A stretch of DNA of 64,000 nucleotides from Bdellovibrionales bacterium. Its GTDB lineage: Bacteria > Bdellovibrionota > FAC87 > UBA2466. Location of the stretch: positions 848 to 64,847 of the forward strand of contig SXPJ01000019.1 in the NCBI GenBank assembly GCA_005776395.1, in the 5' to 3' direction. The position numbers and the translations under genes are program-made. The notes below the pieces were generated by a model. The model was not told where the DNA came from, ran no database searches, and saw only the letters and a list, made by a program, of their open reading frames with translations. Positions within the stretch are counted from its first letter, which is position 1, and every line of letters begins with the position of its first letter. Below are positions 1-64,000 of this stretch, piece by piece.

Positions 1-79
1 GATAGTTCAGGTCACACCCAAAATTGCAATCAAAAACCAAAGAAAAAAAGACAATTCTCAAGGGGGTATTCATCTTGAA

Positions 80-529
80 ATGGAACTTAATAATCCCCTT
101 ATTTCATTCTCTAATTCGGTCATTTTTCCATTTCGCTACAAAGATTATAAATTAAGAGCCATTGGTATCAATGATTCTAAGCCCCTTTCTGCCGCCGAAA
201 GCTATAAAATGCACTGGTTAGTCTTTTTAGAAAGAGAACTTGCTGAAGACCGAGAAGAGGTTGCAAAGATCATACGAGCCATGAAACGAGAACTGCAAAA
301 GGAGTTCCCGGAACTTAAAACCGCCCCCCTTAGAGAAAAAATTGTTTTTCAACCTAAAGTTGAAACCCATAGCCCCTCTGAGGCTAAAAGTTTAGAACTG
401 TTTCCCGGGGTATTCTATGTGGGGCCCGAGATACAACTTACTGATACTTTAGTGAATTCCTCACCATGGGATATAACCCTTGAAAACTGCAAGCGAGTTG
501 AAAATATGCTAGCTCAAACAACAGCTTAA
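80..529 (+). CDS. hypothetical protein (149 aa)
   Basis: Intact ORF with a purine-rich stretch (AAGGGGG) about 13 nt upstream of the ATG. No recognisable motifs. Its TAA stop lies inside the left arm of repeat copy A. Confidence 0.4.
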   Translation: MELNNPLISFSNSVIFPFRYKDYKLRAIGINDSKPLSAAESYKMHWLVFLERELAEDREEVAKIIRAMKRELQKEFPELKTAPLREKIVFQPKVETHSPSEAKSLELFPGVFYVGPEIQLTDTLVNSSPWDITLENCKRVENMLAQTTA

Positions 530-531
530 AT

Positions 532-693
532 TAGCACTAACCAGTTAACCCAGTACCAGATTGCCGAGTTGATTTTGGGTAACAAAGTGAGATACGCCGA
601 CAACCGTGTACTATTGGTACTCGTAGGAGGCACAACAAATCTTTGTAACAAAAGCACCCGCACAGCGGGTGAGGGGTTAAGTGGTTAGTGCTA
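532..693. repeat. Copy A of a 161-162 bp repeat bounded by inverted repeats and predicted to be structured (MITE-like or ncRNA-like)
   Basis: Begins TAGCACTAACCAGTTAACCC and ends GGGGTTAAGTGGTTAGTGCTA, which form an inverted repeat. The core GCCGACAACCGTGTACT(A/C)TTGGTACTCGTAGGAGGC is shared with the copies at 46349-46509 and 52251-52411. All three copies have the same orientation. Confidence 0.85.
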
Positions 694-1041
694 ATTTAAG
701 CCATTTTGAGAATATCAACCAGAACAGCCTACTCATAGCCGTGATCAGTTGAGATGCCATCGGCTAATACGCCAATTTTGATTCAAACCAATAACGCACT
801 ACTCAAAAACCACAGTAGTACTCATTGTACTTCAAGGACTGCGAAGGAGGAGAACAAGAGGACAAAAAAATATGCCCAGTAGACAATGGCATCTTCAACT
901 GGCCCCTACTGTCAAATACTAACAGTAAATTCACCTTGTTGAGGGGTTGAATCCCTTTCAAGAACCAGGTATGTAGAAACTATACTCAGAGGACAACCAA
1001 TTCGGTTTGGCCTTGTGTAAGCTCATTTTTGAAAGGTTTAA

Positions 1042-1908
1042 ATGGGGGAACAAGTAAAATACGAATCAATTCCCAACTTGTTTAACTATTTTGATTATCG
1101 AGAATACCTGCAAGATTATTATCTTTTTCACAAAAAAAGAAACCCTGCCTACAGTTATCGATTGTTTGCTAGAAAAGCGAAATTAGGATCTCCAAACTAT
1201 TTAAAGTTAGTTGTCGACGGAAAAAGAAGAATTACAGACCGAACTTTATTCCAGTTTGCTCGAGGATTAAGCCTTACTAAGGATGAAGAAAAATATTTTA
1301 GAGAGCTGGTTATGTATCAAGAGGTCTCTGATCCAGACAGTAAAGAGATCCATTTGAGATCCCTTTTAAAGTACCAAGAAAAACAAAGAACCCCTGCACC
1401 GCTAAAAGCTGACAAGATCAAATTCCTTTTAGATTGGCACCACGGGGTAGTTAGAGAGTTAATTAATCTAAAAGATTTCACAGAAGATTCTAAATGGATT
1501 GCCAATCGCCTAGGAAATAAAATTACCGAAGCACAGGCTAAAGAAAGCTTAGAGTTACTTATTCGTTTGGGAATTCTGATCAGAAACAAGCAAGGAAGAC
1601 TTGAACAGCAAGAACCACTACTGACCAGTTCTGATGAAGTGCCTTCTCATGTTTTAAGAAGCTTACACAGAACCTACTTGAGAAAAGCCATCAATTCTAT
1701 TTTCTCTGTTCCAATGGAAAAGAGAGAACTGTCGGGACTTATTGTTTCAGTTCCTCATCATCGAATGAAAGAGCTAAAAGAGGAAATTAAAGAATTTAGA
1801 AAAAAACTTAATCGGAAATATGGCCTAGATAAAATGGCAGATGATGTCTATTACACGGGGCTCTATCTATTCCCATTAACTCAAGGAGCTAAAAAAAATG
1901 AAAACTAA
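1042..1908 (+). CDS. TIGR02147-family protein (Fibrobacter/Bdellovibrio paralogous family)
   Basis: The N-terminus YFDYREYLQDYYLFHKKRNPAYSYRLFARKAKLGSPNYLKLVVDGKRRIT...EEKYFRELV matches my memory of the TIGR02147 signature. Length is 288 aa. Confidence 0.6.
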   Translation: MGEQVKYESIPNLFNYFDYREYLQDYYLFHKKRNPAYSYRLFARKAKLGSPNYLKLVVDGKRRITDRTLFQFARGLSLTKDEEKYFRELVMYQEVSDPDSKEIHLRSLLKYQEKQRTPAPLKADKIKFLLDWHHGVVRELINLKDFTEDSKWIANRLGNKITEAQAKESLELLIRLGILIRNKQGRLEQQEPLLTSSDEVPSHVLRSLHRTYLRKAINSIFSVPMEKRELSGLIVSVPHHRMKELKEEIKEFRKKLNRKYGLDKMADDVYYTGLYLFPLTQGAKKNEN

Positions 1909-2425
1909 AACTAAAGTTTTGATTCAATTCTTTAGCTTGGCTTCTCTTTTGGTCCCTCCGCAAATCGCTCTCTCTGGATTCGAAATAGGTAACGGCAAAA
2001 AAACGATTAAAAACACCCCCGGTAATTACGAGTTAATTGTTCCCGAAAAACTAGAAGTGGGGTTCTCAAATAAATTCACAGAGCTCATTTCACCTTTATT
2101 TGAAGGAACCCCTAGAACCAGACTTCAAATTAATATTGTAAAAGATGAAAAGATTTCTAAATTCTCAGAGCTTGTTAACAGTGTCTCTCCCCTTGAAAAT
2201 TGGAACCAAATTAAATTGGCGGGCTTTGAGGGTATTAAAAGTGAAGTTCTATTACCTACTAAGCTACTTCAAATTGAGTATCGTTTGCTCCACAAAGAGG
2301 GTGAAATCATTATAATTCATATTGAGGGAGTTCCAACAAACTCACCCACATCAACGTTTAATAACCTTACGAAGGCCTTAGACAGCCTCAAGATTAAAAC
2401 TACTCAGAAGTTCATAGATAAGTAA
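1898..2425 (+). CDS. secreted hypothetical protein (175 aa)
   Basis: Overlaps the upstream gene by 11 nt, suggesting co-transcription. Has an N-terminal hydrophobic signal-like segment (VLIQFFSLASLLVPPQIALSG). Confidence 0.5.
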   Translation: MKTKTKVLIQFFSLASLLVPPQIALSGFEIGNGKKTIKNTPGNYELIVPEKLEVGFSNKFTELISPLFEGTPRTRLQINIVKDEKISKFSELVNSVSPLENWNQIKLAGFEGIKSEVLLPTKLLQIEYRLLHKEGEIIIIHIEGVPTNSPTSTFNNLTKALDSLKIKTTQKFIDK

Positions 2426-2473
2426 TTATAGGTGGGGATAATCCCTATCAGACTTATAGTTTGTAATTAGGTA

Positions 2474-2501
2474 GACGGGGAAAGTAGCAACTTTCCCCGT
2501 C
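2474..2501. terminator. Perfect 11-bp stem hairpin between convergent genes
   Basis: GACGGGGAAAG-tagcaa-CTTTCCCCGTC. There is no clear U-tract on either strand, so it could be a bidirectional terminator or a structural element. Confidence 0.45.
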
Positions 2502-2521
2502 CTTGCCCATACTGGGGACAT

Positions 2522-2560
2522 AAAAAAAGGCCCTACACTCTTAAAGAGCACAGGACCTTT
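2522..2560 (-). terminator. Rho-independent terminator of the rplI operon
   Basis: The minus strand reads AAAGGTCCTGTGCTC-tttaa-GAGTGTAGGGCCTTTTTTT. This is a stem (with G-U pairs) followed by a T7 run, about 25 nt after the rplI stop. Confidence 0.6.
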
Positions 2561-2584
2561 GTAAGCTTTTTAAATTCTAGAAAC

Positions 2585-3028
2585 CTACTCTTTTACAACC
2601 CACACTTTAGTATTTGCTACAACCTCTTCAAACACTCTAATTGGCACAGTATAAACTCCAAGTGCCTTGATGGGCTCAGTAAGTAAAATATCTCGTTTAT
2701 CAATAGTGAAACCTTCATGACTAAAGGCTTTTTCGATATCTTGAGTTGTTACAGAGCCAAATAACTTATCATTCTCTCCGACTTTTTTAGCGATAGAGCA
2801 AGAAATTTTCTCAAGCTTAGCTTTCACTGTTTCTGCTTCTTTAAGTCGCTTTGCACGTTTGTTTTCCATTAACCTTTTTTCATGCTCAAACTCTTTTAGG
2901 TTATTTCCAGTTGCTGGAATAGCCAGGTTTCTGGGAAGTAAATAGTTTCGTGCATATCCAGGGGCTACATTGACGATCGTACCAGCTGACCCGAGATTGC
3001 TCATATCCTCTCTTAAAATAACTTTCAT
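2585..3028 (-). CDS. rplI: 50S ribosomal protein L9
   Basis: MKVILREDMSNLGSAGTIVNVAPGYARNYLLPRNLA is the canonical L9 N-terminus. I start at the internal ATG at 3028 (147 aa) rather than the 188-aa ORF in the track. Confidence 0.9.
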   Translation of the reverse strand: MKVILREDMSNLGSAGTIVNVAPGYARNYLLPRNLAIPATGNNLKEFEHEKRLMENKRAKRLKEAETVKAKLEKISCSIAKKVGENDKLFGSVTTQDIEKAFSHEGFTIDKRDILLTEPIKALGVYTVPIRVFEEVVANTKVWVVKE

Positions 3029-3957
3029 GTTTGTTCCTCCAAATAATTGGGAAGGATCTGTGGTGAGATCCCTCGTCTTTTTCTTAAAATCCACGGACTC
3101 ATGATGCCCATACCCACCAAGGCATAAAAGCCCAACAAAACAGCCACACAATAAATGAAGGTTCGGACACTATGTCTGACCCCTCTTTGTGCGAGCAAAA
3201 TCGATAAGCAAATAGAGCCCTGAATGAATATAAAACCACTCAAAACTCTAAAAACTCCCCCTACCAAATACTGGTAGCGTGAAGTTACAACCAAAGTTAA
3301 TGCAAATGAAATAATGAAACAAAGGCTTAACCATCGCGGAACCCTGAATGCTTTAAGGGAAACTGCCGAATATGGGCTTTTCTCTTCTTTGACCCACCCA
3401 AAATGGGCTGCAGCTCCAACAGCTATCCAAATAGATAACAAGGAGGCCAATAAATAGAGAAAGGGGCCCTCATAAAGAATCAGATCTTTAATTACAGCTA
3501 TATTCATAGCCCCATCTAAAGCATGCGTAGCTTTAAGCTTTTCAATTAACTCTGCTACCCAACGCCCCCAGAAATCTTGGACTCTGATATTTTCTGTAAT
3601 AGATCCCCAAATTAAGCACCCAGCCGCCGCAACTAGAGCTACCGCTAAAGATTGGGAAAGTAACTGGAAAGGCTTAACCTCTTTCTGCAAACTATCTGCA
3701 ACAAAGAGGCTCAAAACAAATCCAATCACAACTTGAGCCAATGACACTTCTAAGAATAGAAGCGCTAAAATAGCTCCCCCCAATCCAGAAACCTTTGACC
3801 ATGGATTAGTAAATCGACAGTGGGACAAAACCATAGTCATGGGTGCAAACACCCATGTAGCTATGCCCACAGAAACCAAAAACATCTGTGAAATCAGGGC
3901 AAAAATGTCCACCGATTTCACTTCAACAGGGTCTTGTTTGTCGTTTACTACTCGCAT
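3025..3957 (-). CDS. polytopic membrane protein, DUF2232/YybS-like
   Basis: 310 aa with multiple hydrophobic helices. It sits between rpsR and rplI, as yybS does in Bacillus, and overlaps the rplI start by 4 nt. The family assignment rests on context and size only. Confidence 0.5.
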   Translation of the reverse strand: MRVVNDKQDPVEVKSVDIFALISQMFLVSVGIATWVFAPMTMVLSHCRFTNPWSKVSGLGGAILALLFLEVSLAQVVIGFVLSLFVADSLQKEVKPFQLLSQSLAVALVAAAGCLIWGSITENIRVQDFWGRWVAELIEKLKATHALDGAMNIAVIKDLILYEGPFLYLLASLLSIWIAVGAAAHFGWVKEEKSPYSAVSLKAFRVPRWLSLCFIISFALTLVVTSRYQYLVGGVFRVLSGFIFIQGSICLSILLAQRGVRHSVRTFIYCVAVLLGFYALVGMGIMSPWILRKRRGISPQILPNYLEEQT

Positions 3958-3964
3958 CTCAACT

Positions 3965-4288
3965 CTAGTTTTGTGCTGAAGTATAAAGAATAAACGCTAA
4001 GTGCCTAGAGCGTTTAATCGCTGTTGTTAATTCTCGTTGATGAGCTGCACATAGCCCAGAAATTCTTCGTGGCACAATTTTAGCTCTTTCAGTGATGAAT
4101 GAACTTAATGTAGGCTTATCTTTATAGTCGATAACAAAGCCAGGTTCTGTGCAAAAACGACAACCTTTTCGCTTTTGAAATCCCCGTCTTTCGCCACCAC
4201 GGTCACCAAAGTCTGATCGGTCTCCTCGATCTCCTCGATCTCCTCGATCGTATCCACGATCAGAATTTTTGTTTTCGAATCTTTTCAT
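3965..4288 (-). CDS. rpsR: 30S ribosomal protein S18 with an Arg/Asp/Gly-rich N-terminal extension
   Basis: The C-terminal part, CRFCTE...IDYKD...L..FITERAKIVPRRISGLCAAHQRELTTAIKRSRHLA, is a classic S18 core. A GGAGG RBS lies 6 nt upstream of the ATG. Confidence 0.9.
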   Translation of the reverse strand: MKRFENKNSDRGYDRGDRGDRGDRSDFGDRGGERRGFQKRKGCRFCTEPGFVIDYKDKPTLSSFITERAKIVPRRISGLCAAHQRELTTAIKRSRHLAFILYTSAQN

Positions 4289-4290
4289 TT

Positions 4291-4587
4291 TTATCCTCCA
4301 AAATTTTCTAAAATAACTTTAATTTCTTCGACTCTATTGCCAAATTTGCTGGTGTAAGCCCTGTGATATAACCGACCTTCAATGGTCACGTTCATTCCAA
4401 TTTTTAGTTTTCCTCTTAAGTCCTCTGCTAAGCTTTCAGAAACCACTACTTGGTAATATCCTATTGAAGATTTTGAGTAAGCTTCCTGTGCTACCGCTAA
4501 CATGAACTCTAATAAGGCTAAACCAGAGGGGCTATACTTCAGCTGTCCAACGCGACTAATCTTTCCTGCTAGGTGAACCTTGTTCAA
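4291..4587 (-). CDS. priB: PriB-like / tail-less SSB-fold protein (98 aa)
   Basis: Located between rpsF and rpsR. NKVHLAGKISRVGQLKYSPSGLALLEFMLAV...VVVSESLAEDL..LKIGMNVTIEGRL parallels E. coli PriB (NRLVLSGTVCR..LRKVSPSGIPHCQFVLEH...VIVSGHENQAI...ITVGSRITVQGFI). It has no acidic C-terminal SSB tip. The start codon is TTG. Confidence 0.6.
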   Translation of the reverse strand: MNKVHLAGKISRVGQLKYSPSGLALLEFMLAVAQEAYSKSSIGYYQVVVSESLAEDLRGKLKIGMNVTIEGRLYHRAYTSKFGNRVEEIKVILENFGG

Positions 4588-4626
4588 TTTAACCTACGTA
4601 AAGAATAGTTATCATTGAAAAACAGC

Positions 4627-5031
4627 TTATTGCATTCTCTCTCGTTTTTTCTGCTCTTTAAACTCACGGTTTTTCCTTTGTTCCTCTTCTGCCATCGCAA
4701 TTTGTTGTTTTACTTTGGCAAAATCATACTCAGGACCCTGAGCCACCGTCAGAAAACGAATGACATCATCAGAGATTCTAAAATGACGTTCGATCTCTTC
4801 AACAACTCCAGCTTTACCTGTGTAAACAATAGTTGAATAACGGCCAGAACGTTCATCTTTAATCTCGTAAGCCATTTCTTTAATTCCAGAATCTTCTCGG
4901 TGTTTCAGAGCACCTTGAAACTTAGAAATAACTGCATCAATTTTTTGATGAATATTTTGAGCATCAGCATCCACAAGGCCAGGTCTCAAAATATAGACGG
5001 TTTCATAGGTATAAGAACTAGGATATGACAT
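4627..5031 (-). CDS. rpsF: 30S ribosomal protein S6
   Basis: YETVYILRPGL....I..KI..VI....G.....D.G.KEMAYEI is the S6 signature. I chose the internal ATG at 5031, preceded by GAGGAG 5 nt upstream, giving 134 aa. Confidence 0.9.
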   Translation of the reverse strand: MSYPSSYTYETVYILRPGLVDADAQNIHQKIDAVISKFQGALKHREDSGIKEMAYEIKDERSGRYSTIVYTGKAGVVEEIERHFRISDDVIRFLTVAQGPEYDFAKVKQQIAMAEEEQRKNREFKEQKKRERMQ

Positions 5032-5136
5032 TTTACTCCTCTCGGTCAGTGGCTCACAATGAACCCCAGGCCCCAAAGACAACTTTAGAGCAAGGATGAC
5101 ACAACTGGGCTAAGAAGTATCAGGGTTGGAAAGGGT

Positions 5137-5913
5137 TTACAACTCAAAATCCAGAAAAGACGGACTTTCAGGCGTGTGCAGGGGCTCGCCAAGAATTTTG
5201 GAACTCGGATGGCTTAAACACCTATTGATAGCCGATGTTAAGCGTTCCCAAGGGCAAATTACATCCCTAAATTGACTTAAATTAACCTCAAAAAATGCAG
5301 CTTGAGTCCCAAAAAACTGCCTTAAGTCAGCCGAACTAAGCTGTTTTTGCTCAAACTTTTCTACAAGATTGTGCAAGGAAGAGAGGGTTCCGACTCGTAT
5401 CAATTTTTTCCGAACAAAATGGAATAATAAGGGAAAAGAGGTCTCAAATCCCCGGATCCACAGAACACTTAATTCAAAATTAGCCAATTGGCTTCCGAGC
5501 TGATTTGCAACGGCTCGGAGATCATGAACCCCTTTTAAAAATTCCGGTGGAGAAAACCTGATATTACGATTCTGGGTGTCTTCTCTAAAAAAGAATGAGT
5601 ACGGGTACGGAATTATTTGGTCAAAAAGACAAAATCTGGAATGGCCGATCTCAACATCCTCCACCAAACTGGAATGGCTAACCCAAATCTTGGCTAATTG
5701 GGTTTCTAAATGGGATTGCGATGAATCGGGAAATAAGGGGTCCAGGATCTGAGTCTTAGCTCCCTCCTCATCCCAATTTTGAATTAAAACTTTCTGTTGC
5801 AACACCTCTTCAACTAATTGGAAAGAGGCCTTATCTAATCCCAAAAGCTGCAAAAGAACGAGCTTATCCCTCTCCTCTAAAATAGGGGTGAAATATTTTG
5901 AAAGCTTAGCCAC
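5137..5913 (-). CDS. hypothetical protein (258 aa)
   Basis: Intact ORF that overlaps the upstream gene by 8 nt, suggesting an operon. No motifs recognised. Confidence 0.4.
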   Translation of the reverse strand: MAKLSKYFTPILEERDKLVLLQLLGLDKASFQLVEEVLQQKVLIQNWDEEGAKTQILDPLFPDSSQSHLETQLAKIWVSHSSLVEDVEIGHSRFCLFDQIIPYPYSFFFREDTQNRNIRFSPPEFLKGVHDLRAVANQLGSQLANFELSVLWIRGFETSFPLLFHFVRKKLIRVGTLSSLHNLVEKFEQKQLSSADLRQFFGTQAAFFEVNLSQFRDVICPWERLTSAINRCLSHPSSKILGEPLHTPESPSFLDFEL

Positions 5914-7219
5914 GGGACAGCTCCTCAGAAATCACACTAAAATCTCTCAACCAGCACTTAATATTAGAGGGAGAAAAAGAGGCTGAAATTTGAGAGGGAT
6001 AAAAAATTTGTCCTTTGGCTTTCTGAATATTAAACCATTCAATTTCACCCATACGTACTGTTTTTCTACTTCCCCCAAGAACCCACTCATGGCTGTCTAA
6101 ATTTTCATCATATTGAGGAAGTCCCAAGGGAAAAAACAAAAAGCCTCCGGTTTCTAACTGCTGCTGTAAACTTTTTGCGGCTTTCGAAGAAATATATTTC
6201 CCACAGATAATCACCATTACGGAATGACTTAAAACTGGATCCGCTTCAAGTAAGGGCATCGAAATAAAATCTAAAGATGTATTTCTGAGGCTTTCAGCTA
6301 GCATTTGAGCCCATTGGAAGGCTACTACAGTCGAACCACTTAACTGGCCCTGTACCATCAAAGGACTAATCAAATCCGAGCTCTCGAACTGAATCAAGGT
6401 CCGTTCAAAACAAACAAGGGCCTTTTTAGACTTGGGCGCCTTCTCTAAAGATGAATTTTTAAACGGTTTTATCATTTTCTTCAATGGATCAGATATTCTT
6501 GAATTCAAAATTTCATTTCGATATTCATTAACCAGCTTCGCTCTTGCCCATTGATAGTCGTAAGCAAATAGCCACGGTCTTTTACTTTCAATTAGCTTAG
6601 CTCCAGCAGAAGTAGTGACAGAACTGAGACACTTATAATGAGTTTGAAAGCGTTTATTGAAAACTGAAATATCTGGATACCTCTCTTCAAGATATTTGAA
6701 GTAATTCAAATCCTCATACATGGATTGCGATAACTCTAACGGTTGTAACGCCAGTTCAATCTCTCTAATGGGGCCACCCGGGGATAAATATAGTGAGATA
6801 ATAGAACTCACCTCTTCAAAGAAGGAAATAAAACCCTCTTTCACTTTCTGAGCCCTAGGTGATGGAACTTTTAGCAATGAAAAATAGGGCGGAGTTCCAT
6901 CCCATAAAATCTTAGGTACCCATTCACTATGAGATTCATTCATTACCCAGGTGGGAAAAGCTTGAGAATGAGAGGGGAACCCTAAAATCAATCTAACCGA
7001 GACTCCAAGACTTTGAGCTAAAGTTAAAAACCGTTCTATCCTTAATTTGCTCTGCTTTGAAAAATCTCTAATACCTGGGAAGGATTCATGAACTCCCCAT
7101 AAAATGGGAACAGTAATCTGAGCCACTCCTTGGTCAACACGTTCTTGAATTAACTTCTGCCAGTCGTGTGGAGCCTCATCCCAGTACTCAAAATAAGATG
7201 TTCGCAAGGTGTGCGGCAT
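5906..7219 (-). CDS. hypothetical protein with distant GH42-like (beta-galactosidase-type TIM barrel) features
   Basis: The N-terminus YFEYWDE...W...I......G...ITVPILWGVHES.PG..DFS.....IERFLTLAQSLGV.V.LILGFPSH.Q.FP.WV, followed later by YLEERYPDISVFNKRF, resembles the GH42 layout. I did not identify the catalytic NE motif. Confidence 0.35.
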   Translation of the reverse strand: MPHTLRTSYFEYWDEAPHDWQKLIQERVDQGVAQITVPILWGVHESFPGIRDFSKQSKLRIERFLTLAQSLGVSVRLILGFPSHSQAFPTWVMNESHSEWVPKILWDGTPPYFSLLKVPSPRAQKVKEGFISFFEEVSSIISLYLSPGGPIREIELALQPLELSQSMYEDLNYFKYLEERYPDISVFNKRFQTHYKCLSSVTTSAGAKLIESKRPWLFAYDYQWARAKLVNEYRNEILNSRISDPLKKMIKPFKNSSLEKAPKSKKALVCFERTLIQFESSDLISPLMVQGQLSGSTVVAFQWAQMLAESLRNTSLDFISMPLLEADPVLSHSVMVIICGKYISSKAAKSLQQQLETGGFLFFPLGLPQYDENLDSHEWVLGGSRKTVRMGEIEWFNIQKAKGQIFYPSQISASFSPSNIKCWLRDFSVISEELSRG

Positions 7220-7240
7220 TAGTTCTTATAAGTAAATTAT

Positions 7241-7999
7241 TTAACAATTACTAATTACGTGCTTTTTAGTATAGAACTCAACGCCATCAAACTCAAGGTA
7301 AGTAAAATTACTAACCCAATCGCCCGTATTTAAATAGCGACACACTCTCTCTCCCACTTTAGTCACATAATCGTCAGGAATATGGGTGTGCCCCATCACA
7401 ACTATATCGTAGCCATTTTCAAAAAGCTCTCTTGCAGTATTGCGATAGGTCTCCCTAATAATATTGGTCTTTTCGCTAGATGGTTTTTGGTAGCCTCGGC
7501 TAGCCTGGGACGTTTTCTTTCCCAATAAAAATATCCAGCTTTTAGGAATCGGTTTTATTATAAAATGTAACCAATCCGCTCTCAATAAACGCCTTAAAAT
7601 TCTATATCCCTTTTCTTTGGGATTTCCTAAATCTCCGTGGGACATGAATATTTTTTTGTTGTTCCAAACAACTTCTAACGAATCGGTGTGAACCTGAATG
7701 CCCAATTTCTCTTTAAAATATTTACCCAGTCGAAAATCATGATTTCCTTCAATGTAGTGCAACTTACAACCCTGTTGAGTCAAAGACCTAAAAACTTCAG
7801 TCACGGGGCCAAAAGAAGAAGTTAGAAAATCTGTAGTTCCGGGCCAAACATCAAAAAGATCACCCAAAATAAAAACAGTACTAAACTCAGTGGCCTTCTG
7901 ACGAAGAAATTCCATAACAGCCACAGTTTTCACGCTGTGAGCATCTTGCAAGTGAACATCTGAAATAAAAAGGGCCTTCATTGGCTTAATAGTTAGCAT
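7241..7999 (-). CDS. lpxH: UDP-2,3-diacylglucosamine diphosphatase
   Basis: Calcineurin-type metallophosphoesterase motifs are present: FISDVHL, ILGDLFDVW, IEGNHDF, SHGD and GHTH. It is about 250 aa, LpxH-like in size and in the GDLFD.W motif. The start could instead be the ATG at 7981. Confidence 0.7.
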   Translation of the reverse strand: MLTIKPMKALFISDVHLQDAHSVKTVAVMEFLRQKATEFSTVFILGDLFDVWPGTTDFLTSSFGPVTEVFRSLTQQGCKLHYIEGNHDFRLGKYFKEKLGIQVHTDSLEVVWNNKKIFMSHGDLGNPKEKGYRILRRLLRADWLHFIIKPIPKSWIFLLGKKTSQASRGYQKPSSEKTNIIRETYRNTARELFENGYDIVVMGHTHIPDDYVTKVGERVCRYLNTGDWVSNFTYLEFDGVEFYTKKHVISNC

Positions 8000-8040
8000 A
8001 AAATTGAAAATGGGAAAAGGTTCGGCACATCGTAATAATT

Positions 8041-8307
8041 TTATTTAAAAAGTTTTCGTCTAGAGATCATTTGACTAGGAACACGTTTTCTGTCGCTCCG
8101 ACTTTCGCTTATATTTCCAAGCCCTTTCTCAACTTCAAACAGAGAGTTCAGCGCTGGATCTACAGAAGCTTCTATGGTGAGTTGTGGAGCTTTTACGGTT
8201 CGATATGAAACATTAGTATTATGGTCATTATTCATCATGAAATAGGCGGTAACCAATGCCCCCATGAAAACTGAGATACTATAAATATACTGAAGCCTAT
8301 TTCTCAT
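8041..8307 (-). CDS. small membrane-anchored hypothetical protein (88 aa)
   Basis: ORF with one N-terminal hydrophobic helix (YIYSISVFMGALVTAYFMM). There is no other support. Confidence 0.3.
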   Translation of the reverse strand: MRNRLQYIYSISVFMGALVTAYFMMNNDHNTNVSYRTVKAPQLTIEASVDPALNSLFEVEKGLGNISESRSDRKRVPSQMISRRKLFK

Positions 8308-8572
8308 ACACCCCTAACAACTGCTTTTCGCCCAATAACGATGGGCCACCATTCACCAAGTTCAAGAGTCGTGCCTAGGCTGTGGCAGTGTAAATATCTG
8401 TAATAACTTTAGTTTTCATCTTGGTTTTTAGAATAACTGTCTTGCTCTAAGTAACCACTCTCTCAATCTAGTCTCTTGTCGAACTTTAAACTCAGTTAAA
8501 CATTGAAATAATTAGAGGTTTTTGAAGGAAAGTTTTGGATGATTAAATCCTGGGCAACTGTTAAAAAAAGAT

Positions 8573-9460
8573 ATGCGTAAATATCTTCTGTCGCCAGCCA
8601 AGATTAATCTAAGTCTCTCCATTGTAGACAGAAAAGAAAATGGGTTTCATTGCCTGGAGAGTCTCTTCTGGCCTCTCAACTTTGGAGATTCAATTAAGGC
8701 AAAGAAGGGAACGGGAAAGACTTCGCTAAATTGGAATTCTCAGGCCCCCTTTAGTTCATCTCTTTTACCTTCTGAACACGAAAATATTGTTACGAAAGTC
8801 TTACAATCTTTACCCGTTCTTAAAAATCGATGGGATATCGAGATTAGTAAACGAATTCCCATGGGAGGGGGAATGGGGGGGGGATCCTCTAATATTGGAA
8901 CTATTTTAAGAGAACTCACACAAACCAATCAGCTCAATTTCCCAGAATTAGTTTCATGGTCTAGTCAATTTGGAGCTGATATTCCTTTTTTTCTTTCTTC
9001 TCGTCCGGCCTGGGTTACAGGAATTGGTGACAATGTAAGGCCCCTGAATTGCGAATCCCTTGTTATTGATAAACTTCATTTTTTGTTAGTCCTCTTCCCT
9101 TTTGGCTGCGAAACAAAGTTGATTTTTAATGAGTTTAAAAAAAATTCTTCAGAATTATCTGCTACTCAGAACCCTTTTCCAGAGGACAATCTCACTTGGA
9201 GCCTTCTCAGTCATTACCTTAGCAAAGCTAAAAATGATTTAGAACCGGTGGTCTCAAAACTTTATCCTGTTATTAAAAAAGTTTTAGAAAAATTGAGACT
9301 ACAAAATTGTCTCTATGCAGGACTCTCAGGAAGCGGAGCCACATGTTTCGCAATTTTCGACTCTTTTGAAGACAGGGAAAAAACCTCTCAAGTTCTCCAA
9401 TCATTCTTCCGATTAAACAACTGTAAAAGTATTTTTGCTGAGACATTTGCAACTCATTGA
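8573..9460 (+). CDS. ispE: 4-diphosphocytidyl-2-C-methyl-D-erythritol kinase
   Basis: PAKINLSLSIV.RKENGFH.LESLF at the N-terminus and the GHMP kinase motif KRIPMGGGMGGGSSN. Confidence 0.9.
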   Translation: MRKYLLSPAKINLSLSIVDRKENGFHCLESLFWPLNFGDSIKAKKGTGKTSLNWNSQAPFSSSLLPSEHENIVTKVLQSLPVLKNRWDIEISKRIPMGGGMGGGSSNIGTILRELTQTNQLNFPELVSWSSQFGADIPFFLSSRPAWVTGIGDNVRPLNCESLVIDKLHFLLVLFPFGCETKLIFNEFKKNSSELSATQNPFPEDNLTWSLLSHYLSKAKNDLEPVVSKLYPVIKKVLEKLRLQNCLYAGLSGSGATCFAIFDSFEDREKTSQVLQSFFRLNNCKSIFAETFATH

Positions 9461-9506
9461 ATAAAGCAACTGGGGGTTGGTGGTTCAAATCCTCAAGGAG
9501 AGCACC

Positions 9507-9839
9507 GTGGAGATCACAGAGATTAAAATATTTCCAGTTAACGAGGATAAGCTTAAAGCTTATGTCACCATTATTTTTGAAAACTGCTTCGTTGTTCGAG
9601 ACTTAAAAATTATTAATGGGAATACTGGACTTTTTGTTGCTATGCCAAGCAAGAAAAGAAAAGACGGCACATTTCGAGATATTGCTCATCCATTAAACAG
9701 TGAAATGAGAAACGCCCTGGAAAAACTAATATTAAAATCCTATGAAGAGGAATTAAAGAAAATAACTGCTGCAGCTCACAAAAGCATGGAAGTTCTCAGC
9801 AGTCAAAAACGCACCTATGACGATGATGAGAATTCATGA
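9507..9839 (+). CDS. spoVG: SpoVG family protein
   Basis: (M)EITEIKIFPV...KAYVTIIFENCFVVRDLKIINGNTGLFVAMPSKKRKDGTFRDIAHPLNSEMR is near-canonical SpoVG. I chose the GTG at 9507, preceded by AAGGAG with a 6-nt spacer, instead of the TTG at 9477. Confidence 0.85.
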   Translation: MEITEIKIFPVNEDKLKAYVTIIFENCFVVRDLKIINGNTGLFVAMPSKKRKDGTFRDIAHPLNSEMRNALEKLILKSYEEELKKITAAAHKSMEVLSSQKRTYDDDENS

Positions 9840-9846
9840 GAAGCTC

Positions 9847-10548
9847 TTACCCTTCCATTAAGCTTATTTTCCCAAGAATATGTTCTGACATGAACTGCAC
9901 AACCTGATTAATGCTCATTTTGGAGGTATCAACCACAATGGCGTCATCTGCGCACTTAAGAGGTGCGTATTTACGATGAGAATCCTGCTTATCTCTTTCA
10001 ATATTAGATTTCAAAATAGATTGGAGAGACCCGCCCTTGGTTCCCTGCTTTTTCAACTGTTGATATCGTCTCTCGGCTCTGACTTTAGGATCCGCAGTCA
10101 CATAAAATTTATATTCAACATCGGGAAATACCACCGTACCAATATCTCTTCCTTCAACAACCACTGGACTGGTTTTAGCCCACATCTTACCTAAACGTCT
10201 TTGACAGGCTGTTAAAGTTTGCCGGACTCCCTTGAAAACACTTACTTTAGAAGCCAATGCACTCACTTTTTGTGTTCTTAGCCGATGGCCCATCTCCTGG
10301 CCATTGACTAAAATCGATTGGTTATTCGCATCATAATCAAACTTAAGTCGACGAGCTATTTTAGAAAACCCTACAGCAGTTGAAACACTTTCTTTTACCG
10401 CAAAATAGGCAACACTTCGATACATGGCTCCAGTATCCAGTAGTCTTCCATTTAGTTCCAATGCCAACAGCCGACTCACAGTTGACTTACCAGCCCCCGC
10501 AGGGCCATCAATCGCAACAATATAACCAGCTTTAAACTTCTTCACCAT
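9847..10548 (-). CDS. cmk: cytidylate kinase
   Basis: IVAIDGPAGAGKSTVSRLLA....LDTGAMYR is the Cmk signature. Confidence 0.9.
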   Translation of the reverse strand: MVKKFKAGYIVAIDGPAGAGKSTVSRLLALELNGRLLDTGAMYRSVAYFAVKESVSTAVGFSKIARRLKFDYDANNQSILVNGQEMGHRLRTQKVSALASKVSVFKGVRQTLTACQRRLGKMWAKTSPVVVEGRDIGTVVFPDVEYKFYVTADPKVRAERRYQQLKKQGTKGGSLQSILKSNIERDKQDSHRKYAPLKCADDAIVVDTSKMSINQVVQFMSEHILGKISLMEG

Positions 10549-11287
10549 TTTGAGTTAACTCCCACAATTTAGCCCACTTCAAAAACACAGAATAGGCAGC
10601 TGAAACAGAAATAAAAAACCCTCTATAACCATCAAGAAATCCTAATTTGATTAGATAGGTTTCGAAAAATTTTGAGATCGGCTTAAAAATTAGCCGCCAG
10701 ATCGAGAATGTGCAATTAGCCTCCCGCAAGGCCTTTGCTCCAAGTGTGGAATAAAGATCGTTCCTTGCTACCTGATCAGAAATGCTATCAAAAGAATAAT
10801 GAATCAAATCGCTTTTAAATTTTCCCTGTTTACCTTGAGTAGCCCAAAACTCATGAACCGCCCCCCCTCGCCAACTTCCTTGGCTTTTTCGAAATATTCT
10901 TACGAGTCGATTTGGATACCATCCTCCATACCGAATCCACTGACCCGAATGTATTGTACGTCTAGCAATAGAAAAAGCTGTTTCAACTGGCTCGCTATTT
11001 AGCAATTTAAAGATCTCATTCTTCAACTCTCCAGTAACCTCTTCATCGGCATCTAGAGATAAAACCCAATCATGAGAAGCCAAACCAACCGCATAGTTCT
11101 TTTGATCGACATAGCCAGTCCACTCTCGAACCACAACTTTAGAAGTATATTTTTTTGACAGCTCAACTGTCCGGTCTGTACTGTGGGAATCCACCACAAC
11201 AATCTCATCACAAAATGCGAGAGAAGCTAAACAGCGTTCAATATTCTTCTCTTCATTTTTTGCTATTACAACTGCCGACAACTTCAC
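10532..11287 (-). CDS. family 2 glycosyltransferase (LPS core type)
   Basis: SAVVIAKNEEKNIERCL.SL.FCDEIVVVDSHSTDRT...SLDADEE are GT2 DxD-type motifs. The gene sits in the lipid A/LPS operon. Confidence 0.8.
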   Translation of the reverse strand: MKLSAVVIAKNEEKNIERCLASLAFCDEIVVVDSHSTDRTVELSKKYTSKVVVREWTGYVDQKNYAVGLASHDWVLSLDADEEVTGELKNEIFKLLNSEPVETAFSIARRTIHSGQWIRYGGWYPNRLVRIFRKSQGSWRGGAVHEFWATQGKQGKFKSDLIHYSFDSISDQVARNDLYSTLGAKALREANCTFSIWRLIFKPISKFFETYLIKLGFLDGYRGFFISVSAAYSVFLKWAKLWELTQNGEEV

Positions 11288-13221
11288 TAGCGCTCCTTTA
11301 TTGAGGTGAGAATTCCATATAAGGAGCCGATTTTTATTTTCGCATCGAATTTAACAAGATGTTTTTTTGAATCATCACTCAGCCACATATAAACATCACC
11401 CATAGGCTTTAATACATTGTTCAGAGAGACATGCACCAAAATTTTCCAACACTGAAACGCTCCAACTCGACTTGTAACTAACTCATTAGCCACTGGAGTT
11501 AACTCAACCTCCCAGTTTTGTCCGTTTTCATAGACAATAAATCTCTGCTTTTCCTTCAGTTTATAATTAAGATATCGAGCATAGTAAATAGCGCTCCATA
11601 GATCTTTAGCTTTGGGAATCAGGGGATCCACTCGATCTACGTCCATATTTCCCCAGCGCTCAGATATTCGTTTAGCCCAATAATAGGCCTTCCCATTCAC
11701 ATGATCAAAAGCAACTCGAGTTTCTTTGTTTTGTTTGGACTCCACCATGTGAAGCAAAAACTTATAGGGGAGTAAGGCCTCTTTATCTACAAATGACTCA
11801 GCAGTATTGTCGATGTGGTAAAGAGCATCTACTATTTTCGAAGAGAGAACATTACCCCATAATTGAAAAGTGGGCCGACCATTAATAACAGGCCCTTCTT
11901 TAACCTCGAGAATTGCCCTTCCAGCGGGAACTGCAAGCCATCTAAGATCCATCTCAACTCTCTCCCCAATTTCAAAGGGAATCTTATCTGAAGGAATCAC
12001 ATGAAAATAAGGGCTCTCTTCAGTGGTATTTTGGGCTCCCAATCCTTCTTCGACCTTCGAAGACAATTTGGGTTTCCCTGATTCTTTTTGCTTTTTAGTA
12101 ACCCTTGGCTTAGGTGTCTCCTTTTCTTCCTGAATCTTAGAAAAATCCTCTTCCTCTGAAAAAAGTGGGGCTTGAATAACTGGCGCAGATATCTTGGGAT
12201 CGGGCGGTAAATCTATTCCGGTTGGAGTTACAGGCTTGGAACTAGAACAACCATTTACCAACAAAAATAGCCAAACCAGATAACTCATCGCCCTCTTTTT
12301 ATCCCAACGAGACTTTCCCCTAAACTCTTTCCAACGTCGATGTAACCAAAGCCACTGCTCGGGATGCTGTCTAATCATTTGCTCCATCGCATCATTAAAC
12401 TTTTGAGTTCTTTGAAAAATACGCTCTCCCCTATCTTCTGAAAGTTGCCCATATTGAACTTGAGGTTCAATTACGATGCAAATCTTCCCTTTGGAATCTC
12501 TATAATTGTACGCTGGAAAAACTGGGAGATCACGTTTCTCGCAAAAAAGCGCTAAACCGGCAGCAGTTCCAGCCTCTTTACCAAAAAAAGATACCGGAAC
12601 TCCAATGGGAGGCCCCATAAATTGGTCTAAAATAAAAATCGTAAAACGCCCAGAATTAAAAGAGTTAAAAATTTCTTTAACGGTTTTTGTCTCAAAAAAT
12701 ATCCCCACGCCAAAACGTCCTCGATACCAATCCAAAAACTTTTGACCTAAAGCACTTTTAGCTTCTTTAACCACAACATCTACAGGGACCCCATGGACAG
12801 CTACCGTTGAAATGGAAACCTCCCAATTACCTAAATGGGTTCCTAGAAAAACTCCTCCTTTTTTTGCCTTCAAGAGAGAGGCTATATTATCTAGTCCGGT
12901 TATTTTTGTGTTTTCTAAATACTCTTTTTCACCCCAAGTGATAGAGCGAAGAATCTCAAACAGTGTTCTTGCGTAATGCTGATAATTCTGTAGTGCCAAT
13001 CTTTTAATTTCAGTTTCGCTTTTCTCTTTTTCGAAAACCAACTTGAGATTTTGCTCGATAACATCTCGTCTAAATCCAATAATACGGTAGACAAACCAGC
13101 CCATTGAACAGCTTAGAATATTAATAACCCAATCAGGCGTCCAATTGATAAAACTGGAAATTATTTTTAAGCAAATGAACAAAGCTACTATTCCTTTATC
13201 TTTTCCTCTAACCATCTCCAA
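11287..13221 (-). CDS. lipid A biosynthesis (LpxL/HtrB-type) acyltransferase fused in frame to a DUF3108-like module
   Basis: Residues 1-300 carry THLGNWE (the HX4E acyltransferase motif) and the family end HPEQWLWLHRRWK. At residue 312 (ATG 12286-12288) a complete lipoprotein signal begins (MSYLVWLFLLVNGC). A DUF3108-like region follows (FEIGERVEMDLRWLAVPAGRAILEVKEG...). Confidence 0.7.
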   Translation of the reverse strand: MEMVRGKDKGIVALFICLKIISSFINWTPDWVINILSCSMGWFVYRIIGFRRDVIEQNLKLVFEKEKSETEIKRLALQNYQHYARTLFEILRSITWGEKEYLENTKITGLDNIASLLKAKKGGVFLGTHLGNWEVSISTVAVHGVPVDVVVKEAKSALGQKFLDWYRGRFGVGIFFETKTVKEIFNSFNSGRFTIFILDQFMGPPIGVPVSFFGKEAGTAAGLALFCEKRDLPVFPAYNYRDSKGKICIVIEPQVQYGQLSEDRGERIFQRTQKFNDAMEQMIRQHPEQWLWLHRRWKEFRGKSRWDKKRAMSYLVWLFLLVNGCSSSKPVTPTGIDLPPDPKISAPVIQAPLFSEEEDFSKIQEEKETPKPRVTKKQKESGKPKLSSKVEEGLGAQNTTEESPYFHVIPSDKIPFEIGERVEMDLRWLAVPAGRAILEVKEGPVINGRPTFQLWGNVLSSKIVDALYHIDNTAESFVDKEALLPYKFLLHMVESKQNKETRVAFDHVNGKAYYWAKRISERWGNMDVDRVDPLIPKAKDLWSAIYYARYLNYKLKEKQRFIVYENGQNWEVELTPVANELVTSRVGAFQCWKILVHVSLNNVLKPMGDVYMWLSDDSKKHLVKFDAKIKIGSLYGILTSIKER

Positions 13222-14237
13222 AACTCAGGTGATAGCTTATAACTCATTCTGAGACTCAATAATGTTCTATTGGCTCGCTTAAAATAAGGAGCTGCCTTAT
13301 ACCAATCTTTATCCGTCGTGACAAAGGGACTTGTAGATTGAGAATTGACCGAGTTTATAAGTTTCTGAACATCTGCACCACTATAGAAATGATGATCATT
13401 AAATGACTGCAAATGCCTGACAGCAGGATAACTATTTCGAATTGTCGAAACAAACCTCTCAGGAGCTGCAACCCCACAAAAAGAGAATAGTTCTTGAGTT
13501 GAATCTAATAAAATCTTCGTATCTCCATCAAAAAAACCCTCAACATGCCGCTCAGCCAAGAACTGCGGAATTTGAGGAAATTGGGCCTTTAAAAATTGTT
13601 GCCACTGGTTATATCCATTTTCCTGAGAGCCCGGTGTTAGAACAACCCCATGACTAAATGCAATCGCAGTCACGGGCTCTCTTAGCTCTCCTAAGGGTAA
13701 ACAATAGTTGTCCGAAATGCTCTTGTCTGAATTAATACAAAGAATATTTAAATTCCGATCCAGGGCCAAATGCTGAAACCCATCATCAAGAATGACTAAG
13801 CTTGTGGAATCTATCTTTTCAATTTCCTTTATTCCCTGAACTCTTTTCTTTGCGATAAATACTGGAGATTTCAATTGGCGGGCTAACATCCAAGGCTCAT
13901 CGCCATAGAGCACAGAACCATTAGGTTGACTAAGATTAACTTGGGCCCCCTTAGCGGAAAGGGCCCCACGATAACCTCGAGCTAACACGACAGGCTTTTC
14001 ATGTGAAAAATGATCGGCAACAGCTTTTACAAGCGGCGTTTTCCCAGACCCTCCACTATGAATATTACCTACACAAACGATTCTTAATTTAGATCGATAT
14101 CGCCTAGATTTTGGATAAAATTTTCTTCTCAAAGAAGCAAATGCCGCCCAAAGGCAGGCGAGGGGAAACAAAACAACCCAAAGCCATTTAGCCCTTACTG
14201 ACTGCATTGGCTTGTAACTTTCCCATTCGTTTCTCAT
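13188..14237 (-). CDS. lpxK: tetraacyldisaccharide 4'-kinase
   Basis: VCVGNIHSGGSGKTPLV is an LpxK-type P-loop, preceded by an N-terminal membrane helix. The gene lies in the lpx operon. Confidence 0.85.
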   Translation of the reverse strand: MRNEWESYKPMQSVRAKWLWVVLFPLACLWAAFASLRRKFYPKSRRYRSKLRIVCVGNIHSGGSGKTPLVKAVADHFSHEKPVVLARGYRGALSAKGAQVNLSQPNGSVLYGDEPWMLARQLKSPVFIAKKRVQGIKEIEKIDSTSLVILDDGFQHLALDRNLNILCINSDKSISDNYCLPLGELREPVTAIAFSHGVVLTPGSQENGYNQWQQFLKAQFPQIPQFLAERHVEGFFDGDTKILLDSTQELFSFCGVAAPERFVSTIRNSYPAVRHLQSFNDHHFYSGADVQKLINSVNSQSTSPFVTTDKDWYKAAPYFKRANRTLLSLRMSYKLSPEFWRWLEEKIKE

Positions 14238-15357
14238 GACTTACAAAAAATTGGTGAATATTTTCAGCGGCTCTTTGATTCGCCCCCACATCTCCCAATT
14301 TTTTACGGCACTCAATCAACGAGGCTGTTTGAGCATTACGATAAACTTCGTCTTGAATTAATTTGTCGGTTTCTTGAAAAAGGTTCTCAGCCTTAGCCTT
14401 ATCTTGGAAAAACTCTTTTACAATCTCTCTTTTATGAAGAAGATTTGGCATTCCAATAAAATCTCTATAGCTCATTAAATTTCGATAAAACCAGGCACTC
14501 AGTTTAGACACTTTATAGAACAAAGAGAAAGGAGTTCCAATGAGAGCTGTTTCGAGCGTCGCAGTTCCACTAGCCACGACTGCTATATCTGACCAGTTAA
14601 GAATCTCATGAGAGTTGGACTCCTCAAAGGAAACATCCTCCGAATAAAAATGCTCTTGAACAAATTCTTTAGATAAAGTTTGAGCTATTGGAACTTTTAT
14701 CTCAGCCTTTGGGTATTTTTGACGAATCAATTTCACCAGATCGACCAAGATGGGTCCATGAAATCGCACTTCACTTCTTCGACTGCCAGGCAAGAGAGCT
14801 ATTCTTGGCGCTGCGACAACCTCAGTTTGAGTTCGATATTGCGACTTTAATTGAACAGCCTCCAAAAGAGGATGACCCACAAAAACAACTTGGATTCCCT
14901 GTTGGTTATAAAAATCTTTTTCAAAAGGAAATACTACCAACATTAAATCAATATCTCTTTTAATCTGTCGAATACGGTATTTTCTCCAGGCCCAAACTTG
15001 GGGAGAGATATAATAAATAACAGGCACCCCCAAGCTTTTTAACTTTTTAGCCACCCTCAAATTAAAGTCGGGCAGATCTAATAAAACGGCATAATCTGGA
15101 GGGTTCGCCTCTAAGTAACGAATCACCTTTCGATACCCTCCCAACACCTCGCCCAAGCGGTCCCACCAGTCAGAAATTCCCACCACATTTAGTTTTTCAG
15201 AACTCAAGAGAAGATTCATGCCAGCTTGTTGTAATTCCATTCCCCCCACACCCGAGACTTTTAACTCGGGATACTGTTTTCTAAGTGCTTTAAGTAAAGT
15301 TGCCGCATGCATATCTGCAGAAGCTTCCCCTGCGACCATAAAGATGTTTTTAACCAT
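14188..15357 (-). CDS. lpxB: lipid-A-disaccharide synthase
   Basis: IFMVAGEASADMHAA.LLKAL at the N-terminus and ALLPGSRRSEV are typical LpxB motifs. Length is 389 aa. Confidence 0.85.
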   Translation of the reverse strand: MVKNIFMVAGEASADMHAATLLKALRKQYPELKVSGVGGMELQQAGMNLLLSSEKLNVVGISDWWDRLGEVLGGYRKVIRYLEANPPDYAVLLDLPDFNLRVAKKLKSLGVPVIYYISPQVWAWRKYRIRQIKRDIDLMLVVFPFEKDFYNQQGIQVVFVGHPLLEAVQLKSQYRTQTEVVAAPRIALLPGSRRSEVRFHGPILVDLVKLIRQKYPKAEIKVPIAQTLSKEFVQEHFYSEDVSFEESNSHEILNWSDIAVVASGTATLETALIGTPFSLFYKVSKLSAWFYRNLMSYRDFIGMPNLLHKREIVKEFFQDKAKAENLFQETDKLIQDEVYRNAQTASLIECRKKLGDVGANQRAAENIHQFFVSHEKRMGKLQANAVSKG

Positions 15358-15358
15358 T

Positions 15359-16330
15359 TTAATGTTCTCTTACGGCAACAGACGATTCTACCTGTTTTGT
15401 AAACAGTAACGGAGTTTCATAACCTAAAATAATCTGACGAATTTTGCTGATCACTGAAATAACCCGAGCCCCTTCTTTAGCTGTAACTTTAGGACGGGCT
15501 TTCCCTTGAATAGACTCAACAAAATTTCTAGCTTGAACCTCTAAAGCATCAAAACTAATGGGTTGAGTAATGTGTTTATCACCACTTAGTTCCGCTAAAG
15601 AAAATTTGGTGTTAGAAATAAAATCAAACTCACACGAATATCCCTTTGAAACCGCTTGCAGTGTTCTTTCCTGTACAGAAGACACTCTGTTCGCTGTTAG
15701 GTCGGCTATCATTCCATTCGCGAATTCAAGTCGAGCTGTCGCGAAATCCAAGTAATCTGTAACAAATGAGAATCCAGCAGCAGAAATATTAACAGGTTCT
15801 TCTTGGGCAATAGACAAAACAAGATCCACATCATGGATCATCAAATCGCTTACCACATCTACCGACAATTCTCTACCCACCCCCCTAGACAATCGATGAG
15901 ATTGTAATCTTGAACGACTGGGAATTGAATAAGGGCCCATAAGTGCTTCTAATCTGAATCTTTCTAGAAAACCCACCTGACAAACTATTTTTTTTGTTTG
16001 TGCCATTGCCTCAAGCTGAAGGGCCTCTTCAACCGTCTCACAGAAAGGCTTTTCAATTAACACATGACATCCCATCTCCATTGCCGTTTTAGCAATTGGG
16101 AAATGTGTCGGTGTAGGACTAGCGATAACAAGCCCCTCTACATTGAAAATAAGCTCTTCCAAAGATTTAAAGACTTTAATCGAATATTTTTCACTTAACT
16201 CTTTTGCACGTTCCAGATTGGGTTCATAAATACCGACTAAATCCACTTCGGATAGTGATTGAAACTTAGAAAGATGCAGAACCCCCATCCTTCCTGTTCC
16301 AACAATTCCAATTTTAGTGTTAATTGCCAT
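15359..16330 (-). CDS. Gfo/Idh/MocA family NAD-dependent oxidoreductase (GnnA-like position)
   Basis: The Rossmann start KIGIVGTGRMG and the EKP motif (HVLIEKPF). It lies between lpxA and lpxB. Confidence 0.8.
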   Translation of the reverse strand: MAINTKIGIVGTGRMGVLHLSKFQSLSEVDLVGIYEPNLERAKELSEKYSIKVFKSLEELIFNVEGLVIASPTPTHFPIAKTAMEMGCHVLIEKPFCETVEEALQLEAMAQTKKIVCQVGFLERFRLEALMGPYSIPSRSRLQSHRLSRGVGRELSVDVVSDLMIHDVDLVLSIAQEEPVNISAAGFSFVTDYLDFATARLEFANGMIADLTANRVSSVQERTLQAVSKGYSCEFDFISNTKFSLAELSGDKHITQPISFDALEVQARNFVESIQGKARPKVTAKEGARVISVISKIRQIILGYETPLLFTKQVESSVAVREH

Positions 16331-16348
16331 TAATTAAAACTCTCTTTA

Positions 16349-17155
16349 CTATCTATGAATGCCCACTTTAGAAGTTCTAACAAAGGTCAAAAAGGCTTCA
16401 ATATCTTCACCCCCTGGAAGATCCATAGAAATCTTTTCCATCGCCTGAGATACCGTTAGCTTTTGCAAATAAAAAACCTTAAAAATCTGCTTTATGTTTG
16501 CAAGACGCTCACTTGAAATTCCAGAGCGTTCCATGCCAACTTTGTTGATTCCCTGGATCTGAAACTCATTTCCTTTTCCAGTAAGAAAAGGGGGAACATC
16601 TTTTCTGATTGTAGAACCCCCCGCAATGTAACAGTACTTTCCAACTCGACACCACTGAACCACTTCAGACTGGCCACCCAAAGTCACGAAATCCTCTATA
16701 ATAACATGTCCTGCTAATTGCACTGAATTAACAATGATGACCCTATTTCCCACCGTACAATCATGCCCCACATGAGTATAGGCCATAATCAAACAATCAT
16801 TTCCGATCCTAGTAACGCCTCTACCCCCTTCTGTTCCCCGATGAACCGTCACCGATTCACGTAGAACAACACGGTCTCCGATGATTACTTCAGTAGGCTC
16901 ATTCTTATATCCAAGATGCTGGGGCTCCCCACCTATGACAGCAAAGGGAAAAATTCGGCAAGCGTTTCCCATCGTGACACGACCACGAACAACAACATGT
17001 TCTTGAATCTCACAGTTTTCGCCAGTAACGGTGTCTGCGCCAATAATTGAATAGGGGCCTACTCGAGTGCCTCGACCCAGCTTTGCCTGAGAATGCACAA
17101 TGGCTGTCGGGTGGATCAAATCATGAGTTTGCGTTTCCATTAATTTCCTTCTCAA
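16349..17155 (-). CDS. lpxA: acyl-ACP--UDP-N-acetylglucosamine O-acyltransferase
   Basis: IHPTAIV...A.LG.G..VGPYSIIG, hexapeptide repeats and an LpxA-type C-terminal helical domain. About 262-268 aa. Confidence 0.85.
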   Translation of the reverse strand: MRRKLMETQTHDLIHPTAIVHSQAKLGRGTRVGPYSIIGADTVTGENCEIQEHVVVRGRVTMGNACRIFPFAVIGGEPQHLGYKNEPTEVIIGDRVVLRESVTVHRGTEGGRGVTRIGNDCLIMAYTHVGHDCTVGNRVIIVNSVQLAGHVIIEDFVTLGGQSEVVQWCRVGKYCYIAGGSTIRKDVPPFLTGKGNEFQIQGINKVGMERSGISSERLANIKQIFKVFYLQKLTVSQAMEKISMDLPGGEDIEAFLTFVRTSKVGIHR

Positions 17156-18164
17156 GTAACTTTATTCTCTCTGCCAACTCTGGCAAATCTCTGAAAAACA
17201 CATGGGATCGTAATGCCTGACGAATGGGCATCGCAGGAGTTGAAAAATAGGTTTCTCCGCCTTTAAGATCGGTCGTAACTCCAGTTTGTCCGCCGACTCG
17301 AGCACCTTTTCCTATCGTAATGTGATCTCCCACCCCAACCTGCCCCGCAAGCACTACCCCCTCTTCAAGTACCGAAGAACCTGCAAGCCCAACTTGAGCG
17401 CATAAGATGGAATTTTTTCCAATTCTACAGTTATGCCCCACATGAACGTGATCATCTAATTTACTACCTTGCCCAATTCGAGTTTCTCCCAAAGTCCCTC
17501 GATCAATTGTGCAGTGAGCCCCAATTCGAACATCATCTTCAACGACGACTGTTCCCACTTGAGGTATCTCTATGTGCCCTTGAGCCCCTTCAATTAATCC
17601 AAAACCATCAGATCCCAAAACACTTCCAGAAAGAATTCGAACTCGATCCCCTATTACAACCCGAACCAAAAGAACAACCTGAGGATAAATCTCGCAATAA
17701 TTCCCAACCTGGACTCCAGCCCCCACATAGGCATGGGGATAAATTATAGTGTTTGAACCAATCTTGGCCCCCTCACAGATTACAGCAAAAGAACCTATTT
17801 TAGCCGATGGGTCAATTTGAGCCCCTGAATGAATGTCTGCTTTTTCAGATATCCCTTCCCATGAAACTCGAGGAAGAAAACTTTTAGCCAATTTGGCAAA
17901 TACTACCCTAGGTTCATCAACCAAAATATAGGTTAGAGGAAGATCCTCACGAACCCACTCTTTTTTGGTTAAAACAACAACCCCAGCTTCCAGGGAACTT
18001 AAAAACCGTTGGGCTTTTTTATCAGAAAGAAAACATAAGTTTCCCTTGGCCGCACTTTGAACGGAGTTTAAACCCTGAATCGGTGTATTTGGATCGCCAA
18101 TGAGCGTCGCGTTAAAACAGGCAGCTAATCTGCCCGCATCGGTTGGAAATTCAAGCATCCCCAT
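17121..18164 (-). CDS. lpxD: UDP-3-O-acylglucosamine N-acyltransferase
   Basis: Has the LpxD N-terminal domain, a long left-handed beta-helix of hexapeptide repeats, and a C-terminal helix. It sits immediately upstream of lpxA, with no fabZ between them. Confidence 0.85.
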   Translation of the reverse strand: MGMLEFPTDAGRLAACFNATLIGDPNTPIQGLNSVQSAAKGNLCFLSDKKAQRFLSSLEAGVVVLTKKEWVREDLPLTYILVDEPRVVFAKLAKSFLPRVSWEGISEKADIHSGAQIDPSAKIGSFAVICEGAKIGSNTIIYPHAYVGAGVQVGNYCEIYPQVVLLVRVVIGDRVRILSGSVLGSDGFGLIEGAQGHIEIPQVGTVVVEDDVRIGAHCTIDRGTLGETRIGQGSKLDDHVHVGHNCRIGKNSILCAQVGLAGSSVLEEGVVLAGQVGVGDHITIGKGARVGGQTGVTTDLKGGETYFSTPAMPIRQALRSHVFFRDLPELAERIKLLEKEINGNANS

Positions 18165-18307
18165 ACTTTTCGACCCTAATCGGATAGGGGGCGGATGTAA
18201 ATGGAGATTGCGCGTTAAACCGGGTCAAATGGCTCCTCTAAACCCACTCCGTGTCAAGGGGGGAATAAAGCTATACTTAAAAAGCTCTTCCTTCCCAATT
18301 TTTCACC

Positions 18308-19591
18308 ATGACAGCCAAACGCAAAAATTTAATCACTAAAAATGTTATTTTTCGCAATTTTTTAGCCGCTAGCTCCATATCCCTGCTTGGAAACAACATT
18401 TTTGATATCGCTATTCCCCTTTATATCGTTCAACGAACTCCAGACCCTATGCTGTTATCCTGGGCCAATATTGCCCTTACTCTGCCTTTCTTCCTCATGG
18501 CCCCTTTAACTGGTTTTACTGTTGATAACTTTAATAAAAGATGGGTAATGCTAATCAGTGATATCGGCCAGGTTTTATGCCTGCTTTTTTTGCTTCTGTA
18601 CGATTATTATGGCCATCACCAATTTGGCCCTATTTTAGCGGTTATTTTTATCGCTAAAACCCTAATGATTACCTTTGAAACGGTAGCCACCTTCCAGCTT
18701 ATTCCAGCCTTGGTAAGCGAACAGGATCTTAATGAAGCCAACTCCTGGTTTCTTTCGTCCCAGCGATTAATTCAAATTTTGGGACCTTTAATCGCCGGTC
18801 TGTTGATGAGCACAAGCGGAATCAAAATGTGTGTGCTAGCAAATATGGTGAGCTTCCTGGCGACTTTATTTTTCGTCTTAAAAATGAAGAATCTTAATGA
18901 ACTCATTATCGGAAACGAAACTATTTCTCCTAAAAAACAAATGACCGTCGGGGGGGTTATTGACAGCTTCATAAGCTCCGTAAAATATGTTTGGGGCTCT
19001 TCGCTACTTCGCCCCTTCATACTGATGATGTTCGTTTGGAATCTTTCAGCCCTTGTCCCCAACACCCCTTCATTAGTCTATTATTTTACTATCGAGAAAA
19101 AATTAACCTCTAGTGAATATGGATCTATCGCCTCTTTATTTGGTTTGGTTGGAATTTTGGGTTTTTTAATCTCAGGAAAGCTCTACCAAAAACACTTTTT
19201 TTATCGCCCCTTTGTGTTTGGAGGAATTTTCTTCGCTTTAACAGGAATGCTTTCAATATTATTTTTTGATAAGCCCTATATTTTAGCACTCATTTTTTCG
19301 TTTTCTAGAATTGGGAGCTCGGTCGTAACCATGGGGACCTTTTTTCTACGGCAAACTTATATTCCTAAAGCGAAAATGGGGGGAATCAACGCAGTTCTTA
19401 GAATGTTCTTTATGTCCTCAGCACCAATCTCAGCACTGCTTCAGGGATTTCTTATCCGCCATTTCAGTGTGAGGATCTCTTTTATCGTGGGATCGGTTTT
19501 CCTTTGGCTGACAGTTTGGTACTCAAAAAAAGTGGCCGTCGCTTACATGGCAGTTGGCTCTAAGCGAAAAGAGGTTTTTAAAGCCGCCTAG
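18308..19591 (+). CDS. MFS transporter (MFS_3/EntS-like)
   Basis: 427 aa with about 12 predicted hydrophobic helices. The N-terminus [25 protein letters not shown] is typical of this MFS subgroup. Confidence 0.7.
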
Positions 19592-19785
19592 TCTTTCTCA
19601 CCTTTTTTCTCTTTTTCATCCTTAATTTCGACACCCCCATCTAACTCTTCAACAGGAACACGATACTCTTCGTTGGCCCACTTTCCAAGATCATGGTTTT
19701 TACATTGCTCACTACAAAATGGCCTAAACGAATTACTAGACCATTCGACAGTTTTTTTACAAACAGGACATTTTACAGTTTTCAT
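19588..19785 (-). CDS. yacG: DNA gyrase inhibitor YacG (zinc finger)
   Basis: [10 protein letters not shown].....RPFCSE.CK..DLGKW..EEY..P is the YacG signature. Its stop overlaps the stop of the convergent MFS gene. Confidence 0.8.
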
Positions 19786-19856
19786 AAATCTGTTTTACCT
19801 CCTTAGCTTTCTTGACTCAACTTACTAATACCGAAGCTAAAGAAGCTCTTTAATTT

Positions 19857-20963
19857 TCAGTCCAAAATCTGATGGTAAATTTTAACTATCTTTTGTGTAA
19901 TTGCGGTCCAATCCAGATGGGTTGAAACCCAATTCTGAGAATTTTTTATGTGCTGATTTCTCTCACTATACGTAAGCGCTAAAACCTCTTGCATTTTTGT
20001 AGCTAGTGAATCTTCAGATTTTTCCTCATAAATGACAAACGGAGCAAACTTCTCGACATATTCCACCCCCCCGCTATTCGTAGGAATTAAACACAGGGTT
20101 CCAGCCGCAAAAGCCTCAAATATAGTTCTTCCAAAGGGCTCTCCCTTAGCCGGGTAGATTACAGCACTAGCATTCCTTAGAAGATCTATTTTTTCTTGAT
20201 TGTAAACTGCCGATTGTATCTTGATAACCTCTTCTAATTTATACTTAGAGACTAGCCTCTTAAGAAGTGAATCGTAGTTCCTTTCTACCGGACCCACCAA
20301 TCGCAATTGCACCGAGCTATTTTTCTTATAGATCTGGCTAAAAACTCTAATAAGAAACTCCAGGTTTTTTCTTGGTTCAATACGCCCCAAATACAGAAAA
20401 TATGATCCAGTAGAAAGAGAATCGCCCCCCCCCTCAACGCACCTAATTCCATTGGGGAAAACGGTTAAGTTATCTTCTTTGACTGGATAACCTTCACAAT
20501 GATTTCTTTCAAATTCACTGAGCAGAATAACTTTAGAAGCATGAGAAACGATCCAGTTTCCAAGTATCAAATTAAACAATTTCTTTAAATAAGGTCTACG
20601 ATAAGCAACCCACAACATACCTCGAGGATGCAAAATATAGGGAACACCGTACCGATAACATAACCGTGCGAAAAAGTAGTTCTCCCAAAACCAATGGCCA
20701 TTGAGATGAAACACATCTGAGCTCCTAATCTCTCGATTTAGGGGATGCCCTGGTTTTAAAAAAGCAAATAGAACAGAAATAGGCTTAAAGGGCAGGGTGC
20801 TTTTTATTCCCTGCCTCTCAACAAATTCCTTATCCAATCTATCTTGCCTAGATAACACTAATACATTGTGTTCTTTAGATAGCTCGGCACTTAGCGCGCT
20901 CTCAGAGACTGCAGCCCCACCAAAATGGGGAGCCAGACTTGAACTTAAGAATAGAATTTTCAC
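19857..20963 (-). CDS. family 4 (group 1) glycosyltransferase
   Basis: MKILFLSSS..PHFGGAA at the N-terminus and the C-terminal E..GR...EAFA.G motif of GT4 enzymes. Confidence 0.8.
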   Translation of the reverse strand: MKILFLSSSLAPHFGGAAVSESALSAELSKEHNVLVLSRQDRLDKEFVERQGIKSTLPFKPISVLFAFLKPGHPLNREIRSSDVFHLNGHWFWENYFFARLCYRYGVPYILHPRGMLWVAYRRPYLKKLFNLILGNWIVSHASKVILLSEFERNHCEGYPVKEDNLTVFPNGIRCVEGGGDSLSTGSYFLYLGRIEPRKNLEFLIRVFSQIYKKNSSVQLRLVGPVERNYDSLLKRLVSKYKLEEVIKIQSAVYNQEKIDLLRNASAVIYPAKGEPFGRTIFEAFAAGTLCLIPTNSGGVEYVEKFAPFVIYEEKSEDSLATKMQEVLALTYSERNQHIKNSQNWVSTHLDWTAITQKIVKIYHQILD

Positions 20964-21099
20964 GTACCATTATTATAACACCACTGCACTCTTGAAGTGT
21001 TCACTTCTCTGGCTCGTAAATTGAAGACTCAAGACACAACCCTTAGGCTGTTTGCAGCGCAATAGCTATTGGTGAAAAAAGTTGGAGTTGGAGTTGGAG

Positions 21100-21612
21100 T
21101 TGCTGAGTTTAAAAAGATTGGCTTGTTTGGGGATACTTTTATTAGTAGCTGCCTGTGGTAAAAACCCACAGGAACGAGCCCCCTGGCCCGCAAGCATTAC
21201 GCTTAATGGATTAACTCAAAGCGAAATTAATTCTGTATCCGAAACCCTAACAGGCTTCACCTCAACACTTGGATCCGCTGTTTTTTACTTTGATAACCGA
21301 CCTGCACAATTTCAAATTACAATTACTAAATTTTCTTCCTCGACAGACTCTTCATCTAAGGCAGGGCTAGCGACCTATGACGAATCCTTCTGCAAAGTCG
21401 AACTCAATGAACTTGTGTTTAATGCCCGTTTTAGCTCCTATTTAGAGCCAGTTTTATGGCATGAATTGGGTCACTGCGCTGGAATGGAACATAACTCAAG
21501 CTCTGGTGAGATAATGTATTTTCTCGCAAGTCCCAAGGATTCTTATGCTGAGGCTGCTATTACAAGATTTATGAAAGCATTCACAGATTTTACCTCCCTT
21601 GTAGTAAAATAG
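21100..21612 (+). CDS. putative metzincin-like zinc metalloprotease lipoprotein
   Basis: The signal and lipobox are LSLKRLACLGILLLVAAC, and HELGHCAGMEH fits HExxHxxGxxH. There is no ATG. I place the start at one of four TTGs in a (TTGGAG)3-TTG repeat spanning 21082-21102. Confidence 0.5.
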   Translation: MLSLKRLACLGILLLVAACGKNPQERAPWPASITLNGLTQSEINSVSETLTGFTSTLGSAVFYFDNRPAQFQITITKFSSSTDSSSKAGLATYDESFCKVELNELVFNARFSSYLEPVLWHELGHCAGMEHNSSSGEIMYFLASPKDSYAEAAITRFMKAFTDFTSLVVK

Positions 21613-21616
21613 ATCT

Positions 21617-22018
21617 GTGAACTCAAAATTTAACGAAAAAAGAAAATATCATCGACATCATATTGTTATACCCGTTGAAATACTCATCAGTGGATTAGAA
21701 AATCCATTTTCTGGTGAAATTATAGATCTCTCAATGGGAGGGGCTTTTATAAAGGCTAACGCCCCAATCAATATAGGGGATTCAATTTCTATTGAAATCA
21801 AACTCCCTGAAGCCCATTTGCTTTCCGGAAAGGTCATAGACAATGAGCGGTGGCTAAGCAAAAATGCACCAAACAATTTAAAAAATAGGTCTATCGTAAA
21901 ATGGAGTCGAGGCTCTAGTCTTAAGGGGTTTGGTATCGAGTTTACTTCTATGACAAGAGAGGAATTAGAGTTAATTCAAAAACTCTTAGAATATGAAGCC
22001 CCTTTAAAAAAAGAGTGA
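21617..22018 (+). CDS. PilZ domain protein
   Basis: RKYHR (RxxxR) and DLSMGG (D/NxSxxG) are the c-di-GMP-binding PilZ motifs. The start codon is GTG. Confidence 0.75.
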   Translation: MNSKFNEKRKYHRHHIVIPVEILISGLENPFSGEIIDLSMGGAFIKANAPINIGDSISIEIKLPEAHLLSGKVIDNERWLSKNAPNNLKNRSIVKWSRGSSLKGFGIEFTSMTREELELIQKLLEYEAPLKKE

Positions 22019-22032
22019 TTTTCAATTGGCAG

Positions 22033-22611
22033 TTATCGACGAGTGGTTCCAAAAAGCAGATTAACTCCAGCCGTAAAACTGTGAAGTTTTCCAACGTTGG
22101 GTAAAAAATAGCCTGCAGTTAACGCTAATGAGGCCCAACTATAAATCTTAATTTCAGCATTCACACTTGGATGAAATACAATAAAACCACCAGAATTAAT
22201 TTTCTGTATAATTCGATTGCTATCAGTCTCGAAAGTCACTTTAGCGATGGAGTATCCCCCCCCGCCTATCAACAACCTAGCATTAAACCAACTTCCTACG
22301 ACATATTCTCCTACAACCCCACCATAACCCAATCCAAAAGAAAGATTATCAGAGCCATTCCAAAGAAATCCACCACCACCACCGCCGCCTAAACGAAACT
22401 TAGGTGTAACCCAGGCATAACCAATTCCACCAATAACCACAGGGCTTCCAGAAACCCCAGGATCAAAACGGGTTAGAGAATTCGCATGATACTCGATAAA
22501 CGGTCCTCCACGCCCACCGCCAGAGGTAGAGGTTTCAGCTTTAGAAACAATCGTCCAAAAAATCGAAATAACTAGAAAAACGAACCGAGCCATTTTGAAA
22601 TTAAAAATCAT
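22033..22611 (-). CDS. glycine-rich small OMP-like protein
   Basis: Has a signal peptide. Alternating hydrophobic beta-strand-like segments are separated by poly-Gly loops. Confidence 0.4.
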   Translation of the reverse strand: MIFNFKMARFVFLVISIFWTIVSKAETSTSGGGRGGPFIEYHANSLTRFDPGVSGSPVVIGGIGYAWVTPKFRLGGGGGGGFLWNGSDNLSFGLGYGGVVGEYVVGSWFNARLLIGGGGYSIAKVTFETDSNRIIQKINSGGFIVFHPSVNAEIKIYSWASLALTAGYFLPNVGKLHSFTAGVNLLFGTTRR

Positions 22612-22716
22612 GCTATTAAGATAAAGAGGTTTCTCAGTTTGGGAATGAAATGAAGGCCTATATTAATTGTAGACTATTTTTCTAATCTGAAACACGCCAA
22701 AAGTAGATTCTGCCAC

Positions 22717-23766
22717 CTACTTTTTAGTTGGCTCATTGAGTCTACCCATAGCATGAGGCGTTCCCTCGACTCGCCCAGCGTTAGTAATCTCCATAAACTG
22801 TGCTTTTCTTTGTAGATCTTTGATGGTTAGAGCGCCGCAATAGGTCAAGCCAGAGCGAATTCCGCCCATGATATCTTGAATGATATTTTTAACGGGTCCT
22901 TTGCAAAGAACATCAACAGAAATCCCCTCTGCCGTTTTCCAATCGGACATACCGCCCATAAAATCATCTTGAGCCTCTTTTGATGCCATGCCTCTAAATC
23001 GTTTAAAAAGCACTTTTTTTCCATCTACCATCGCTTCAACAATAGTCCCTGGGGTCTCTTCCGTTCCAGCCAACATTCCCCCCAGCATGACAAAATCTGC
23101 ACCTGCTGCCAAAGCTTTTACGGCATCAGAAGGATACCTTGTTCCTCCATCAGAAATAATAATTCTGTCCACCTTGCGACAATCTTGAAGTGCAGATAAT
23201 TGAGGAACGCCAAAACCTGTTTTAATTCGAGTCGTGCAGACAGAACCGGAACCGATTCCTACCTTAATCACATCAGCACCCGCAGCAGCTAAGTAATCAG
23301 CTCCTGCATAAGTGGCAACATTGCCCGCAATAATCAGGATGTTATTTCCATGACTCTCTCTTAATGTACGAATGGAGCGATTAACCTCTTTTGAATGGCC
23401 ATGAGCCACATCAACACACACCATGCTAGCACCTGCATGTATCAATGCCTCAGCCCTATCTAATCCATCTTTTCCAATTCCAATAGAAACAGCCACCTTG
23501 TCTTTGTGTTTCAATTTTTGAAACATTTTAATGTTGTCTTCGATAGAAACAAATCGATGAAGAATCGCCATTCCACCTAAATCGGTCATAGCATCCGCCA
23601 TCTGATTCTCTGTAATGGTATCCATATTGGAACTAATTAGAGGAATTCCAAAAGTTCTTCCAAACAATTCAACAAACGTAGTTACATTCTGACGAGATTT
23701 AATTCCATTGTATCCAGGAACCAAAATAACGTCGTCAAATGTTAACCCCCTAATATTACTAAGCAC
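22717..23766 (-). CDS. guaC: IMPDH/GMP reductase family protein, GMP reductase-like (no CBS insert)
   Basis: [16 protein letters not shown], the catalytic loop [11 protein letters not shown] and [17 protein letters not shown] are all present. At 349 aa without a CBS pair it parallels E. coli GuaC. Confidence 0.7.
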
Positions 23767-23894
23767 TGGGCCTCCTTAAATTAACTATCCTCTAAGCTTA
23801 CTTAATATGTGCTCGGCAAAAGAAAGCCCGTCAAGCTACCAATCAAAAACCACTTAAGTAATACTTTAAAAAAACAGCCCGAAACAATGACGCG

Positions 23895-24443
23895 CTATGG
23901 AAACCCAAACTGCGCGTTAAAGTTAAGGTTTCCGAAAACTTTACCCCCAAAGACGCCAGGGCGAAGTTGTCCCCTTAATGAAAGTGAATCATCTATTTCC
24001 TGAGTGTATGAGAGATCCATTAACACAACAAAATTGGTTGTTTTCCAATCCGGTCGCTGATTAGAAAACCCAGAGCCAAGAAAAAGCCCCACATCTATTG
24101 TTTTTTTCGGATCATAGAATAAATGATTTTCAATCCAACCTCCCAATAGCACATTAAGAACCGATCCCGGAGAGAAAAGCATAAAGTTTATTTCTGGCCC
24201 TAAATAGATAGAGTGTTTTGAGGAAACCAATCTACCTATCTGGAATCCAGAAACAACTGCGGACCCCGACAAAATATTAAATCCAAATTGCGCATTTAAC
24301 TTAGTACGCGCTACACTAGGTTTCGCAACAATAACAATCCGCGGAACTTTCTTAATCTCTTTTTTAGTCTTCGGAATAGAAAAGCTCTGTGGAGTTATAA
24401 TTAAATGACTTAAAATAACGACTGTTAAAAATCTAAGCTGCAT
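23895..24443 (-). CDS. small OMP-like hypothetical protein
   Basis: Has a signal peptide and amphipathic beta-strand-like repeats. The motif NAQFGF occurs near both ends. Confidence 0.35.
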   Translation of the reverse strand: MQLRFLTVVILSHLIITPQSFSIPKTKKEIKKVPRIVIVAKPSVARTKLNAQFGFNILSGSAVVSGFQIGRLVSSKHSIYLGPEINFMLFSPGSVLNVLLGGWIENHLFYDPKKTIDVGLFLGSGFSNQRPDWKTTNFVVLMDLSYTQEIDDSLSLRGQLRPGVFGGKVFGNLNFNAQFGFP

Positions 24444-24516
24444 AGATTAAGCTTATCTCACTTATTAGTAACTTGACTAGAAAAGGAAAGCGTTCGCTCT
24501 AAAAAATAAATCGCCA

Positions 24517-27270
24517 ATGAAAAAAAAATTATTCCTTTTTATTTCTATATCCATTGTAAGTTCCGGTTTATTGCTCAGTCTAGGCTACTGGCAACTAAAA
24601 TCCAAACTTCCCACTTTATTAAAAATGGTTTTAGCAGAGGCTCACACTAAAGGAATCAACGTCTCATTTCAGCAAGTAATTCCCCCCCAGGACTCGCTTC
24701 TTGATCTTACACAGGTCAAAATTTCAGGGCAAAACTCGACCTACTCGGTGACTGTCGACTCCTTAAAAATTAAAACATCTCTTAAACCTAAATGGCCTCC
24801 CATTGCTTTATCGATACTGTTAAATCATCCCACAATCTTAACAAATACGAACCTGCCGAACATAGAATCCCCCCCCCTTGAAAGAAAGCCAGATGAAACA
24901 AGAAAAAATCCTCGCTGGTTAGCGGCGGCTCTACTAATGGCTCACTTTAAACTAGAGCTTATTGACATAGAAGCGCTTCCCTGGGGAATAAAAAAAACGG
25001 ACTTCTCTATAAGCACTAATGGAATCTCTCTTGGAAAAGGGCCGCTTCCATTGTTACAGGCTGAGCACCGCCTTCACATAAAAGACTTTTCCTCATCTAA
25101 ACTACCTACTCTTCCTAACATTTTAATAACCGGCGCTGTAAATTACGAGCACCCCGCAGCTCATTTTTTAACTACGAAAGTTTCAATAGGTCCCGTAACC
25201 CTACAGGCCTCTGGCAAATATGATATTTCCTCTACAAAATGGAATCTTGATGTCGAAATTCCACAAAGCAACATCAAGCAAGTAGATTTATTGAAACAAA
25301 ATAGCTCAATTAAAGGGTTAAAATCGGCCGAGGGTACCATTTACCTAAAAGCTTCGAGTCAAGGATTGGGCAGCGAAATAAACTCTATCTATACCGAGGG
25401 TGAGCTTAGGGCTGAAAAAGTAAAGCTCTTCATGGAGAGCCCAAAAATTACAGGACCTATATCAATTGATATAAATTCCACATTTAAAAAAACTGCGGCT
25501 CTCATTTTCAATGGAAGTCTGGATCTAAATTTAGATGACTCTTCACTCCTAATAGAAAATAAATTCAGAAAGCCCGCAAAGATTCCATTGAATGCGCATT
25601 TAAAGATTTCCGGCAACAATGAAGAATATCGGATTGAGGAAGGAAATATTAAGTTTCACAATTTAAAAACAGATATTCAAGGAATCGTTCTTAATGGTCC
25701 CAAAATTACCACTCGGCTTCAAGCCTCCATAGGAACCACATCATTGCAAGGCTGGGAGCAATTTATACCCTCTTTGCTTAACATTAAAACTCAAGGCGAC
25801 ATTGAGGGAAATTTAACTTACTCGGGTGCAATCAACGATTGGAAATCAGCAAGTGTAGAACTCAATATCAAAGCGAAAGATGTAGAAGTTCCAATGGCGA
25901 AAGAATGGATCTCTAATAAAGAAGTTAGCTTAAGCGGAACAGCCAAGCTTAATTCGGACACCCAAATATCTTATTCTCAAGGTGCTTTAAAAACATTAAA
26001 TACAAATACCCAATTAAACCTAACGGAGAGCAAATTCGGATATTCGGATCTTTTTGTTAAACCTAATGGCACGCCTATGTCAGCCCACTTAATTATTTCT
26101 AGTACCACCAAAGAAGCCCAGGTTAAAAACAGCACTTTAGTGCTCGGGCCCATCCGTGGAACAATCCAAGGAAAAATCGCCAATTTTTCAGCTCCCGTTG
26201 CACAGCTAAAACTACAGACCAGCCCTCTCGAGGCAAAAGAGGCGCTTTTTCTTAGCCCAATATTGAAAGCAACTCAGATCAAAATTATAAGAGGAACCTT
26301 AACTAGCAAAGCCTCACTTACTGGGCCACTTCTCTCAAAAGAGAAACTCCCTAATATTAATATCGAAACCCAAATCAATCGACTTTCATTGGATTATCCT
26401 CAAGAATCGTCGGTAAAACCACTTCACATTAGAGATATGCAAGGTTTACTTTCGAGCACTCTAGCCTCAGGGGGATTGACTCAACTTAAGTTAGAGCCCT
26501 TAAGCTTGAAAGTATTCAATGGAACCCTATTAATGAAACTGGATTGCAAAGGGGATATTAAAACCGCTCGATGTGATCAAAAGGTCGATGTAACTCAATT
26601 AGCTGCAGATCAATTCCTAGAGTTCATGTCCCCCAAGGCAAAGGGATTAGTCTCAGGAAAACTAACCGCTGATATCGATGGACAATTTACAGGGCTAAGC
26701 CTAGAAACACTAAAAAAATCCATCACAGGAAAAGGAACCTTCTTACTTAGCGAGGGACAGTTCAACACTATTAATCTCATTGAAAAGCCATTGGAAAGTC
26801 TAAAAAAGCTTCCCATCATTGCAAATTTAATCAACCAAGCCCCTAGAAACCAGGCCATTAAGGAAACTCACGGCCATTTTGAATTAAAGGATGGCAAAAT
26901 AATTTTTTCCAATCTCAAAATGAACAGCCCTTACTTTGATCTAATCTCTCCAATGGCAACACTAGATATGGATCAAAAAATCTACTCAAAAATATCTTGG
27001 ATTCCGAAAGAAATATTAATCAGCCGAAATGTACTGGAAATGATTAGAGATGAAAAAGGTAAACCCTCAATCTCAGTAATCATTCAGGGAAACATCTCTC
27101 AACCCTCAATCTCTTTAGATGAAAATGCCCTTCAATATCGACTTACAAATTACGCCAAACAAATTGCAGAAGAAAAAGCCAACCGAGCAATAAGCAACCT
27201 AAAGAAAAAATATGGAAACGAGATGCAGGAACGATTAAAAAAGAGCTTTGGCGGAATATTTAAAAAATAA
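24517..27270 (+). CDS. AsmA-family outer-membrane biogenesis protein
   Basis: 917 aa with a single N-terminal TM helix and a long repetitive beta-rich body. The C-terminal segment (GKGTFLLSEGQF...HGHFELKDGKIIFSNLKMNSPYFDL...ATLDMDQ) resembles the AsmA C-terminal region. Confidence 0.6.
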   Translation: MKKKLFLFISISIVSSGLLLSLGYWQLKSKLPTLLKMVLAEAHTKGINVSFQQVIPPQDSLLDLTQVKISGQNSTYSVTVDSLKIKTSLKPKWPPIALSILLNHPTILTNTNLPNIESPPLERKPDETRKNPRWLAAALLMAHFKLELIDIEALPWGIKKTDFSISTNGISLGKGPLPLLQAEHRLHIKDFSSSKLPTLPNILITGAVNYEHPAAHFLTTKVSIGPVTLQASGKYDISSTKWNLDVEIPQSNIKQVDLLKQNSSIKGLKSAEGTIYLKASSQGLGSEINSIYTEGELRAEKVKLFMESPKITGPISIDINSTFKKTAALIFNGSLDLNLDDSSLLIENKFRKPAKIPLNAHLKISGNNEEYRIEEGNIKFHNLKTDIQGIVLNGPKITTRLQASIGTTSLQGWEQFIPSLLNIKTQGDIEGNLTYSGAINDWKSASVELNIKAKDVEVPMAKEWISNKEVSLSGTAKLNSDTQISYSQGALKTLNTNTQLNLTESKFGYSDLFVKPNGTPMSAHLIISSTTKEAQVKNSTLVLGPIRGTIQGKIANFSAPVAQLKLQTSPLEAKEALFLSPILKATQIKIIRGTLTSKASLTGPLLSKEKLPNINIETQINRLSLDYPQESSVKPLHIRDMQGLLSSTLASGGLTQLKLEPLSLKVFNGTLLMKLDCKGDIKTARCDQKVDVTQLAADQFLEFMSPKAKGLVSGKLTADIDGQFTGLSLETLKKSITGKGTFLLSEGQFNTINLIEKPLESLKKLPIIANLINQAPRNQAIKETHGHFELKDGKIIFSNLKMNSPYFDLISPMATLDMDQKIYSKISWIPKEILISRNVLEMIRDEKGKPSISVIIQGNISQPSISLDENALQYRLTNYAKQIAEEKANRAISNLKKKYGNEMQERLKKSFGGIFKK

Positions 27271-27271
27271 A

Positions 27272-28312
27272 TTACTTTTTTGCAGCTAAAGAACTAACAG
27301 ACTCCAAAAATTGACCTTGATATGTCGTAACCGCCTTCACCATTTTCCCCTTAAATAATGCCCTAATCAAAGCGGTCTTCTTAAGTTCGTCGATTTCCAT
27401 AACATCAGTAACGATGACTTCACACTCATTGGGCTTTTCCTTGAACGTCACAACTTCGTAAAGAATTAATGAGGAATCAAAATAGTGATTTGTGTAAATA
27501 TGTAATTCAAAGAACAATCTGCGAGAACCTTCTTGAAATTCAAAGTCCTCAGAAACTCTCAAAATGGGTTGCATCTGATCTGGAGCAATAATTACCATTT
27601 CTTGCCTAAGCCATGAATTAATCGGCTGTCCTGGCTCTTTTGCGAGCTTCCAAAACCCATCTTTTAAATACCTTTGTGTTTTGGGGCTTTTACTTAAAGA
27701 AGAAATCAGAGCCACCATTTTACGGGCCAATGGCTCATTACTTTTTCTCTCCTCATAACCCAAAAGCTCTCTATGTTTTAGGTAGTTTTTAATACGATTA
27801 AAAACCAACTGTTGATAGGTCTCTTTCTTGTTCTTAGAGAGCTTTAATTGAAACACTTCTGGATCGGTTTTCAATTTCATTAGGCATTTTTCTGCTGAGC
27901 AATTTTTAATAGCTTCCATCTGGGACTCATCAAATAATTGCTTCGGAAGTGCGTATTGCCCCTTGGTAAATGTATTCTGAGAAATTCCCTCAGTGGAAAA
28001 ATTTCCCCTTACATTAAGACGACCCATTTTTAATTTTTCTCGAATCAAAGATTCTATAGTTTTCGGTGAAACCTTGAAATGTTTTGAGGCTGTTGTAATA
28101 AGAAAGGGATCGATATATTCATCCGAGAAACTGAGTTCGTCTGTTAAATTTTCTCCCGATAGAGAAATCTCAGCAATCGCCTTTGAGGACTGAGAAAAAA
28201 AACCAAAAGCAAAGAACAAAACAAATATTAAATGGCCGCTCAAGTTGTTCAGATTAGAAATGATGGATTTCATTGGGGACAGATGAACTGGAAGTGGGAC
28301 TTTCATATTCAA
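27272..28312 (-). CDS. secreted hypothetical protein
   Basis: Intact ORF with a signal-like segment (HLIFVLFFAFGFFSQSSKA). The true start is probably the ATG at 28273. Confidence 0.4.
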   Translation of the reverse strand: MNMKVPLPVHLSPMKSIISNLNNLSGHLIFVLFFAFGFFSQSSKAIAEISLSGENLTDELSFSDEYIDPFLITTASKHFKVSPKTIESLIREKLKMGRLNVRGNFSTEGISQNTFTKGQYALPKQLFDESQMEAIKNCSAEKCLMKLKTDPEVFQLKLSKNKKETYQQLVFNRIKNYLKHRELLGYEERKSNEPLARKMVALISSLSKSPKTQRYLKDGFWKLAKEPGQPINSWLRQEMVIIAPDQMQPILRVSEDFEFQEGSRRLFFELHIYTNHYFDSSLILYEVVTFKEKPNECEVIVTDVMEIDELKKTALIRALFKGKMVKAVTTYQGQFLESVSSLAAKK

Positions 28313-29015
28313 ACATGCTCAGATACATTTGGGCTGATTTGTTTTCAGGATCTAAAAGCAAAGCCTCTTTCCATTCTCGATAAGCCTCTTTCAGTTTTCT
28401 TAACGAGTGATACAAAATTCCCAATTGAATTTTAGCTTCAACATGCTTGAGATTAGACTCCATAGCTTTTTTGAGAAGAGCTAAAGCCCCTTCTTTATTG
28501 CCCGTTTTTGAAAGACATCGCGCCATTTGAATTGCACTTACAATATTGTCTGGTTCTAGATTAAATGCCTTGGAGAATTCATGATGAGCTTCTAAAAATC
28601 GCTCATACTTCATGTAAGCCATTCCCAAAGTAAAATGACTTTTCGCTAGCCCTTGATTAATTCGAGGATCAAATCCAGGCTGAGTATTCTCCAATCTTTT
28701 CTTGGCGTTTTGATAGACTAGAGCTGCCTCTCGGTAATTACCCACATCATTTTGTAGGCTACTTAGGGCAATGGCTGCTTCAGTATGAGAAGGATCAAGT
28801 ACTAGTGCTTTTTTAAAAGCTAATATAGCTTTTTTAAATTTGCCTCGTTTTGTATAAACATTCCCCAGCAAATTGAATGCCTCAGGGGATTGATTATTTA
28901 AAAGGATAGCCTGTTCGAGATTTTTTTCAGCTGAGGAAAGTTGATTTCGATACAAATCCTCGCGAGCTAGCTGTAATAATTCCTCAAGTGTTTGAGTCTG
29001 GGGCATTACCGCCAT
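28254..29015 (-). CDS. tetratricopeptide repeat protein
   Basis: Several TPR units are visible (AFNLLGNVYTKRGKFKKAILAFKKALVLDP, and others). Confidence 0.7.
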   Translation of the reverse strand: MAVMPQTQTLEELLQLAREDLYRNQLSSAEKNLEQAILLNNQSPEAFNLLGNVYTKRGKFKKAILAFKKALVLDPSHTEAAIALSSLQNDVGNYREAALVYQNAKKRLENTQPGFDPRINQGLAKSHFTLGMAYMKYERFLEAHHEFSKAFNLEPDNIVSAIQMARCLSKTGNKEGALALLKKAMESNLKHVEAKIQLGILYHSLRKLKEAYREWKEALLLDPENKSAQMYLSMFEYESPTSSSSVPNEIHHF

Positions 29016-29029
29016 GAGCTATTCCCTCA

Positions 29030-29818
29030 CTAGTTTTTCTTTTTTAACTCTTCAATTAGAGCTTCTGATTCCGCTCGAAAACTGGTTTTAGGGTACTGCG
29101 CTAAAAGCCGTTTAAAAGCATCGCTCGCATTGCTGTACATATGAATATGATAATAACATTGTCCCAATCGGTACAGCGCTTCTTCTTCGTATCCCATATT
29201 AGGAAAGTCCCTTAGGAGTGCTGCGTAGCGATATGACGCAGAAAGATAATGTTTTCGTTGATAATAAAAATGGGCCACGTAGTTTTCATGCTCACCGAGT
29301 TTTTTTCTGGCCTCTAAGCTGTATTCTTTGGCCTTTGCCACAAACTCTGAATTAGGAAACTTTTCTATGAGAACCGCAAAAGCCTCGATCGACCTATTAG
29401 CTGAGCTTAAATCCCTAGCGCTGTTATCAGGAATCTCTTTGTAGTAAGAGAGCCCAATTCTAAATTGAACGTAATCACTTCTTGGATGAGTGGGATGTAA
29501 CTCTTTGAATATTTCGTAAGCGCTTTCAGCCTCGAGATAATTTTCCTGAACAAAATAGGTGTCTGCAATTCTCAGTTCAGAATCCACAGCTCGTGAGCTG
29601 TAGGGAAACCTGTTTTTAATGTCTCGGTACTTTTCAATTGCAATTAAATATCGCTCATCCTTAAAAATGGACTCTGCTTCGTTAAATAGGCTGTCGGGAT
29701 CCTCTTTATTCACCTCTTGACTCGAACAAGAGGCAAAGAAAGCGAGCACAGCCAACAGACCCAAAATTTGGGCTTTTTTAAACGGCCCAAAAGCAAACTT
29801 AAGTATTTGAGATTTCAT
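29030..29818 (-). CDS. bamD: outer membrane protein assembly factor BamD (YfiO-type lipoprotein)
   Basis: The signal and lipobox are LGLLAVLAFFASC, followed by TPR-like BamD repeats (ERYLIAIEKYRDIKNRFPYSSRAVDSELRIADTYF...). The start is taken at the internal ATG at 29818, although the ORF extends to 29932. Confidence 0.7.
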   Translation of the reverse strand: MKSQILKFAFGPFKKAQILGLLAVLAFFASCSSQEVNKEDPDSLFNEAESIFKDERYLIAIEKYRDIKNRFPYSSRAVDSELRIADTYFVQENYLEAESAYEIFKELHPTHPRSDYVQFRIGLSYYKEIPDNSARDLSSANRSIEAFAVLIEKFPNSEFVAKAKEYSLEARKKLGEHENYVAHFYYQRKHYLSASYRYAALLRDFPNMGYEEEALYRLGQCYYHIHMYSNASDAFKRLLAQYPKTSFRAESEALIEELKKKN

Positions 29819-29960
29819 AGCTTTATACGATCCTGGGGACAGTCTATCACAGCTATCCCTAGCAGGAATCATTTTTTTGTTAAGCATTGCGTTAACCCTA
29901 CCGATAAATTGTCTAGGTGCATCACTACACAAAAAGAACCCTTAACTGGAGCAATCTAAC

Positions 29961-30242
29961 ATGAAGTCTTATAACTCTGAATTGGTAGAGGACGTAGAAG
30001 AGTTACTTGAAAAAGTGGTTCTCGAAGAGGTCACTACCGCAGTTTGGAAAACTTTTGAACAGGCCCTCTCTCAACTCGATCCGCAGAGTCGTGAGCTCTT
30101 AGAAAACCACTTAAATGGAACTACTACAGAGCAATTGAGTCAAGAGACTCACCTTCCAGAAAAAGAGATTAAGAACTGGATCAAACAGGTCAAACGACAG
30201 CTTCAACAAAATATTCGAAAAGATTTACGTGTGAGGCAATAA
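29961..30242 (+). CDS. small protein with a sigma-70 region-4-like HTH
   Basis: LSQLDPQSRELLENHLNGTTTEQLSQETHLPEKEIKNWIKQVKRQLQQNI resembles sigma region 4.2. No region 2 is present. Confidence 0.35.
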   Translation: MKSYNSELVEDVEELLEKVVLEEVTTAVWKTFEQALSQLDPQSRELLENHLNGTTTEQLSQETHLPEKEIKNWIKQVKRQLQQNIRKDLRVRQ

Positions 30243-31631
30243 ATGAAATCGCCAGATCATCAAAGTTCTAATCCGGAATTCTCTCAAATATTTAAAGAGC
30301 TTTTAGGATTGCTATTCGAAGAACCTTTTGCTCTAAGCAATGGGTTTGAAAATCTGACACTTGAAGAGATAGGGTTAATTTTAGAAGAGCCTTTCGGAGA
30401 GAATACAGAACTGTCTGGAAGTTATGATTCCTGTAAAAGCACCTATTGTTTAATGCTTTTAGAATTGGAATTAAATGAATTCACAACTCTCCCTTCCATT
30501 CTTAGCGAAAAGGCGCTCAAAGAGATCAAGTCTTTAGCCATTCTACCTGTCATTCCATTGCCATTAAAAATTCCAGAGTTATCGACAATTTTGAAACCTT
30601 CTGAATCCCCTAATATTTCCGAAAAAGTATCAGAGCTTATCTTAAACTTAAACTTCGACCTAGAGAGTGAACCCAAAACTGCACTAAATGAAGTGTCTCC
30701 ATCATTCGAGCCCGAGGAGTTCCACTTCATTACTCCCACAGAACCGATCTCTAAAGATTCTGAAATAATCTCGAGCCTAACTTTAGACCTGGATAGGGAT
30801 CTCAAAAGCTCACCAAATGAACCCCTTCCTAAAGCCCTCCCCACGATGACTCTAGTAGAGCCCATCTCTCTGGAAAGTAACGATCCAAACATTTCACTGA
30901 AAACCTCAAACGACTCAGCCGTAGTTCAACTTATACACTCATCTGAATCCACAAGCCTCTCAACTCCTTTACAAGACCTAGGTAAAGACTATTTTCAAAT
31001 CGCAGAACAATTTAAGTCGAGTTTAAATGCCCCAGAGAAGGTCTTCTCTCAAGAGGCTTGTCATCGAGCCATTATTCAATTTTCGATAGGCGCTTGCGAA
31101 ATTGAAATATTTAATAAAGTTCGAGTCAACCTAGCCTCCATTTGGTCCGACAGGTACGAGCGAATTCAAAATCTGCTTCAACAAGACAGTTTTAAGTTTA
31201 AAGAAAATATCTCTCAAGCTTTTGAGTCTCATGAAAAACAATTTAACCAATGGTTGTACGATGGATATTTTCCTAAACTAGCAGCTCTGCACTGTTTGAA
31301 ATACTTAACGCTGACCCAATCGGTAGACCATTTACATCCCTCGGTATTTGAATTGGGAACTCTCTTTTACTTTTGGAATGCTGTCAGCAATATCGATGAA
31401 GAAAACCTCCAAACCTCATCCCCTTTTGAAGCTCTTAAAGAGTTCTCCCAAGAGCAAGTCATTGAAATAGCCTTTCGTCTTTTCCGGCTCGATCGACTCA
31501 AGGCAAACTCCGGCAATTTCAACCGAAGCTTACCGAATAGAAATTTAGAACTCGCCCAAGAAGATACATTACGAATTATGGATCTTATAAATAATCCCTC
31601 AGTAAATAAGGATTCCAGAGAGGTCGCCTAA
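30243..31631 (+). CDS. acidic hypothetical protein (462 aa)
   Basis: The ATG directly abuts the stop of the upstream gene (TAAATG). The middle contains repeated L.L.L.FDLES.P / LTLDLDRDLKSSP motifs. Confidence 0.4.
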   Translation: MKSPDHQSSNPEFSQIFKELLGLLFEEPFALSNGFENLTLEEIGLILEEPFGENTELSGSYDSCKSTYCLMLLELELNEFTTLPSILSEKALKEIKSLAILPVIPLPLKIPELSTILKPSESPNISEKVSELILNLNFDLESEPKTALNEVSPSFEPEEFHFITPTEPISKDSEIISSLTLDLDRDLKSSPNEPLPKALPTMTLVEPISLESNDPNISLKTSNDSAVVQLIHSSESTSLSTPLQDLGKDYFQIAEQFKSSLNAPEKVFSQEACHRAIIQFSIGACEIEIFNKVRVNLASIWSDRYERIQNLLQQDSFKFKENISQAFESHEKQFNQWLYDGYFPKLAALHCLKYLTLTQSVDHLHPSVFELGTLFYFWNAVSNIDEENLQTSSPFEALKEFSQEQVIEIAFRLFRLDRLKANSGNFNRSLPNRNLELAQEDTLRIMDLINNPSVNKDSREVA

Positions 31632-31635
31632 ACCT

Positions 31636-32205
31636 ATGAAACCTCTTCACTCAAAATTTAATTCCTCCATAGTGGAAGAACTAGATAGGGCTGAAGAAGA
31701 TCACTTAAGAAACTGCCCAGAGGCAGATTTTACTACCCGCTTAGCGGCCTTACTTGTCGATGCAATATTATCTTATCTCGTAATCTCAGGTCTTCAGAAT
31801 CTATGCCGAGCCTTAGGGATTTTACTAAACCACGCCCCCGATGCCTCATGGAGCCCCTATTTCAATCCCCAATTCATCTCTACTTTGAGCCATAACGCCT
31901 CTGAAATAACCTCTTTTATTGAAATTACATCCAAAATACTTTTTGTTTATTTCTATTTTGTAGCTTCAACAAGTCTTGCGGGGGGAACAGCTGGAAAACT
32001 TCTTTTAGGTCTTCGCGTATTAGACATTAATACTGGAAAAAAACTAGGGCCAGGTCGAGTTTTAATTCGTCTTCTTATCGCGCTCATAGCAAATTGCCTT
32101 AGCTTCGGTCTTATTTATTCAATAAGCGCTCTTAAAAAAGATAAAAGAACCTACCATGATGAAGTCACTCGAGCGACCGTGAAAAAAGTGCACGGTGTGA
32201 AATGA
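31636..32205 (+). CDS. RDD family membrane protein
   Basis: RLAALLVDAILSYLV followed by hydrophobic helices and a late D-containing segment (YHDEVT) fits the R-D-D pattern. Confidence 0.6.
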   Translation: MKPLHSKFNSSIVEELDRAEEDHLRNCPEADFTTRLAALLVDAILSYLVISGLQNLCRALGILLNHAPDASWSPYFNPQFISTLSHNASEITSFIEITSKILFVYFYFVASTSLAGGTAGKLLLGLRVLDINTGKKLGPGRVLIRLLIALIANCLSFGLIYSISALKKDKRTYHDEVTRATVKKVHGVK

Positions 32206-33464
32206 TTTTGCTAGTTCCTCTTAATCCCGAGGTTCCTCACCTTTTAAAGCCAAAACTATGGCCCTCGATCCTAATGGTCTGTTGCTTAATCATAGGTTAC
32301 ATTTTTACTAAGGATATTATCAAGGTCGATTGGATCTATGTTGAATCCGTAGAGACTAAACTTGAAAAAAAAGTAGGGAAATCGGCCCATCTAGATCAAG
32401 AGACTGAGAACTACTTAGCCCTTCGACCACTATTAAAAATAGCCCCCTCACAGGCTGACTGGGATATCGAAAGACTTATCAAGGCCAATTTTATCCACGG
32501 ATCACTAACCCACCTCTTACTGAACTCAATTGGTGTTTTTGCCGGCATTCGTATTTGCATGACCTTTATTCCCTTCCTAAGTGCTCTAGTTATTTTTTTG
32601 TTAGGGGGCACAATGGGTCTCTGGATTAGCCTTTTAACATCGCAGCAAATTTCAGATTTCATTCCTCATGTAGGGGCTAGCGCAGGTTTATTCGCGTTAA
32701 TGGGAACCTATTACATATTCAATTTTCGCTTCCGCACACAATATTTTTTTTGGCTTCCCATACGAAGAGGTTTTGTCTCATTAAAAACCTCTTGGTTTTT
32801 TTTTGTTGATGTCATTCTCTTAGAACTTATTCTGTCAGGAGCTCAACTTTTTCCCGATCGAGTCGACAGCGTAGATCACATAGCTCATGTAGTCGGTTTT
32901 TCCTCTGGAATGATTCTTGCTCTGGGTTTACGACTGATACTTCGCTGGCCAGCCTTTCTTCAAACCAGAGCAGAGTACCTTTATTGGCATCTCTTTATTA
33001 AGAAAAGTCCCAGGTTAAAGAACAATAAAATCCATTCCTGGCTAGAGCTTTTAAGACTCAATCGATACAACGATTTTTTAAAACTGCGCCTCTGTAGCTC
33101 CATCAAAAAGACCGCTGTCTCCATTTCTAATCCTGAGCTAAATGAGATCTTTAAATTTTTTGCCCCCACATTCGTAAGATTAAATACCTCGATTGTAACC
33201 CAAGTTATACGAACTCTACTTTTTGAGAACAGACAGATTCCCCAGAGATGGCTTTCAAGAATTCCCTACGATATTTTAATTCGTATAGCAAAGTCCATGG
33301 CGACACAACCCAAACATGAATACTACCTATATCGATTTCTTCTTGAATATAAAAAGGCTCAGGACCTTAATGGCAAAAAGGTCTCTACCGTAGAAAAATT
33401 AATGGCCCGATTGGAATCAGAAATACAAAATTCGAATAGTGCTTCAACTCAAGAGGTAGGCTAA
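32202..33464 (+). CDS. rhomboid family intramembrane serine protease with a C-terminal extension
   Basis: HGSLTHLLLNS (H..xH..N), GASAGLFALMG (the catalytic GxSxG) and HIAHVVGF (the catalytic His). It overlaps the RDD gene through an ATGA junction. Confidence 0.8.
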   Translation: MILLVPLNPEVPHLLKPKLWPSILMVCCLIIGYIFTKDIIKVDWIYVESVETKLEKKVGKSAHLDQETENYLALRPLLKIAPSQADWDIERLIKANFIHGSLTHLLLNSIGVFAGIRICMTFIPFLSALVIFLLGGTMGLWISLLTSQQISDFIPHVGASAGLFALMGTYYIFNFRFRTQYFFWLPIRRGFVSLKTSWFFFVDVILLELILSGAQLFPDRVDSVDHIAHVVGFSSGMILALGLRLILRWPAFLQTRAEYLYWHLFIKKSPRLKNNKIHSWLELLRLNRYNDFLKLRLCSSIKKTAVSISNPELNEIFKFFAPTFVRLNTSIVTQVIRTLLFENRQIPQRWLSRIPYDILIRIAKSMATQPKHEYYLYRFLLEYKKAQDLNGKKVSTVEKLMARLESEIQNSNSASTQEVG

Positions 33465-33525
33465 TTCACTCGACTGAGTCCAATATTCTATCGGCGCTGT
33501 ACTTGTTTGAATTAGAGTTGAGCTA

Positions 33526-35712
33526 TTAGGGACAAACTTCAGTACAACTCGGATAAATATATTCTGAAGGGACATCAAAATTCCCCCGTTCCATTTTGCA
33601 ACGTGAAAGTTGAAAGTGATTTTGACAGGAGTCGCCACAACCGACACTTCGCTTATTCCACATGGGAATTTGCGCATCTGGAGTAACGAAACTATTTTGC
33701 CAACGGAGTAGGCACACTCGAGGGGGGGCGCCGCCCCCTTCCAACGTACAACTGTTATTACATTCTTTTAGGTTGTACGAAACGTCGCCTTGTAAGACTC
33801 CGTTCTTGCAAAGACGCTCGGAAACTTTACATCCTCGACCACAATTATTGACCACGGTACCAAAATATTTATAGCCCTTAATTTTACTCCCCTCGGGAAT
33901 GCTGCCTCCCCAAGGCAACGGGCAGCCAGGGCAATCTAAAATATAGCTTTCAAACCACTGAGGTGGGGCAGCTGAATCATTGGCAGCGCTATAAGGGATG
34001 CCATTCTGCAGTAAGCCTCCATTTTCGCACTTAAAATCAAATGTATGAATCTCAGGCTGATCTCCGCAGCCTATCTTGTCCTTATCATAAAGCGTGCGAG
34101 AGGTGTTATTGGGAAGACTGCCATAGCCTGGCAAGGAACAGCCCGAACAGCTCGACTGATGACAATAGTATTGGTATGGGAAATCGGAAGGCGAAGTATC
34201 AACGGTAGAGCCATCCGTTGTTCGAACCAAAAAACCATTGCTGCATTTTAATGAAATTGAGGGGATCTCATCACAACGAGTTCCACAGGACACCGAGGGT
34301 TGATTTACCAATATGACGGTTTTACCATCCTCGATAGTCCCCAGTGCATTAGGCAGTCCGCACGAACAGCCGGTAGCTTCAGTGCATTGACCGGAGTTAT
34401 GGGTCGAGTCGCCCACAAATTCGTATTGGTAAGATCCATCGGGCTGAACTACTTCGCTACACGTTTTCTCTTGGGCTATTTGTGCACAGGTTTGACCGCA
34501 GGCCGCAATCGTCGACCTGTAGAAAGTCGTCCTATCCCCTACTGGAATTTGTATACCAGGCCGATCGGAAACATTGCAAAGGCAAGGACGTTTATTACAG
34601 CTGGCCGCCGCATAGGTGATATCCCCCGCAAAAACCCCATTCGTACAAGCACGATCCTTAAAATCACAACTCATTCCACACCCTGCGGAACTCTCCTTGG
34701 CAAAACGATGATTATTTCCGTGAAGGATCGAAATCGATGTCCCCGGCACTTTACAACTCACACAGGCCTCTACCGAACACTGATATTTGTGTCCCGAAAA
34801 CACAGGAGTGGAAAAATCTACCACCTGAGTCAGGTTAGCCACGTTCCGGAATTGGCCATTATCGCAAGTCACGGAGACCGAGGGCTTCGCATTACAAGTC
34901 TCGCCACAGGCAACCGTTTGAGCGGTAGAGATTGTTCGAGATTGTCCATGCGCCAGGACACCCAAGCCATTGGGGAGTGTGCAAAAACAATTAGTTGCCT
35001 CACTGCATGTTCGGAATCGATTCGTACTACTTCCATCTAGAACAAACTCTTCCACTCCAGCGGTCGTGCGAGAAATACAGGTGCGAACCTGTGCAAAATC
35101 TGTTTCGCAGGTTTTTCCACAGGTGGATTTCTCAATACCATAGAGTTTGATCGTTCCATTTAAGCTGATAAAGGCTGAGTTATCGGGGAGGGCACAGCGA
35201 CAAGGTTTGCGATTACAGGAGAAAAATTTATACTCGTCTGAACCGGACAAAACACCAGAGTTGCAGGTGCGTAGCTGCTTTAGAGTTTCACAGCTATCGG
35301 TACAACCTACCATATCACTCTTATAAACCTCCACGGTTTCACCTGACAAAATCAGATTCTGTCCTAACGAACATGAAGGGCATTCTTGGACTTCACACTT
35401 GAAAAATTTTCCCGTCAACTCCTTGTCAAAGAGTCCATTATTACATGTCAGCTCCTCAGAGTATTTTCCACAGCCCTCTTTGCAAGTCACTGTGTCTTTG
35501 GCATAAACCATTATCTTTGAACCATGTGCAACGCTACCGACGGGAGTATCACAGGGGCATTGGCCTTTATCGCAAGATTGTTTGCTTAAAATCGTTTGAT
35601 TTTTCTGAACCGCATCCGATTTTTCTTTTACCTTGGTCATACAGCCGGAAAAAAATAATAGGGCCAGTAATCCACTAGTCGTCAGAAAAGATTTCAACTT
35701 GAACGAGATCAT
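33526..35712 (-). CDS. cysteine-rich tandem-repeat lipoprotein (728 aa, about 11 six-Cys modules)
   Basis: The lipobox is LLFFSGC. It contains repeated modules C-x(1,2)-C-x(~20-24)-C-G-x-x-C-x(7-9)-C-x(14-30)-C. The ATG overlaps the upstream stop (ATGA). Confidence 0.75.
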   Translation of the reverse strand: MISFKLKSFLTTSGLLALLFFSGCMTKVKEKSDAVQKNQTILSKQSCDKGQCPCDTPVGSVAHGSKIMVYAKDTVTCKEGCGKYSEELTCNNGLFDKELTGKFFKCEVQECPSCSLGQNLILSGETVEVYKSDMVGCTDSCETLKQLRTCNSGVLSGSDEYKFFSCNRKPCRCALPDNSAFISLNGTIKLYGIEKSTCGKTCETDFAQVRTCISRTTAGVEEFVLDGSSTNRFRTCSEATNCFCTLPNGLGVLAHGQSRTISTAQTVACGETCNAKPSVSVTCDNGQFRNVANLTQVVDFSTPVFSGHKYQCSVEACVSCKVPGTSISILHGNNHRFAKESSAGCGMSCDFKDRACTNGVFAGDITYAAASCNKRPCLCNVSDRPGIQIPVGDRTTFYRSTIAACGQTCAQIAQEKTCSEVVQPDGSYQYEFVGDSTHNSGQCTEATGCSCGLPNALGTIEDGKTVILVNQPSVSCGTRCDEIPSISLKCSNGFLVRTTDGSTVDTSPSDFPYQYYCHQSSCSGCSLPGYGSLPNNTSRTLYDKDKIGCGDQPEIHTFDFKCENGGLLQNGIPYSAANDSAAPPQWFESYILDCPGCPLPWGGSIPEGSKIKGYKYFGTVVNNCGRGCKVSERLCKNGVLQGDVSYNLKECNNSCTLEGGGAPPRVCLLRWQNSFVTPDAQIPMWNKRSVGCGDSCQNHFQLSRCKMERGNFDVPSEYIYPSCTEVCP

Positions 35713-38333
35713 GGGCAGGCCTCCTTTTCTTCACAGGAAGGAAAGGCATATTCATCATCCCCCGTCCATTTTTGAAAATGGCAGGTTCGCATAATACGGT
35801 GTTTAGAGCACTTATCTGGCCCCACAACACACCTACTGTTGAAGGCGGAGACCGAACCGTAAAACTCAACCTCGCCCCCTCCCCATGGAAGGATGCAGGA
35901 AAGTTTCTGGAAAGGTGCAATATTCACATTGATTTTATTCATTCTGCACTTGCTAAAGCTTAAGCAAATCCCATCACCGCCGCCGTCCCTCAACCCCGTT
36001 CGCCGCTTGATACCAAATCCTGGGCCCTCATCATTCCCACCGCCCCCCCCTGTACCTCCACCCTCGCCATCATCCGTCTGATCCGTACAGGTTACTGAAG
36101 GATACTTAGTGAGTTCTGCCCCAGTCCACGTGCCCCCCTCCTGACAGGTAATTACTGCAGATATGGAATTACAGATTGTACCGACCGGAGCCGGATCCGA
36201 TTGAAACACCTTTAATGTCTTTCCAAAGGGGGTCTTCACGCCAAGATAATCACAATTACAAACTGACGGTTTACAGGTTGGGAAGATATATCGAGTGGTA
36301 TCGTAGCTGGATAACTTTCCATTGGTACAGGTCACCAATGCTGAATTTCCTGTCTCCTGACAGGCCGTGGGAGCAGCACAGTCTGCCTTATCTAATGAAA
36401 ATATTCGGATTGTTCTTCCGTTATCAATGGTTCCTCCCCAAGGGACCGAGCAACCACACGGAATCATCTCGCAGGATTTATACTTGTACAGCGAAGGGCT
36501 ATCCCCCTTACTACTGCTTGCACCAGCGATTGAGCAGCTTAAGGTCGCTTTAGCATCATCGCAGCCATTGAGATTACAGTTGGTCACTTTGTCAGTGGTA
36601 TAAAAATTGGGGTTCGACTGTCCAAACTTAATAATATTTCCATTTACGTTGCAGTCGCAGTTTTTAGCCGTACACGAGCTAGCGGAGGTGTATTGCGCCA
36701 ACTCCGTATTTGTAACAGCAACCAGTGTAGATCCGACGCGTTTTTTAAATACCCTATCCTCACAGGTTAGTTGCAAGTTAACACATGCCTCTCCGCAAGC
36801 GGGGGTTGAGGTCTTCGAAACATTTAACTTAGCCAAATGGGCCACTTCAACCTTCTGACCTGCTCCATCGGTGAAGGTACAGGAAAGCTTATTGATGATA
36901 CAATTTTTGTACTTAAAAATGCCGGCATCGTAAACGGGGGTCAGGACTTTATTGGCGCAGCTAACCTGTATTTGATAGGCTGAATTAGTACAGGCATCCG
37001 GAACTGCCAAACTATTTTGACTAAACTGGTGAAGGGTAGTGACACCCCCATTAGCAAGTAATAACGATGATCCATCGTCTAACGGGATTCGACAACCACA
37101 GTCCTCCTGTTCACAACTATCCGCACTATAATTAAGATAACTAGCGTTTACCGACGATAAACTTCCCGCAGCGCAGGTCACGGCTCCAGCAAAATCCAAA
37201 CAACGCTCGGTACAGCTGACTAATGGCTTGCTATAAACCGGCTTTGACTGCCCGTCCGCAACAACATCGCGGCCTGGTCGCACGCAATGGCACACGCGCT
37301 TGGTACAAGTATGGGCAGGATACTTTTGTAACTCCTCGATGCTCAACACTTGCGCCGGAGTTCCCGTTTCCCATTTTCCGTCATTACAGGTGATTGACAG
37401 TCCATTGCAGTTTAATCCACATGCTGGATCGCTAAAATTAAAAACATCGGTGCTTGCATGATGTACGTAGCTGATCGTTTCGCCTGGTAACGTACAACCA
37501 CACACTGAATCGTTGCACTGGGGAAATTCATATTTCGGATCTCCCTGCCACAAACCATCATTACAATACCGAAGTAATGATTGCTGATTGCATTTCAAAT
37601 CACAACTTGAACCCTGAGTCTTATAATAAACCTTCCCTTGTCCATGCGCGATAAACTCCCCCGTTTTGTGTAAGACTTCACAAGAAGCACAGACTCCGCC
37701 TACGCAAGCCCGCTTCACCACTTGTCCGGCCTTGATTTCCTCATTCTGACTCAAATCAGAACAGGGCAAACATGTAGCCCGGTTCTGCCGAGGGCAAAAG
37801 GGACATTCGGGTGGTTGTACATAAAACTCTAATTTATTAATGGTCTCATCCGCAAAAGATGGATCAAAAGAAAATTCCAATTCAGCATTACACCCCCAGG
37901 GCAAATTACTAAACTTAAGCTCTTCTATCGTTCCTCCGCTCTCGCGTTTTCCTATAACTTGAAGGCTACTGGCCCTTAGCCCACAAAGCGTAAGTTCTTT
38001 ACACGGAATAGATTTATCAGAGACCTCAAGCGCATTAACCACAGCGCCACCGGGGCAAACTTCCCCCAGTTTTAAAGTCTCAGAAATTTTGGATTTCTCA
38101 CGACAGTAGAGCAAACGACCCGCAGGTACACTTTTTCGAATTACAACTTCATTGCCTTGCATGCACTGCGCTTGTCCCTGAGTAGTGGTATTTGAAACCA
38201 AAACCATTGTGGTTTGTTTATTTAGGGCGAAAATATCGAGGGCCTTCTGAAAGGCGTCAGAAATTTTGGCGCTACAGCCCGATAGCAAAGCTGCTGAAGC
38301 TAAAAAGCCTAGGGTATAAAGGTGTTTTCGCAC
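35709..38333 (-). CDS. cysteine-rich tandem-repeat lipoprotein (874 aa, about 10 modules plus a Gly-rich linker)
   Basis: The lipobox is ALLSGC. It has the same six-Cys module as its downstream paralogue, and both end in ...PSC.E..CP. The GTG start lies 3 nt after the S8 gene stop, preceded by AAGGGGG. Confidence 0.75.
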   Translation of the reverse strand: MRKHLYTLGFLASAALLSGCSAKISDAFQKALDIFALNKQTTMVLVSNTTTQGQAQCMQGNEVVIRKSVPAGRLLYCREKSKISETLKLGEVCPGGAVVNALEVSDKSIPCKELTLCGLRASSLQVIGKRESGGTIEELKFSNLPWGCNAELEFSFDPSFADETINKLEFYVQPPECPFCPRQNRATCLPCSDLSQNEEIKAGQVVKRACVGGVCASCEVLHKTGEFIAHGQGKVYYKTQGSSCDLKCNQQSLLRYCNDGLWQGDPKYEFPQCNDSVCGCTLPGETISYVHHASTDVFNFSDPACGLNCNGLSITCNDGKWETGTPAQVLSIEELQKYPAHTCTKRVCHCVRPGRDVVADGQSKPVYSKPLVSCTERCLDFAGAVTCAAGSLSSVNASYLNYSADSCEQEDCGCRIPLDDGSSLLLANGGVTTLHQFSQNSLAVPDACTNSAYQIQVSCANKVLTPVYDAGIFKYKNCIINKLSCTFTDGAGQKVEVAHLAKLNVSKTSTPACGEACVNLQLTCEDRVFKKRVGSTLVAVTNTELAQYTSASSCTAKNCDCNVNGNIIKFGQSNPNFYTTDKVTNCNLNGCDDAKATLSCSIAGASSSKGDSPSLYKYKSCEMIPCGCSVPWGGTIDNGRTIRIFSLDKADCAAPTACQETGNSALVTCTNGKLSSYDTTRYIFPTCKPSVCNCDYLGVKTPFGKTLKVFQSDPAPVGTICNSISAVITCQEGGTWTGAELTKYPSVTCTDQTDDGEGGGTGGGGGNDEGPGFGIKRRTGLRDGGGDGICLSFSKCRMNKINVNIAPFQKLSCILPWGGGEVEFYGSVSAFNSRCVVGPDKCSKHRIMRTCHFQKWTGDDEYAFPSCEEKEACP

Positions 38334-38336
38334 GAG

Positions 38337-41300
38337 CTATTTCCCCCTTCCGAAGGTTTCCACGGGTACCGTACGCGAGCCAAAATCGGAGAGTAGGTGT
38401 AGAATCATAACACCATCTTGAAAAAATCGAATATCGAAAGGAACGCTTTGCATTGCTAACGCCACAGAATCAATCTTGGCATTTTCAATAGGCCTTTCAT
38501 TCTTCTTGAGAAATGCCTGAATTTCTCCATTTATTTCTGGAGTCAGAGTCGAAATATTGTCCACTCGACTAGAAACCGGAAAACGAAAACCACAACCCCC
38601 TCCTTCATGAGTTCCACTCGCAATGACATCATTCCCGAGCATTTGACTGTAGGCCCCTATCGGGGTTTCGTATTTTTTCACCTCTCTCATCAGTTTTTCT
38701 ACTCGATAAGTTCTAAAAATATAATCACCGATGTATTTTTCCTTATCTAGTGGATAAGCAACAATCGATGGGGTGTAGTCCTCTCCCACATCGTACCAAT
38801 CCCAATACATTTCATAACCACGACGGACTGCATTTACACTTCCCCCCGTTCGATCTGCCAAATGCTTGCGATTTCCAGGGGCGACTTCAGGTCCACGATC
38901 TTGGACGTGAAAATGACCCACCTGTATACCATCCAACAAATCGCCCGTAAGCACCTCGCGAAACTGTTTTGCTCGGACCGCATCAAAATAGGCCTGTTCA
39001 TGGCCCGGAATAACATGCGTGCTAACTGTCGCATTCGGCCAGAAAGTTGGGTAGGTTCTGATATGTTCATCCATCAGTGTGCGCCCCAGCGGCAGTAATA
39101 TTTTCTCCAACCCCAAATTCCCAAGAGCACGTCTAAATCCAGTGCTGGAATCGTAGTAATCGGCCACGACATTTCTATCGGTGAACTCACTATCATAGAC
39201 ATCGGGGACACAATTATCACCGGTAGATAGGGAACACGGGTCACTGAAGTTGGGAAAGTCGGTTACTTTTTTCAATCGACACTGTAGGTTCCACCTACTA
39301 AAACTGAGTTCTACATGAATGGGTGAAGGGGAAACGCTGCATAGGCTTCCTGATACCAATACCGTATCCTCACCTCGGGTGAGCTGCACGTTTGACGGTA
39401 CCGTTTCTTGAAAATTCACTTCAGGAAACTGAAACTGCTCTTGATTGAACTGGTCTTTTAATTTGATCTTAGTAGCTGCACTACGAGGGCTAGTTGCTCT
39501 AATGGAAAATTTTTTGCCTTGCAGTGTTTTTTGGATAATGTCCTTTAGTGGGAATCCAAACTCAAATCCATGTGCGATCGTAAGGGTACGACATTTATCA
39601 AAAAACAGTGGATTCCCCTCTAATCCAGATTTATACACCGCTCTACCTGTTTGCCTCATGGAAAAACTATGGGCTACAAAAGGCCCCCCCCTACGCCCCA
39701 AAAAATCAAAAGATACCGAATGGTTCGGATTCATAAGTGAATAGGAATAGGAAAAACTAGTAGTTAGAGGAACTCCCGCCTCATCAATCATTTCCACTGA
39801 GGCGGGTTTATTATTTCCCTGTAGGCAAGCCCAGCCCTGAACATACAGATACTGCTGATCCGTACGAAGGTTGGTAACCTCTCCATAGAAAGGGGAGGCG
39901 TTTGTACTGAAATCAAAGTCCCTCACATTTACTTTTTGTACAGCATCCAGTCCAAAATTATTCTTAAACTTTCCATCACCATTGGGCACCCTATAGTAAA
40001 TAGCTACCGCCACATAAATATTAAGATCCGGATCGCTGCCATCCGGCAACATGGGAAGCAGTTCATTTCTAGAAAGTTTATAATTCATAGATCCGGAATT
40101 TGAGGGCAATCCAAAATCTTGAATTAAGCAAGGGGCGGAATAGTTACAACCCGGGCTCACATCAAACAACCCAATACGAGCCCCAAAATGGGTCGCCTCT
40201 AAATTCCATGTTGCAGAGAATGTGATCTCTGCCTGTTTGGTTGTTGTATTATAATAGGTGTTTTTATTCGAAATATTAATGGGCTGTTGCACCTCGCCGC
40301 TGTCTAGCAGATACTTGAGAAGTTTCCCCAGTTTCGACAAATCCAATACGGCACCATTTCGAATAAAGTTAGTCAGCGTACTGTCGTTTCGCGCGCCTTG
40401 TTTAGTCACCAAATACTCGACCATTTGTTCATCAAAACTTAGCCCATTATGTTTTAAGAATCCGATGGTCATGGCCACTGCGCCAGTTACGATCGGAGTA
40501 GAAAATGAAGACCCCTGTCCCACGCCAAAATCACCCGGAAGAAGGGCATAGCCCTGCGGAGTCGCACCCGTCGCTATCGTACTAGCGATCGAAGTTCCTG
40601 GAGCAAGAATCTTCACATGCTCAGGACTAAAATTAGAACCATGGGTTTCCTTATCCCCTTCCTCTAATTTTCCTGCGGGAGTTCCCCATCCTACAGTGAT
40701 AAAACCGGGGTATTGCTTGGCATAAACTGCCGGATACGATTCCTTTACTCTTAAATCGTCATAATGATTTCCTGCCGATACTACGATTACAGCCTTGCGA
40801 TTCAGTAAGCTCACGACAGCATTTCGAAGGGCGGGATCATCACTCGTAGCGCCACCCATAGATATATTAACCACTTCGGCACCCAGCTCTAACGCCCGCT
40901 GCATGGCATTTCCAATTTCAGTTGTCGTCGTTCGGCTATTACAATCCCCTACACTTAACGAAATGAGCTGAGCATTTCTGGCCACTCCAACTACACCTAG
41001 AGAATTCTGGCTCTTCGCCGCAATAATTCCTCCAACAAACGTTCCGTGGGTATTATTTGGAATTTCATTAGTATATGGAACGGCTCTACATTCAGGCGCC
41101 GACTTCGAGTAATTGGAACGCATATCCTCACGATGAATGACCCCCGGAAGTTCTGTAGAGGTCCCTAAATCAGCATGTGTTCCCACGCCAGTGTCGATCA
41201 CCGCAACTTTTACAGAATCCAAATTCCCCGGATAGAAATTAATTCCCGAAAGTTCAAAATTAACCGTGTCTAGATAACTCTGCTGATGGGAGCTATACAG

Positions 41301-41798
41301 AGGATCATTGAAGCCATTAGTTTGGTATACCGACTCATCCGAGATACCCATAATACATTCATCCTTATTCACCCAATCGCTAATTTGATTTCTAGTCATA
41401 GGAAGAGAAAGAGCAAAGGAATAGTATTGAATTTTTTGAATAGGATTTCGCTCCGGATGCCTATAAAAATAAAATGAAAGTGCTGTAGAATTCGACTCGG
41501 GGGTATAAACCCTGGTTAAGCACGTATTATCGACCACCGCCACAATATTGCTCTGAGTATTATTAAGTGATTGTTCTTCAGATGAATTGCCAGAGATCGC
41601 GGAACGGGCCCCATAGACATTCCGCACAAGTAAAACCTTACGGGCAACGAAAGGTGATTCGTAAGGTTCATGCGGAGCAAATTTGGGCAGGCTTTCCCAC
41701 TCTGACTTTTTCTTCTCGCAGGAAAGCAAGTTTAAAACCAGCACGCAAATACTAATGAACCCTACAAAACTTGAGATTCTATTTTTCAATAAAACCAT
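38337..41798 (-). CDS. S8 (subtilisin-like) serine peptidase lipoprotein with a ~700-aa C-terminal extension
   Basis: The lipobox is LNLLSC. The catalytic motifs are VAVIDTGV (Asp), NTHGTFVGGIIAA (His), NISMGG (oxyanion Asn) and GSSFSTPIVTGAVA (Ser), all within about residues 195-450 of 1153. Confidence 0.85.
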   Translation of the reverse strand: MVLLKNRISSFVGFISICVLVLNLLSCEKKKSEWESLPKFAPHEPYESPFVARKVLLVRNVYGARSAISGNSSEEQSLNNTQSNIVAVVDNTCLTRVYTPESNSTALSFYFYRHPERNPIQKIQYYSFALSLPMTRNQISDWVNKDECIMGISDESVYQTNGFNDPLYSSHQQSYLDTVNFELSGINFYPGNLDSVKVAVIDTGVGTHADLGTSTELPGVIHREDMRSNYSKSAPECRAVPYTNEIPNNTHGTFVGGIIAAKSQNSLGVVGVARNAQLISLSVGDCNSRTTTTEIGNAMQRALELGAEVVNISMGGATSDDPALRNAVVSLLNRKAVIVVSAGNHYDDLRVKESYPAVYAKQYPGFITVGWGTPAGKLEEGDKETHGSNFSPEHVKILAPGTSIASTIATGATPQGYALLPGDFGVGQGSSFSTPIVTGAVAMTIGFLKHNGLSFDEQMVEYLVTKQGARNDSTLTNFIRNGAVLDLSKLGKLLKYLLDSGEVQQPINISNKNTYYNTTTKQAEITFSATWNLEATHFGARIGLFDVSPGCNYSAPCLIQDFGLPSNSGSMNYKLSRNELLPMLPDGSDPDLNIYVAVAIYYRVPNGDGKFKNNFGLDAVQKVNVRDFDFSTNASPFYGEVTNLRTDQQYLYVQGWACLQGNNKPASVEMIDEAGVPLTTSFSYSYSLMNPNHSVSFDFLGRRGGPFVAHSFSMRQTGRAVYKSGLEGNPLFFDKCRTLTIAHGFEFGFPLKDIIQKTLQGKKFSIRATSPRSAATKIKLKDQFNQEQFQFPEVNFQETVPSNVQLTRGEDTVLVSGSLCSVSPSPIHVELSFSRWNLQCRLKKVTDFPNFSDPCSLSTGDNCVPDVYDSEFTDRNVVADYYDSSTGFRRALGNLGLEKILLPLGRTLMDEHIRTYPTFWPNATVSTHVIPGHEQAYFDAVRAKQFREVLTGDLLDGIQVGHFHVQDRGPEVAPGNRKHLADRTGGSVNAVRRGYEMYWDWYDVGEDYTPSIVAYPLDKEKYIGDYIFRTYRVEKLMREVKKYETPIGAYSQMLGNDVIASGTHEGGGCGFRFPVSSRVDNISTLTPEINGEIQAFLKKNERPIENAKIDSVALAMQSVPFDIRFFQDGVMILHLLSDFGSRTVPVETFGRGK

Positions 41799-42047
41799 CC
41801 AATATTTTATCGCCTATTGGCAGAATTCAGATGAAAGATTCCCCTAAATTATTATAGGTGATTTCAAAAACATCTCCCACGCCTCAATCTTCAAGTTTTG
41901 CACACAATCTTCACAATTCAACAGAACGCAAACAGAAAAAAAAGAATTGACCCAATACTTAAAGGGGCATTATCGATGATGTTTTGAGCAGTTTTTTAAT
42001 TAAAAATTCGTCTTAGAGGTAAAATTTGTATGAAAAAATTATATGCG

Positions 42048-43304
42048 CTAAAAACCAACTAACCCGTAGATTAAGTTCTGGCCAAAACTACGCTCGATCT
42101 CGAGTTCACTAATGGTTTTGAAGCCCTGAGTTCTCACTCCAACCCCCCAACCAATCGTGCCCGCACCTTTATGCAACAAGGAAATATCTGCCAAGTAATG
42201 GGAGCTAACCCCCTTGGATCCGAAACCGAAAGACATCACATCGAGGGCGATGACATAACCCTTTCCGAGAAACAATTCAAAGACACTCCCGACACCCAAT
42301 TGGCTAGCATTGATCCCAATTTGCGTAGTGTCGCTTGTATCATTCGTAACAACATAACCTAACTTGGGACGAATGATAAATGTCGACCCTAGGACAAATT
42401 GGTAATTTAGGTACACGGCAAACTGAGTAAAGGTGATTGCTTTATCGCTTTTACTAATTGGAATCGCAAAATCTAGATCTAGTGCCACCCCTAATCCACG
42501 CCAAAGCGGATAATGAGGAACCTTCAAAAGCAAGCTTGGCTTAGAATCCGAAATATCGATGTCTGGGCCGGAAATTTTAAGCATCGAAAAGCCCGCCCCC
42601 CCCATGAGAGTGATCGGCTGAATTTCCTCGTTTTTATCCTTGGGCTCTACATTTAACGACTCCAGTTGGAAGTCATATTCCTTCCCCTGAAAACGGAAGG
42701 TAAACTTCCCCAGAATCTTGGTTCCCGTTCGTGCGCTGCCAAGCTCATAATAGCGCCATAGTTCTCCCTTTCCTTTTGTTTCAAAGAGCGTGGCATTTTC
42801 AATATCGGCTTCTTTGGGGAAACTTAACATCAAGGCTTGAACTCCCTCCTTTGTTTCACAGCTTGTGCCGATATAAAAAGGAACTGCTTTAGCCATTGCT
42901 CGCAAAGCTATTTTTTTCGATTTGCAATTTTCATCAATAATTGGAGATGTCTCGTCAAATTTACCCGCTATCTCTAAGAACATTTTTTGAGTCGTGTTTT
43001 TGAGCAGAAACTTTTCATTTAGGCCGCCCAACTGCATGAAGATCTGCTCCCCCTTGATGAGGGCTTTTATATTCTTGTTTTGGGCTTTAACTTCCGTGTA
43101 GACCGCAAATTCTTGGGCTCGTAAACTTAGGGTGGGGGTTAAAACTCGGACTTTGTCCTTATTTAAAGTCCACGCCCACTTAAAACGCTGTTCCGTCTGA
43201 AAAGGGATACGTTTCAGGTTTTCTATCTTGTTTACCTGAATACGTAAGTCTGCGTGCAGAGAGAGGCTTAGTATGCTGAAAAAAAACAGAGTATATTGCG
43301 ACAT
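42048..43304 (-). CDS. outer-membrane beta-barrel-like protein
   Basis: The signal peptide is FFFSILSLSLHA. The C-terminal half has alternating-hydrophobicity strands, and the protein ends in ...IYGLVGF, an aromatic terminal residue typical of OMPs. Confidence 0.45.
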   Translation of the reverse strand: MSQYTLFFFSILSLSLHADLRIQVNKIENLKRIPFQTEQRFKWAWTLNKDKVRVLTPTLSLRAQEFAVYTEVKAQNKNIKALIKGEQIFMQLGGLNEKFLLKNTTQKMFLEIAGKFDETSPIIDENCKSKKIALRAMAKAVPFYIGTSCETKEGVQALMLSFPKEADIENATLFETKGKGELWRYYELGSARTGTKILGKFTFRFQGKEYDFQLESLNVEPKDKNEEIQPITLMGGAGFSMLKISGPDIDISDSKPSLLLKVPHYPLWRGLGVALDLDFAIPISKSDKAITFTQFAVYLNYQFVLGSTFIIRPKLGYVVTNDTSDTTQIGINASQLGVGSVFELFLGKGYVIALDVMSFGFGSKGVSSHYLADISLLHKGAGTIGWGVGVRTQGFKTISELEIERSFGQNLIYGLVGF

Positions 43305-43446
43305 AATGAAAACTCATTATTTTCGATTTTCGCGCTGTTTCCAAGCTTTATATTTATAAGGTCTGCATTTCACATACACAATCAACACAATTCCAACACA
43401 ATGATTTGCTGCTTTCAGAACATGATAAATTTTTCACAAATGGAGA

Positions 43447-43475
43447 CGCAAGTTCTCGTTTGCCGGTGTCGATAA
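43447..43475 (+). promoter_or_regulatory. possible sigma-28 (FliA)-type promoter upstream of the motA-like gene
   Basis: gcAAGTTc-N12-GTCGATAA compared with the consensus TAAAGTTT-N11-GCCGATAA. It ends about 30 nt upstream of the ATG at 43506. This is a motif match only. Confidence 0.3.
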
Positions 43476-43505
43476 GCTATACGGTAGTAAATATAGAGGG
43501 ACACA

Positions 43506-44345
43506 ATGAATTTAAGTTCAATGATTGGTTTTTTGGCTGCAGGGCTCACTCTATGGATTACGGTCATTGCAGACTCTCCAAACCCTCATGCCCTTTTAGA
43601 ATTAAAGGGCATGCTTTTGGTCATTGGCGGAACCTTTAGTGCTGGACTGATTATTTTCCCCTTTTCCAAGCTTGTTGAACTAAATAAGTTTTTATTCTGG
43701 GGGGTACTGCTTAAGCGCACTCCAAATTTAAGACAGTTAGCAAAGGAAATCATTGCCGCCGCGAGCTTAGATAAAAAAGAACACTATTTACTACCCATCT
43801 GTCCCAGCAGCCATCCCTTTTTAACCGAGGGATTTAAATTACTTTCTGAAAATACTTTAGGAGAACATGATTTACAGGAGGTCTTGAATCGCAGGAGTCA
43901 GTATTTTAAACAAAGGTACGTCAATGACGCTAAAATGCTATCGATACTTGCAAAATTTCCCTCTTCATTCGGAATGCTGGGCTCTACTGTCGGATTGATC
44001 GATATGATGTCTAATTTAGGAAAAAATGGCCACGACGGGATCGGCCCTGCTATGGCGATGGCACTGGTTGCCACATTTTGGGGGCTCGTTTTCACGTACA
44101 TGATTTTTATGCCACTTTCAGATTATGCGATTCGACTCAATGGAGAAGATGGCATTATTCGGCAACTCATTGTCGAGGGCATCTTGATGGTCAAGCGAGG
44201 CGAGGATCCCAAGATAGTCCTAGACAAAGTTAATGGTTTCTTGGCTTTGGAAGAGCGCTTAAATTTTCGTAATGTGCGCATTCCTGATAACTATTGGCAA
44301 GAGGCCAAGGAAGAGATCTCCAAGCTCAAAAGAAAAGCAGGCTAA
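43506..44345 (+). CDS. motA: MotA/PomA-type stator proton-channel subunit
   Basis: Four TM segments with a large cytoplasmic loop. Contains FPSSFGMLGSTVGLIDMM and GPAMAMALVATFWGLVFTYMIFMPL, the MotA/TolQ/ExbB signature. An AGAGGGA RBS is present. Confidence 0.8.
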   Translation: MNLSSMIGFLAAGLTLWITVIADSPNPHALLELKGMLLVIGGTFSAGLIIFPFSKLVELNKFLFWGVLLKRTPNLRQLAKEIIAAASLDKKEHYLLPICPSSHPFLTEGFKLLSENTLGEHDLQEVLNRRSQYFKQRYVNDAKMLSILAKFPSSFGMLGSTVGLIDMMSNLGKNGHDGIGPAMAMALVATFWGLVFTYMIFMPLSDYAIRLNGEDGIIRQLIVEGILMVKRGEDPKIVLDKVNGFLALEERLNFRNVRIPDNYWQEAKEEISKLKRKAG

Positions 44346-44353
44346 AGTAAATT

Positions 44354-45541
44354 ATGAGTTTCTCCCCTCAAAAGCCGCCTACACTAGATAACAAAAAGAA
44401 TGAAAATGTATCCGGTCGTTTAGTGGAATTACTGAGCAGTAAGCAGCAGCCGGAAGAAATGCGCAAAGCTCTGCATTCGTCACCCGATCACGAGGAAGAG
44501 ATTCATCTCGACGAGCGGTGGCTCATTGCTTACGCCGATAAAATGACCATCCTTTGTGGCTTCTTTATTATGCTTTTTGCGATCTCCACCCTGGATCCGG
44601 TCAAGCTTCAGAAGGTAACTAAGTCGGCGGAAAAAAGTTTTGGTCGACCCGATTCTAATATTCCTAACCAAGCCTTTATCGATCCGACGGTGGTGGAAAA
44701 ACTGAAAGTAGAAACACAAATTCAAATACAGCAAATTCAGATGCTTGAGGTTCAGAAGAAGGAATTGGAACAGGTAGTTGCAAAGCAAAGCAAGGATGAC
44801 GCAAAGAAAGAGAATTTAGTCCTTAAAATAGATCAGTTGAGTAAAGAAAAAATGGAAACTGAGAATAAGCTCAAGGTGATGAGTGAACAGATAAAGAAAA
44901 TGGATATTTCTCAGCAGAAACAAGTACAACTCACGACGCAAATAAACGAATTAGAGCGCAAAAACGAAACGCTACAGAGACAAATTAAGGTTCAAGACAA
45001 CAACCCCAAAGTATCTCCAGAGCAATTGATTAGTTTGAAAATTGAGAAAGATGAATTGAAGTCGAAGTTGAATATCTTGCAGCGGGAGCTTACACAGAAA
45101 AAGGAAGAAACCATTGAGTTAAGTAAAGAGCTTCAAATTTCCAAGGCGAATGCGATGGGGAGCGGTTTTGCCGCATTCGTGATGAGCTGGCCCACTCGAG
45201 ATCATGATATCGATCTCGTAGTGAAGGATCCCCAGGGAAATACTTTTGATTTTAAACGCCGCAGTTACACCTCTCTCCCGGGATTATTGGTATTAGATAC
45301 GCGCCAAGGGCCAGGTGTGGAAGTATGGCAATCGGATAGAGTTATCAGCGGCATCTATACATTCAACTACCTCTTTTACAATGCCTACGGAAATATGGAG
45401 CCCTGTCCAATCACAGGGACATTATTTACTTCAAAAGGGCGCATTGAATTACCCAAAATTAATTTAAATATTCACAAAAATAAATCCGCTAATTTTCGCA
45501 TCTCCATTGATGAAAATGGCAAGGCCCGTTTGCTTCCCTAA
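44354..45541 (+). CDS. MotB-like stator subunit lacking an OmpA-type domain (N-terminal MotB TM, coiled coil, DUF2135-like C-terminus)
   Basis: ERWLIAYADKMTILCGFFIMLFAIS is the MotB TM motif with the conserved Asp. Residues ~110-265 are heptad-rich (Q/K/E/L). The C-terminus FVMSWPTRDHDIDLVVKDPQGNTFDF...LVLDTRQGPGVEVW...GIYTFNYLFYNAYGN resembles the YfaP/DUF2135 pattern (W....D.DLhV.eP.G......D...GyGPE....G.Y...v.yY). Confidence 0.65.
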   Translation: MSFSPQKPPTLDNKKNENVSGRLVELLSSKQQPEEMRKALHSSPDHEEEIHLDERWLIAYADKMTILCGFFIMLFAISTLDPVKLQKVTKSAEKSFGRPDSNIPNQAFIDPTVVEKLKVETQIQIQQIQMLEVQKKELEQVVAKQSKDDAKKENLVLKIDQLSKEKMETENKLKVMSEQIKKMDISQQKQVQLTTQINELERKNETLQRQIKVQDNNPKVSPEQLISLKIEKDELKSKLNILQRELTQKKEETIELSKELQISKANAMGSGFAAFVMSWPTRDHDIDLVVKDPQGNTFDFKRRSYTSLPGLLVLDTRQGPGVEVWQSDRVISGIYTFNYLFYNAYGNMEPCPITGTLFTSKGRIELPKINLNIHKNKSANFRISIDENGKARLLP

Positions 45542-45568
45542 GATCTTTATCCGGTGAGAAACCTATTC

Positions 45569-46306
45569 TCAATGAAACTTAGGGCGATAATCCTGATACC
45601 TAGTTTTTAGAAAAAATCCGCCTAACCACAATAGGGCGCTCACTAAAATAAATGGCCAAATAGGCGTTTGAATATCCCCCATAATAAATCTAAAATAAAT
45701 ATAAACTAGCCAGGTATTCCAACTCATAAATCCAAGAAACCGTCCGAATGCATAAACATGGGTTCCCCAATCAAGATCTGCCACCTTTTGAGGCTCTATG
45801 CCCGGTGTAAATTCGGTGGGTTCAAGGGGCTGCTCGCCTACTATCTGACCCGCCTTAATATTGAGATCTCTTAAGATATCGCTATTAACCCCGATAGCTT
45901 TATATTCGAGCCAAAAGATTTTAATATTGTAATAAATAGTAAAACAGCCCCAAAGACCGTGAATCCAAGACAACCACACATAAGAGGAGTTCGAAACGGC
46001 CCCTCCTAAAGTGGTTAAGATCAATAAATATAAAATAGCGTATAAGGCTGGCGGAAAAACATCTCTCTTAAAGGCTTTGGTTTTCTTAACATACTCTTGA
46101 TTGAGACTTAAATCCTCCACAAGTAAACGGGTATCTTTTCCCGAACCTGTAAAAATAGCAAAAACCAAACAGTGTAAAGAGGCTGCTAAAATAGAGGTTC
46201 CAAGCCCCCAAAGCATGTGGCCAGAAACACCCATTAAACCTAAGGCCACACTTACCCCAAAAAGAACGGTGTTAACTATCGCGCAAATACCAAAAAATAG
46301 AGCCAT
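45569..46306 (-). CDS. polytopic membrane hypothetical protein (245 aa)
   Basis: Intact ORF with about 6 hydrophobic helices. No motif recognised. Confidence 0.45.
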   Translation of the reverse strand: MALFFGICAIVNTVLFGVSVALGLMGVSGHMLWGLGTSILAASLHCLVFAIFTGSGKDTRLLVEDLSLNQEYVKKTKAFKRDVFPPALYAILYLLILTTLGGAVSNSSYVWLSWIHGLWGCFTIYYNIKIFWLEYKAIGVNSDILRDLNIKAGQIVGEQPLEPTEFTPGIEPQKVADLDWGTHVYAFGRFLGFMSWNTWLVYIYFRFIMGDIQTPIWPFILVSALLWLGGFFLKTRYQDYRPKFH

Positions 46307-46348
46307 AATGCGGTGGTTCTAACTGAAACCTTGAGGGCACGCAAGATA

Positions 46349-46509
46349 TAGCACGAATCAGTTAACCCCGTACCAAATCGGTGAGTTGATTTTAGATAGC
46401 AAAGCGAGATGCGCCGACAACCGTGTACTCTTGATACTCGTAGGAGGCGCAACAAAGCTTTGCTACAAAAGCAACCGCCCAGCGGGTGCGAGGTTACTGA
46501 TTAATGCTA
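46349..46509. repeat. Copy B of the 161-162 bp structured repeat
   Basis: TAGCACGAATCAGTTAACCCC ... GAGGTTACTGATTAATGCTA. The core is roughly 85-90% identical to copies A and C by eye. Confidence 0.85.
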
Positions 46510-46558
46510 TATAACCCAACTGTTGCTTATAGAGCCTATAGGGTCTATAAAACAGGCC

Positions 46559-47410
46559 ATGCTAGATTCAAAACTTCCCCAAAGGTTATCCCCAGAAAAA
46601 CTAAAGGAGATCTCAAGGCAATGCCGAATCGATATCCTTGAAATGCTTGAAAAAGCAGGAAGTGGTCACCCCGGGGGATCACTCTCTGCCATCGATATCA
46701 TCATGACCCTATTTTTTCATGAGATGAAAAGCAATCCTAGTGAGCCTATGTGGGAAGATCGTGATCGCTTCATATTATCTAAAGGACACGGAGTTCCCGC
46801 TCTTTATTCTGTTCTAGCGGAACGGGAAATTATTCCAAAGGCTGAGTTATTAACCCTACGTAAAATTAATTCTCGAATTCAAGGACACCCAGATCGAGTT
46901 TTGCTTCCTGTAGTAGAAGCCTCCACAGGAAGCTTAGGACAAGGAATCTCAATAGCTCAAGGAATCGCGTTAGGGCTTAAGCTGCAAAAGAAAGATTCAA
47001 AAGTATTTTGCTTAATGGGAGATGGCGAAACGCAAGAGGGACAAGTTTGGGAAACAGCCCTTTCAGCCCCTAAGTACAAATTAAATAATCTTGTTGTGTT
47101 TATCGATAATAATAATGGCCAAATTGATGGTCACGTAGAGGATGTGATGGATTTACGCCCATTAGCGGATAAATGGCGTGCGTTTCGCTGGGCCGTACAA
47201 GAGATCGATGGTCATGACTTCTCACAAATAATCGGAGCCTTGGAAACAGCACGAAAAGAGACTGAAAGACCTACACTTATTGTGGCAAAAACGGTCAAGG
47301 GTAAAGGGATTTCATTTATGGAAAATTCCATTGCGTGGCATGGGGTTTCACCTAATAAAGAACAACTAGATCGGGCCTTATTAGATCTTAATGGAGGATT
47401 TAAATCATGA
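46559..47410 (+). CDS. transketolase, N-terminal (thiamine diphosphate-binding) subunit
   Basis: GSGHPGGSLSAIDI, SKGHG.PALY and GDGE.QEGQVWE are transketolase N-terminal motifs. The start is uncertain: ATG at 46559 or TTG at 46523. Confidence 0.85.
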   Translation: MLDSKLPQRLSPEKLKEISRQCRIDILEMLEKAGSGHPGGSLSAIDIIMTLFFHEMKSNPSEPMWEDRDRFILSKGHGVPALYSVLAEREIIPKAELLTLRKINSRIQGHPDRVLLPVVEASTGSLGQGISIAQGIALGLKLQKKDSKVFCLMGDGETQEGQVWETALSAPKYKLNNLVVFIDNNNGQIDGHVEDVMDLRPLADKWRAFRWAVQEIDGHDFSQIIGALETARKETERPTLIVAKTVKGKGISFMENSIAWHGVSPNKEQLDRALLDLNGGFKS

Positions 47411-48354
47411 GCGCACCCTCAACTCCTTCAACATCAAAAGAAAAAGCAACTCGCGACTCTTTTGGCGAAGCTATTAGAGATCTTGGCAAAGAGTTTTCAA
47501 AAATTGTTGTGCTAGATGCTGATCTCTCCGTCAGTACAAAAAGTATTTTATTCGCTAAAGAGTTTCCCGAGCGTTTTTTTCAAATGGGAATTGCTGAATC
47601 CAACATGATTGGAACCGCAGCGGGACTTTCTTTTACTGGACTTATTCCTTTCTGCTGTAGCTTTGGTGCCTTTGTAGCGGGTCGATATGAAACAATCCGC
47701 GTTTCTGTAGGTTACTCCAAAGCCAATGTAAAGATTATTGGAACTCATAGTGGACTAGGTATCGGGGATGATGGCTACACCCAAATGGGATTAGAAGATA
47801 TCAATGTTTTACGAGGAATTCCCGGCATGATCCTCATCAATCCCTCAGATGATGCCACCACTAGAGCCGCGGTCAGATTTGCAGTGACTCACGAAGGGCC
47901 AGTCTATTTAAGACTCACAAGACAAAAACTTCCCTCTCTTCACCAGATCACAGATTTTCAATGTGGCAGAGGTATTATTCTAAAAGAAGGAAAAGACCTT
48001 GCCCTTATTGGCACCGGAAGCACCGTTATTGAATGTTTAAAAGCCTCTCAAACTTTGTCTAAACTAAATCCTTGGGTAATCGATATTCACACGATTAAAC
48101 CCATCGATCGAGCGCTCATTAAGACTTTAGCTCGAAACTGCAAGCATATAATTACAGCCGAAGATCATAATGTGGTAGGCGGATTAGGAACGGCAGTTTC
48201 AGAGGTCTTGGCAGAAGAGGGTTGGGCAGGAAAATTAGTTCGTTTGGGAGTACAAGATACCTATGGAGAATCTGGAGCCCCTGATGAGCTTTACGAAAAA
48301 TACGGTTTTTCAGCCAACAAAATTACTCAAAAGGTAATGAGCCTTGTTGGTTAA
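47407..48354 (+). CDS. transketolase, C-terminal (pyrimidine-binding) subunit
   Basis: RDSFGEA...L......IVVLDADL..ST....F...FPERFFQMGIAE.NMIG.AAGL. It overlaps the N-terminal subunit gene through an ATGA junction. Confidence 0.9.
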   Translation: MSAPSTPSTSKEKATRDSFGEAIRDLGKEFSKIVVLDADLSVSTKSILFAKEFPERFFQMGIAESNMIGTAAGLSFTGLIPFCCSFGAFVAGRYETIRVSVGYSKANVKIIGTHSGLGIGDDGYTQMGLEDINVLRGIPGMILINPSDDATTRAAVRFAVTHEGPVYLRLTRQKLPSLHQITDFQCGRGIILKEGKDLALIGTGSTVIECLKASQTLSKLNPWVIDIHTIKPIDRALIKTLARNCKHIITAEDHNVVGGLGTAVSEVLAEEGWAGKLVRLGVQDTYGESGAPDELYEKYGFSANKITQKVMSLVG

Positions 48355-48359
48355 ATAGG

Positions 48360-49193
48360 TTAGTTTACAATTTCTCGGTAGCCCTTGAGCATGGTGGTTA
48401 ACTTTTTTATCTCGTTAACATCGTCAGCTGTGGGCCTGGATTTTAAATAGGACTTTAAATCTGTCATAGCTTTTGTGAAATATTCCATTTCACAATAGAG
48501 AATTCCCCTGTCTCGAGTCAACTCAGGCGATTCTGGAAAGATACAGGTCAATAACTCTACCGCCCTGAGCGCCTCAACAGCATTTCCTTTTAAAATATAG
48601 ATGTGTTTCAATTGTTGTATAAGTCGGGCTACCAATTGCTGTGAATTAATTCTCTCAAAGAGGTTCGTAGACAAAATTCGATTTCTATTCATTGCTGAAC
48701 GAAACTTCTTCTGGAAATCCTCTTGTCCCCAAAATTTTCCACCCTCGAAAGGATCAATATAGATCTCTTCGGATACCCCCTTAAGTCTTATTAAGTAATA
48801 AGAGGGAAGTGCCAAAACTTCATAATCAATACCCACCTGCTCAGCCATGATCGCGTAGAGCATTGTCAAAGTCAGAGAACTCCCTATTTTATTATCCATT
48901 ACACAGTGAAGATAATAGCGATTAGGATCATCAATAACCTGTTTATGTTTATCGCTCTTCCCCTGTAACCCTGCAATTTTGTATATAACATGGTTAATGG
49001 CTTCAGCCTTTTTTACGGGATCATATTTAAATCTTGCAGCGCGATGCCACACTCGAGCTGCCATCTCTAGTACGCGCTCAACATAAGAAGAATCGTTGAA
49101 TACAGGATTTTGCACTTGGCCTGCAAATAAAGCCGCACGCAGAAGATCATGACGACGCAAGAGCGTTAATAGCTCCGATTTGATTTCAGTCAT
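48360..49193 (-). CDS. SirB1/YchA-like protein (transglutaminase-like N-domain plus TPR-like C-domain)
   Basis: YYLHCVMDNKIGSSLTLTMLYAIMAEQVGIDYEVLALPSYYLIRL....EIYIDPFEGG resembles the SirB1 N-terminal pattern. The C-terminus is TPR-like. Confidence 0.55.
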   Translation of the reverse strand: MTEIKSELLTLLRRHDLLRAALFAGQVQNPVFNDSSYVERVLEMAARVWHRAARFKYDPVKKAEAINHVIYKIAGLQGKSDKHKQVIDDPNRYYLHCVMDNKIGSSLTLTMLYAIMAEQVGIDYEVLALPSYYLIRLKGVSEEIYIDPFEGGKFWGQEDFQKKFRSAMNRNRILSTNLFERINSQQLVARLIQQLKHIYILKGNAVEALRAVELLTCIFPESPELTRDRGILYCEMEYFTKAMTDLKSYLKSRPTADDVNEIKKLTTMLKGYREIVN

Positions 49194-49382
49194 AGGATTA
49201 TTTTGTTTGGGAGATGAAGTTGAAGGGCGAAAACTGCAGAGGAAAATTTGCCCTATTCTTTTAGTGTATAGAAACTGGTTAAAAAATCAATTCTCTTAGT
49301 TAGTGCAAAGCGGCTTTTGTATGGCGCAATGCGAACCTTGTTTTCTTGACTTGAATCCAAGCTGAGGCCACAACAAAACTCT

Positions 49383-50735
49383 ATGAAAGAAAAGTTTATT
49401 TATGTTTGTCAGCAATGCGGCCAACAGTATTCAAAATGGATGGGAAAGTGCCAGGAGTGCGGTGAGTGGAACAGTGTCGTTGAGGAGCGTACACTGGGAA
49501 ACACAAAGAAAAAAGCCTCTTCCATTACAAGCAGCTCTCAACCTCAAGCTATCTCCGAAATTATCGCTGAAGATTTTCCTAGAATAACTTCTGATCTATC
49601 TGAATTCGATAACGTCTTAGGGGGAGGGCTTGTTCCGGGAAGTGCTATTCTTTTAGGCGGAGAACCCGGGGTCGGCAAATCAACCATTCTTCTTCAGGCC
49701 GCCGATCAGTATGCACGACTCAAACAAAAAGTTTTGTATGTAAGCGGGGAGGAATCGGCCTCTCAAATTGCTCTTCGCTCACAAAGATTAGGGGTTAACA
49801 CAGATAATCTTCTAGTTGTTTGTGAAACAACTCTAGAAAAAATTGTAACTCACATCGAAAAAGTTTCACCTCAACTTCTTATTATCGACTCAATTCAAAC
49901 CATTTACAGTGATGAACTTGATTCTCAGCCCGGAAGTGTCGGGCAGCTAAGAGAATGCGCCTATGAAATTATCTCTTTAGCTAAAGCAAGAAACATGGCT
50001 ACCTTTCTCGTTGGGCATGTGACCAAAGAGGGAGCTATTGCGGGGCCTAAAGTTTTAGAACACATGGTAGATGTTGTTCTCTATTTTGAAGGAACCTCTT
50101 CTCAATCATTCCGTTTATTACGCTCAATCAAAAACCGATTTGGTTCCACTAATGAAATTGGAGTTTTTGAAATTGCAAGTAAGGGGCTAAAACAGGTCAC
50201 AAATCCCTCAGAGCTTTTTTTATCTGAGAGACCCGATACCGTTCCCGGTTCAGTTATCGTTGCAAGCGTTGAGGGGACACGACCTATTTTAGTCGAAGTG
50301 CAAGCTCTAGTCTCTGGAAGCGCTCTTGCCATGCCAAGAAGAACGGCTCTGGGGCTAGATCCCAACCGTGTCGCTCTTCTCGTCGCTATTTTGGAAAAGC
50401 GGGGAGGCTTTAGACTTTTCGATCAAGATGTTTACGTTAACATTGCCGGTGGCTTACGCGTCACAGAAACCGCAATAGATCTCGGTGTAGCTGCAGCTCT
50501 TATCTCAAGTTATACAGGCCGAGCTGTTCCAGCGGGGACAGTTTTCTTCGGTGAAATGGGGCTTGGAGGGGAGGTTAGAAGTATTCCCAAGGCTGGAATT
50601 CGACTCAAAGAGGCTGAGCGAATTGGTCTAAAGCGAGCTTATATTCCAAGAAAAACGGCAAAAGAGATCACAGATTGTAAAAATTTAGAAATAATTCCTA
50701 TAGAACATGTCCAGGAATTAGCTGATAAACTGTAA
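49383..50735 (+). CDS. radA: DNA repair protein RadA
   Basis: The zinc finger is YVCQQCGQQYSKWMGKCQECGEWNS, the Walker A is GGEPGVGKST, KNRFG is present, and there is a Lon-like C-terminal domain. Confidence 0.95.
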   Translation: MKEKFIYVCQQCGQQYSKWMGKCQECGEWNSVVEERTLGNTKKKASSITSSSQPQAISEIIAEDFPRITSDLSEFDNVLGGGLVPGSAILLGGEPGVGKSTILLQAADQYARLKQKVLYVSGEESASQIALRSQRLGVNTDNLLVVCETTLEKIVTHIEKVSPQLLIIDSIQTIYSDELDSQPGSVGQLRECAYEIISLAKARNMATFLVGHVTKEGAIAGPKVLEHMVDVVLYFEGTSSQSFRLLRSIKNRFGSTNEIGVFEIASKGLKQVTNPSELFLSERPDTVPGSVIVASVEGTRPILVEVQALVSGSALAMPRRTALGLDPNRVALLVAILEKRGGFRLFDQDVYVNIAGGLRVTETAIDLGVAAALISSYTGRAVPAGTVFFGEMGLGGEVRSIPKAGIRLKEAERIGLKRAYIPRKTAKEITDCKNLEIIPIEHVQELADKL

Positions 50736-50736
50736 A

Positions 50737-52230
50737 TTATTTTGTGAGTAGAGTGACAGCCTTCATGGCCTTATCCCAACGAGCGATTTCACTCTTTCTA
50801 GTCTTAGCGTTTATTTTCGGTTCATAAATCTTATCTGCCTTCCATCTCTTTTTAATATCCTCAAGATTTTTCCAAATTCCCACTGTGAGCCCCGCCTGTA
50901 AACCGGCACCAAGTGCAGTTGTCTCTAATAGACTCGAACGAACCAAATGACATCCCAAGAGATCCGACTGAAACTGCATCATAAAGTTGTTCGCAGCCCC
51001 ACCTCCATCCACCTTACAAAGTTGAATCTTTTTACCGTAATCTTTCATCATGGCCGCTAATAGTTCCCTCACCTGAAAAGAGATTCCCTCTAAAGTAGCC
51101 CTAGCAATATGAGCCCTGGTTGTTCTTCGACTAATACCACTGATAAGTCCAGTCGCAGTGGGGAGCCAATGGGGAGCTCCCATCCCGGAAAGGGCCGGAA
51201 CAAAAATGACACCATCGGAATCAGAAACAGATGTAGCTAAAGCTTCAATCTGGCTAGCCTCATCAAAAAACTCCAACCCATCGCGAAGCCACTGAACTGC
51301 AGCCCCGGCGATAAAAGCACTTCCTTCTAGTCCATAAGTGGTTTTATGACCTAGTCGCCAACCTACAGTAGTTAAAAGTTTGTTTTTTGAAAAGACAGGG
51401 GTCGAGCCGGTATTAACTAGAGCAAAGGCCCCCGTTCCATAAGTGCACTTTGCCATGCCCTTAGAAAAACAGGCCTGGCCAAAAAGAGCCGATTGTTGAT
51501 CTCCAATCATTCCCGTAATAGGAACTTCGTCAGGAAGCCCAGGAAAATTTTTAGTTCGACCAAACTCAACATCGTTAGCACAAATCTCAGGAAGAACCGC
51601 TTTAGGTATTTGGAAAAGTTTTAATAGATCTTCATCCCACTGACAGGTTTTAATATCCATTAACAAAGTTCTACTAGCATTTGAACCTTCAGTTTTGTGA
51701 GTTCCTCCTGTCATTCGATAAAGCAAGTAGCTCTCGATGGTTCCAAATGCAACTTTTCCAGATTTAGCAAGCCCTTTAGCTTGAGGAATATTTTTTAACA
51801 ACCACTCTAGTTTAGTTCCACTAAAGTAGGGATCTAGTAGAAGTCCCGTTTTTTTGTGAATATATTTTTCATACCCCTGTTTTTTTAGTTTTTGACAGAT
51901 CTCATGAGTTCTTCGATCCTGCCAAACTATTGCACGATGTAAGGGTTTAGCCTCGGGGCCATGATGCCACAAACAGGTGGTTTCTCTTTGGTTGGTAATT
52001 CCAATAGCCGAGATATCTTTTCCACTAATATTAGCTCTCTTTAGAACATCTGAGACCGCTTTAATAACAGAACTCCAAATCTCATTAAGATCATGCTCCA
52101 CCCAAGAGGCTTCAGGAAAGTGTTGGGGAAACTCATGGTTTACCTTAGCAAGAACCTTCAGATCCTCATCAAATATGAGAGCAGTAGTTCCAGTGGTTCC
52201 TTGATCAATAGCTAAAATTAGAGGTCGCAT
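50737..52230 (-). CDS. glpK: glycerol kinase
   Basis: LAIDQGTTGTTALIFD...HEF.Q.FP...WVEHD..EIW and FGGY-family motifs throughout. An AGGAG RBS is present. Confidence 0.95.
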   Translation of the reverse strand: MRPLILAIDQGTTGTTALIFDEDLKVLAKVNHEFPQHFPEASWVEHDLNEIWSSVIKAVSDVLKRANISGKDISAIGITNQRETTCLWHHGPEAKPLHRAIVWQDRRTHEICQKLKKQGYEKYIHKKTGLLLDPYFSGTKLEWLLKNIPQAKGLAKSGKVAFGTIESYLLYRMTGGTHKTEGSNASRTLLMDIKTCQWDEDLLKLFQIPKAVLPEICANDVEFGRTKNFPGLPDEVPITGMIGDQQSALFGQACFSKGMAKCTYGTGAFALVNTGSTPVFSKNKLLTTVGWRLGHKTTYGLEGSAFIAGAAVQWLRDGLEFFDEASQIEALATSVSDSDGVIFVPALSGMGAPHWLPTATGLISGISRRTTRAHIARATLEGISFQVRELLAAMMKDYGKKIQLCKVDGGGAANNFMMQFQSDLLGCHLVRSSLLETTALGAGLQAGLTVGIWKNLEDIKKRWKADKIYEPKINAKTRKSEIARWDKAMKAVTLLTK

Positions 52231-52250
52231 AGTTTAGGCTCCTAGAGTTA

Positions 52251-52411
52251 TAGCACTCACCAGTTAACCCAGTACCAGATCGGTGAGTTGATTTTGAATA
52301 GCAAAGCGAGACGCGCCGACAACCGTGTACTCTTGGTACTTGTAGGAGGCGCAACAAAGCTTTCCAACAAAAGCACCCCCCATCTGATACGGAGTTAACT
52401 GGTTAGTGCTA
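52251..52411. repeat. Copy C of the 161-162 bp structured repeat
   Basis: TAGCACTCACCAGTTAACCC ... GGAGTTAACTGGTTAGTGCTA. It starts 20 nt upstream of the glpK start codon. Confidence 0.85.
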
Positions 52412-52508
52412 TAAGTACGGATTATAACTAAACTCTTCTTGAAACAAAATCGGGTTCACCCTTTTAAGTACAGATTTTTTAAAAAATTTACGCTATAGGT
52501 ATCCCCCT

Positions 52509-53351
52509 ATGAAGAAGACTCAACAACACAACCTAAAACCTGCTTTGGAAGCAGCTTTTCAGGACTACCACCACAACAAGGAAAGTAGGCTCGATCCAAT
52601 TTCCCTAGTCTCTTCATATACCAATCCCCAAGATCGAGAAGTGGTTGCTTTTATAGTTGCCCTTTTATCTTATGGAAATGTTAGAACCATTATTCAAAGT
52701 GGAACAAAAGCCTTAACCCCCCTGGGCACAACACCCTTTAAATATTTAATTTCTGATGAACCCTTAAATTTATGGTCTGATTTTAAGCATCGTTTCACTA
52801 CCGGAAAAGATATCGAAATTATGAGTCACTGGTTGAGACAAATTCTTAAAACAGAAGGTTCTTTAGAGCGCTTTTTTATTAAAGTAAATCCCGCCCCCCA
52901 TCTATCTATGAAGGAAAAATTGTCCCATTTCGTTAAGGGAATTTGGTCACAATCCTTACCCAAAAGTCTGCATCCAGATCTAACTAAACGAAAAAGAAAT
53001 TTAAAATATTTAATTTCTGATCCTGAACAGGGAAGTGCGTGTAAAAGACTCAATATGTTTTTACGCTGGGTTGTTCGCCCTCAAGATGGTGTAGATTTGG
53101 GTCTATGGAAAAAGGTTTCTACAAGAGAACTCATGTTACCCATCGACACTCACTTGCTTCAAACCCTTAAAAACCTACGCTGGATTCGAACAAATCAGGC
53201 CACTTGGAAAACTGTTGAAAGAGCAACTCAAAAACTGAGAGAAATTTCCGAAGAGGATCCCATAAGATATGATTTTGCCCTCTGCCATTTATCCATGTCA
53301 GGTGGCAATATCAGGGACTATCAAAAACCCTTTAAAACGGTGAAAGTCTAA
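52509..53351 (+). CDS. TIGR02757 (DUF2400) family protein
   Basis: REVVAFIVALLSYGNV..I, HRF..G.DI, C.RLNMFLRWVVR...VDLGLW, LPIDTH and DPIRYDFALCHL fit my memory of this family's conserved blocks. Confidence 0.7.
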   Translation: MKKTQQHNLKPALEAAFQDYHHNKESRLDPISLVSSYTNPQDREVVAFIVALLSYGNVRTIIQSGTKALTPLGTTPFKYLISDEPLNLWSDFKHRFTTGKDIEIMSHWLRQILKTEGSLERFFIKVNPAPHLSMKEKLSHFVKGIWSQSLPKSLHPDLTKRKRNLKYLISDPEQGSACKRLNMFLRWVVRPQDGVDLGLWKKVSTRELMLPIDTHLLQTLKNLRWIRTNQATWKTVERATQKLREISEEDPIRYDFALCHLSMSGGNIRDYQKPFKTVKV

Positions 53352-53947
53352 TGAGAAACTGGAACGATGATCCCTACACAAAAAAAGCCAGGAAAGAAAA
53401 TTTCGAGGCCAGATCGGTCTATAAACTTGAAGAGATTGATAAAAGAGAGCGAATTTTTTCTGGCGTTAAGATAGTCCTAGACTTAGGCGCTGCCCCTGGC
53501 TCTTGGACTCAATACTGTTTACAAAAACTTTCTAAAACAGATGGAAAGATTATTGCAGTCGATATCAGCCCTATTCAGGTCCAGGATCCCAGACTTATTT
53601 TTCTTCATCAATCCATTGAAGATGTAGATCTTACTCCTTATGTAGGAGGAGGAAAGGTAGATATGGTCCTAAGTGACATGGCTCCCAAAACTAGTGGAGT
53701 TCATGACCGTGATGTAGCTCTCTCATTTGAACTTGCCTCTCTAGCTTTTAATACCTGTGAAAAACAGCTCAAAAATGGTGGGACCTTTGTTGTGAAGCTT
53801 TTTATGGGGGATTCATTTGAAGAGTTCAACAAACTACTTAAGACCCATTTTTCACAGGTAAGACTTTTAAGACCCGATAGCACAAGAAAACACAGCCGAG
53901 AGATTTTCTTTATTGGGAAGGGATTTCATTCAAAAGGACCCAAATAG
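53351..53947 (+). CDS. rlmE: 23S rRNA (uridine2552-2'-O)-methyltransferase
   Basis: DPYTKKA....F.ARS.YKL.EID......GVK.VLDLGAAPGSW.QY ... VLSDMAP..SG are FtsJ/RlmE motifs. Confidence 0.9.
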   Translation: MRNWNDDPYTKKARKENFEARSVYKLEEIDKRERIFSGVKIVLDLGAAPGSWTQYCLQKLSKTDGKIIAVDISPIQVQDPRLIFLHQSIEDVDLTPYVGGGKVDMVLSDMAPKTSGVHDRDVALSFELASLAFNTCEKQLKNGGTFVVKLFMGDSFEEFNKLLKTHFSQVRLLRPDSTRKHSREIFFIGKGFHSKGPK

Positions 53948-53948
53948 T

Positions 53949-54524
53949 CTATTTTAATAATAGATAGAGCTGTTCGAGAATTTTAGCGCTAGCACCCCAG
54001 ATGAGTTCATTTTCACAGGTAATTCCTAAGCTTGAGACTTTAAAAGTAAGCCCGCGCTCTTTTATAGGCACCTGAACAGATTTTAATCCCTCCGATAAAA
54101 GTTGCTGCAAAGACAAAAATAGGGGTCTTTCAACCTCGTCCGGATTAAAATTGATAATTTTGGGAAACTCGACCTTGGCAACCCAGGGATAGATGACCAC
54201 ATCCCTTAGGGTTTGGACTGGGGACAACGCCCCTAAAACATGTAGATGGGTTTCTGTTAGCCCCACCTCCTCTTCAGTCTCTCTAAGAGCCGTTCTAAGA
54301 AGATGATTATCCCGAGCCTCAAATAACCCTCCAGGAAAACTAATCTGTCCTTTGTGGGTCTCCACCTTTTCAGACCTCTTAGTAAGAAGAATTTCCTGTC
54401 GCATCGTTTCCTGTCGTAATCCGATAGGAATAAGAACAGAGGCTGCAATCTTGTCATCTTGATTAGGAAATACTAGATCGATCGTCCTTAGGCTTTTACT
54501 TAATCTTTCTTCCCAGTCTTGCAT
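53949..54524 (-). CDS. Nudix hydrolase, CoA pyrophosphatase type
   Basis: LLTKRS..V..HKGQISFPGG followed by the Nudix box RTALRETEEEVGL, a NudL-like arrangement. Confidence 0.75.
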   Translation of the reverse strand: MQDWEERLSKSLRTIDLVFPNQDDKIAASVLIPIGLRQETMRQEILLTKRSEKVETHKGQISFPGGLFEARDNHLLRTALRETEEEVGLTETHLHVLGALSPVQTLRDVVIYPWVAKVEFPKIINFNPDEVERPLFLSLQQLLSEGLKSVQVPIKERGLTFKVSSLGITCENELIWGASAKILEQLYLLLK

Positions 54525-54610
54525 CTATAGCACCTTAAAATATCTAGCTAACAATGTTGATTTTTAACTCTTTCCTGTGGCAAGTTCTAGTTCTTTAAAG
54601 GAGATTCCCC

Positions 54611-54985
54611 ATGTTGAGTCCTACTGACGCGTTTAAGAACAAAGAATGTATCTTCTGTAAAATTATTGCAGGAACTCTGCCCTGTGAAAAAGTTTATGAA
54701 AATGACCATATCTTTGCCTTCCGTGATATCAGCCCCCAGGCCCCAGTTCATGTTTTGATTGTTCCGAAACAACATGTAGTGGACATCCTAGATGTTAGCA
54801 GTGAAAACTCCGTTATATTCCAAAACCTATTTGGAGCCGTTCAACAAATTGCAGCTAAGCTTGGAATCGCCGGCTCAGGTTTTAGAACTGTCTTTAACAG
54901 TGGCGATCACGCCTGCCAAACCATGTACCACCTTCATCTTCATTTATTAGGAGGAACACAAATGAGCGGTTCATTGGTAGGTTAA
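54611..54985 (+). CDS. histidine triad (HIT) family nucleotide-binding protein
   Basis: CIFCKIIAG, FRDI.PQAPVHVLIVPK.H and HLHLHLLGG. An AGGAG RBS is present. Confidence 0.9.
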   Translation: MLSPTDAFKNKECIFCKIIAGTLPCEKVYENDHIFAFRDISPQAPVHVLIVPKQHVVDILDVSSENSVIFQNLFGAVQQIAAKLGIAGSGFRTVFNSGDHACQTMYHLHLHLLGGTQMSGSLVG

Positions 54986-55307
54986 ATCGACGATAAGGTT
55001 TTCTTGTATCAGTATAACTTTTTCACTTTTTTTGCTTGCTGTTTTTTCCCCGCCCAAAAACCCCTGAAAGCCTAATGACCACGCATAAACGATCGCGTCA
55101 AGACGAAGTGAATTGACAGTGAATTTTTCCTTCTTTAGTTTCATTCTTAAGGATAAGTTCTCGCGCATTTTTTAAAAATAAAAGTACGCATATTCTTTTC
55201 AATGTTAAGAGCAGTAAACTAGCTTCTCTAAGCGATAGCGAAACGAGAAGAGGGATTTTTATTCTTTAATTTTTGCAATGATTTTAGAGCTCTGAAGGAA
55301 CAACAAG

Positions 55308-57623
55308 ATGCAAGTTATAAAAAGAGATGGAACAAAAGAGGACGTCAAAATTGAAAAGATTCTTCATGCGGTCAACAGAGCCTGCCGCGGAGTTCAAAAC
55401 GTAGAATCTTTAGAGATCGCAAAACGCACAATTGCCGGCCTCCACGAAGGTAGCACTACTGAAGAGCTTGATAACCTATCCATATCGACTGCCGTAATGC
55501 TCATGGCAGATGAGCCCAATTATTCGAAAGTTGCAGCTCGAATGCTTTCGGAAAACATCCGTAAAGAGGTCGGTCGTGATTCTGCTTTCCGAGACTATTT
55601 AAAATGGGCTGCTGAACATGGCGTTTTAAGCGATAAGGTTCTGGGTATTGCCAAACAGGACGTTGAGACTATTGAGTTTGCTATTCGACATGAAAGAGAT
55701 GATCTCTTTGAATACTTTGGACTTAAAACAATAGTAGATCGTTATTTGCTTCGCCATCCGCACACACGCCGGATCATTGAACGACCTCAATGGATGTTTA
55801 TGCGTGTGGCTTTAGGACTCTCTGAAACCATCAGTGAAGCGATCGAATTTTACAATGTTATCAGTCAATTTCTCTACATGCCTTCAACTCCAACCCTGTT
55901 CAACTCGGGAACGCGCCATCCCCAAATGAGCTCCTGTTACCTGCTCACAGTCTCCAATGACAGCTTAGAGGGCATTTATAAAACGATTACAGATTGTGCT
56001 CAGCTTTCAAAATGGTCGGGCGGATTAGGGCTTGACTGGACTCCGGTAAGATCTTCAGGCTCTCTTATCAAGGGAACCAATGGTTTGAGTAATGGAATTA
56101 TTCCATTCTTAAAAGTTTTTGACTCCTCCGTTCATGCCGTGAACCAAGGCGGAAAAAGAAAAGGGGCCGCTGCCATTTATATCGAACCTTGGCATGCTGA
56201 TATTGAAGCCTTTCTAGAGCTTCGTAATAATACCGGTGCGGAAGAGCGACGAACACACAACTTAAATCTGGCGCTCTGGGTTTCAGATCTCTTTATGAAA
56301 CGGGTCGAGGCCGATGGAGAATGGTCACTTTTCTCTCCAAGTGATGCGCCTCTACTACAAAACTCCTATGGTGAAAGATTTGAAAAGCTCTATGAACAAT
56401 ATGAGCAATCTGGCAAAGCCATGAAAAAAATCTCAGCCAGAGGTTTGTATTCTCGAATGATGCAAACTTTGGCAGAGACCGGAAATGCTTGGATGTGTTT
56501 CAAAGACAAAGCCAACTTAAGATCAGCTCAGACAGCCGAGCCAGATAATGTGATCCACAGCTCAAATCTTTGCACCGAAATATTAGAGGTCACATCCAAA
56601 GATGAAACTGCCGTCTGTAATTTGGGCAGTATAAACCTTTCTTCTTACGTCACTAAAGATCTTAAATTCGATTTTGATAAACTAAAAGAGGTCGTCAATA
56701 TAGCCACCCGCTTTCTAGATAAGGTGGTTGATATCAATTTTTACCCCACCCGCGAAGCCTCGAACTCTAATCAGAGATGGCGCCCTGTGGGACTTGGTAT
56801 CATGGGACTTCAAGATCTCTTTTTCAAAATGAGGATCCCTTTCGATTCTAAAGAGGCCAGTGAGCTTTCCTCTCATATTTCCGAGACCCTTTATTATCAA
56901 GCGCTTCAAACCAGCATGAAAATGGCTCGCGAACAGGGCAAGTTTCCAGCGTTTGAAGCCTCAAGATATGCTTATGGAGATCTTCAGGTTCAGTTAGCAC
57001 AAAAACACCAACCCCAAATGGCAGAGCTGCACTACAATTGGGATGAGTTAGCTAGAGATATTAAAACCCACGGATTAAGAAATAGCCTTCTTGTGGCTAT
57101 TGCCCCCACAGCCACAATTGCTTCAATTGTGGGTAGCTACGAAAGTATCGAGCCCCAGGTTTCAAACTTCTTTAAACGCGAAACCCTGAGTGGTGAGTTT
57201 TTGAATGTAAATCGATACCTCATTAACGATTTAAAACGCTTAGGTCTTTATACTTCCGCAATGAAAGAAAAAATTATTGCGCATGAAGGTTCAATTCAAG
57301 AGATCACTGAGATTCCGATAGAAATTCGTTCTCTTTATAAAACCGTTTGGGAAATCTCTCAAAAAACTCTCATTGATATGGCGGCTGAAAGATCCGCTTT
57401 CATTTGCCAATCCCAGTCACTTAACCTGTTTTTAGAGGCCCCAACAATTGGAAAGCTTTCTTCGATGTACATGCATGCTTGGAAACAGGGAATTAAAACA
57501 ACCTATTATTTACGTTCACGAGCTAAAACCTCAATTAAGAAGACTACCGTGTCTCAAGTTGAGGCCGAAGTAGCGATTGCTTGTTCTTTGGAAAACCCTG
57601 AGTCTTGCGAAGCCTGTCAATAA
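55308..57623 (+). CDS. nrdA: class Ia ribonucleoside-diphosphate reductase, alpha subunit
   Basis: The N-terminal ATP-cone is VIKRDGT.E.V...KI. Also present are the catalytic SNLCTEI, the P.ATIA block, and a C-terminal CxxC tail (CEAC). Confidence 0.95.
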   Translation: MQVIKRDGTKEDVKIEKILHAVNRACRGVQNVESLEIAKRTIAGLHEGSTTEELDNLSISTAVMLMADEPNYSKVAARMLSENIRKEVGRDSAFRDYLKWAAEHGVLSDKVLGIAKQDVETIEFAIRHERDDLFEYFGLKTIVDRYLLRHPHTRRIIERPQWMFMRVALGLSETISEAIEFYNVISQFLYMPSTPTLFNSGTRHPQMSSCYLLTVSNDSLEGIYKTITDCAQLSKWSGGLGLDWTPVRSSGSLIKGTNGLSNGIIPFLKVFDSSVHAVNQGGKRKGAAAIYIEPWHADIEAFLELRNNTGAEERRTHNLNLALWVSDLFMKRVEADGEWSLFSPSDAPLLQNSYGERFEKLYEQYEQSGKAMKKISARGLYSRMMQTLAETGNAWMCFKDKANLRSAQTAEPDNVIHSSNLCTEILEVTSKDETAVCNLGSINLSSYVTKDLKFDFDKLKEVVNIATRFLDKVVDINFYPTREASNSNQRWRPVGLGIMGLQDLFFKMRIPFDSKEASELSSHISETLYYQALQTSMKMAREQGKFPAFEASRYAYGDLQVQLAQKHQPQMAELHYNWDELARDIKTHGLRNSLLVAIAPTATIASIVGSYESIEPQVSNFFKRETLSGEFLNVNRYLINDLKRLGLYTSAMKEKIIAHEGSIQEITEIPIEIRSLYKTVWEISQKTLIDMAAERSAFICQSQSLNLFLEAPTIGKLSSMYMHAWKQGIKTTYYLRSRAKTSIKKTTVSQVEAEVAIACSLENPESCEACQ

Positions 57624-57632
57624 GGAGCTCTT

Positions 57633-58640
57633 ATGCTTTTAAGTCCAGAATTAAATTTAACTCTTCGCCCGATGCAGTACCCACAGTTTTTTAAGCTCTA
57701 TAAGGACTCCATCAAAAACATTTGGACCACCGAAGAGATCGATTTTTCAATCGATTACGAGCACATTCGTGACAAACTGAACCCAAAAGAGGCCCATCTC
57801 ATCAAAAGATTGGTCGCCTTTTTTGCAACGGCCGATAACTTGGTCGCTCATAACTTAGTCTTAAATTTTTATAAGCATCTCAACAGTCCTGAATATCGAA
57901 TGTTTCTTGGAAAACAACTGTTTGATGAAATGCTTCATGTAGAAACTTATCTTCTTTTGGTTGATAACTATTTGCCAGATCTCGCCGAAAGAACAGAGGC
58001 TTTCGATGCTTATAAAAGCATCCCCTCTGTAAAGCTTAAAGCGGATTTCTGTTTTAAATACATGGATTCTATCCATCACCTGGACAAACTAGACACCACA
58101 CAAAAACGCCAACAGTTTCTAGAGAATCTCATATGCTTTGCCTCTTGCGTTGAGGGACTTTTTTTCTTTGGCAGCTTTGCTTACGTCTACTTTCTTAGAA
58201 ACAAAGGTTTATTGCCAGGTTTAGCCACCGCAACCAACTGGGTTTTCCGTGATGAAACCATGCATATCGAAGCCGCGATGCTGGCCATTCAAGCCATAAA
58301 AAAAGAATACCCCGAGCTATTCACCCAAGAACTTGAAGAACGAGTTGAGGCCATGATCGATGAAGCCATAGAGGTTGAAATGGCTTTTTGTGAAGATGTT
58401 TTATCCTTTGGAATCAGTGGATTGTCTCCAAAGCTCATGAAAGAATATCTCTGTTATTGTGCAGATCAACGACTTTTACAGCTTGGAATGGGTAAAAAAT
58501 ACTTCGCCAAAAATCCATTTCCATTTATGGTGCTCCAGGATGTTCAGCCCTTAACCAACTTTTTTGAAAAAAGAGTAACTGAATACCAAAAAGGATTTGG
58601 CGCCAGCAAAGAATCGGTAGTTTTCAACGAATCATTTTAA
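57633..58640 (+). CDS. nrdB: ribonucleoside-diphosphate reductase, beta subunit
   Basis: The di-iron and tyrosyl motifs FFATADNLV, DEMLHVETY, EGLFFFGSFAY and FRDETMHIE are present. Confidence 0.9.
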   Translation: MLLSPELNLTLRPMQYPQFFKLYKDSIKNIWTTEEIDFSIDYEHIRDKLNPKEAHLIKRLVAFFATADNLVAHNLVLNFYKHLNSPEYRMFLGKQLFDEMLHVETYLLLVDNYLPDLAERTEAFDAYKSIPSVKLKADFCFKYMDSIHHLDKLDTTQKRQQFLENLICFASCVEGLFFFGSFAYVYFLRNKGLLPGLATATNWVFRDETMHIEAAMLAIQAIKKEYPELFTQELEERVEAMIDEAIEVEMAFCEDVLSFGISGLSPKLMKEYLCYCADQRLLQLGMGKKYFAKNPFPFMVLQDVQPLTNFFEKRVTEYQKGFGASKESVVFNESF

Positions 58641-58845
58641 CTTCCCACACTAAAAACAGATTATAACGGAGAGGGGAAAACAATAGCCCCTTTTTGTCAC
58701 CTATCGCCTAACTTATAAGCGAATACATAAATAACACAGTTGTTATTTCAAGCCTTTAGCTTCATCAAATCCATGGCCCTCCCCTTGCAAAATAGCCGGA
58801 CCGGGAAGAGGGTAGGCCGCGAGCTAGACTCGCTTAGGTGGTTTA

Positions 58846-59700
58846 ATGATCAAGCATTGGAGTGTCCTTTTTATTACCGCAGTTTCCTTAAGCTCCTGCG
58901 GTCTTTTCAATAAAGACGGTAACTACGGAGTTACTTTTGATTCGACCGTTTCCGACACACAAAAAGAACTTCTCACTGGAGACTTACAATTAATCAATAG
59001 TTTAAGCTTTAGCGGGGTCACTTACGACGACCTAGATCGAATAGATTTACCAGAGCTCTCCTCCGAATCATTAGGAAACTTTTTGAGATTGCGAGTTAAA
59101 TATATCGTTGGAGAGGGGTTTGATGCTAGTGCTCAGAGAACTATTATCTCCAGCTATTTTAATTACTCCCCCTCTAGTTTTTCCGCTTTCAGCTCTCCCT
59201 TTGATCGAGTGGTGACTGTAATGACCAACACCGGAAGCGCAGTCTACTTGGACGGAAAAAAATCCAGTATCTTATACTCACTAAATGTTGCCGATCAAAA
59301 AATTTTAGTTAACACCACTCGAGTGGGTGTCATTAAGATCGGTGAGGGGCTTTTTAATAGCTCAAAGCTCAGTAGCTCAAGTTCAGACTCTATCGCAAAA
59401 AGATTACTCCGATTGGGAACATTGTTTCACGAGGCACGGCACAGTGATGGAAATGGAAGCAATGCAGGATTTCCCCATACTAAATGTACTTCGGGAGATT
59501 TTGTAGGTTACTACGCCTGTGAATCAAACACTAACGGCCCCTATAATTTAGAGGCAATGATTTTAAAACATTTCTACCGCTCTTGTTACAACTGCTCGGA
59601 ATCTGAACTTTCAGCAATACAGCTCTCAGCTGCAGATGCTGCTAGTCGACTTACCTATGGAGCCATTAAACGGGATGCCCAACCCGAGGTTGCAAGATGA
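58846..59700 (+). CDS. lipoprotein with an HExxH motif (possible metallopeptidase)
   Basis: The lipobox is VSLSSC. A single HEARH motif is followed by GNG. No family recognised. Confidence 0.4.
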   Translation: MIKHWSVLFITAVSLSSCGLFNKDGNYGVTFDSTVSDTQKELLTGDLQLINSLSFSGVTYDDLDRIDLPELSSESLGNFLRLRVKYIVGEGFDASAQRTIISSYFNYSPSSFSAFSSPFDRVVTVMTNTGSAVYLDGKKSSILYSLNVADQKILVNTTRVGVIKIGEGLFNSSKLSSSSSDSIAKRLLRLGTLFHEARHSDGNGSNAGFPHTKCTSGDFVGYYACESNTNGPYNLEAMILKHFYRSCYNCSESELSAIQLSAADAASRLTYGAIKRDAQPEVAR

Positions 59701-60254
59701 AGGCAAAAAACTTTATCCTGTTTTTTATCTTAATAGCCGCCTTAATAATCGGCTTTGCCTTTAGGGGACAATCCAAGGAAAAAAAGATAGGTCAACATTC
59801 TCCGCTAGCTCTACCCAACAAAATAATTCCTGAACTCATGGGAGCTGTAAAGACTAAGAAATCTTATAACACAACTCCGGAAGAACTCGTTCGAACTCAA
59901 GAGATCCAACGATTTAGAAACTATCTCGAGACCTCCTATGTAAGATTACCCTCTATAGAAACCGTGAGACTCTCAAAAGAGGGGGATTTCCACCGAGTTC
60001 CTTTTGAAGTTATAGAGAGCAGTGAGATTTTTGGTGAAATTGCTGACAAATTAAAATCCAACTCAACTCTAACAAAAGAGGCATTAAAGTTTTACAGCGC
60101 TTGCGCTATCAATGAACAATTAATCACTTCGATCAGAGCGGTTTGCGCTCGAAACTTAATTGACTGGAGTAAAAAAGCAAGAATAGATATTTCAAGGATT
60201 TCAATCCCGGATAATATTATTAGAATTGCTGAAGTCCTTCCGATAAAAAACTAG
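59697..60254 (+). CDS. membrane-anchored hypothetical protein (185 aa)
   Basis: ATGA overlap with the upstream lipoprotein gene, and an N-terminal TM helix (FILFFILIAALIIGFAF). Confidence 0.35.
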   Translation: MKAKNFILFFILIAALIIGFAFRGQSKEKKIGQHSPLALPNKIIPELMGAVKTKKSYNTTPEELVRTQEIQRFRNYLETSYVRLPSIETVRLSKEGDFHRVPFEVIESSEIFGEIADKLKSNSTLTKEALKFYSACAINEQLITSIRAVCARNLIDWSKKARIDISRISIPDNIIRIAEVLPIKN

Positions 60255-60637
60255 AATCTCATAGCAAGATCTTCGTGAATAATTATGGGAGAGTTTAGAA
60301 TATAGCTTCTACTTTTTATGCCGTTTTGATGAAGTACAAACTCTGAATAAACCTTTAAAGAACTTTCACTTCCAGGTTGCCTAAACGAATATTGGTAAAC
60401 CCCTCGTAAAAACTCACAACTCTCAGCAAGCTGTATAATAAGGGGTGATTGTAGCTTGGCCTCACAACCTTCGGATTCCACAATTTCAAGTTTAGCCTTA
60501 CTCGGACTTAAGTGAAACTTAGCTGGGGAAACGGTGACTGTTCTCTCCCCAAACACAACTGAAGGGCTCCAAGGATTAGCCCCCCAGATATTTAAACATG
60601 AACACAGTGCTAATCCCAAAACCCATAAATATCTCAT
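60251..60637 (-). CDS. secreted hypothetical protein (128 aa)
   Basis: ORF with a signal-like N-terminus (LWVLGLALCSCLNIWG). Confidence 0.35.
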   Translation of the reverse strand: MRYLWVLGLALCSCLNIWGANPWSPSVVFGERTVTVSPAKFHLSPSKAKLEIVESEGCEAKLQSPLIIQLAESCEFLRGVYQYSFRQPGSESSLKVYSEFVLHQNGIKSRSYILNSPIIIHEDLAMRF

Positions 60638-60684
60638 GATTTTGGGGGTAACATCGAAAAGGTCCTGTAGTCAAATGCGGGGTA

Positions 60685-61107
60685 TCAAGAACAGCGCTGC
60701 CAGAGCAAACTGGCTGTTTGCTTAATTCCCTGAGCTACATAAGGACCCACGCTTAAGGAAAGCTTATCTTCAAAAAAGTGAAATCTACGTTTTTGAATGG
60801 TTCCAATCCAATTGGGAAATAAACTCATTTCAACAAAATGCCAAACCTCTTCATTATGAACTTCAAATCTGCCTGCATAATGAAGATACCCCTCCATTGC
60901 GAAGGCCTTCTCTTCCTGGGTTCCGGAAAAAAGTTCTTTGGTTTTAAATTTAGCACGATCGGGTTGCATCAAAGCTCCAGACATATAACCTTGAGCTGTA
61001 TACACCAACAAACCCTGAGCTAGTTCACCTAAAGGATAGGTTACTAAACCATTCTCAAATTCATGATGGCACTTGAGCAATTTCCAAGTTCCAATGAGCC
61101 TATTCAT
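60685..61107 (-). CDS. lipocalin-like domain protein
   Basis: LIGTWKLL....E.ENG.....PLG....GLLVYT..GYMS resembles the bacterial lipocalin-like (GTWKL) family. Confidence 0.5.
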   Translation of the reverse strand: MNRLIGTWKLLKCHHEFENGLVTYPLGELAQGLLVYTAQGYMSGALMQPDRAKFKTKELFSGTQEEKAFAMEGYLHYAGRFEVHNEEVWHFVEMSLFPNWIGTIQKRRFHFFEDKLSLSVGPYVAQGIKQTASLLWQRCS

Positions 61108-61122
61108 TCCTCACTCTGCCTT

Positions 61123-62697
61123 TCATTTTTTAGGTGTTAACAACCAAACCTTAAAAAGATTCTTCCCGTAATGAACCGCAGACATCGGCTCAAAATCATA
61201 GTTCGAACTAGCTTCGTAAACTTTTTGACCAACAAACTTCGAGGTTCGTTTAAATTCTTCTAAACTTAAAAGCTCTCCCGAGGAGTTCCCTTCAATAAAA
61301 AGAAGGGGGCGAGAAGGAAGTGAGTTCAGATCCCCCCCCCAATGAAAATCCATCACAAAACAACCCGAATTAATTGGACTAAATAATCTAAGTTTCAAGG
61401 AGTCAAACCTCCAACTAACCAAGTCGCGAACATTAAAACTGTCCATTAACTCCTTAATTTTTGAGCTACTATAAGTCTCGCGACTGGAGTTTAAATAGTT
61501 CGGAAAATTTAGGACTGTTAAACTAATAATGGCCAAAGAGGACAGATAAAAAATATACTGAACTTTAAATTTAGAAAGTCGGGAAGCTATTAATTTCAGT
61601 CCCAATAATTCCAAAAACAAAATGGAGGGTAGATAAACCATGCTATGTCGCGTAGGAGAAATGACCGTTTTTCTTACTAGAAAGGCTCCAGTCCAAATAA
61701 CTAGAAACAGAAAAGAGGCCCTAAGCCCCAACGAAACCCTCTGCCCCGTCAAGCTGTATGGCAAAACAATTATAAAGGCACCTAGTAGGCTTAAAAACAT
61801 TCCTACAAGCCCCAGAATCAAGCTTTCACCCATTGGATAGGTTAAGTGCGCTAAAACAAAAACCCTAACTAACTTATAGGCGACCATTTTAAATCGCAGT
61901 AAAACTCCTGTCTCAGGAGCCATAAAACTATGCACCCAATAAGGAACCATCATGTGCCCCTTATAAACAGACAAAAAGAAAATTGAACAGACTGAAAATC
62001 CAAACAATACCAACAACGCCCCCCCCAAGGATCTGGAGACCCCATTTTTTAAATTCCCTTTTAAATAAATCAAACCAACCAGGGAAACGGAAAGAGTACA
62101 AAGCAAAACTTGATATTGAATCAATCCAGAAAATATCGCCCCAAATAAAAAAAGCAGGTGGTAAACAGAGGTCCGGAATAAAATTACCCCCTCAAACAAC
62201 CACAAAGTAAGTAAAACCCCAAATACTCCAGCACTATAGGTATGCCCCTGTTTGGCATTTACCCATTGAATCATCTGGCAACAGAATATTGTGAAAATAA
62301 ATATTAAAGGCGCTGTTATTCTCCTGCCACTATAAACATAGATTAGGCGGCCAAAAAGTAATAGTGACAAGCAAGAAAAAACACACGAAAGGGTTCTCAA
62401 CACCTTTAAACCATGAAATGAAAACATCTTTTCGCCTGTAATAAGTCGGCCCAAGAATATTTGTACCGGAGCATAACTATTAGTAAAGGAACTCACCGTT
62501 TTATAAACATACCGCCAGAAAGGAATTGGAGAAATGGCTGAATCAGTGAAACTCAACTCTCCCCGAGATAACAAAAGAAGCTCATCAATATAAGAGACCT
62601 GTGAGTAAATGCCTTTAAAACGCAAAAAAACCCCTAAACAGAATATTAAAATGAATAAACCCCATAAATAGACATCTGTTTTTTTTGCTTGTTTCAT
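61123..62697 (-). CDS. polytopic membrane protein, GT-C (ArnT/PMT, GT39/GT83-like) glycosyltransferase candidate
   Basis: 524 aa with about 11-12 hydrophobic helices followed by a soluble C-terminal domain of ~110 aa. An early loop has YIDE after TM1. The assignment is by topology only. Confidence 0.4.
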   Translation of the reverse strand: MKQAKKTDVYLWGLFILIFCLGVFLRFKGIYSQVSYIDELLLLSRGELSFTDSAISPIPFWRYVYKTVSSFTNSYAPVQIFLGRLITGEKMFSFHGLKVLRTLSCVFSCLSLLLFGRLIYVYSGRRITAPLIFIFTIFCCQMIQWVNAKQGHTYSAGVFGVLLTLWLFEGVILFRTSVYHLLFLFGAIFSGLIQYQVLLCTLSVSLVGLIYLKGNLKNGVSRSLGGALLVLFGFSVCSIFFLSVYKGHMMVPYWVHSFMAPETGVLLRFKMVAYKLVRVFVLAHLTYPMGESLILGLVGMFLSLLGAFIIVLPYSLTGQRVSLGLRASFLFLVIWTGAFLVRKTVISPTRHSMVYLPSILFLELLGLKLIASRLSKFKVQYIFYLSSLAIISLTVLNFPNYLNSSRETYSSSKIKELMDSFNVRDLVSWRFDSLKLRLFSPINSGCFVMDFHWGGDLNSLPSRPLLFIEGNSSGELLSLEEFKRTSKFVGQKVYEASSNYDFEPMSAVHYGKNLFKVWLLTPKK

Positions 62698-62820
62698 AAT
62701 TAGGCGCTTATAACCACGGGGCTAAAGTCTTATTTTACCACCAAAAAGTTTCGTAGCGAAACAAATGGAACTAAATGATTGAAATAAAAGGGAACAGAGC
62801 GGGGAGACCTCTGGCGGAGT

Positions 62821-63296
62821 TTGCGATACTCCCACAAGCAAAGAAGACGACGTTTCCACTCTGAAGATCGTCGTGGAAAGATTCAAAACGCTATTTCAGT
62901 CTCGAAACGATCTAAGCAAGCCAACAAGAGAAAAAAACGCGGCCACTGGGAACGTGATACGATATTAGATAAAAACAGAAAGAATACAATCCTGGTTCTG
63001 ACGGATCGCAAATCGAGATTCAATCGGTTTTCTAAACTCAAACGACGACTTGCACCCGGAGTAACTAATAGAACCATTTCTCTACTCAGAGGACTACCCT
63101 GTCACTCGATTACTAACGATAGGGGCTAAGAGTTCTCAGGCCATAAACGTCCCTCCGGCAAACTGAATGTAAGCGTCTACTTCTGTGCCCCTTACTCCTC
63201 CTACCAGAGAGGAACTAATGCCCCCCCATGAAGCGCCCTGATCGGAAAACCCCTTATGAGGTTATGATGAAAAAAAGTTGCATTGCGGTTTCGTAG
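62821..63296 (+). pseudogene. IS30-family transposase remnant (5'-truncated, in-frame stop, internal deletion)
   Basis: RGHWERDTILDKNRKNTILVLTDRKSRF...SITNDRG*EFSGH....VSVYFCAPYSSYQRGTN matches the IS30 DDE core (GHWEGD...T.DNG.EF...vYF..Py.pWqRGtNE). There is a TAA stop at 63127-63129. The expected ENTNGLLR segment is missing, and the tail KRPDRKTPYEV is in another frame. No N-terminal HTH is present. Confidence 0.7.
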
Positions 63297-63507
63297 TCGG
63301 GAATATTTAAAAACTAACAATAACCTAAGTAAGGCGAGAGTTTCTGATTGTTACTAACTGAAACTGATTATTTTGAGTACGTATGAAACAAAAAGGAAAG
63401 AAAATCTGGGAATTCGGAGACTTAGTTTTTTAAAAGAGATGTAAAAAAAGTTCCTTTTTGAGTGTACCTCGTCACCGCGGGGGGACAGAAATACAGTAAT
63501 TTAATGT

Positions 63508-64000
63508 TCAGAAAATCTGCGGCAGTCTCATTCTTTTCAAACGATTGTTCATAGCTCTTTTGACATAAAGCCTAAAAACTGGACCCACCTCGGGGTTTGC
63601 TTCTATTTCTGTTGTGGCGTGTACATCCTTCCAACCCAGTCCCTCCAACGCGAGATACTGAAAAAACTTATCGGGAATCATCCAAGGGTTCTGGATATCG
63701 ACCCCAAAGGGGCCCGCTGAATTCTCCAAAAATTTAAAAGTTTGATCTCCGTGAATAGTTCTTATCTTACAATAGTCATATTTTTGCGCGATGGATGGTC
63801 CGTCCACTAAATTAAAGGATTGGTACTTTCCAAGCCCTACTAGGAGAGCGAAGACTTCAACGGAGTGAGATTCAGCCGAAATAAATGGCGGACGGATCCC
63901 AGTTTCTAAAATTGCTCTGAGAATCACAGCATCTAAATACTCTAGATCCAGCTTTATGTAGTAGGGGGCACCATGACTTTCAATGATTTTTGATATCGGT
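63508..64000 (-). CDS. hypothetical protein, 5'-partial at the window edge
   Basis: The reading frame stays open upstream of the GTG at 63927 all the way to position 64000 (…ISKIIESHGAPYYIKLDLEYLDAV-ILRAILETG…). No motif recognised. Confidence 0.4.
   Translation of the reverse strand, partial: PISKIIESHGAPYYIKLDLEYLDAVILRAILETGIRPPFISAESHSVEVFALLVGLGKYQSFNLVDGPSIAQKYDYCKIRTIHGDQTFKFLENSAGPFGVDIQNPWMIPDKFFQYLALEGLGWKDVHATTEIEANPEVGPVFRLYVKRAMNNRLKRMRLPQIF

What the first reader, a model, noticed from the sequence alone, without database searches (positions are those of the whole stretch)
532..693. Three-copy 161-162 bp structured repeat with compensatory substitutions: MITE or unassigned RNA
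The copies lie at 532-693, 46349-46509 and 52251-52411, all in the same orientation. They share the core ...GAGTTGATTTTG..AGCAAAGCGAGA.GCGCCGACAACCGTGTACTCTTGGTACTCGTAGGAGGCGCAACAAAGCTTTGC.ACAAAAGCA...

The ends form a ~20-bp closing helix (TAGCACTAACCAGTTAACCC / GGGGTTAAGTGGTTAGTGCTA).

The differences between copies are partly compensatory:
- Copy B has AATCAG on the left arm paired with CTGATT on the right, where A and C have AACCAG paired with GTGGTT or CTGGTT.
- An internal helix reads ACAAAG/CTTTGT in copy A but GCAAAGC/GCTTTGC in copy B.

Nested hairpins are also visible: GTAC-tcttg-GTAC, TGCGCC...GGCGCA, and CACCCGC-aca-GCGGGTG. An AGGAGG sits in the apical region without a nearby start codon.

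The element starts TA-GCAC and ends GTGC-TA. That is compatible with a TA target duplication of an IS630/Tc1-type MITE, but no matching transposase is in the window. I do not recognise the element as any Rfam family.
Basis: seen in the sequence. Interest (0 to 1): 0.7.

Follow-up and report, generated by a model that had tools for sequence, protein, structure and literature searches.

The report
New orphan MITE family, TA duplication
The three 161-162 bp repeats are copies of a small non-coding "jumping" DNA element (a MITE) that inserted at TA sites in an uncultured Bdellovibrionales-like bacterium; this is an ordinary kind of element, though its sequence family has not been described.

Summary
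Three same-strand copies (532-693, 46349-46509, 52251-52411; 84-87% identical) fold into a rod-like hairpin closed by ~26-bp terminal inverted repeats.

Five further distinct copies were found in metagenome contigs with the same GC content. All eight insertions are bracketed by a 2-bp repeat: TA/TA in six, AT/AT in one, AA/TA in one.

The key result is that two of the window sites are empty in syntenic relatives. These relatives share 68-76% amino-acid identity in the flanking gene and lack exactly TAGCAC...GTGCTA plus one TA. The element is therefore a mobile insertion: a MITE of the Stowaway / IS630-Tc1-mariner type.

No autonomous parent IS was found, so it is an orphan, like the Correia elements. 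It matches no Rfam family, no GTDB representative genome, no plasmid and no viral contig.

The covariation between the arms is real: 7 pairs, 0 of 500 shuffles reach that. It does not favour either strand. Both strands fold equally well, A·C mismatches are about as common as G·U pairs, and there is no promoter or terminator. It therefore does not support a dedicated RNA gene.

Verdict: a new member of a known kind, of low to moderate interest.

The parts
532..693 (+). MITE copy A (162 bp). It lies 2 bp after the stop codon (527-529) of the ORF ending at 529. Terminal inverted repeats are roughly 532-559 and 666-693.
   Evidence: inverted repeat I2
530..531 (.). Left flanking dinucleotide of copy A (AT). 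It is repeated at 694-695. The reconstructed target GCTTAA-AT-TTAAGC is a perfect 14-bp palindrome.
   Evidence: The empty-site comparison for this site was inconclusive.
694..695 (.). Right flanking dinucleotide of copy A (AT)
46349..46509 (+). MITE copy B (161 bp). It sits in the divergent intergenic region between the 245-aa membrane ORF (start codon at 46306, - strand) and the transketolase N-terminal subunit (ATG at 46559, + strand).
46347..46348 (.). Left TA target-site duplication of copy B. The relative L088 has CGCAAGT-TA-TAACCC, uninterrupted.
   Evidence: read by eye from the two sequences
46510..46511 (.). Right TA target-site duplication of copy B
52251..52411 (+). MITE copy C (161 bp). 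It lies 20 nt upstream of the glpK start codon (52230, - strand), beyond the ribosome-binding site AGGAGCC. glpK transcription must therefore start in or run through the element.
52249..52250 (.). Left TA target-site duplication of copy C
   Evidence: L087, L088 and L089 have a 115-116 bp spacer against 278 bp here. The gap equals the element plus one TA exactly.
52412..52413 (.). Right TA target-site duplication of copy C

Best explanation
[quoted passage not shown] It is 161-162 bp long and has ~26-bp terminal inverted repeats beginning TAGCAC. The interior is itself an imperfect palindrome, so either strand can fold into a 60-bp rod.

It most likely moves by cut-and-paste. A DDE transposase of the IS630/Tc1-mariner type, encoded elsewhere in the genome or since lost, would bind both inverted repeats, make a 2-bp staggered cut at a TA in AT-rich and often palindromic DNA, and leave a TA duplication.

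**Shown here:**
- The element is multicopy.
- It has terminal inverted repeats and a 2-bp flanking duplication.
- It is precisely absent from two orthologous sites in relatives.
- It has no coding capacity.

**Inferred:**
- The transposase family.
- Mobilisation in trans.
- The arm-to-arm compensatory changes arise at the DNA level. Candidate routes are selection on master copies for matched ends, or quasipalindrome template-switch or hairpin repair that homogenises the arms. Neither route requires selection on a functional RNA.

**Transcription.** Several copies must be transcribed passively as part of neighbouring mRNAs. The glpK leader in the window is one case; the copy inside an operon in L061 is another. 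There the rod probably acts as an incidental double-stranded RNA hairpin, as described for Correia/nemis elements.
For: **Copy number.** Three copies lie in the window. Five more distinct copies, 84-94% identical, lie in SXGT01/SXGU01 contigs with GC content (41-42%) matching the window.

**Flanking duplication.** The bracketing dinucleotides are TA/TA in 6 of 8 copies, AT/AT in one and AA/TA in one.

**Empty sites.**
- The glpK-DUF2400 spacer is 278 bp in the window and 115-116 bp in the syntenic relatives L087, L088 and L089. The alignment gap equals TAGCAC...GTGCTA plus one TA.
- Site B reads CGCAAGT-TA-TAACCC in L088, against CGCAAGA-TA[element]TA-TAACCC in the window.
- No copy was found in 79 kb of DNA from relatives.

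**Fixation.** The same filled site C appears in two further contigs from separate assemblies (L085, L086).

**Not coding.**
- Variable sites fall 14/18/21 across the three codon positions.
- Neither of the two open frames has a Pfam hit.
- Only one predicted ORF among 5.8 billion proteins matches.

**Not strand-specific.**
- The mean difference in folding energy between + and - strands is -3.9 +/- 7.5 kcal/mol.
- There are 22 G·U cells and 15 A·C cells.
- No promoter-like site is found; the scan called two terminator-like sites in the C region, one inside copy C on the minus strand, against 0.3 expected.

**Match to the definition.** Published criteria for bacterial MITEs are: under 200 bp, terminal inverted repeats, terminal 5'-TA-3', a target-site duplication and no protein (PMC2229807). 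All are met.
Against: - No autonomous IS with these termini was found in any source searched: the window, the roughly 56 kb of other contigs from this organism, the GTDB representative genomes, plasmids and viral contigs. The transposase family is inferred from the TA duplication alone. IS5-family elements of the IS427 group can also duplicate 2 bp (from my own knowledge).
- Two of the eight flanks are not TA/TA.
- The relatives used for the empty sites are different species (68-76% amino-acid identity), so precise deletion in their lineages cannot be formally excluded. It would have had to occur twice and with exact boundaries.
- Arm covariation exceeds the shuffle control. A simple model of a transposase binding double-stranded DNA does not by itself predict this.
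Confidence: 0.88

Rival explanations
1. The element is a family of functional structured non-coding RNA genes, or a cis-regulatory RNA, whose rod-like fold is kept by selection. Under this view the repeated copies are paralogous RNA loci rather than transposon insertions.
For: - Folding is strong, with z-scores of -5.6 to -8.3.
- Seven pairs carry changes on both sides, against 2.5 +/- 1.2 in shuffles; 0 of 500 shuffles reach this.
- The centre of the element looks more conserved among the three window copies (3 variable sites in 37 columns, against 35 in the other 125; Fisher p=0.014).
Against: - The copies are absent from orthologous sites in relatives, with a 2-bp duplication at the boundaries.
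- The minus strand folds as well as the plus strand.
- A·C mismatches (15 cells) are about as frequent as G·U pairs (22 cells).
- No sigma-70-type promoter is found; the one terminator-like hairpin the scan called inside copy C (minus strand) is not matched in the copy B region.
- Orientation relative to neighbouring genes is mixed.
- No Rfam family matches.
- The central conservation is not significant once the post-hoc choice of window is allowed for (p=0.16).
- One copy interrupts a ParE toxin ORF.
Confidence: 0.05
2. The element is a MITE that the host has since put to use. When co-transcribed, its long hairpin would be an RNase III target or an mRNA stabiliser or attenuator that tunes neighbouring genes. 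Its junctions (TA+TAGCAC and GTGCTA+TA) would rebuild TATA-like -10 boxes. This is what has been proposed for Correia/nemis and ERIC elements.
For: - Copies sit 2-49 nt from gene starts or stops.
- Copy C lies between any possible glpK promoter and its ribosome-binding site.
- The L061 copy fills a 171-bp gap between two co-oriented ORFs.
- Filled site C is identical in the two other contigs recovered from separate assemblies (L085, L086).
- There is a literature precedent for RNase III processing of nemis hairpins (PMC2229807).
Against: - There are no expression data.
- No promoter-like site was called at the junctions.
- Mismatches that are private to single copies accumulate across the whole rod, as expected for neutral decay.
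- Only 8 copies are known.
Confidence: 0.2
3. The element is a hairpin element mobilised as single-stranded DNA by an HUH or tyrosine transposase, like REP/RAYT elements or IS200/IS605-derived palindrome-associated elements. The arm covariation would then reflect an essential DNA hairpin.
For: - The whole element is a palindrome with compensated arm changes. Two of these are shared by the most similar pairs of copies (L038/L041 and B/L061), so they probably arose in active master copies.
- No DDE-type parent was found.
Against: - IS200/IS605 and REP elements have no terminal inverted repeats reaching the very ends and make no target duplication (from my own knowledge of these families). Here the inverted repeats run to the last base, and a 2-bp duplication is seen at 8 of 8 sites and confirmed by 2 empty sites.
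- At 161 bp the element is far larger than a REP.
- No RAYT or TnpA gene is adjacent.
Confidence: 0.04

Closest known systems
Correia repeat-enclosed elements (CREE / nemis) of Neisseria
   Same: - Size of about 100-160 bp with ~26-bp terminal inverted repeats.
- Termini beginning TATAG once the duplicated TA is included.
- TA duplication.
- Mostly intergenic and often co-transcribed, forming long hairpins.
- No cognate transposase known (PMC2229807, PMC5039591).
   Different: - There is no significant sequence similarity to the four published Correia inverted-repeat variants beyond TATAG (717-920 of 2000 shuffles score as well; best partial match 44 of 2000).
- The host lineage is different.
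- Only about 8 copies are seen here, not hundreds.
- The interior here is palindromic right up to the apex.
- No IHF site or promoter has been demonstrated.
RUP (repeat unit of pneumococcus), mobilised by IS630-Spn1
   Same: - A short non-coding element with terminal inverted repeats.
- Inserts at a TA dinucleotide.
- Thought to be moved in trans by an IS630-family transposase (PMC2229807).
   Different: - RUP is 107 bp and its inverted repeats match a known IS630 member. Here no IS with matching ends was found.
- The sequences are unrelated.
Eukaryotic Stowaway MITEs (Tc1/mariner-derived)
   Same: - TA target duplication.
- Terminal inverted repeats.
- Size under 300 bp.
- Potential to fold into a hairpin.
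- Preference for sites near genes (from my own knowledge, and Feschotte references cited in PMC2229807).
   Different: The host here is a bacterium, copy number is low, and no link to any Tc1/mariner transposase has been shown.
ERIC / YPAL palindromic repeats of enterobacteria
   Same: - Imperfect palindromes of 127-168 bp.
- Transcribed together with neighbouring genes.
- Filled and empty sites can be compared between species (PMC2229807).
   Different: - YPAL lacks terminal TA and makes duplications of variable length, 3-26 bp. Here the duplication is a fixed 2 bp.
- There is no sequence similarity; nothing was found in plasmids or in the GTDB genome scan.

Membership tests
Bacterial MITE (generic definition, PMC2229807) | Small size (under about 200-300 bp) with no protein-coding capacity | tested here: met
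   - The element is 161-162 bp.
- The two open frames have no start-codon context.
- There are no Pfam hits.
- Variable sites show no third-codon-position bias: 14/18/21.
Bacterial MITE (generic definition, PMC2229807) | Terminal inverted repeats that reach the ends of the element | tested here: met
   Helix 1, columns 1-28 with 135-162, is 93% paired across 8 copies. Inverted repeats I1 and I2 show the same.
Bacterial MITE (generic definition, PMC2229807) | Target-site duplication flanking each copy | tested here: met
   A 2-bp direct repeat is present at 7 of 8 sites: TA at six and AT at one. The eighth is AA/TA. The duplication length is confirmed by two empty sites.
Bacterial MITE (generic definition, PMC2229807) | Multiple dispersed copies, and filled versus empty sites between genomes | tested here: met
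   There are 8 distinct loci. Sites B and C are empty in relatives L087-L089. No copy was found in 79 kb of DNA from relatives.
IS630 / Tc1-mariner-derived (Stowaway-like) MITE | Strict TA target, with TA duplicated | tested here: inconclusive
   Six of 8 flanks are TA/TA. Copy A is AT/AT and L059 is AA/TA. Both empty sites have TA at the insertion point.
IS630 / Tc1-mariner-derived (Stowaway-like) MITE | Inverted repeats shared with an autonomous element that encodes a DDE transposase | tested here: inconclusive
   No other inverted-repeat pair was found in:
- the window;
- other contigs of the same organism;
- GTDB representative genomes, which gave 8 single chance hits;
- viral contigs;
- plasmids.

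The full genome of the host was not available to search.
Correia / CREE (Neisseria) | 26-bp Correia inverted repeat (TATAGTGGATTAA...) | tested here: not met
   Local alignment to the four published variants is no better than alignment to shuffled sequence, apart from the shared TATAG.
Any Rfam RNA family | Covariance-model match at the gathering score | tested here: not met
   There were 0 matches across the window at gathering threshold. At E<=10 around copy A, nothing overlapped the element.
REP/RAYT or IS200/IS605-derived palindromic elements | No target duplication; short sub-terminal hairpins; associated HUH transposase | tested here: not met
   A 2-bp duplication is present. The element is a 160-bp rod with inverted repeats running to the ends. 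No adjacent transposase ORF is present.

The most novel reading that the evidence does not exclude
The rod is not just a relic of how the element arose. Instead, arm complementarity would be actively maintained: compensated changes are shared by the most similar copy pairs, while uncompensated changes are mostly private to single copies.

Two reasons are possible:
- The element transposes through, or is recognised as, a folded single-stranded or cruciform intermediate by an enzyme not yet described.
- The hairpin, with its apical AGGAGG/CCUCCU, has been recruited as a double-stranded RNA regulatory module in mRNAs such as the glpK leader.
Probability: 0.1. Interest if true: 0.55.

Novelty: new member of a known kind. 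Interest (0 to 1): 0.25.

Why it matters
- It adds a previously undescribed MITE family in a poorly studied, uncultured lineage. Relatives are labelled only Proteobacteria, Deltaproteobacteria or Bdellovibrionales MAGs.
- Clean filled and empty sites fix the element's boundaries and the length of its duplication.
- It is a worked example that arm-to-arm "compensatory" substitutions in a palindromic transposon should not be read as evidence for a functional RNA.
- In practice, such elements cause assembly breaks and spurious small ORFs (P0001). They can rewire 5' leaders (glpK) or split genes (the ParE toxin in L038).

Beyond that it is an ordinary mobile element.

Tried and rejected
**Searches for further copies or a parent IS**
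- The core 22-mer in GTDB representative genomes gave 0 hits.
- The inverted-repeat pattern in GTDB gave only 8 single, unpaired chance hits in unrelated taxa.
- blastn against plasmids found nothing.
- Two viral-contig scans gave nothing real.
- A protein search with the element's open frame, intended to catch spurious ORFs or a parent transposase terminus, returned only P0001, which lies on the L038 contig.

**Metagenome scan.** The 18-mer gave 76 loci. Only 6 were real, representing 5 distinct sites. The rest were chance matches. One group of soil contigs showed a weak extended resemblance, which I judged to be driven by the search seed.

**Hypotheses tested and not supported**
- Rfam at gathering threshold and at E<=10: no match.
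- Homology to Correia inverted repeats: not significant.
- Coding hypothesis: rejected.
- Special conservation of the central hairpin: Fisher p=0.014, but p=0.16 after correcting for the post-hoc choice of window.
- Strand preference of the fold: none.

**Tests that gave no answer**
- The empty-site test for copy A was inconclusive. Relatives diverge right after the upstream gene, and the window carries about 230 bp of further unmatched sequence.
- Two attempts to extend the source contig failed because the ORF calls did not match recorded proteins.
- A literature search for the assembly accessions found nothing.
- A literature search for MITEs in Bdellovibrio found nothing relevant.

Full report
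**1. Checking the observation**

Aligned with their flanks, similarity starts and stops sharply at TAGCAC...GTGCTA. The repeat finder reports them as the only long direct-repeat family in the 64-kb window. The 20-nt terminus occurs five times with 3 or fewer mismatches, always at an element end, against 0.00 expected by chance.

Each copy folds far better than its shuffles:
- Copy A: -64.1 kcal/mol, z = -5.6.
- Copy B: -69.3 kcal/mol, z = -8.3.
- Copy C: -60.9 kcal/mol, z = -6.7.

The quoted compensatory changes (AATCAG/CTGATT in copy B; ACAAAG/CTTTGT in copy A) are present.

**2. More copies, and how widely the element occurs**

An 18-nt core pattern found 76 metagenome loci. BLAST and nhmmer showed that only six are real: L038, L041 (the same site as L049), L053, L059 and L061. 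These are full-length copies, 84-94% identical to the window copies. They lie in different genomic contexts, on contigs with GC content (41-42%) matching the window (41%). Eight distinct insertions are therefore known.

Nothing real was found in any other source:
- 185,579 GTDB representative genomes, searched with either the core or the inverted-repeat pattern.
- PLSDB plasmids.
- IMG/VR viral contigs.
- Rfam.
- 5.8 billion predicted proteins, searched with the element's open frame. The only hit was one spurious 55-aa ORF on the L038 contig.

The family appears confined to one uncultured organism. Its closest relatives carry only coarse NCBI labels: Proteobacteria, Deltaproteobacteria or Bdellovibrionales bacterium MAGs. 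The window also encodes a TIGR02147-family protein.

**3. The decisive test: empty sites**

The DUF2400 protein beside copy C has relatives at 76% and 68% identity whose contigs keep the same gene order. In these relatives the glpK-DUF2400 spacer is 115-116 bp, against 278 bp in the window.

The alignment shows conserved sequence on both sides and a single clean gap covering TAGCAC...GTGCTA plus one TA:
- Window: CTCCTAGAGT-TA-[element]-TA-AGTACGG
- L088: CTCCTAAAGATAAGCTCGG
- L087: CTCCTAAAGTTGAGTTTGG

The reconstructed empty site has exactly the same length as in both relatives.

L088 also covers site B. It reads CGCAAGT-TA-TAACCCAAG, where the window has CGCAAGA-TA-[element]-TA-TAACCCAAC. 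MAFFT misplaced this gap, so I read the correspondence directly from the two sequences.

Two independent sites therefore show that the element is an insertion with a 2-bp duplication.

Across all eight sites the bracketing dinucleotides are TA/TA six times, AT/AT once (copy A) and AA/TA once (L059). No copy occurs in 79 kb of DNA from relatives. Site C is filled in two further contigs from separate assemblies (L085, L086), both 100% identical to the window over thousands of bases.

The empty-site test for copy A was inconclusive because the relatives diverge immediately after the upstream gene.

**4. Structure, covariation and the RNA question**

RNAalifold on the eight copies gives one rod of 60 pairs, 93.7% of cells paired. 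Seven pairs carry changes on both sides (9 cells), against 2.5 +/- 1.2 in column shuffles; 0 of 500 shuffles reach this. Sliding the partner by 1-3 columns removes the signal. The covariation is therefore real. Five of the seven pairs lie in the terminal inverted repeats.

The structure does not favour either strand:
- The minus strand of copy A folds at -58.0 kcal/mol (z = -5.5).
- Over eight copies the + minus - difference is -3.9 +/- 7.5 kcal/mol.
- A·C cells, which would be G·U on the other strand, number 15, against 22 G·U cells.

No promoter-like site is found in or beside copies B and C; two terminator-like hairpins were called in the copy C region (one inside copy C on the minus strand), and none around copy B. 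Orientation relative to neighbouring genes is mixed.

The two compensated variants shared by more than one copy are shared by the most similar copy pairs: 6/157 in L038 and L041, and 10/153 in B and L061. Most uncompensated mismatches are private to a single copy. This fits changes fixed in active master copies followed by neutral decay after insertion.

DNA-level explanations are enough to account for this (inference from established knowledge). These are matched ends favoured for transposition, or template-switch or hairpin repair in a quasipalindrome.

The apparently better-conserved centre (3 variable columns of 37 among the window copies) does not survive correction for choosing that window after the fact (p = 0.16). 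The element is not coding: variable sites fall 14/18/21 across codon positions, and there are no Pfam hits.

**5. What it is and how it works**

All the features used to define bacterial MITEs are met: under 200 bp, terminal inverted repeats, terminal TA, a target duplication and no protein (PMC2229807). A TA-targeted 2-bp duplication points to an IS630/Tc1-mariner-type DDE transposase acting in trans (inference).

The window contains no IS and no other pair of these inverted repeats. Neither do the other contigs held for this organism. The parent is unknown, as it is for the Correia elements.

Insertions sit in AT-rich DNA that is often palindromic. The reconstructed target of copy A is the perfect palindrome GCTTAAATTTAAGC, and that of L041 is TATCTAGATA. 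They lie very close to gene ends:
- Copy A: 2 bp after a stop codon.
- Copy C: 20 nt upstream of the glpK start, beyond its ribosome-binding site.
- L061: between two co-oriented ORFs, with the element's first TAG serving as the upstream stop codon.
- L038: in the overlap between the antitoxin stop and the toxin start of an RHH/ParE module.

Several copies must therefore be transcribed within mRNAs. By analogy with nemis/Correia elements, the rod would be a double-stranded RNA hairpin that may be processed. This is analogy only and was not tested.

**6. Comparison with known elements, and novelty**

The closest analogues are Correia/CREE, RUP, ERIC/YPAL and eukaryotic Stowaway elements. Sequence membership in the Correia family was tested against the four published inverted-repeat variants (PMC5039591, PMC9778887) and failed.

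The element is a new sequence family of a well-known kind. Its interest is low to moderate. The main value is the clean demonstration of mobility, and the caution it provides against reading palindrome-arm covariation as evidence for a functional RNA.

Noticed in passing
L038:7791-8431 (element at 8021-8182): This MITE copy sits exactly in the stop/start overlap of an RHH antitoxin and a ParE toxin (PF05016, E = 2.4e-13).
- The antitoxin keeps its C-terminus. Its stop codon is now the element's first TAG.
- The toxin's first four codons (MAKY) now read into the element, giving the 55-aa ORF P0001.
- The rest of the toxin can restart only at an ATG created by the inverted-repeat variant AATGCTA.
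   Followed up: partly
window:33500-45550: A block of about 12 kb is absent from the syntenic relative L088. It holds three large minus-strand ORFs (728, 874 and 1153 aa, the last with a subtilisin/mycosin-like domain), a 418-aa ORF, a 279-aa ORF and a 395-aa ORF. In L088 the rhomboid gene is followed directly by the 245-aa membrane gene. This looks like a lineage-specific island or indel.
   Followed up: no
window:694-930 and window:1898-2425: About 230 bp of non-coding DNA lies just downstream of copy A, and a 175-aa ORF lies between the TIGR02147 gene and rplI. Neither has a counterpart in the relatives L094-L097, where the spacers are 68-106 bp. The origin of both is unknown.
   Followed up: no
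window:943-975: A block GGGGTTGAATCCC...AAGAACCAGGTATG is conserved upstream of the TIGR02147 gene in the window and in all four relatives. It reads like a TTGAAT-N17-TATG(A/T)A promoter.
   Followed up: no
L048:2199-2292, and also L037, L073, L013, L021: These soil-metagenome contigs share the 18-mer CGCCGACAACCGTGTACT. It is followed by a GTACT hairpin and a TAGGGG Shine-Dalgarno sequence, just upstream of a zinc-ribbon ORF. This loosely resembles the element's apex (nhmmer E = 8e-5, but the match includes the search seed). I judged it a chance match selected by the seed.
   Followed up: partly
window:524-701: Copy A is flanked by AT/AT rather than TA/TA. Its reconstructed target, GCTTAA-AT-TTAAGC, is a perfect 14-bp palindrome placed right after a stop codon. 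It may be a former terminator stem.
   Followed up: partly
L061:3926-4087: The element fills almost the whole 171-bp gap between two co-oriented ORFs (2540-3928 and 4099-5145). Its first three bases, TAG, serve as the stop codon of the upstream ORF. Without the insertion, that reading frame would continue past this point.
   Followed up: no

What the first reader, a model, noticed from the sequence alone, without database searches (positions are those of the whole stretch)
33526..38333. Two tandem, translationally coupled lipoproteins built from about 20 copies of an unassigned six-cysteine module
Both ORFs (874 aa and 728 aa) start with lipoprotein signals (LLSGC, FFSGC). Apart from a non-repeat N-terminal region of ~210 aa in the 874-aa protein, they consist almost entirely of 60-75-aa modules. 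Each module has the spacing C-x(1,2)-C-[LP.G..I..G....Y]-x-C-G-x-x-C-x(7-9)-(R/T)C-x-x-G-x(10-30)-C.

Examples:
- CRCALPDNSAFISLNGTIKLYGIEKSTCGKTCETDFAQVRTC...RTC
- CGCSVPWGGTIDNGRTIRIFSLDKADC...VTCTNGKLSS...PTC

Short and long module subtypes alternate. Both proteins end with the same ...PSC.E..CP tail. The 874-aa protein also has a GGGTGGGGGN linker before its last module. The genes overlap by ATGA, which suggests coupled translation.

I cannot place the module in any family I know. It is not the myxobacterial Cys repeat, EGF or Kazal. The layout (LP.G, a conserved aromatic, then ...G.W.G....P.C at the end) is loosely reminiscent of Sushi/CCP, but that is only an impression. Disulfide-rich surface lipoproteins of this size are unusual in bacteria and could be adhesins or protease substrates/partners.
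Basis: seen in the sequence. Interest (0 to 1): 0.78.

Follow-up and report, generated by a model that had tools for sequence, protein, structure and literature searches.

The report
Cysteine-stapled repeat lipoproteins with a protease
Two neighbouring lipoprotein genes of an uncultured predatory bacterium (Bdellovibrionota) are strings of 9-10 copies of a small disulfide-rich module that belongs to a large family matching no family in Pfam or NCBIfam and no solved structure, and they always sit beside a lipoprotein protease, a probable outer-membrane protein and a non-flagellar motor-type channel, so they are probably cell-envelope stalks or adhesins of an undescribed system.

Summary
ORF A (35709-38333, minus strand, 874 aa) and ORF B (33526-35712, minus strand, 728 aa) have lipoboxes and overlap by ATGA behind a strong ribosome-binding site. 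They contain 9 and 10 copies of a 55-71-aa Cys-rich module.

- **Repeat is real:** a profile built only from distant homologues recovers all 19 copies (120.7 and 207.4 bits; best of 400 shuffles 6.0).
- **Broader family:** the six-Cys form is a subtype of a ~57-aa module with four invariant Cys. That family has 3,932 representative clusters.
- **Carriers:** those named are Bdellovibrionota and Parcubacteria.
- **No known relative:** Pfam, NCBIfam, PDB sequences and Foldseek (on a model with pLDDT 96.5) give no significant match.
- **Sushi/CCP idea fails:** profile-profile comparison gives 1.3% probability.
- **Alternation:** short and long modules do not strictly alternate.
- **Gly-rich "linker":** it is the most conserved part of A.
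- **Gene linkage:** distant module proteins have no S8 neighbour. True A orthologues lie beside the 1,150-aa S8 lipoprotein in 8 of 8 related loci, with B present in 7. A putative outer-membrane protein and a MotA/MotB-like pair lacking a peptidoglycan-binding domain usually lie alongside.

Best reading: lipid-anchored, disulfide-stapled stalk or adhesin proteins that partner a protease in a conserved envelope system. The specific function is inferred, not shown.

The parts
35709..38333 (-). Gene A: 874-aa lipoprotein (lipobox LLSGC20). It comprises an Ig-like N-terminal domain, 8 modules, a conserved Gly-rich/basic element, a terminal module and a Cys-Pro tail.
   Evidence: ORF; modules; 7 orthologues at 42-53% identity.
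33526..35712 (-). Gene B: 728-aa lipoprotein (lipobox FFSGC24). It comprises 9 modules, a conserved EGGGAPPR element, a terminal module and a Cys-Pro tail.
   Evidence: ORF; modules; orthologues P0002-P0008.
35709..35712 (-). ATGA overlap between the stop codon of A and the start codon of B.
   Evidence: An A/B overlap is also seen in L002, L006, L007, L008, L010 and L011.
35720..35726 (-). Shine-Dalgarno sequence AAGGAGG, 7 nt upstream of B's ATG, inside the coding end of A.
37692..38273 (-). Non-repeat N-terminal domain of A (residues 21-214), with 12 conserved Cys and the motifs LPWGC and PPECPFCPRQN..TCLPC. The predicted core is an Ig-like beta-sandwich.
   Evidence: Alignment. AlphaFold2 pLDDT 79.7. 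Foldseek gives only generic Ig-like hits, best E 2.4e-3.
36084..37691 (-). A modules 1-8 (residues 215-750).
35898..36083 (-). Conserved Gly-rich/basic element of A (residues 751-812): GGGTGGGGGNDEGPGFGIKRRTGLRDGGG... It holds the invariant positions G759, G760, G762, G764, G766, N767, D768, E769, G770, P771, G772, R778 and G780.
   Evidence: Invariant columns. The G.GND[DE]GPG motif is present in every A orthologue, about 110 aa from the C-terminus.
35712..35897 (-). Terminal module of A plus its tail (residues 813-874, ...FPSCEEKEACP).
33757..35565 (-). B modules 1-9 (residues 50-652).
   Evidence: AlphaFold2 model of residues 109-237: pLDDT 96.5, pTM 0.73.
33715..33756 (-). Conserved element of B before its last module (residues 653-666, NSCTLEGGGAPPRV).
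   Evidence: EGGGAPPR is present in B orthologues of 6 loci, about 70 aa from the C-terminus.
33529..33714 (-). Terminal module of B plus its tail (residues 667-728, ...YPSCTEVCP).
38337..41798 (-). Upstream gene: 1,153-aa lipoprotein (LNLLSC27) with a subtilase S8 domain at residues 195-477 and about 670 aa of unassigned C-terminal sequence. Its stop codon lies 3 nt before A's start.
   Evidence: Pfam PF00082 at E 1.7e-34. PDB subtilisins at E about 1e-13. The motifs AVIDTGV, HGTFV, SAGNH and GSSFSTP were read. It is conserved next to A in 8 of 8 loci.
42048..43304 (-). u418: 418-aa secreted protein with no family. It has a signal peptide and ends ...YGLVGF, like an outer-membrane beta-barrel. 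It is a conserved neighbour.
   Evidence: no hits. Orthologues lie adjacent in 7 of 8 loci. The L010 orthologue ends ...LRLRPF.
43506..44345 (+). MotA/ExbB-type channel subunit (279 aa), a conserved neighbour.
   Evidence: PF01618 at E 1.8e-14. Adjacent in L001, L002, L006 and L011; in L010 the candidate is an unscored 265-aa ORF just upstream of the MotB-like gene.
44354..45541 (+). MotB-like subunit (395 aa): plug/TM segment, a coiled coil of about 170 aa and a C-terminal beta domain. No OmpA-type peptidoglycan-binding domain was found.
   Evidence: PF13677 at E 7.3e-14. PDB MotB 6ysl at E 2.8e-9, N-terminal part only. Sequence. The L010 orthologue has the same layout.

Best explanation
A and B are paralogous, N-terminally lipid-anchored proteins of the cell envelope of an uncultured member of Bdellovibrionota.

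**Architecture**
- Each is a bead-string of 9-10 small beta-rich modules of about 57-70 aa.
- Every module is held by two invariant disulfides, and most copies here have a third.
- Neighbouring modules are joined by linkers of only 4-6 residues, so each protein should form a long, protease-resistant, fairly stiff stalk.
- The modules act as a spacer of variable number. The constant parts are A's Ig-like domain next to the lipid anchor and, at the far end of both proteins, a conserved Gly-rich element followed by a special last module and a Cys-Pro tail.

**Expression and genomic setting**
- The two proteins are made together, by translational coupling, with the upstream S8 subtilase, which is itself a lipoprotein.
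- All three belong to a conserved cluster that also encodes a probable outer-membrane beta-barrel (u418).
- The cluster further encodes a non-flagellar MotA/MotB-type ion-driven motor. Its B subunit carries a long coiled coil where a peptidoglycan anchor would normally be.

**Most likely function (inferred)**
A and B form the stalk or adhesin part of an outer-membrane lipoprotein-protease complex. This would be comparable in principle to the dentilisin complex of Treponema. It would hold the protease and the binding tips away from the membrane, for contact with prey or substrate. The S8 enzyme may process A at the conserved basic site (G-I-K-R-R) inside the Gly-rich element.

**Shown:** gene structure, repeats, family size, confident module model, conserved neighbourhood.

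**Inferred:** lipidation, disulfides, outer-membrane or surface location, physical complex, cleavage, role in attachment.
For: **Gene structure and coupling**
- ORFs, lipoboxes and overlap.
- Ribosome-binding site and the 3-nt S8-A gap.

**Repeat anatomy and family**
- 19 modules, confirmed with an independent profile and shuffles.
- Four invariant Cys plus one subtype-specific pair.
- The modules are mutually only 24% identical, so the array is ancient and maintained.
- Two-module AlphaFold2 model: pLDDT 96.5, pTM 0.73, all-beta with one short helical turn.
- 3,932 representative clusters match at E<=1e-3, with up to 43 copies per protein.
- Co-occurring domains are extracytoplasmic: PG_binding_1, BNR/sialidase-like, beta-helix, Big_9.
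- In Kaiserbacteria the module occupies the place that PKD repeats take in adjacent paralogue-like genes.

**Spacer role**
- A orthologues range from 596 to 1,051 aa and B from 457 to 756 aa. End domains, the Gly-rich element and the tails are kept throughout.
- A and B shrink together: 9/10 copies versus 4-5/6.

**Partner genes**
- A lies beside S8 in 8 of 8 loci, with S8 identity down to about 32%; B completes the S8-A-B array in 7, L009 showing no B orthologue.
- u418 is adjacent in 7 of 8 loci. MotA- and/or MotB-like genes are adjacent in 5 of 8 plus the window, with varying order and orientation.
- The S8 catalytic motifs are intact.

**Cysteine parity**
- Mature A has 64 Cys and mature B has 60, both even numbers.
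Against: - There is no experimental or structural evidence for location, for a complex or for cleavage.
- Distant module proteins have no protease neighbour. The module itself therefore says nothing about proteolysis.
- The dentilisin comparison is an analogy only. The PrtP model scores 44.6 bits against a cutoff of 300, and A and B are unrelated to PrcA and PrcB.
- Length co-variation rests on two lineages.
- The variable stalk length could also fit other roles.
Confidence: 0.5

Rival explanations
1. Periplasm-spanning coupling. A and B are anchored in the inner leaflet of the outer membrane and reach inward. There they meet the long coiled coil and beta domain of the MotB-like protein. The cluster would then be a force-transducing trans-envelope machine of the Ton/Tol or Agl-Glt type, with S8 as a maturation protease and u418 as the outer-membrane element.
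For: - The MotA/MotB-like pair is conserved next to the cluster despite rearrangements.
- MotB395 lacks an OmpA-type domain and has a coiled coil of about 170 aa plus a C-terminal beta domain.
- Many non-flagellar MotAB-type pairs have no known function (PMC12505986).
- Disulfide-rich proteins fit the oxidising periplasm.
Against: - A stalk of 9-10 modules, cut to 4-6 in L010 and L011, fits poorly with a fixed periplasmic width. The MotB-like protein of L010 is not shortened to match (391 aa).
- Other family members carry PG-binding, sialidase-like or beta-helix domains, which are typical of surface or wall proteins.
- There is no evidence of contact.
Confidence: 0.2
2. A and B are multi-headed inhibitors, regulators or sacrificial substrates of the S8 protease. 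Each Cys-rich module would act like a small inhibitor domain, as in Kazal-type or similar multidomain inhibitors.
For: - A is adjacent to S8, and co-transcribed with it, in every A orthologue locus.
- Small disulfide-rich tandem domains are a common inhibitor architecture (general knowledge).
- A conserved basic site lies in A's Gly-rich element.
Against: - No module matches any inhibitor family in Pfam, even at E<=10.
- Thousands of family members occur without a protease neighbour and with unrelated domains.
- Module sequences are poorly conserved between copies, with no shared reactive-loop motif.
- The conserved parts are the ends of the proteins, not the modules.
Confidence: 0.1
3. The module is a divergent bacterial Sushi/CCP domain, and so a member of a known fold family.
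For: - Both are about 60 aa with four invariant Cys in broadly similar spacing, an aromatic residue mid-module and C-x-N-G-x-[LWF]-S-G before the last Cys.
- The only PDB sequence hit is complement factor H, at E 0.45.
- Sushi or Sushi_2 hits occur in 3 of 89 modules, at E about 0.05.
Against: - hhalign of the 89-sequence module profile against 13 verified CCP modules gives probability 1.3%, with 13 columns aligned.
- Foldseek hits to CCP structures have E of about 4-6. The best hit overall is a fibronectin type I pair at E 0.15.
- The C2-C3 spacing is shorter than in CCP, and the model has a helical turn there.
Confidence: 0.07
4. The pattern is a chance or low-complexity artefact, or the ORFs are not real genes.
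For: None found.
Against: - The independent profile scores 120-207 bits, against a maximum of 6 in 400 shuffles.
- Full-length orthologues at 42-54% identity occur in at least 8 other contigs, with conserved Cys and synteny.
Confidence: 0.01

Closest known systems
Sushi/CCP (short consensus repeat) modules, Pfam PF00084
   Same: - Extracellular module of about 60 aa used in long tandem arrays with short linkers.
- Four invariant Cys.
- Beta-rich.
- A G-x-[WLF] turn before the last Cys.
   Different: - No significant sequence, profile or structure match.
- Shorter C2-C3 segment, carrying a helical turn.
- An extra disulfide pair in this subtype.
- Bacterial rather than metazoan or viral distribution.
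Fibronectin type I modules
   Same: Small two-disulfide beta modules in tandem. This is the best Foldseek hit for the two-module model (3ejh, E 0.15, probability 0.51).
   Different: - The match is not significant (TM 0.24-0.35, rmsd about 10 Å).
- FnI modules are about 45 aa with a different Cys spacing.
- Only 1 of 89 modules touches FnI_RECK.
Bacterial Ig-like, PKD and Big repeat surface proteins
   Same: - The same architectural role: variable numbers of small beta modules forming stalks in secreted, wall-bound or lipid-anchored proteins.
- In Kaiserbacteria this module stands where PKD repeats stand in neighbouring genes.
- It co-occurs with Big_9.
   Different: - Half the size.
- Stabilised by disulfides.
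- No sequence or fold match to them.
Dentilisin complex of Treponema denticola (PrtP subtilase lipoprotein with PrcA and PrcB lipoproteins)
   Same: - An operon of an S8 lipoprotein plus two accessory lipoproteins.
- In dentilisin one accessory protein is cleaved by the protease (established knowledge).
- Here there is an S8 lipoprotein, two coupled lipoproteins and a conserved candidate cleavage site.
   Different: - The S8 protein scores far below the PrtP model cutoff (44.6 versus 300 bits).
- A and B are unrelated to PrcA and PrcB.
- The gene order differs.
- A complex and cleavage are not shown here.
Non-flagellar MotAB-type stators (ExbBD-TonB, TolQR-TolA, AglRQS-Glt, GldLM)
   Same: A MotA_ExbB and MotB_plug pair encoded beside outer-membrane and lipoprotein components. 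The B subunit has a long periplasmic extension.
   Different: - No TonB, TolA, Glt or Gld homologues were identified.
- The B subunit ends in an unassigned beta domain.
- The link to A and B rests on gene neighbourhood only.

Membership tests
Sushi/CCP (PF00084) | Significant match to the family HMM or profile. | tested here: not met
   - Whole proteins: no hit at E<=1.
- 89 single modules: Sushi 1 hit at E 0.05, Sushi_2 2 hits at E 0.049.
- hhalign against 13 verified CCP modules: probability 1.3%.
Sushi/CCP (PF00084) | CCP beta-sandwich fold. | tested here: not met
   In a Foldseek search of the pLDDT 96.5 model against the PDB, CCP-containing chains (1qub, 7jik, 8q5r, 3n95) reach only E 3.8-5.5.
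Sushi/CCP (PF00084) | Four invariant Cys bonded 1-3 and 2-4. | not testable with these tools
   Four invariant Cys are present. The pairing could not be read because model coordinates are not returned.
Bacterial lipoprotein (Lgt/LspA substrate) | N-terminal signal peptide ending in a lipobox [LVI][ASTVI][GAS]C. | tested here: met
   LLSGC20 in A, FFSGC24 in B and LLSC27 in S8. A lipobox is found in A and B orthologues of all loci except L001 B, whose ORF start was over-extended. Actual lipidation was not tested.
Peptidase S8 (subtilase): the upstream neighbour | S8 domain with the Asp/His/Ser triad motifs. | tested here: met
   PF00082 at E 1.7e-34. Subtilisin and thermitase chains at E about 1e-13. 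The motifs DTG, HGT and GSSFSTP were read.
Dentilisin PrtP (NF033595) | Score above the equivalog cutoff. | tested here: not met
   44.6 bits against a cutoff of 300.
Flagellar MotB | Plug/TM segment plus a C-terminal OmpA-like peptidoglycan-binding domain. | tested here: not met
   MotB_plug is present. PDB MotB matches cover only residues 45-178. No OmpA domain was found at E<=0.01.
DUF1496 (PF07383) | Reciprocal profile match. | tested here: not met
   One of 89 modules hit at E 2.6e-5. The DUF1496 protein of pOXA-48 scores about 0 bits against the module profiles and has only 2 Cys in the domain.
EGF, Kazal, myxobacterial Cys repeat, TSP1, fn1 | Match to the family HMM. | tested here: not met
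   None of these appears among the hits of the whole proteins or of 89 modules, even at E<=10.
Anti-phage defence systems (PADLOC) | Match of the cluster proteins to defence models. | tested here: not met
   Only a generic subtilase hit for S8 and a coiled-coil hit (LmuB, 7e-5) for the MotB-like protein.

The most novel reading that the evidence does not exclude
The six genes (MotA-like, MotB-like with a periplasm-length coiled coil, the u418 outer-membrane protein, the S8 lipoprotein, A and B) would encode a previously undescribed ion-driven envelope machine of uncultured Bdellovibrionota. This machine would move, tension or expose disulfide-stapled stalks and a protease at the cell surface for prey attachment or surface proteolysis. 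The module itself would be a new fold family, shared by epibiotic predators and CPR episymbionts as a contact or stalk domain.
Probability: 0.2. Interest if true: 0.85.

Novelty: new variant of a known kind. Interest (0 to 1): 0.55.

Why it matters
**An unfiled domain family.** A repeat domain with about 3,900 representative clusters has a very confident predicted structure, yet no entry in Pfam or NCBIfam and no structural relative in the PDB. Naming it would annotate thousands of 'hypothetical' envelope proteins. The carriers that have names are bacteria living attached to other cells: epibiotic predators (Pseudobdellovibrio exovorus, Bdellovibrio qaytius) and Parcubacteria.

**A testable gene cluster.** The conserved cluster around A and B links a non-flagellar MotAB-type motor of unknown role to a protease and to stalk lipoproteins. 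That gives a concrete hypothesis for one of the many orphan stator systems, and possibly for how uncultured predators hold or attack their prey.

Tried and rejected
- **Pfam and NCBIfam on A and B:** nothing above noise.
- **Pfam on canonical relatives and on 89 single modules:** no consistent family.
- **DUF1496 lead:** followed to a real DUF1496 protein on pOXA-48 and rejected.
- **Sushi/CCP:** tested by profile-profile comparison with verified CCP modules and rejected as homology.
- **Foldseek of the two-module model:** no hit at E<=0.1 against the PDB or BFVD.
- **Foldseek of A's N-terminal domain:** only generic Ig-like sandwiches, with no functional clue.
- **PADLOC:** no defence-system signal.
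- **Genome scan with protein A alone:** found nothing. It worked only with the alignment.
- **Rhomboid, RDD, sigma-r4 and 462-aa genes downstream of B:** considered as partners, for example a rhombosortase-like sorting system. Rejected because they are not syntenic in any related locus and because A and B have no C-terminal transmembrane sorting signal.
- **Horizontal transfer as the cause of the raised GC:** unlikely, since the excess lies at codon position 2.
- **Promoter and terminator scans:** uninformative, with counts at the shuffle level.
- **Literature searches:** none describes the module or the cluster.
Full report

Yes. The window has two adjacent minus-strand ORFs exactly as described. 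A is 35709-38333 (874 aa, GTG start) and B is 33526-35712 (728 aa).

Both begin with a basic n-region, a hydrophobic core and a lipobox: LLSGC20 in A and FFSGC24 in B.

The stop codon of A and the start codon of B overlap as ATGA. An AAGGAGG sequence lies 7 nt before B's ATG, inside the end of A.

The gene upstream (38337-41798) ends 3 nt before A's GTG, so the three genes are packed as one transcription unit. No convincing internal terminator or promoter stands out, and counts are at the shuffle level.

Cys makes up 7.4% of A and 8.4% of B, and the Cys-to-Cys distances cycle regularly.

A seed HMM from 12 clean copies finds 10 copies in B and 9 in A. The copies not used as seeds score E 1e-5 to 1e-10, except A module 4 (residues 412-478), which scores only E = 0.019.

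As an independent test I built a profile from 258 modules of distant homologues only, with no orthologues and nothing from the window. It recovers all 19 copies and scores A at 120.7 bits and B at 207.4 bits. The best of 400 shuffled versions scored 6.0. No other ORF in the window carries the module.

- There are 19 copies, not about 21.
- Only 13 of the 19 have all six Cys.
- The lengths do not strictly alternate: A 59, 66, 60, 67, 70, 63, 62, 58, 55 and B 55, 56, 66, 71, 56, 67, 69, 68, 58, 57.
- The copies are only 24% identical to each other on average (range 10-38%). The array is therefore old and maintained, not a recent expansion.

**2. What is the module?**

B has 40 homologues at E<=1e-3 in the word-indexed search.

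Seven are close orthologues (37-54% identity) from metagenomes. The rest are distant repeat proteins:
- *Bdellovibrio* sp. *qaytius*, *Pseudobdellovibrio* and other Bdellovibrionota;
- Parcubacteria, including a Kaiserbacteria protein with a PG_binding_1 domain.

In the distant proteins the unit is about 56 aa with four Cys, roughly C-x-FNGQTVAHG-x-SV-x-AY-x(2)-SSV-x-YG-x(2)-C-x-SE-x-RTC-x-NGVLSGS-x(2)-Y-x-SC.

An alignment of 89 diverse modules has exactly four invariant Cys plus a nearly invariant Gly. The first Cys of C-x(1,2)-C and the first Cys of C-x(3)-C are an additional pair seen only in a subtype. That subtype also occurs in Parcubacteria proteins. The 'six-cysteine module' is thus a variant of a broader four-Cys family.

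An exhaustive HMMER search of 1.84 billion representatives with this profile gives 3,932 proteins at E<=1e-3, 2,467 at E<=1e-10 and 922 at E<=1e-30. Some proteins hold up to 43 copies.

Among the few members with names is a 998-aa, 15-copy protein of the cultured epibiotic predator *Pseudobdellovibrio exovorus* JSS. It is annotated only as hypothetical.

**3. Is it a known family?**

I found no evidence that it is.

- **Pfam and NCBIfam:** nothing for A or B, and nothing over the repeats of eight canonical relatives.
- **Single-module scan:** scanning each of 89 modules against Pfam at E<=10 gives only scattered hits:
  - Sushi_2, 2 modules;
  - Sushi, 1 module;
  - FnI_RECK, 1 module;
  - DUF1496, 1 module at E 2.6e-5.
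- **DUF1496 lead:** I fetched the DUF1496 protein of plasmid pOXA-48. It has two Cys in the domain and scores about 0 bits against the module profiles, so the lead is rejected.
- **PDB sequences:** a profile search returns only complement factor H, at E 0.45.
- **Structure:** a two-module AlphaFold2 model (B residues 109-237, 83-sequence alignment) is very confident, with pLDDT 96.5 and pTM 0.73. It is all-beta with a short helical turn at the C-x(3)-C segment.
  - Foldseek finds no PDB match at E<=0.1. The best hit is a fibronectin type I pair at E 0.15. CCP-containing chains reach only E about 4-6.
  - No viral match was found.
- **Sushi/CCP test:** I assembled 13 CCP modules from beta2-glycoprotein I, CD55 and CR1. 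The sequences were checked against PDB chains 1qub and 1ojv, and the CR1 modules were taken from 2q7z. hhalign against the 89-module profile gave probability 1.3%, with 13 columns aligned, essentially the C-x-x-G-x-[WL]-S turn.

The resemblance to CCP (size, four Cys, tandem use) is therefore architectural, not demonstrable homology. The disulfide pairing could not be read, because the tools return no coordinates.

**4. The rest of the two proteins**

A has 7 orthologues at 42-53% identity.

Its N-terminal 190 aa form a conserved Cys-rich domain with the motifs LPWGC and PPECPFCPRQN..TCLPC. The model (pLDDT 79.7) has a beta-sandwich core that matches only generic Ig-like domains, best E 2.4e-3.

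The Gly-rich 'linker' before the last module is the best-conserved stretch of the protein. Positions G759, G760, G762, G764, G766, N767-D-E-G-P-G772, R778 and G780 are invariant, and the consensus is GGTGGGxGNDEGPGxGIKRRxGL.

B orthologues have their own conserved element, EGGGAPPR-x-CLL[PR]W, in front of their last module.

Both proteins end with a distinctive last module and a short tail holding one more Cys.

Because the lipid anchor is N-terminal, these conserved elements sit at the far end of the stalk. They are the likely interaction or processing sites. This is inference.

**5. Genomic context**

The upstream gene encodes a 1,153-aa protein that itself has a lipobox (LNLLSC27). It has an S8 subtilase domain at residues 195-477 (PF00082, E 1.7e-34) with the Asp, His, Asn and Ser motifs intact. 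About 670 aa of unassigned sequence follow.

Beyond it lie three more genes:
- **u418 (42048-43304):** a signal peptide, no family hit, and a C-terminal ...YGLVGF that looks like an outer-membrane beta-barrel terminus (inference).
- **MotA/ExbB-type gene (43506-44345)**.
- **MotB-like gene (44354-45541):** its product has the plug/TM segment, a coiled coil of about 170 aa and a C-terminal beta domain, but no OmpA-type domain.

I mapped these proteins onto eight related loci. Two came from exact look-ups and six from a genome scan. All named ones are Bdellovibrionaceae, Pseudobdellovibrionaceae or Bdellovibrionales MAGs. The map shows:
- A next to S8 in 8 of 8 loci, with S8 identity down to 31-33%. 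B is also present in 7 of them; L009 has A but no B orthologue, only a weak cross-hit of B to A's own modules.
- u418 adjacent in 7 of 8 loci; the eighth contig is truncated.
- MotA- and/or MotB-like genes adjacent in five of them, plus the window. tblastn finds both subunits in L001, L002, L006 and L011. In L010 it finds only the MotB-like gene, and the 265-aa ORF just upstream of it is the likely MotA-like gene.
- Different orders and orientations of the accessory genes from locus to locus.

Adjacency that survives rearrangement at this divergence argues for a functional link.

By contrast, the rhomboid, RDD, sigma-r4 and 462-aa genes downstream of B are not conserved neighbours.

Distant module proteins in *B.* sp. 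*qaytius* and in Kaiserbacteria have no S8 gene nearby. In Kaiserbacteria the module protein follows two genes of like design, in which PKD repeats take the module's place.

Elsewhere the module co-occurs with PG_binding_1, BNR/sialidase-like, beta-helix, DUF4214 and Big_9 domains. This is the company kept by generic extracytoplasmic spacer or adhesion repeats.

**6. Variable number, constant ends**

- In six genomes A has 9 modules. B has 10 in the five of them where it is complete; in L007 it is cut off by the contig end.
- In L010 and L011, A has 4-5 (605 and 596 aa) and B has 6 (468 and 457 aa).
- In L009, A has 11 (1,051 aa), and no B is seen on a short contig.

The lipobox, A's N-terminal domain, the Gly-rich elements, the last module and the tails are kept throughout. 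So is the A/B overlap.

The modules thus behave as a length-setting spacer. A and B change length together, which would fit two stalks working side by side. Only two lineages support this point.

**7. How it most likely works**

*Shown:*
- two coupled lipoprotein genes behind an S8 lipoprotein gene;
- an ancient array of a confidently folded small beta module with invariant Cys;
- a large, unannotated family used in extracytoplasmic proteins;
- a conserved six-gene neighbourhood.

*Inferred:*
- the Cys form disulfides (mature A has 64 Cys and mature B has 60, both even numbers);
- the short 4-6-residue linkers and pTM 0.73 point to a fairly stiff rod;
- the proteins are anchored to the outer membrane and project their conserved tips;
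- they associate with the S8 lipoprotein.

My preferred mechanism, at about 0.5 confidence for the package, is a lipoprotein stalk or adhesin plus protease complex. It would work like the dentilisin complex without being a member of that family. The S8 enzyme may cleave A at the conserved G-I-K-R-R site.

The main rival, at about 0.2, is that the stalks point into the periplasm and couple to the long MotB-like coiled coil, as part of a force-transducing machine. Many such non-flagellar stator pairs still lack a function (PMC12505986).

An inhibitor or substrate role (about 0.1) and true CCP membership (about 0.07) are less likely, for the reasons given under the rival explanations.

**8. Novelty and verdict**

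The kind of protein is familiar: tandem-repeat envelope lipoproteins next to a protease. The module, however, matches no family in the curated libraries available here, and its predicted structure has no significant counterpart in the PDB. No paper found in the library describes the S8/A/B/u418/MotAB-like cluster.

I rate it a new variant of a known kind, with moderate interest of 0.55. The upside is clear if the cluster proves to be a new ion-driven envelope system, or if the module proves to be a contact domain typical of bacteria that live attached to other cells. That last idea rests on a handful of named carriers and is untested.

Noticed in passing
window 29961-33464 (+): Four genes run convergent with B: a 93-aa sigma-70 region-4 protein, an unassigned 462-aa protein, an RDD-family protein and a 420-aa rhomboid-domain protein. 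None is conserved next to the cluster in the 8 related loci.
   Followed up: partly
window 33526-41798: GC is 0.44-0.47 here, against about 0.40 in the flanks. For A and B the excess lies at codon position 2 (0.48-0.49, against 0.30-0.36 in neighbouring genes). It therefore reflects Cys/Gly/Ser/Thr/Ala-rich composition rather than clear foreign origin.
   Followed up: yes
window 46523-48354 (+): Transketolase is encoded as two overlapping genes: an N-terminal TPP-binding part of 295 aa, and a pyrimidine-binding plus C-terminal part of 315 aa.
   Followed up: no
L009 2233-7980: Variant cluster in a Pseudobdellovibrionaceae MAG. The order is u418, then A, then S8. A is 1,051 aa with 11 modules, and no B gene is visible on this 7,980-bp contig.
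   Followed up: partly
L004/L005 4839-9647: A Kaiserbacteria genome has three consecutive PG_binding_1 proteins. Two carry PKD repeats and the third carries this Cys module, so the two repeat types appear interchangeable as stalks.
   Followed up: partly
P0058, P0203, P0011 (family members): - A 2,688-aa metagenomic protein carries 43 copies of the module.
- The named carriers are epibiotic predators (Pseudobdellovibrio exovorus JSS, Bdellovibrio sp. qaytius) and Parcubacteria.
- This hints at enrichment in bacteria that live attached to other cells. The enrichment was not tested.
   Followed up: no
L001 15872-19199 (-): A second stator-like pair, with weak ZorA-like and weak MotB_plug hits, lies just beyond the MotA/MotB-like genes of the cluster in this relative.
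   Followed up: no
window 44354-45541 (+), residues 264-306 of the product: The C-terminal beta domain of the MotB-like protein weakly resembles the beta-jelly-roll domain of a Thermococcus subtilase (3afg, E 0.12). The match is not significant, but it is curious given the S8 neighbour.
   Followed up: no
window 45569-46306 (-): A 245-aa multi-pass membrane protein with no Pfam hit lies just after the MotB-like gene. It is not conserved next to the cluster in the related loci.
   Followed up: partly
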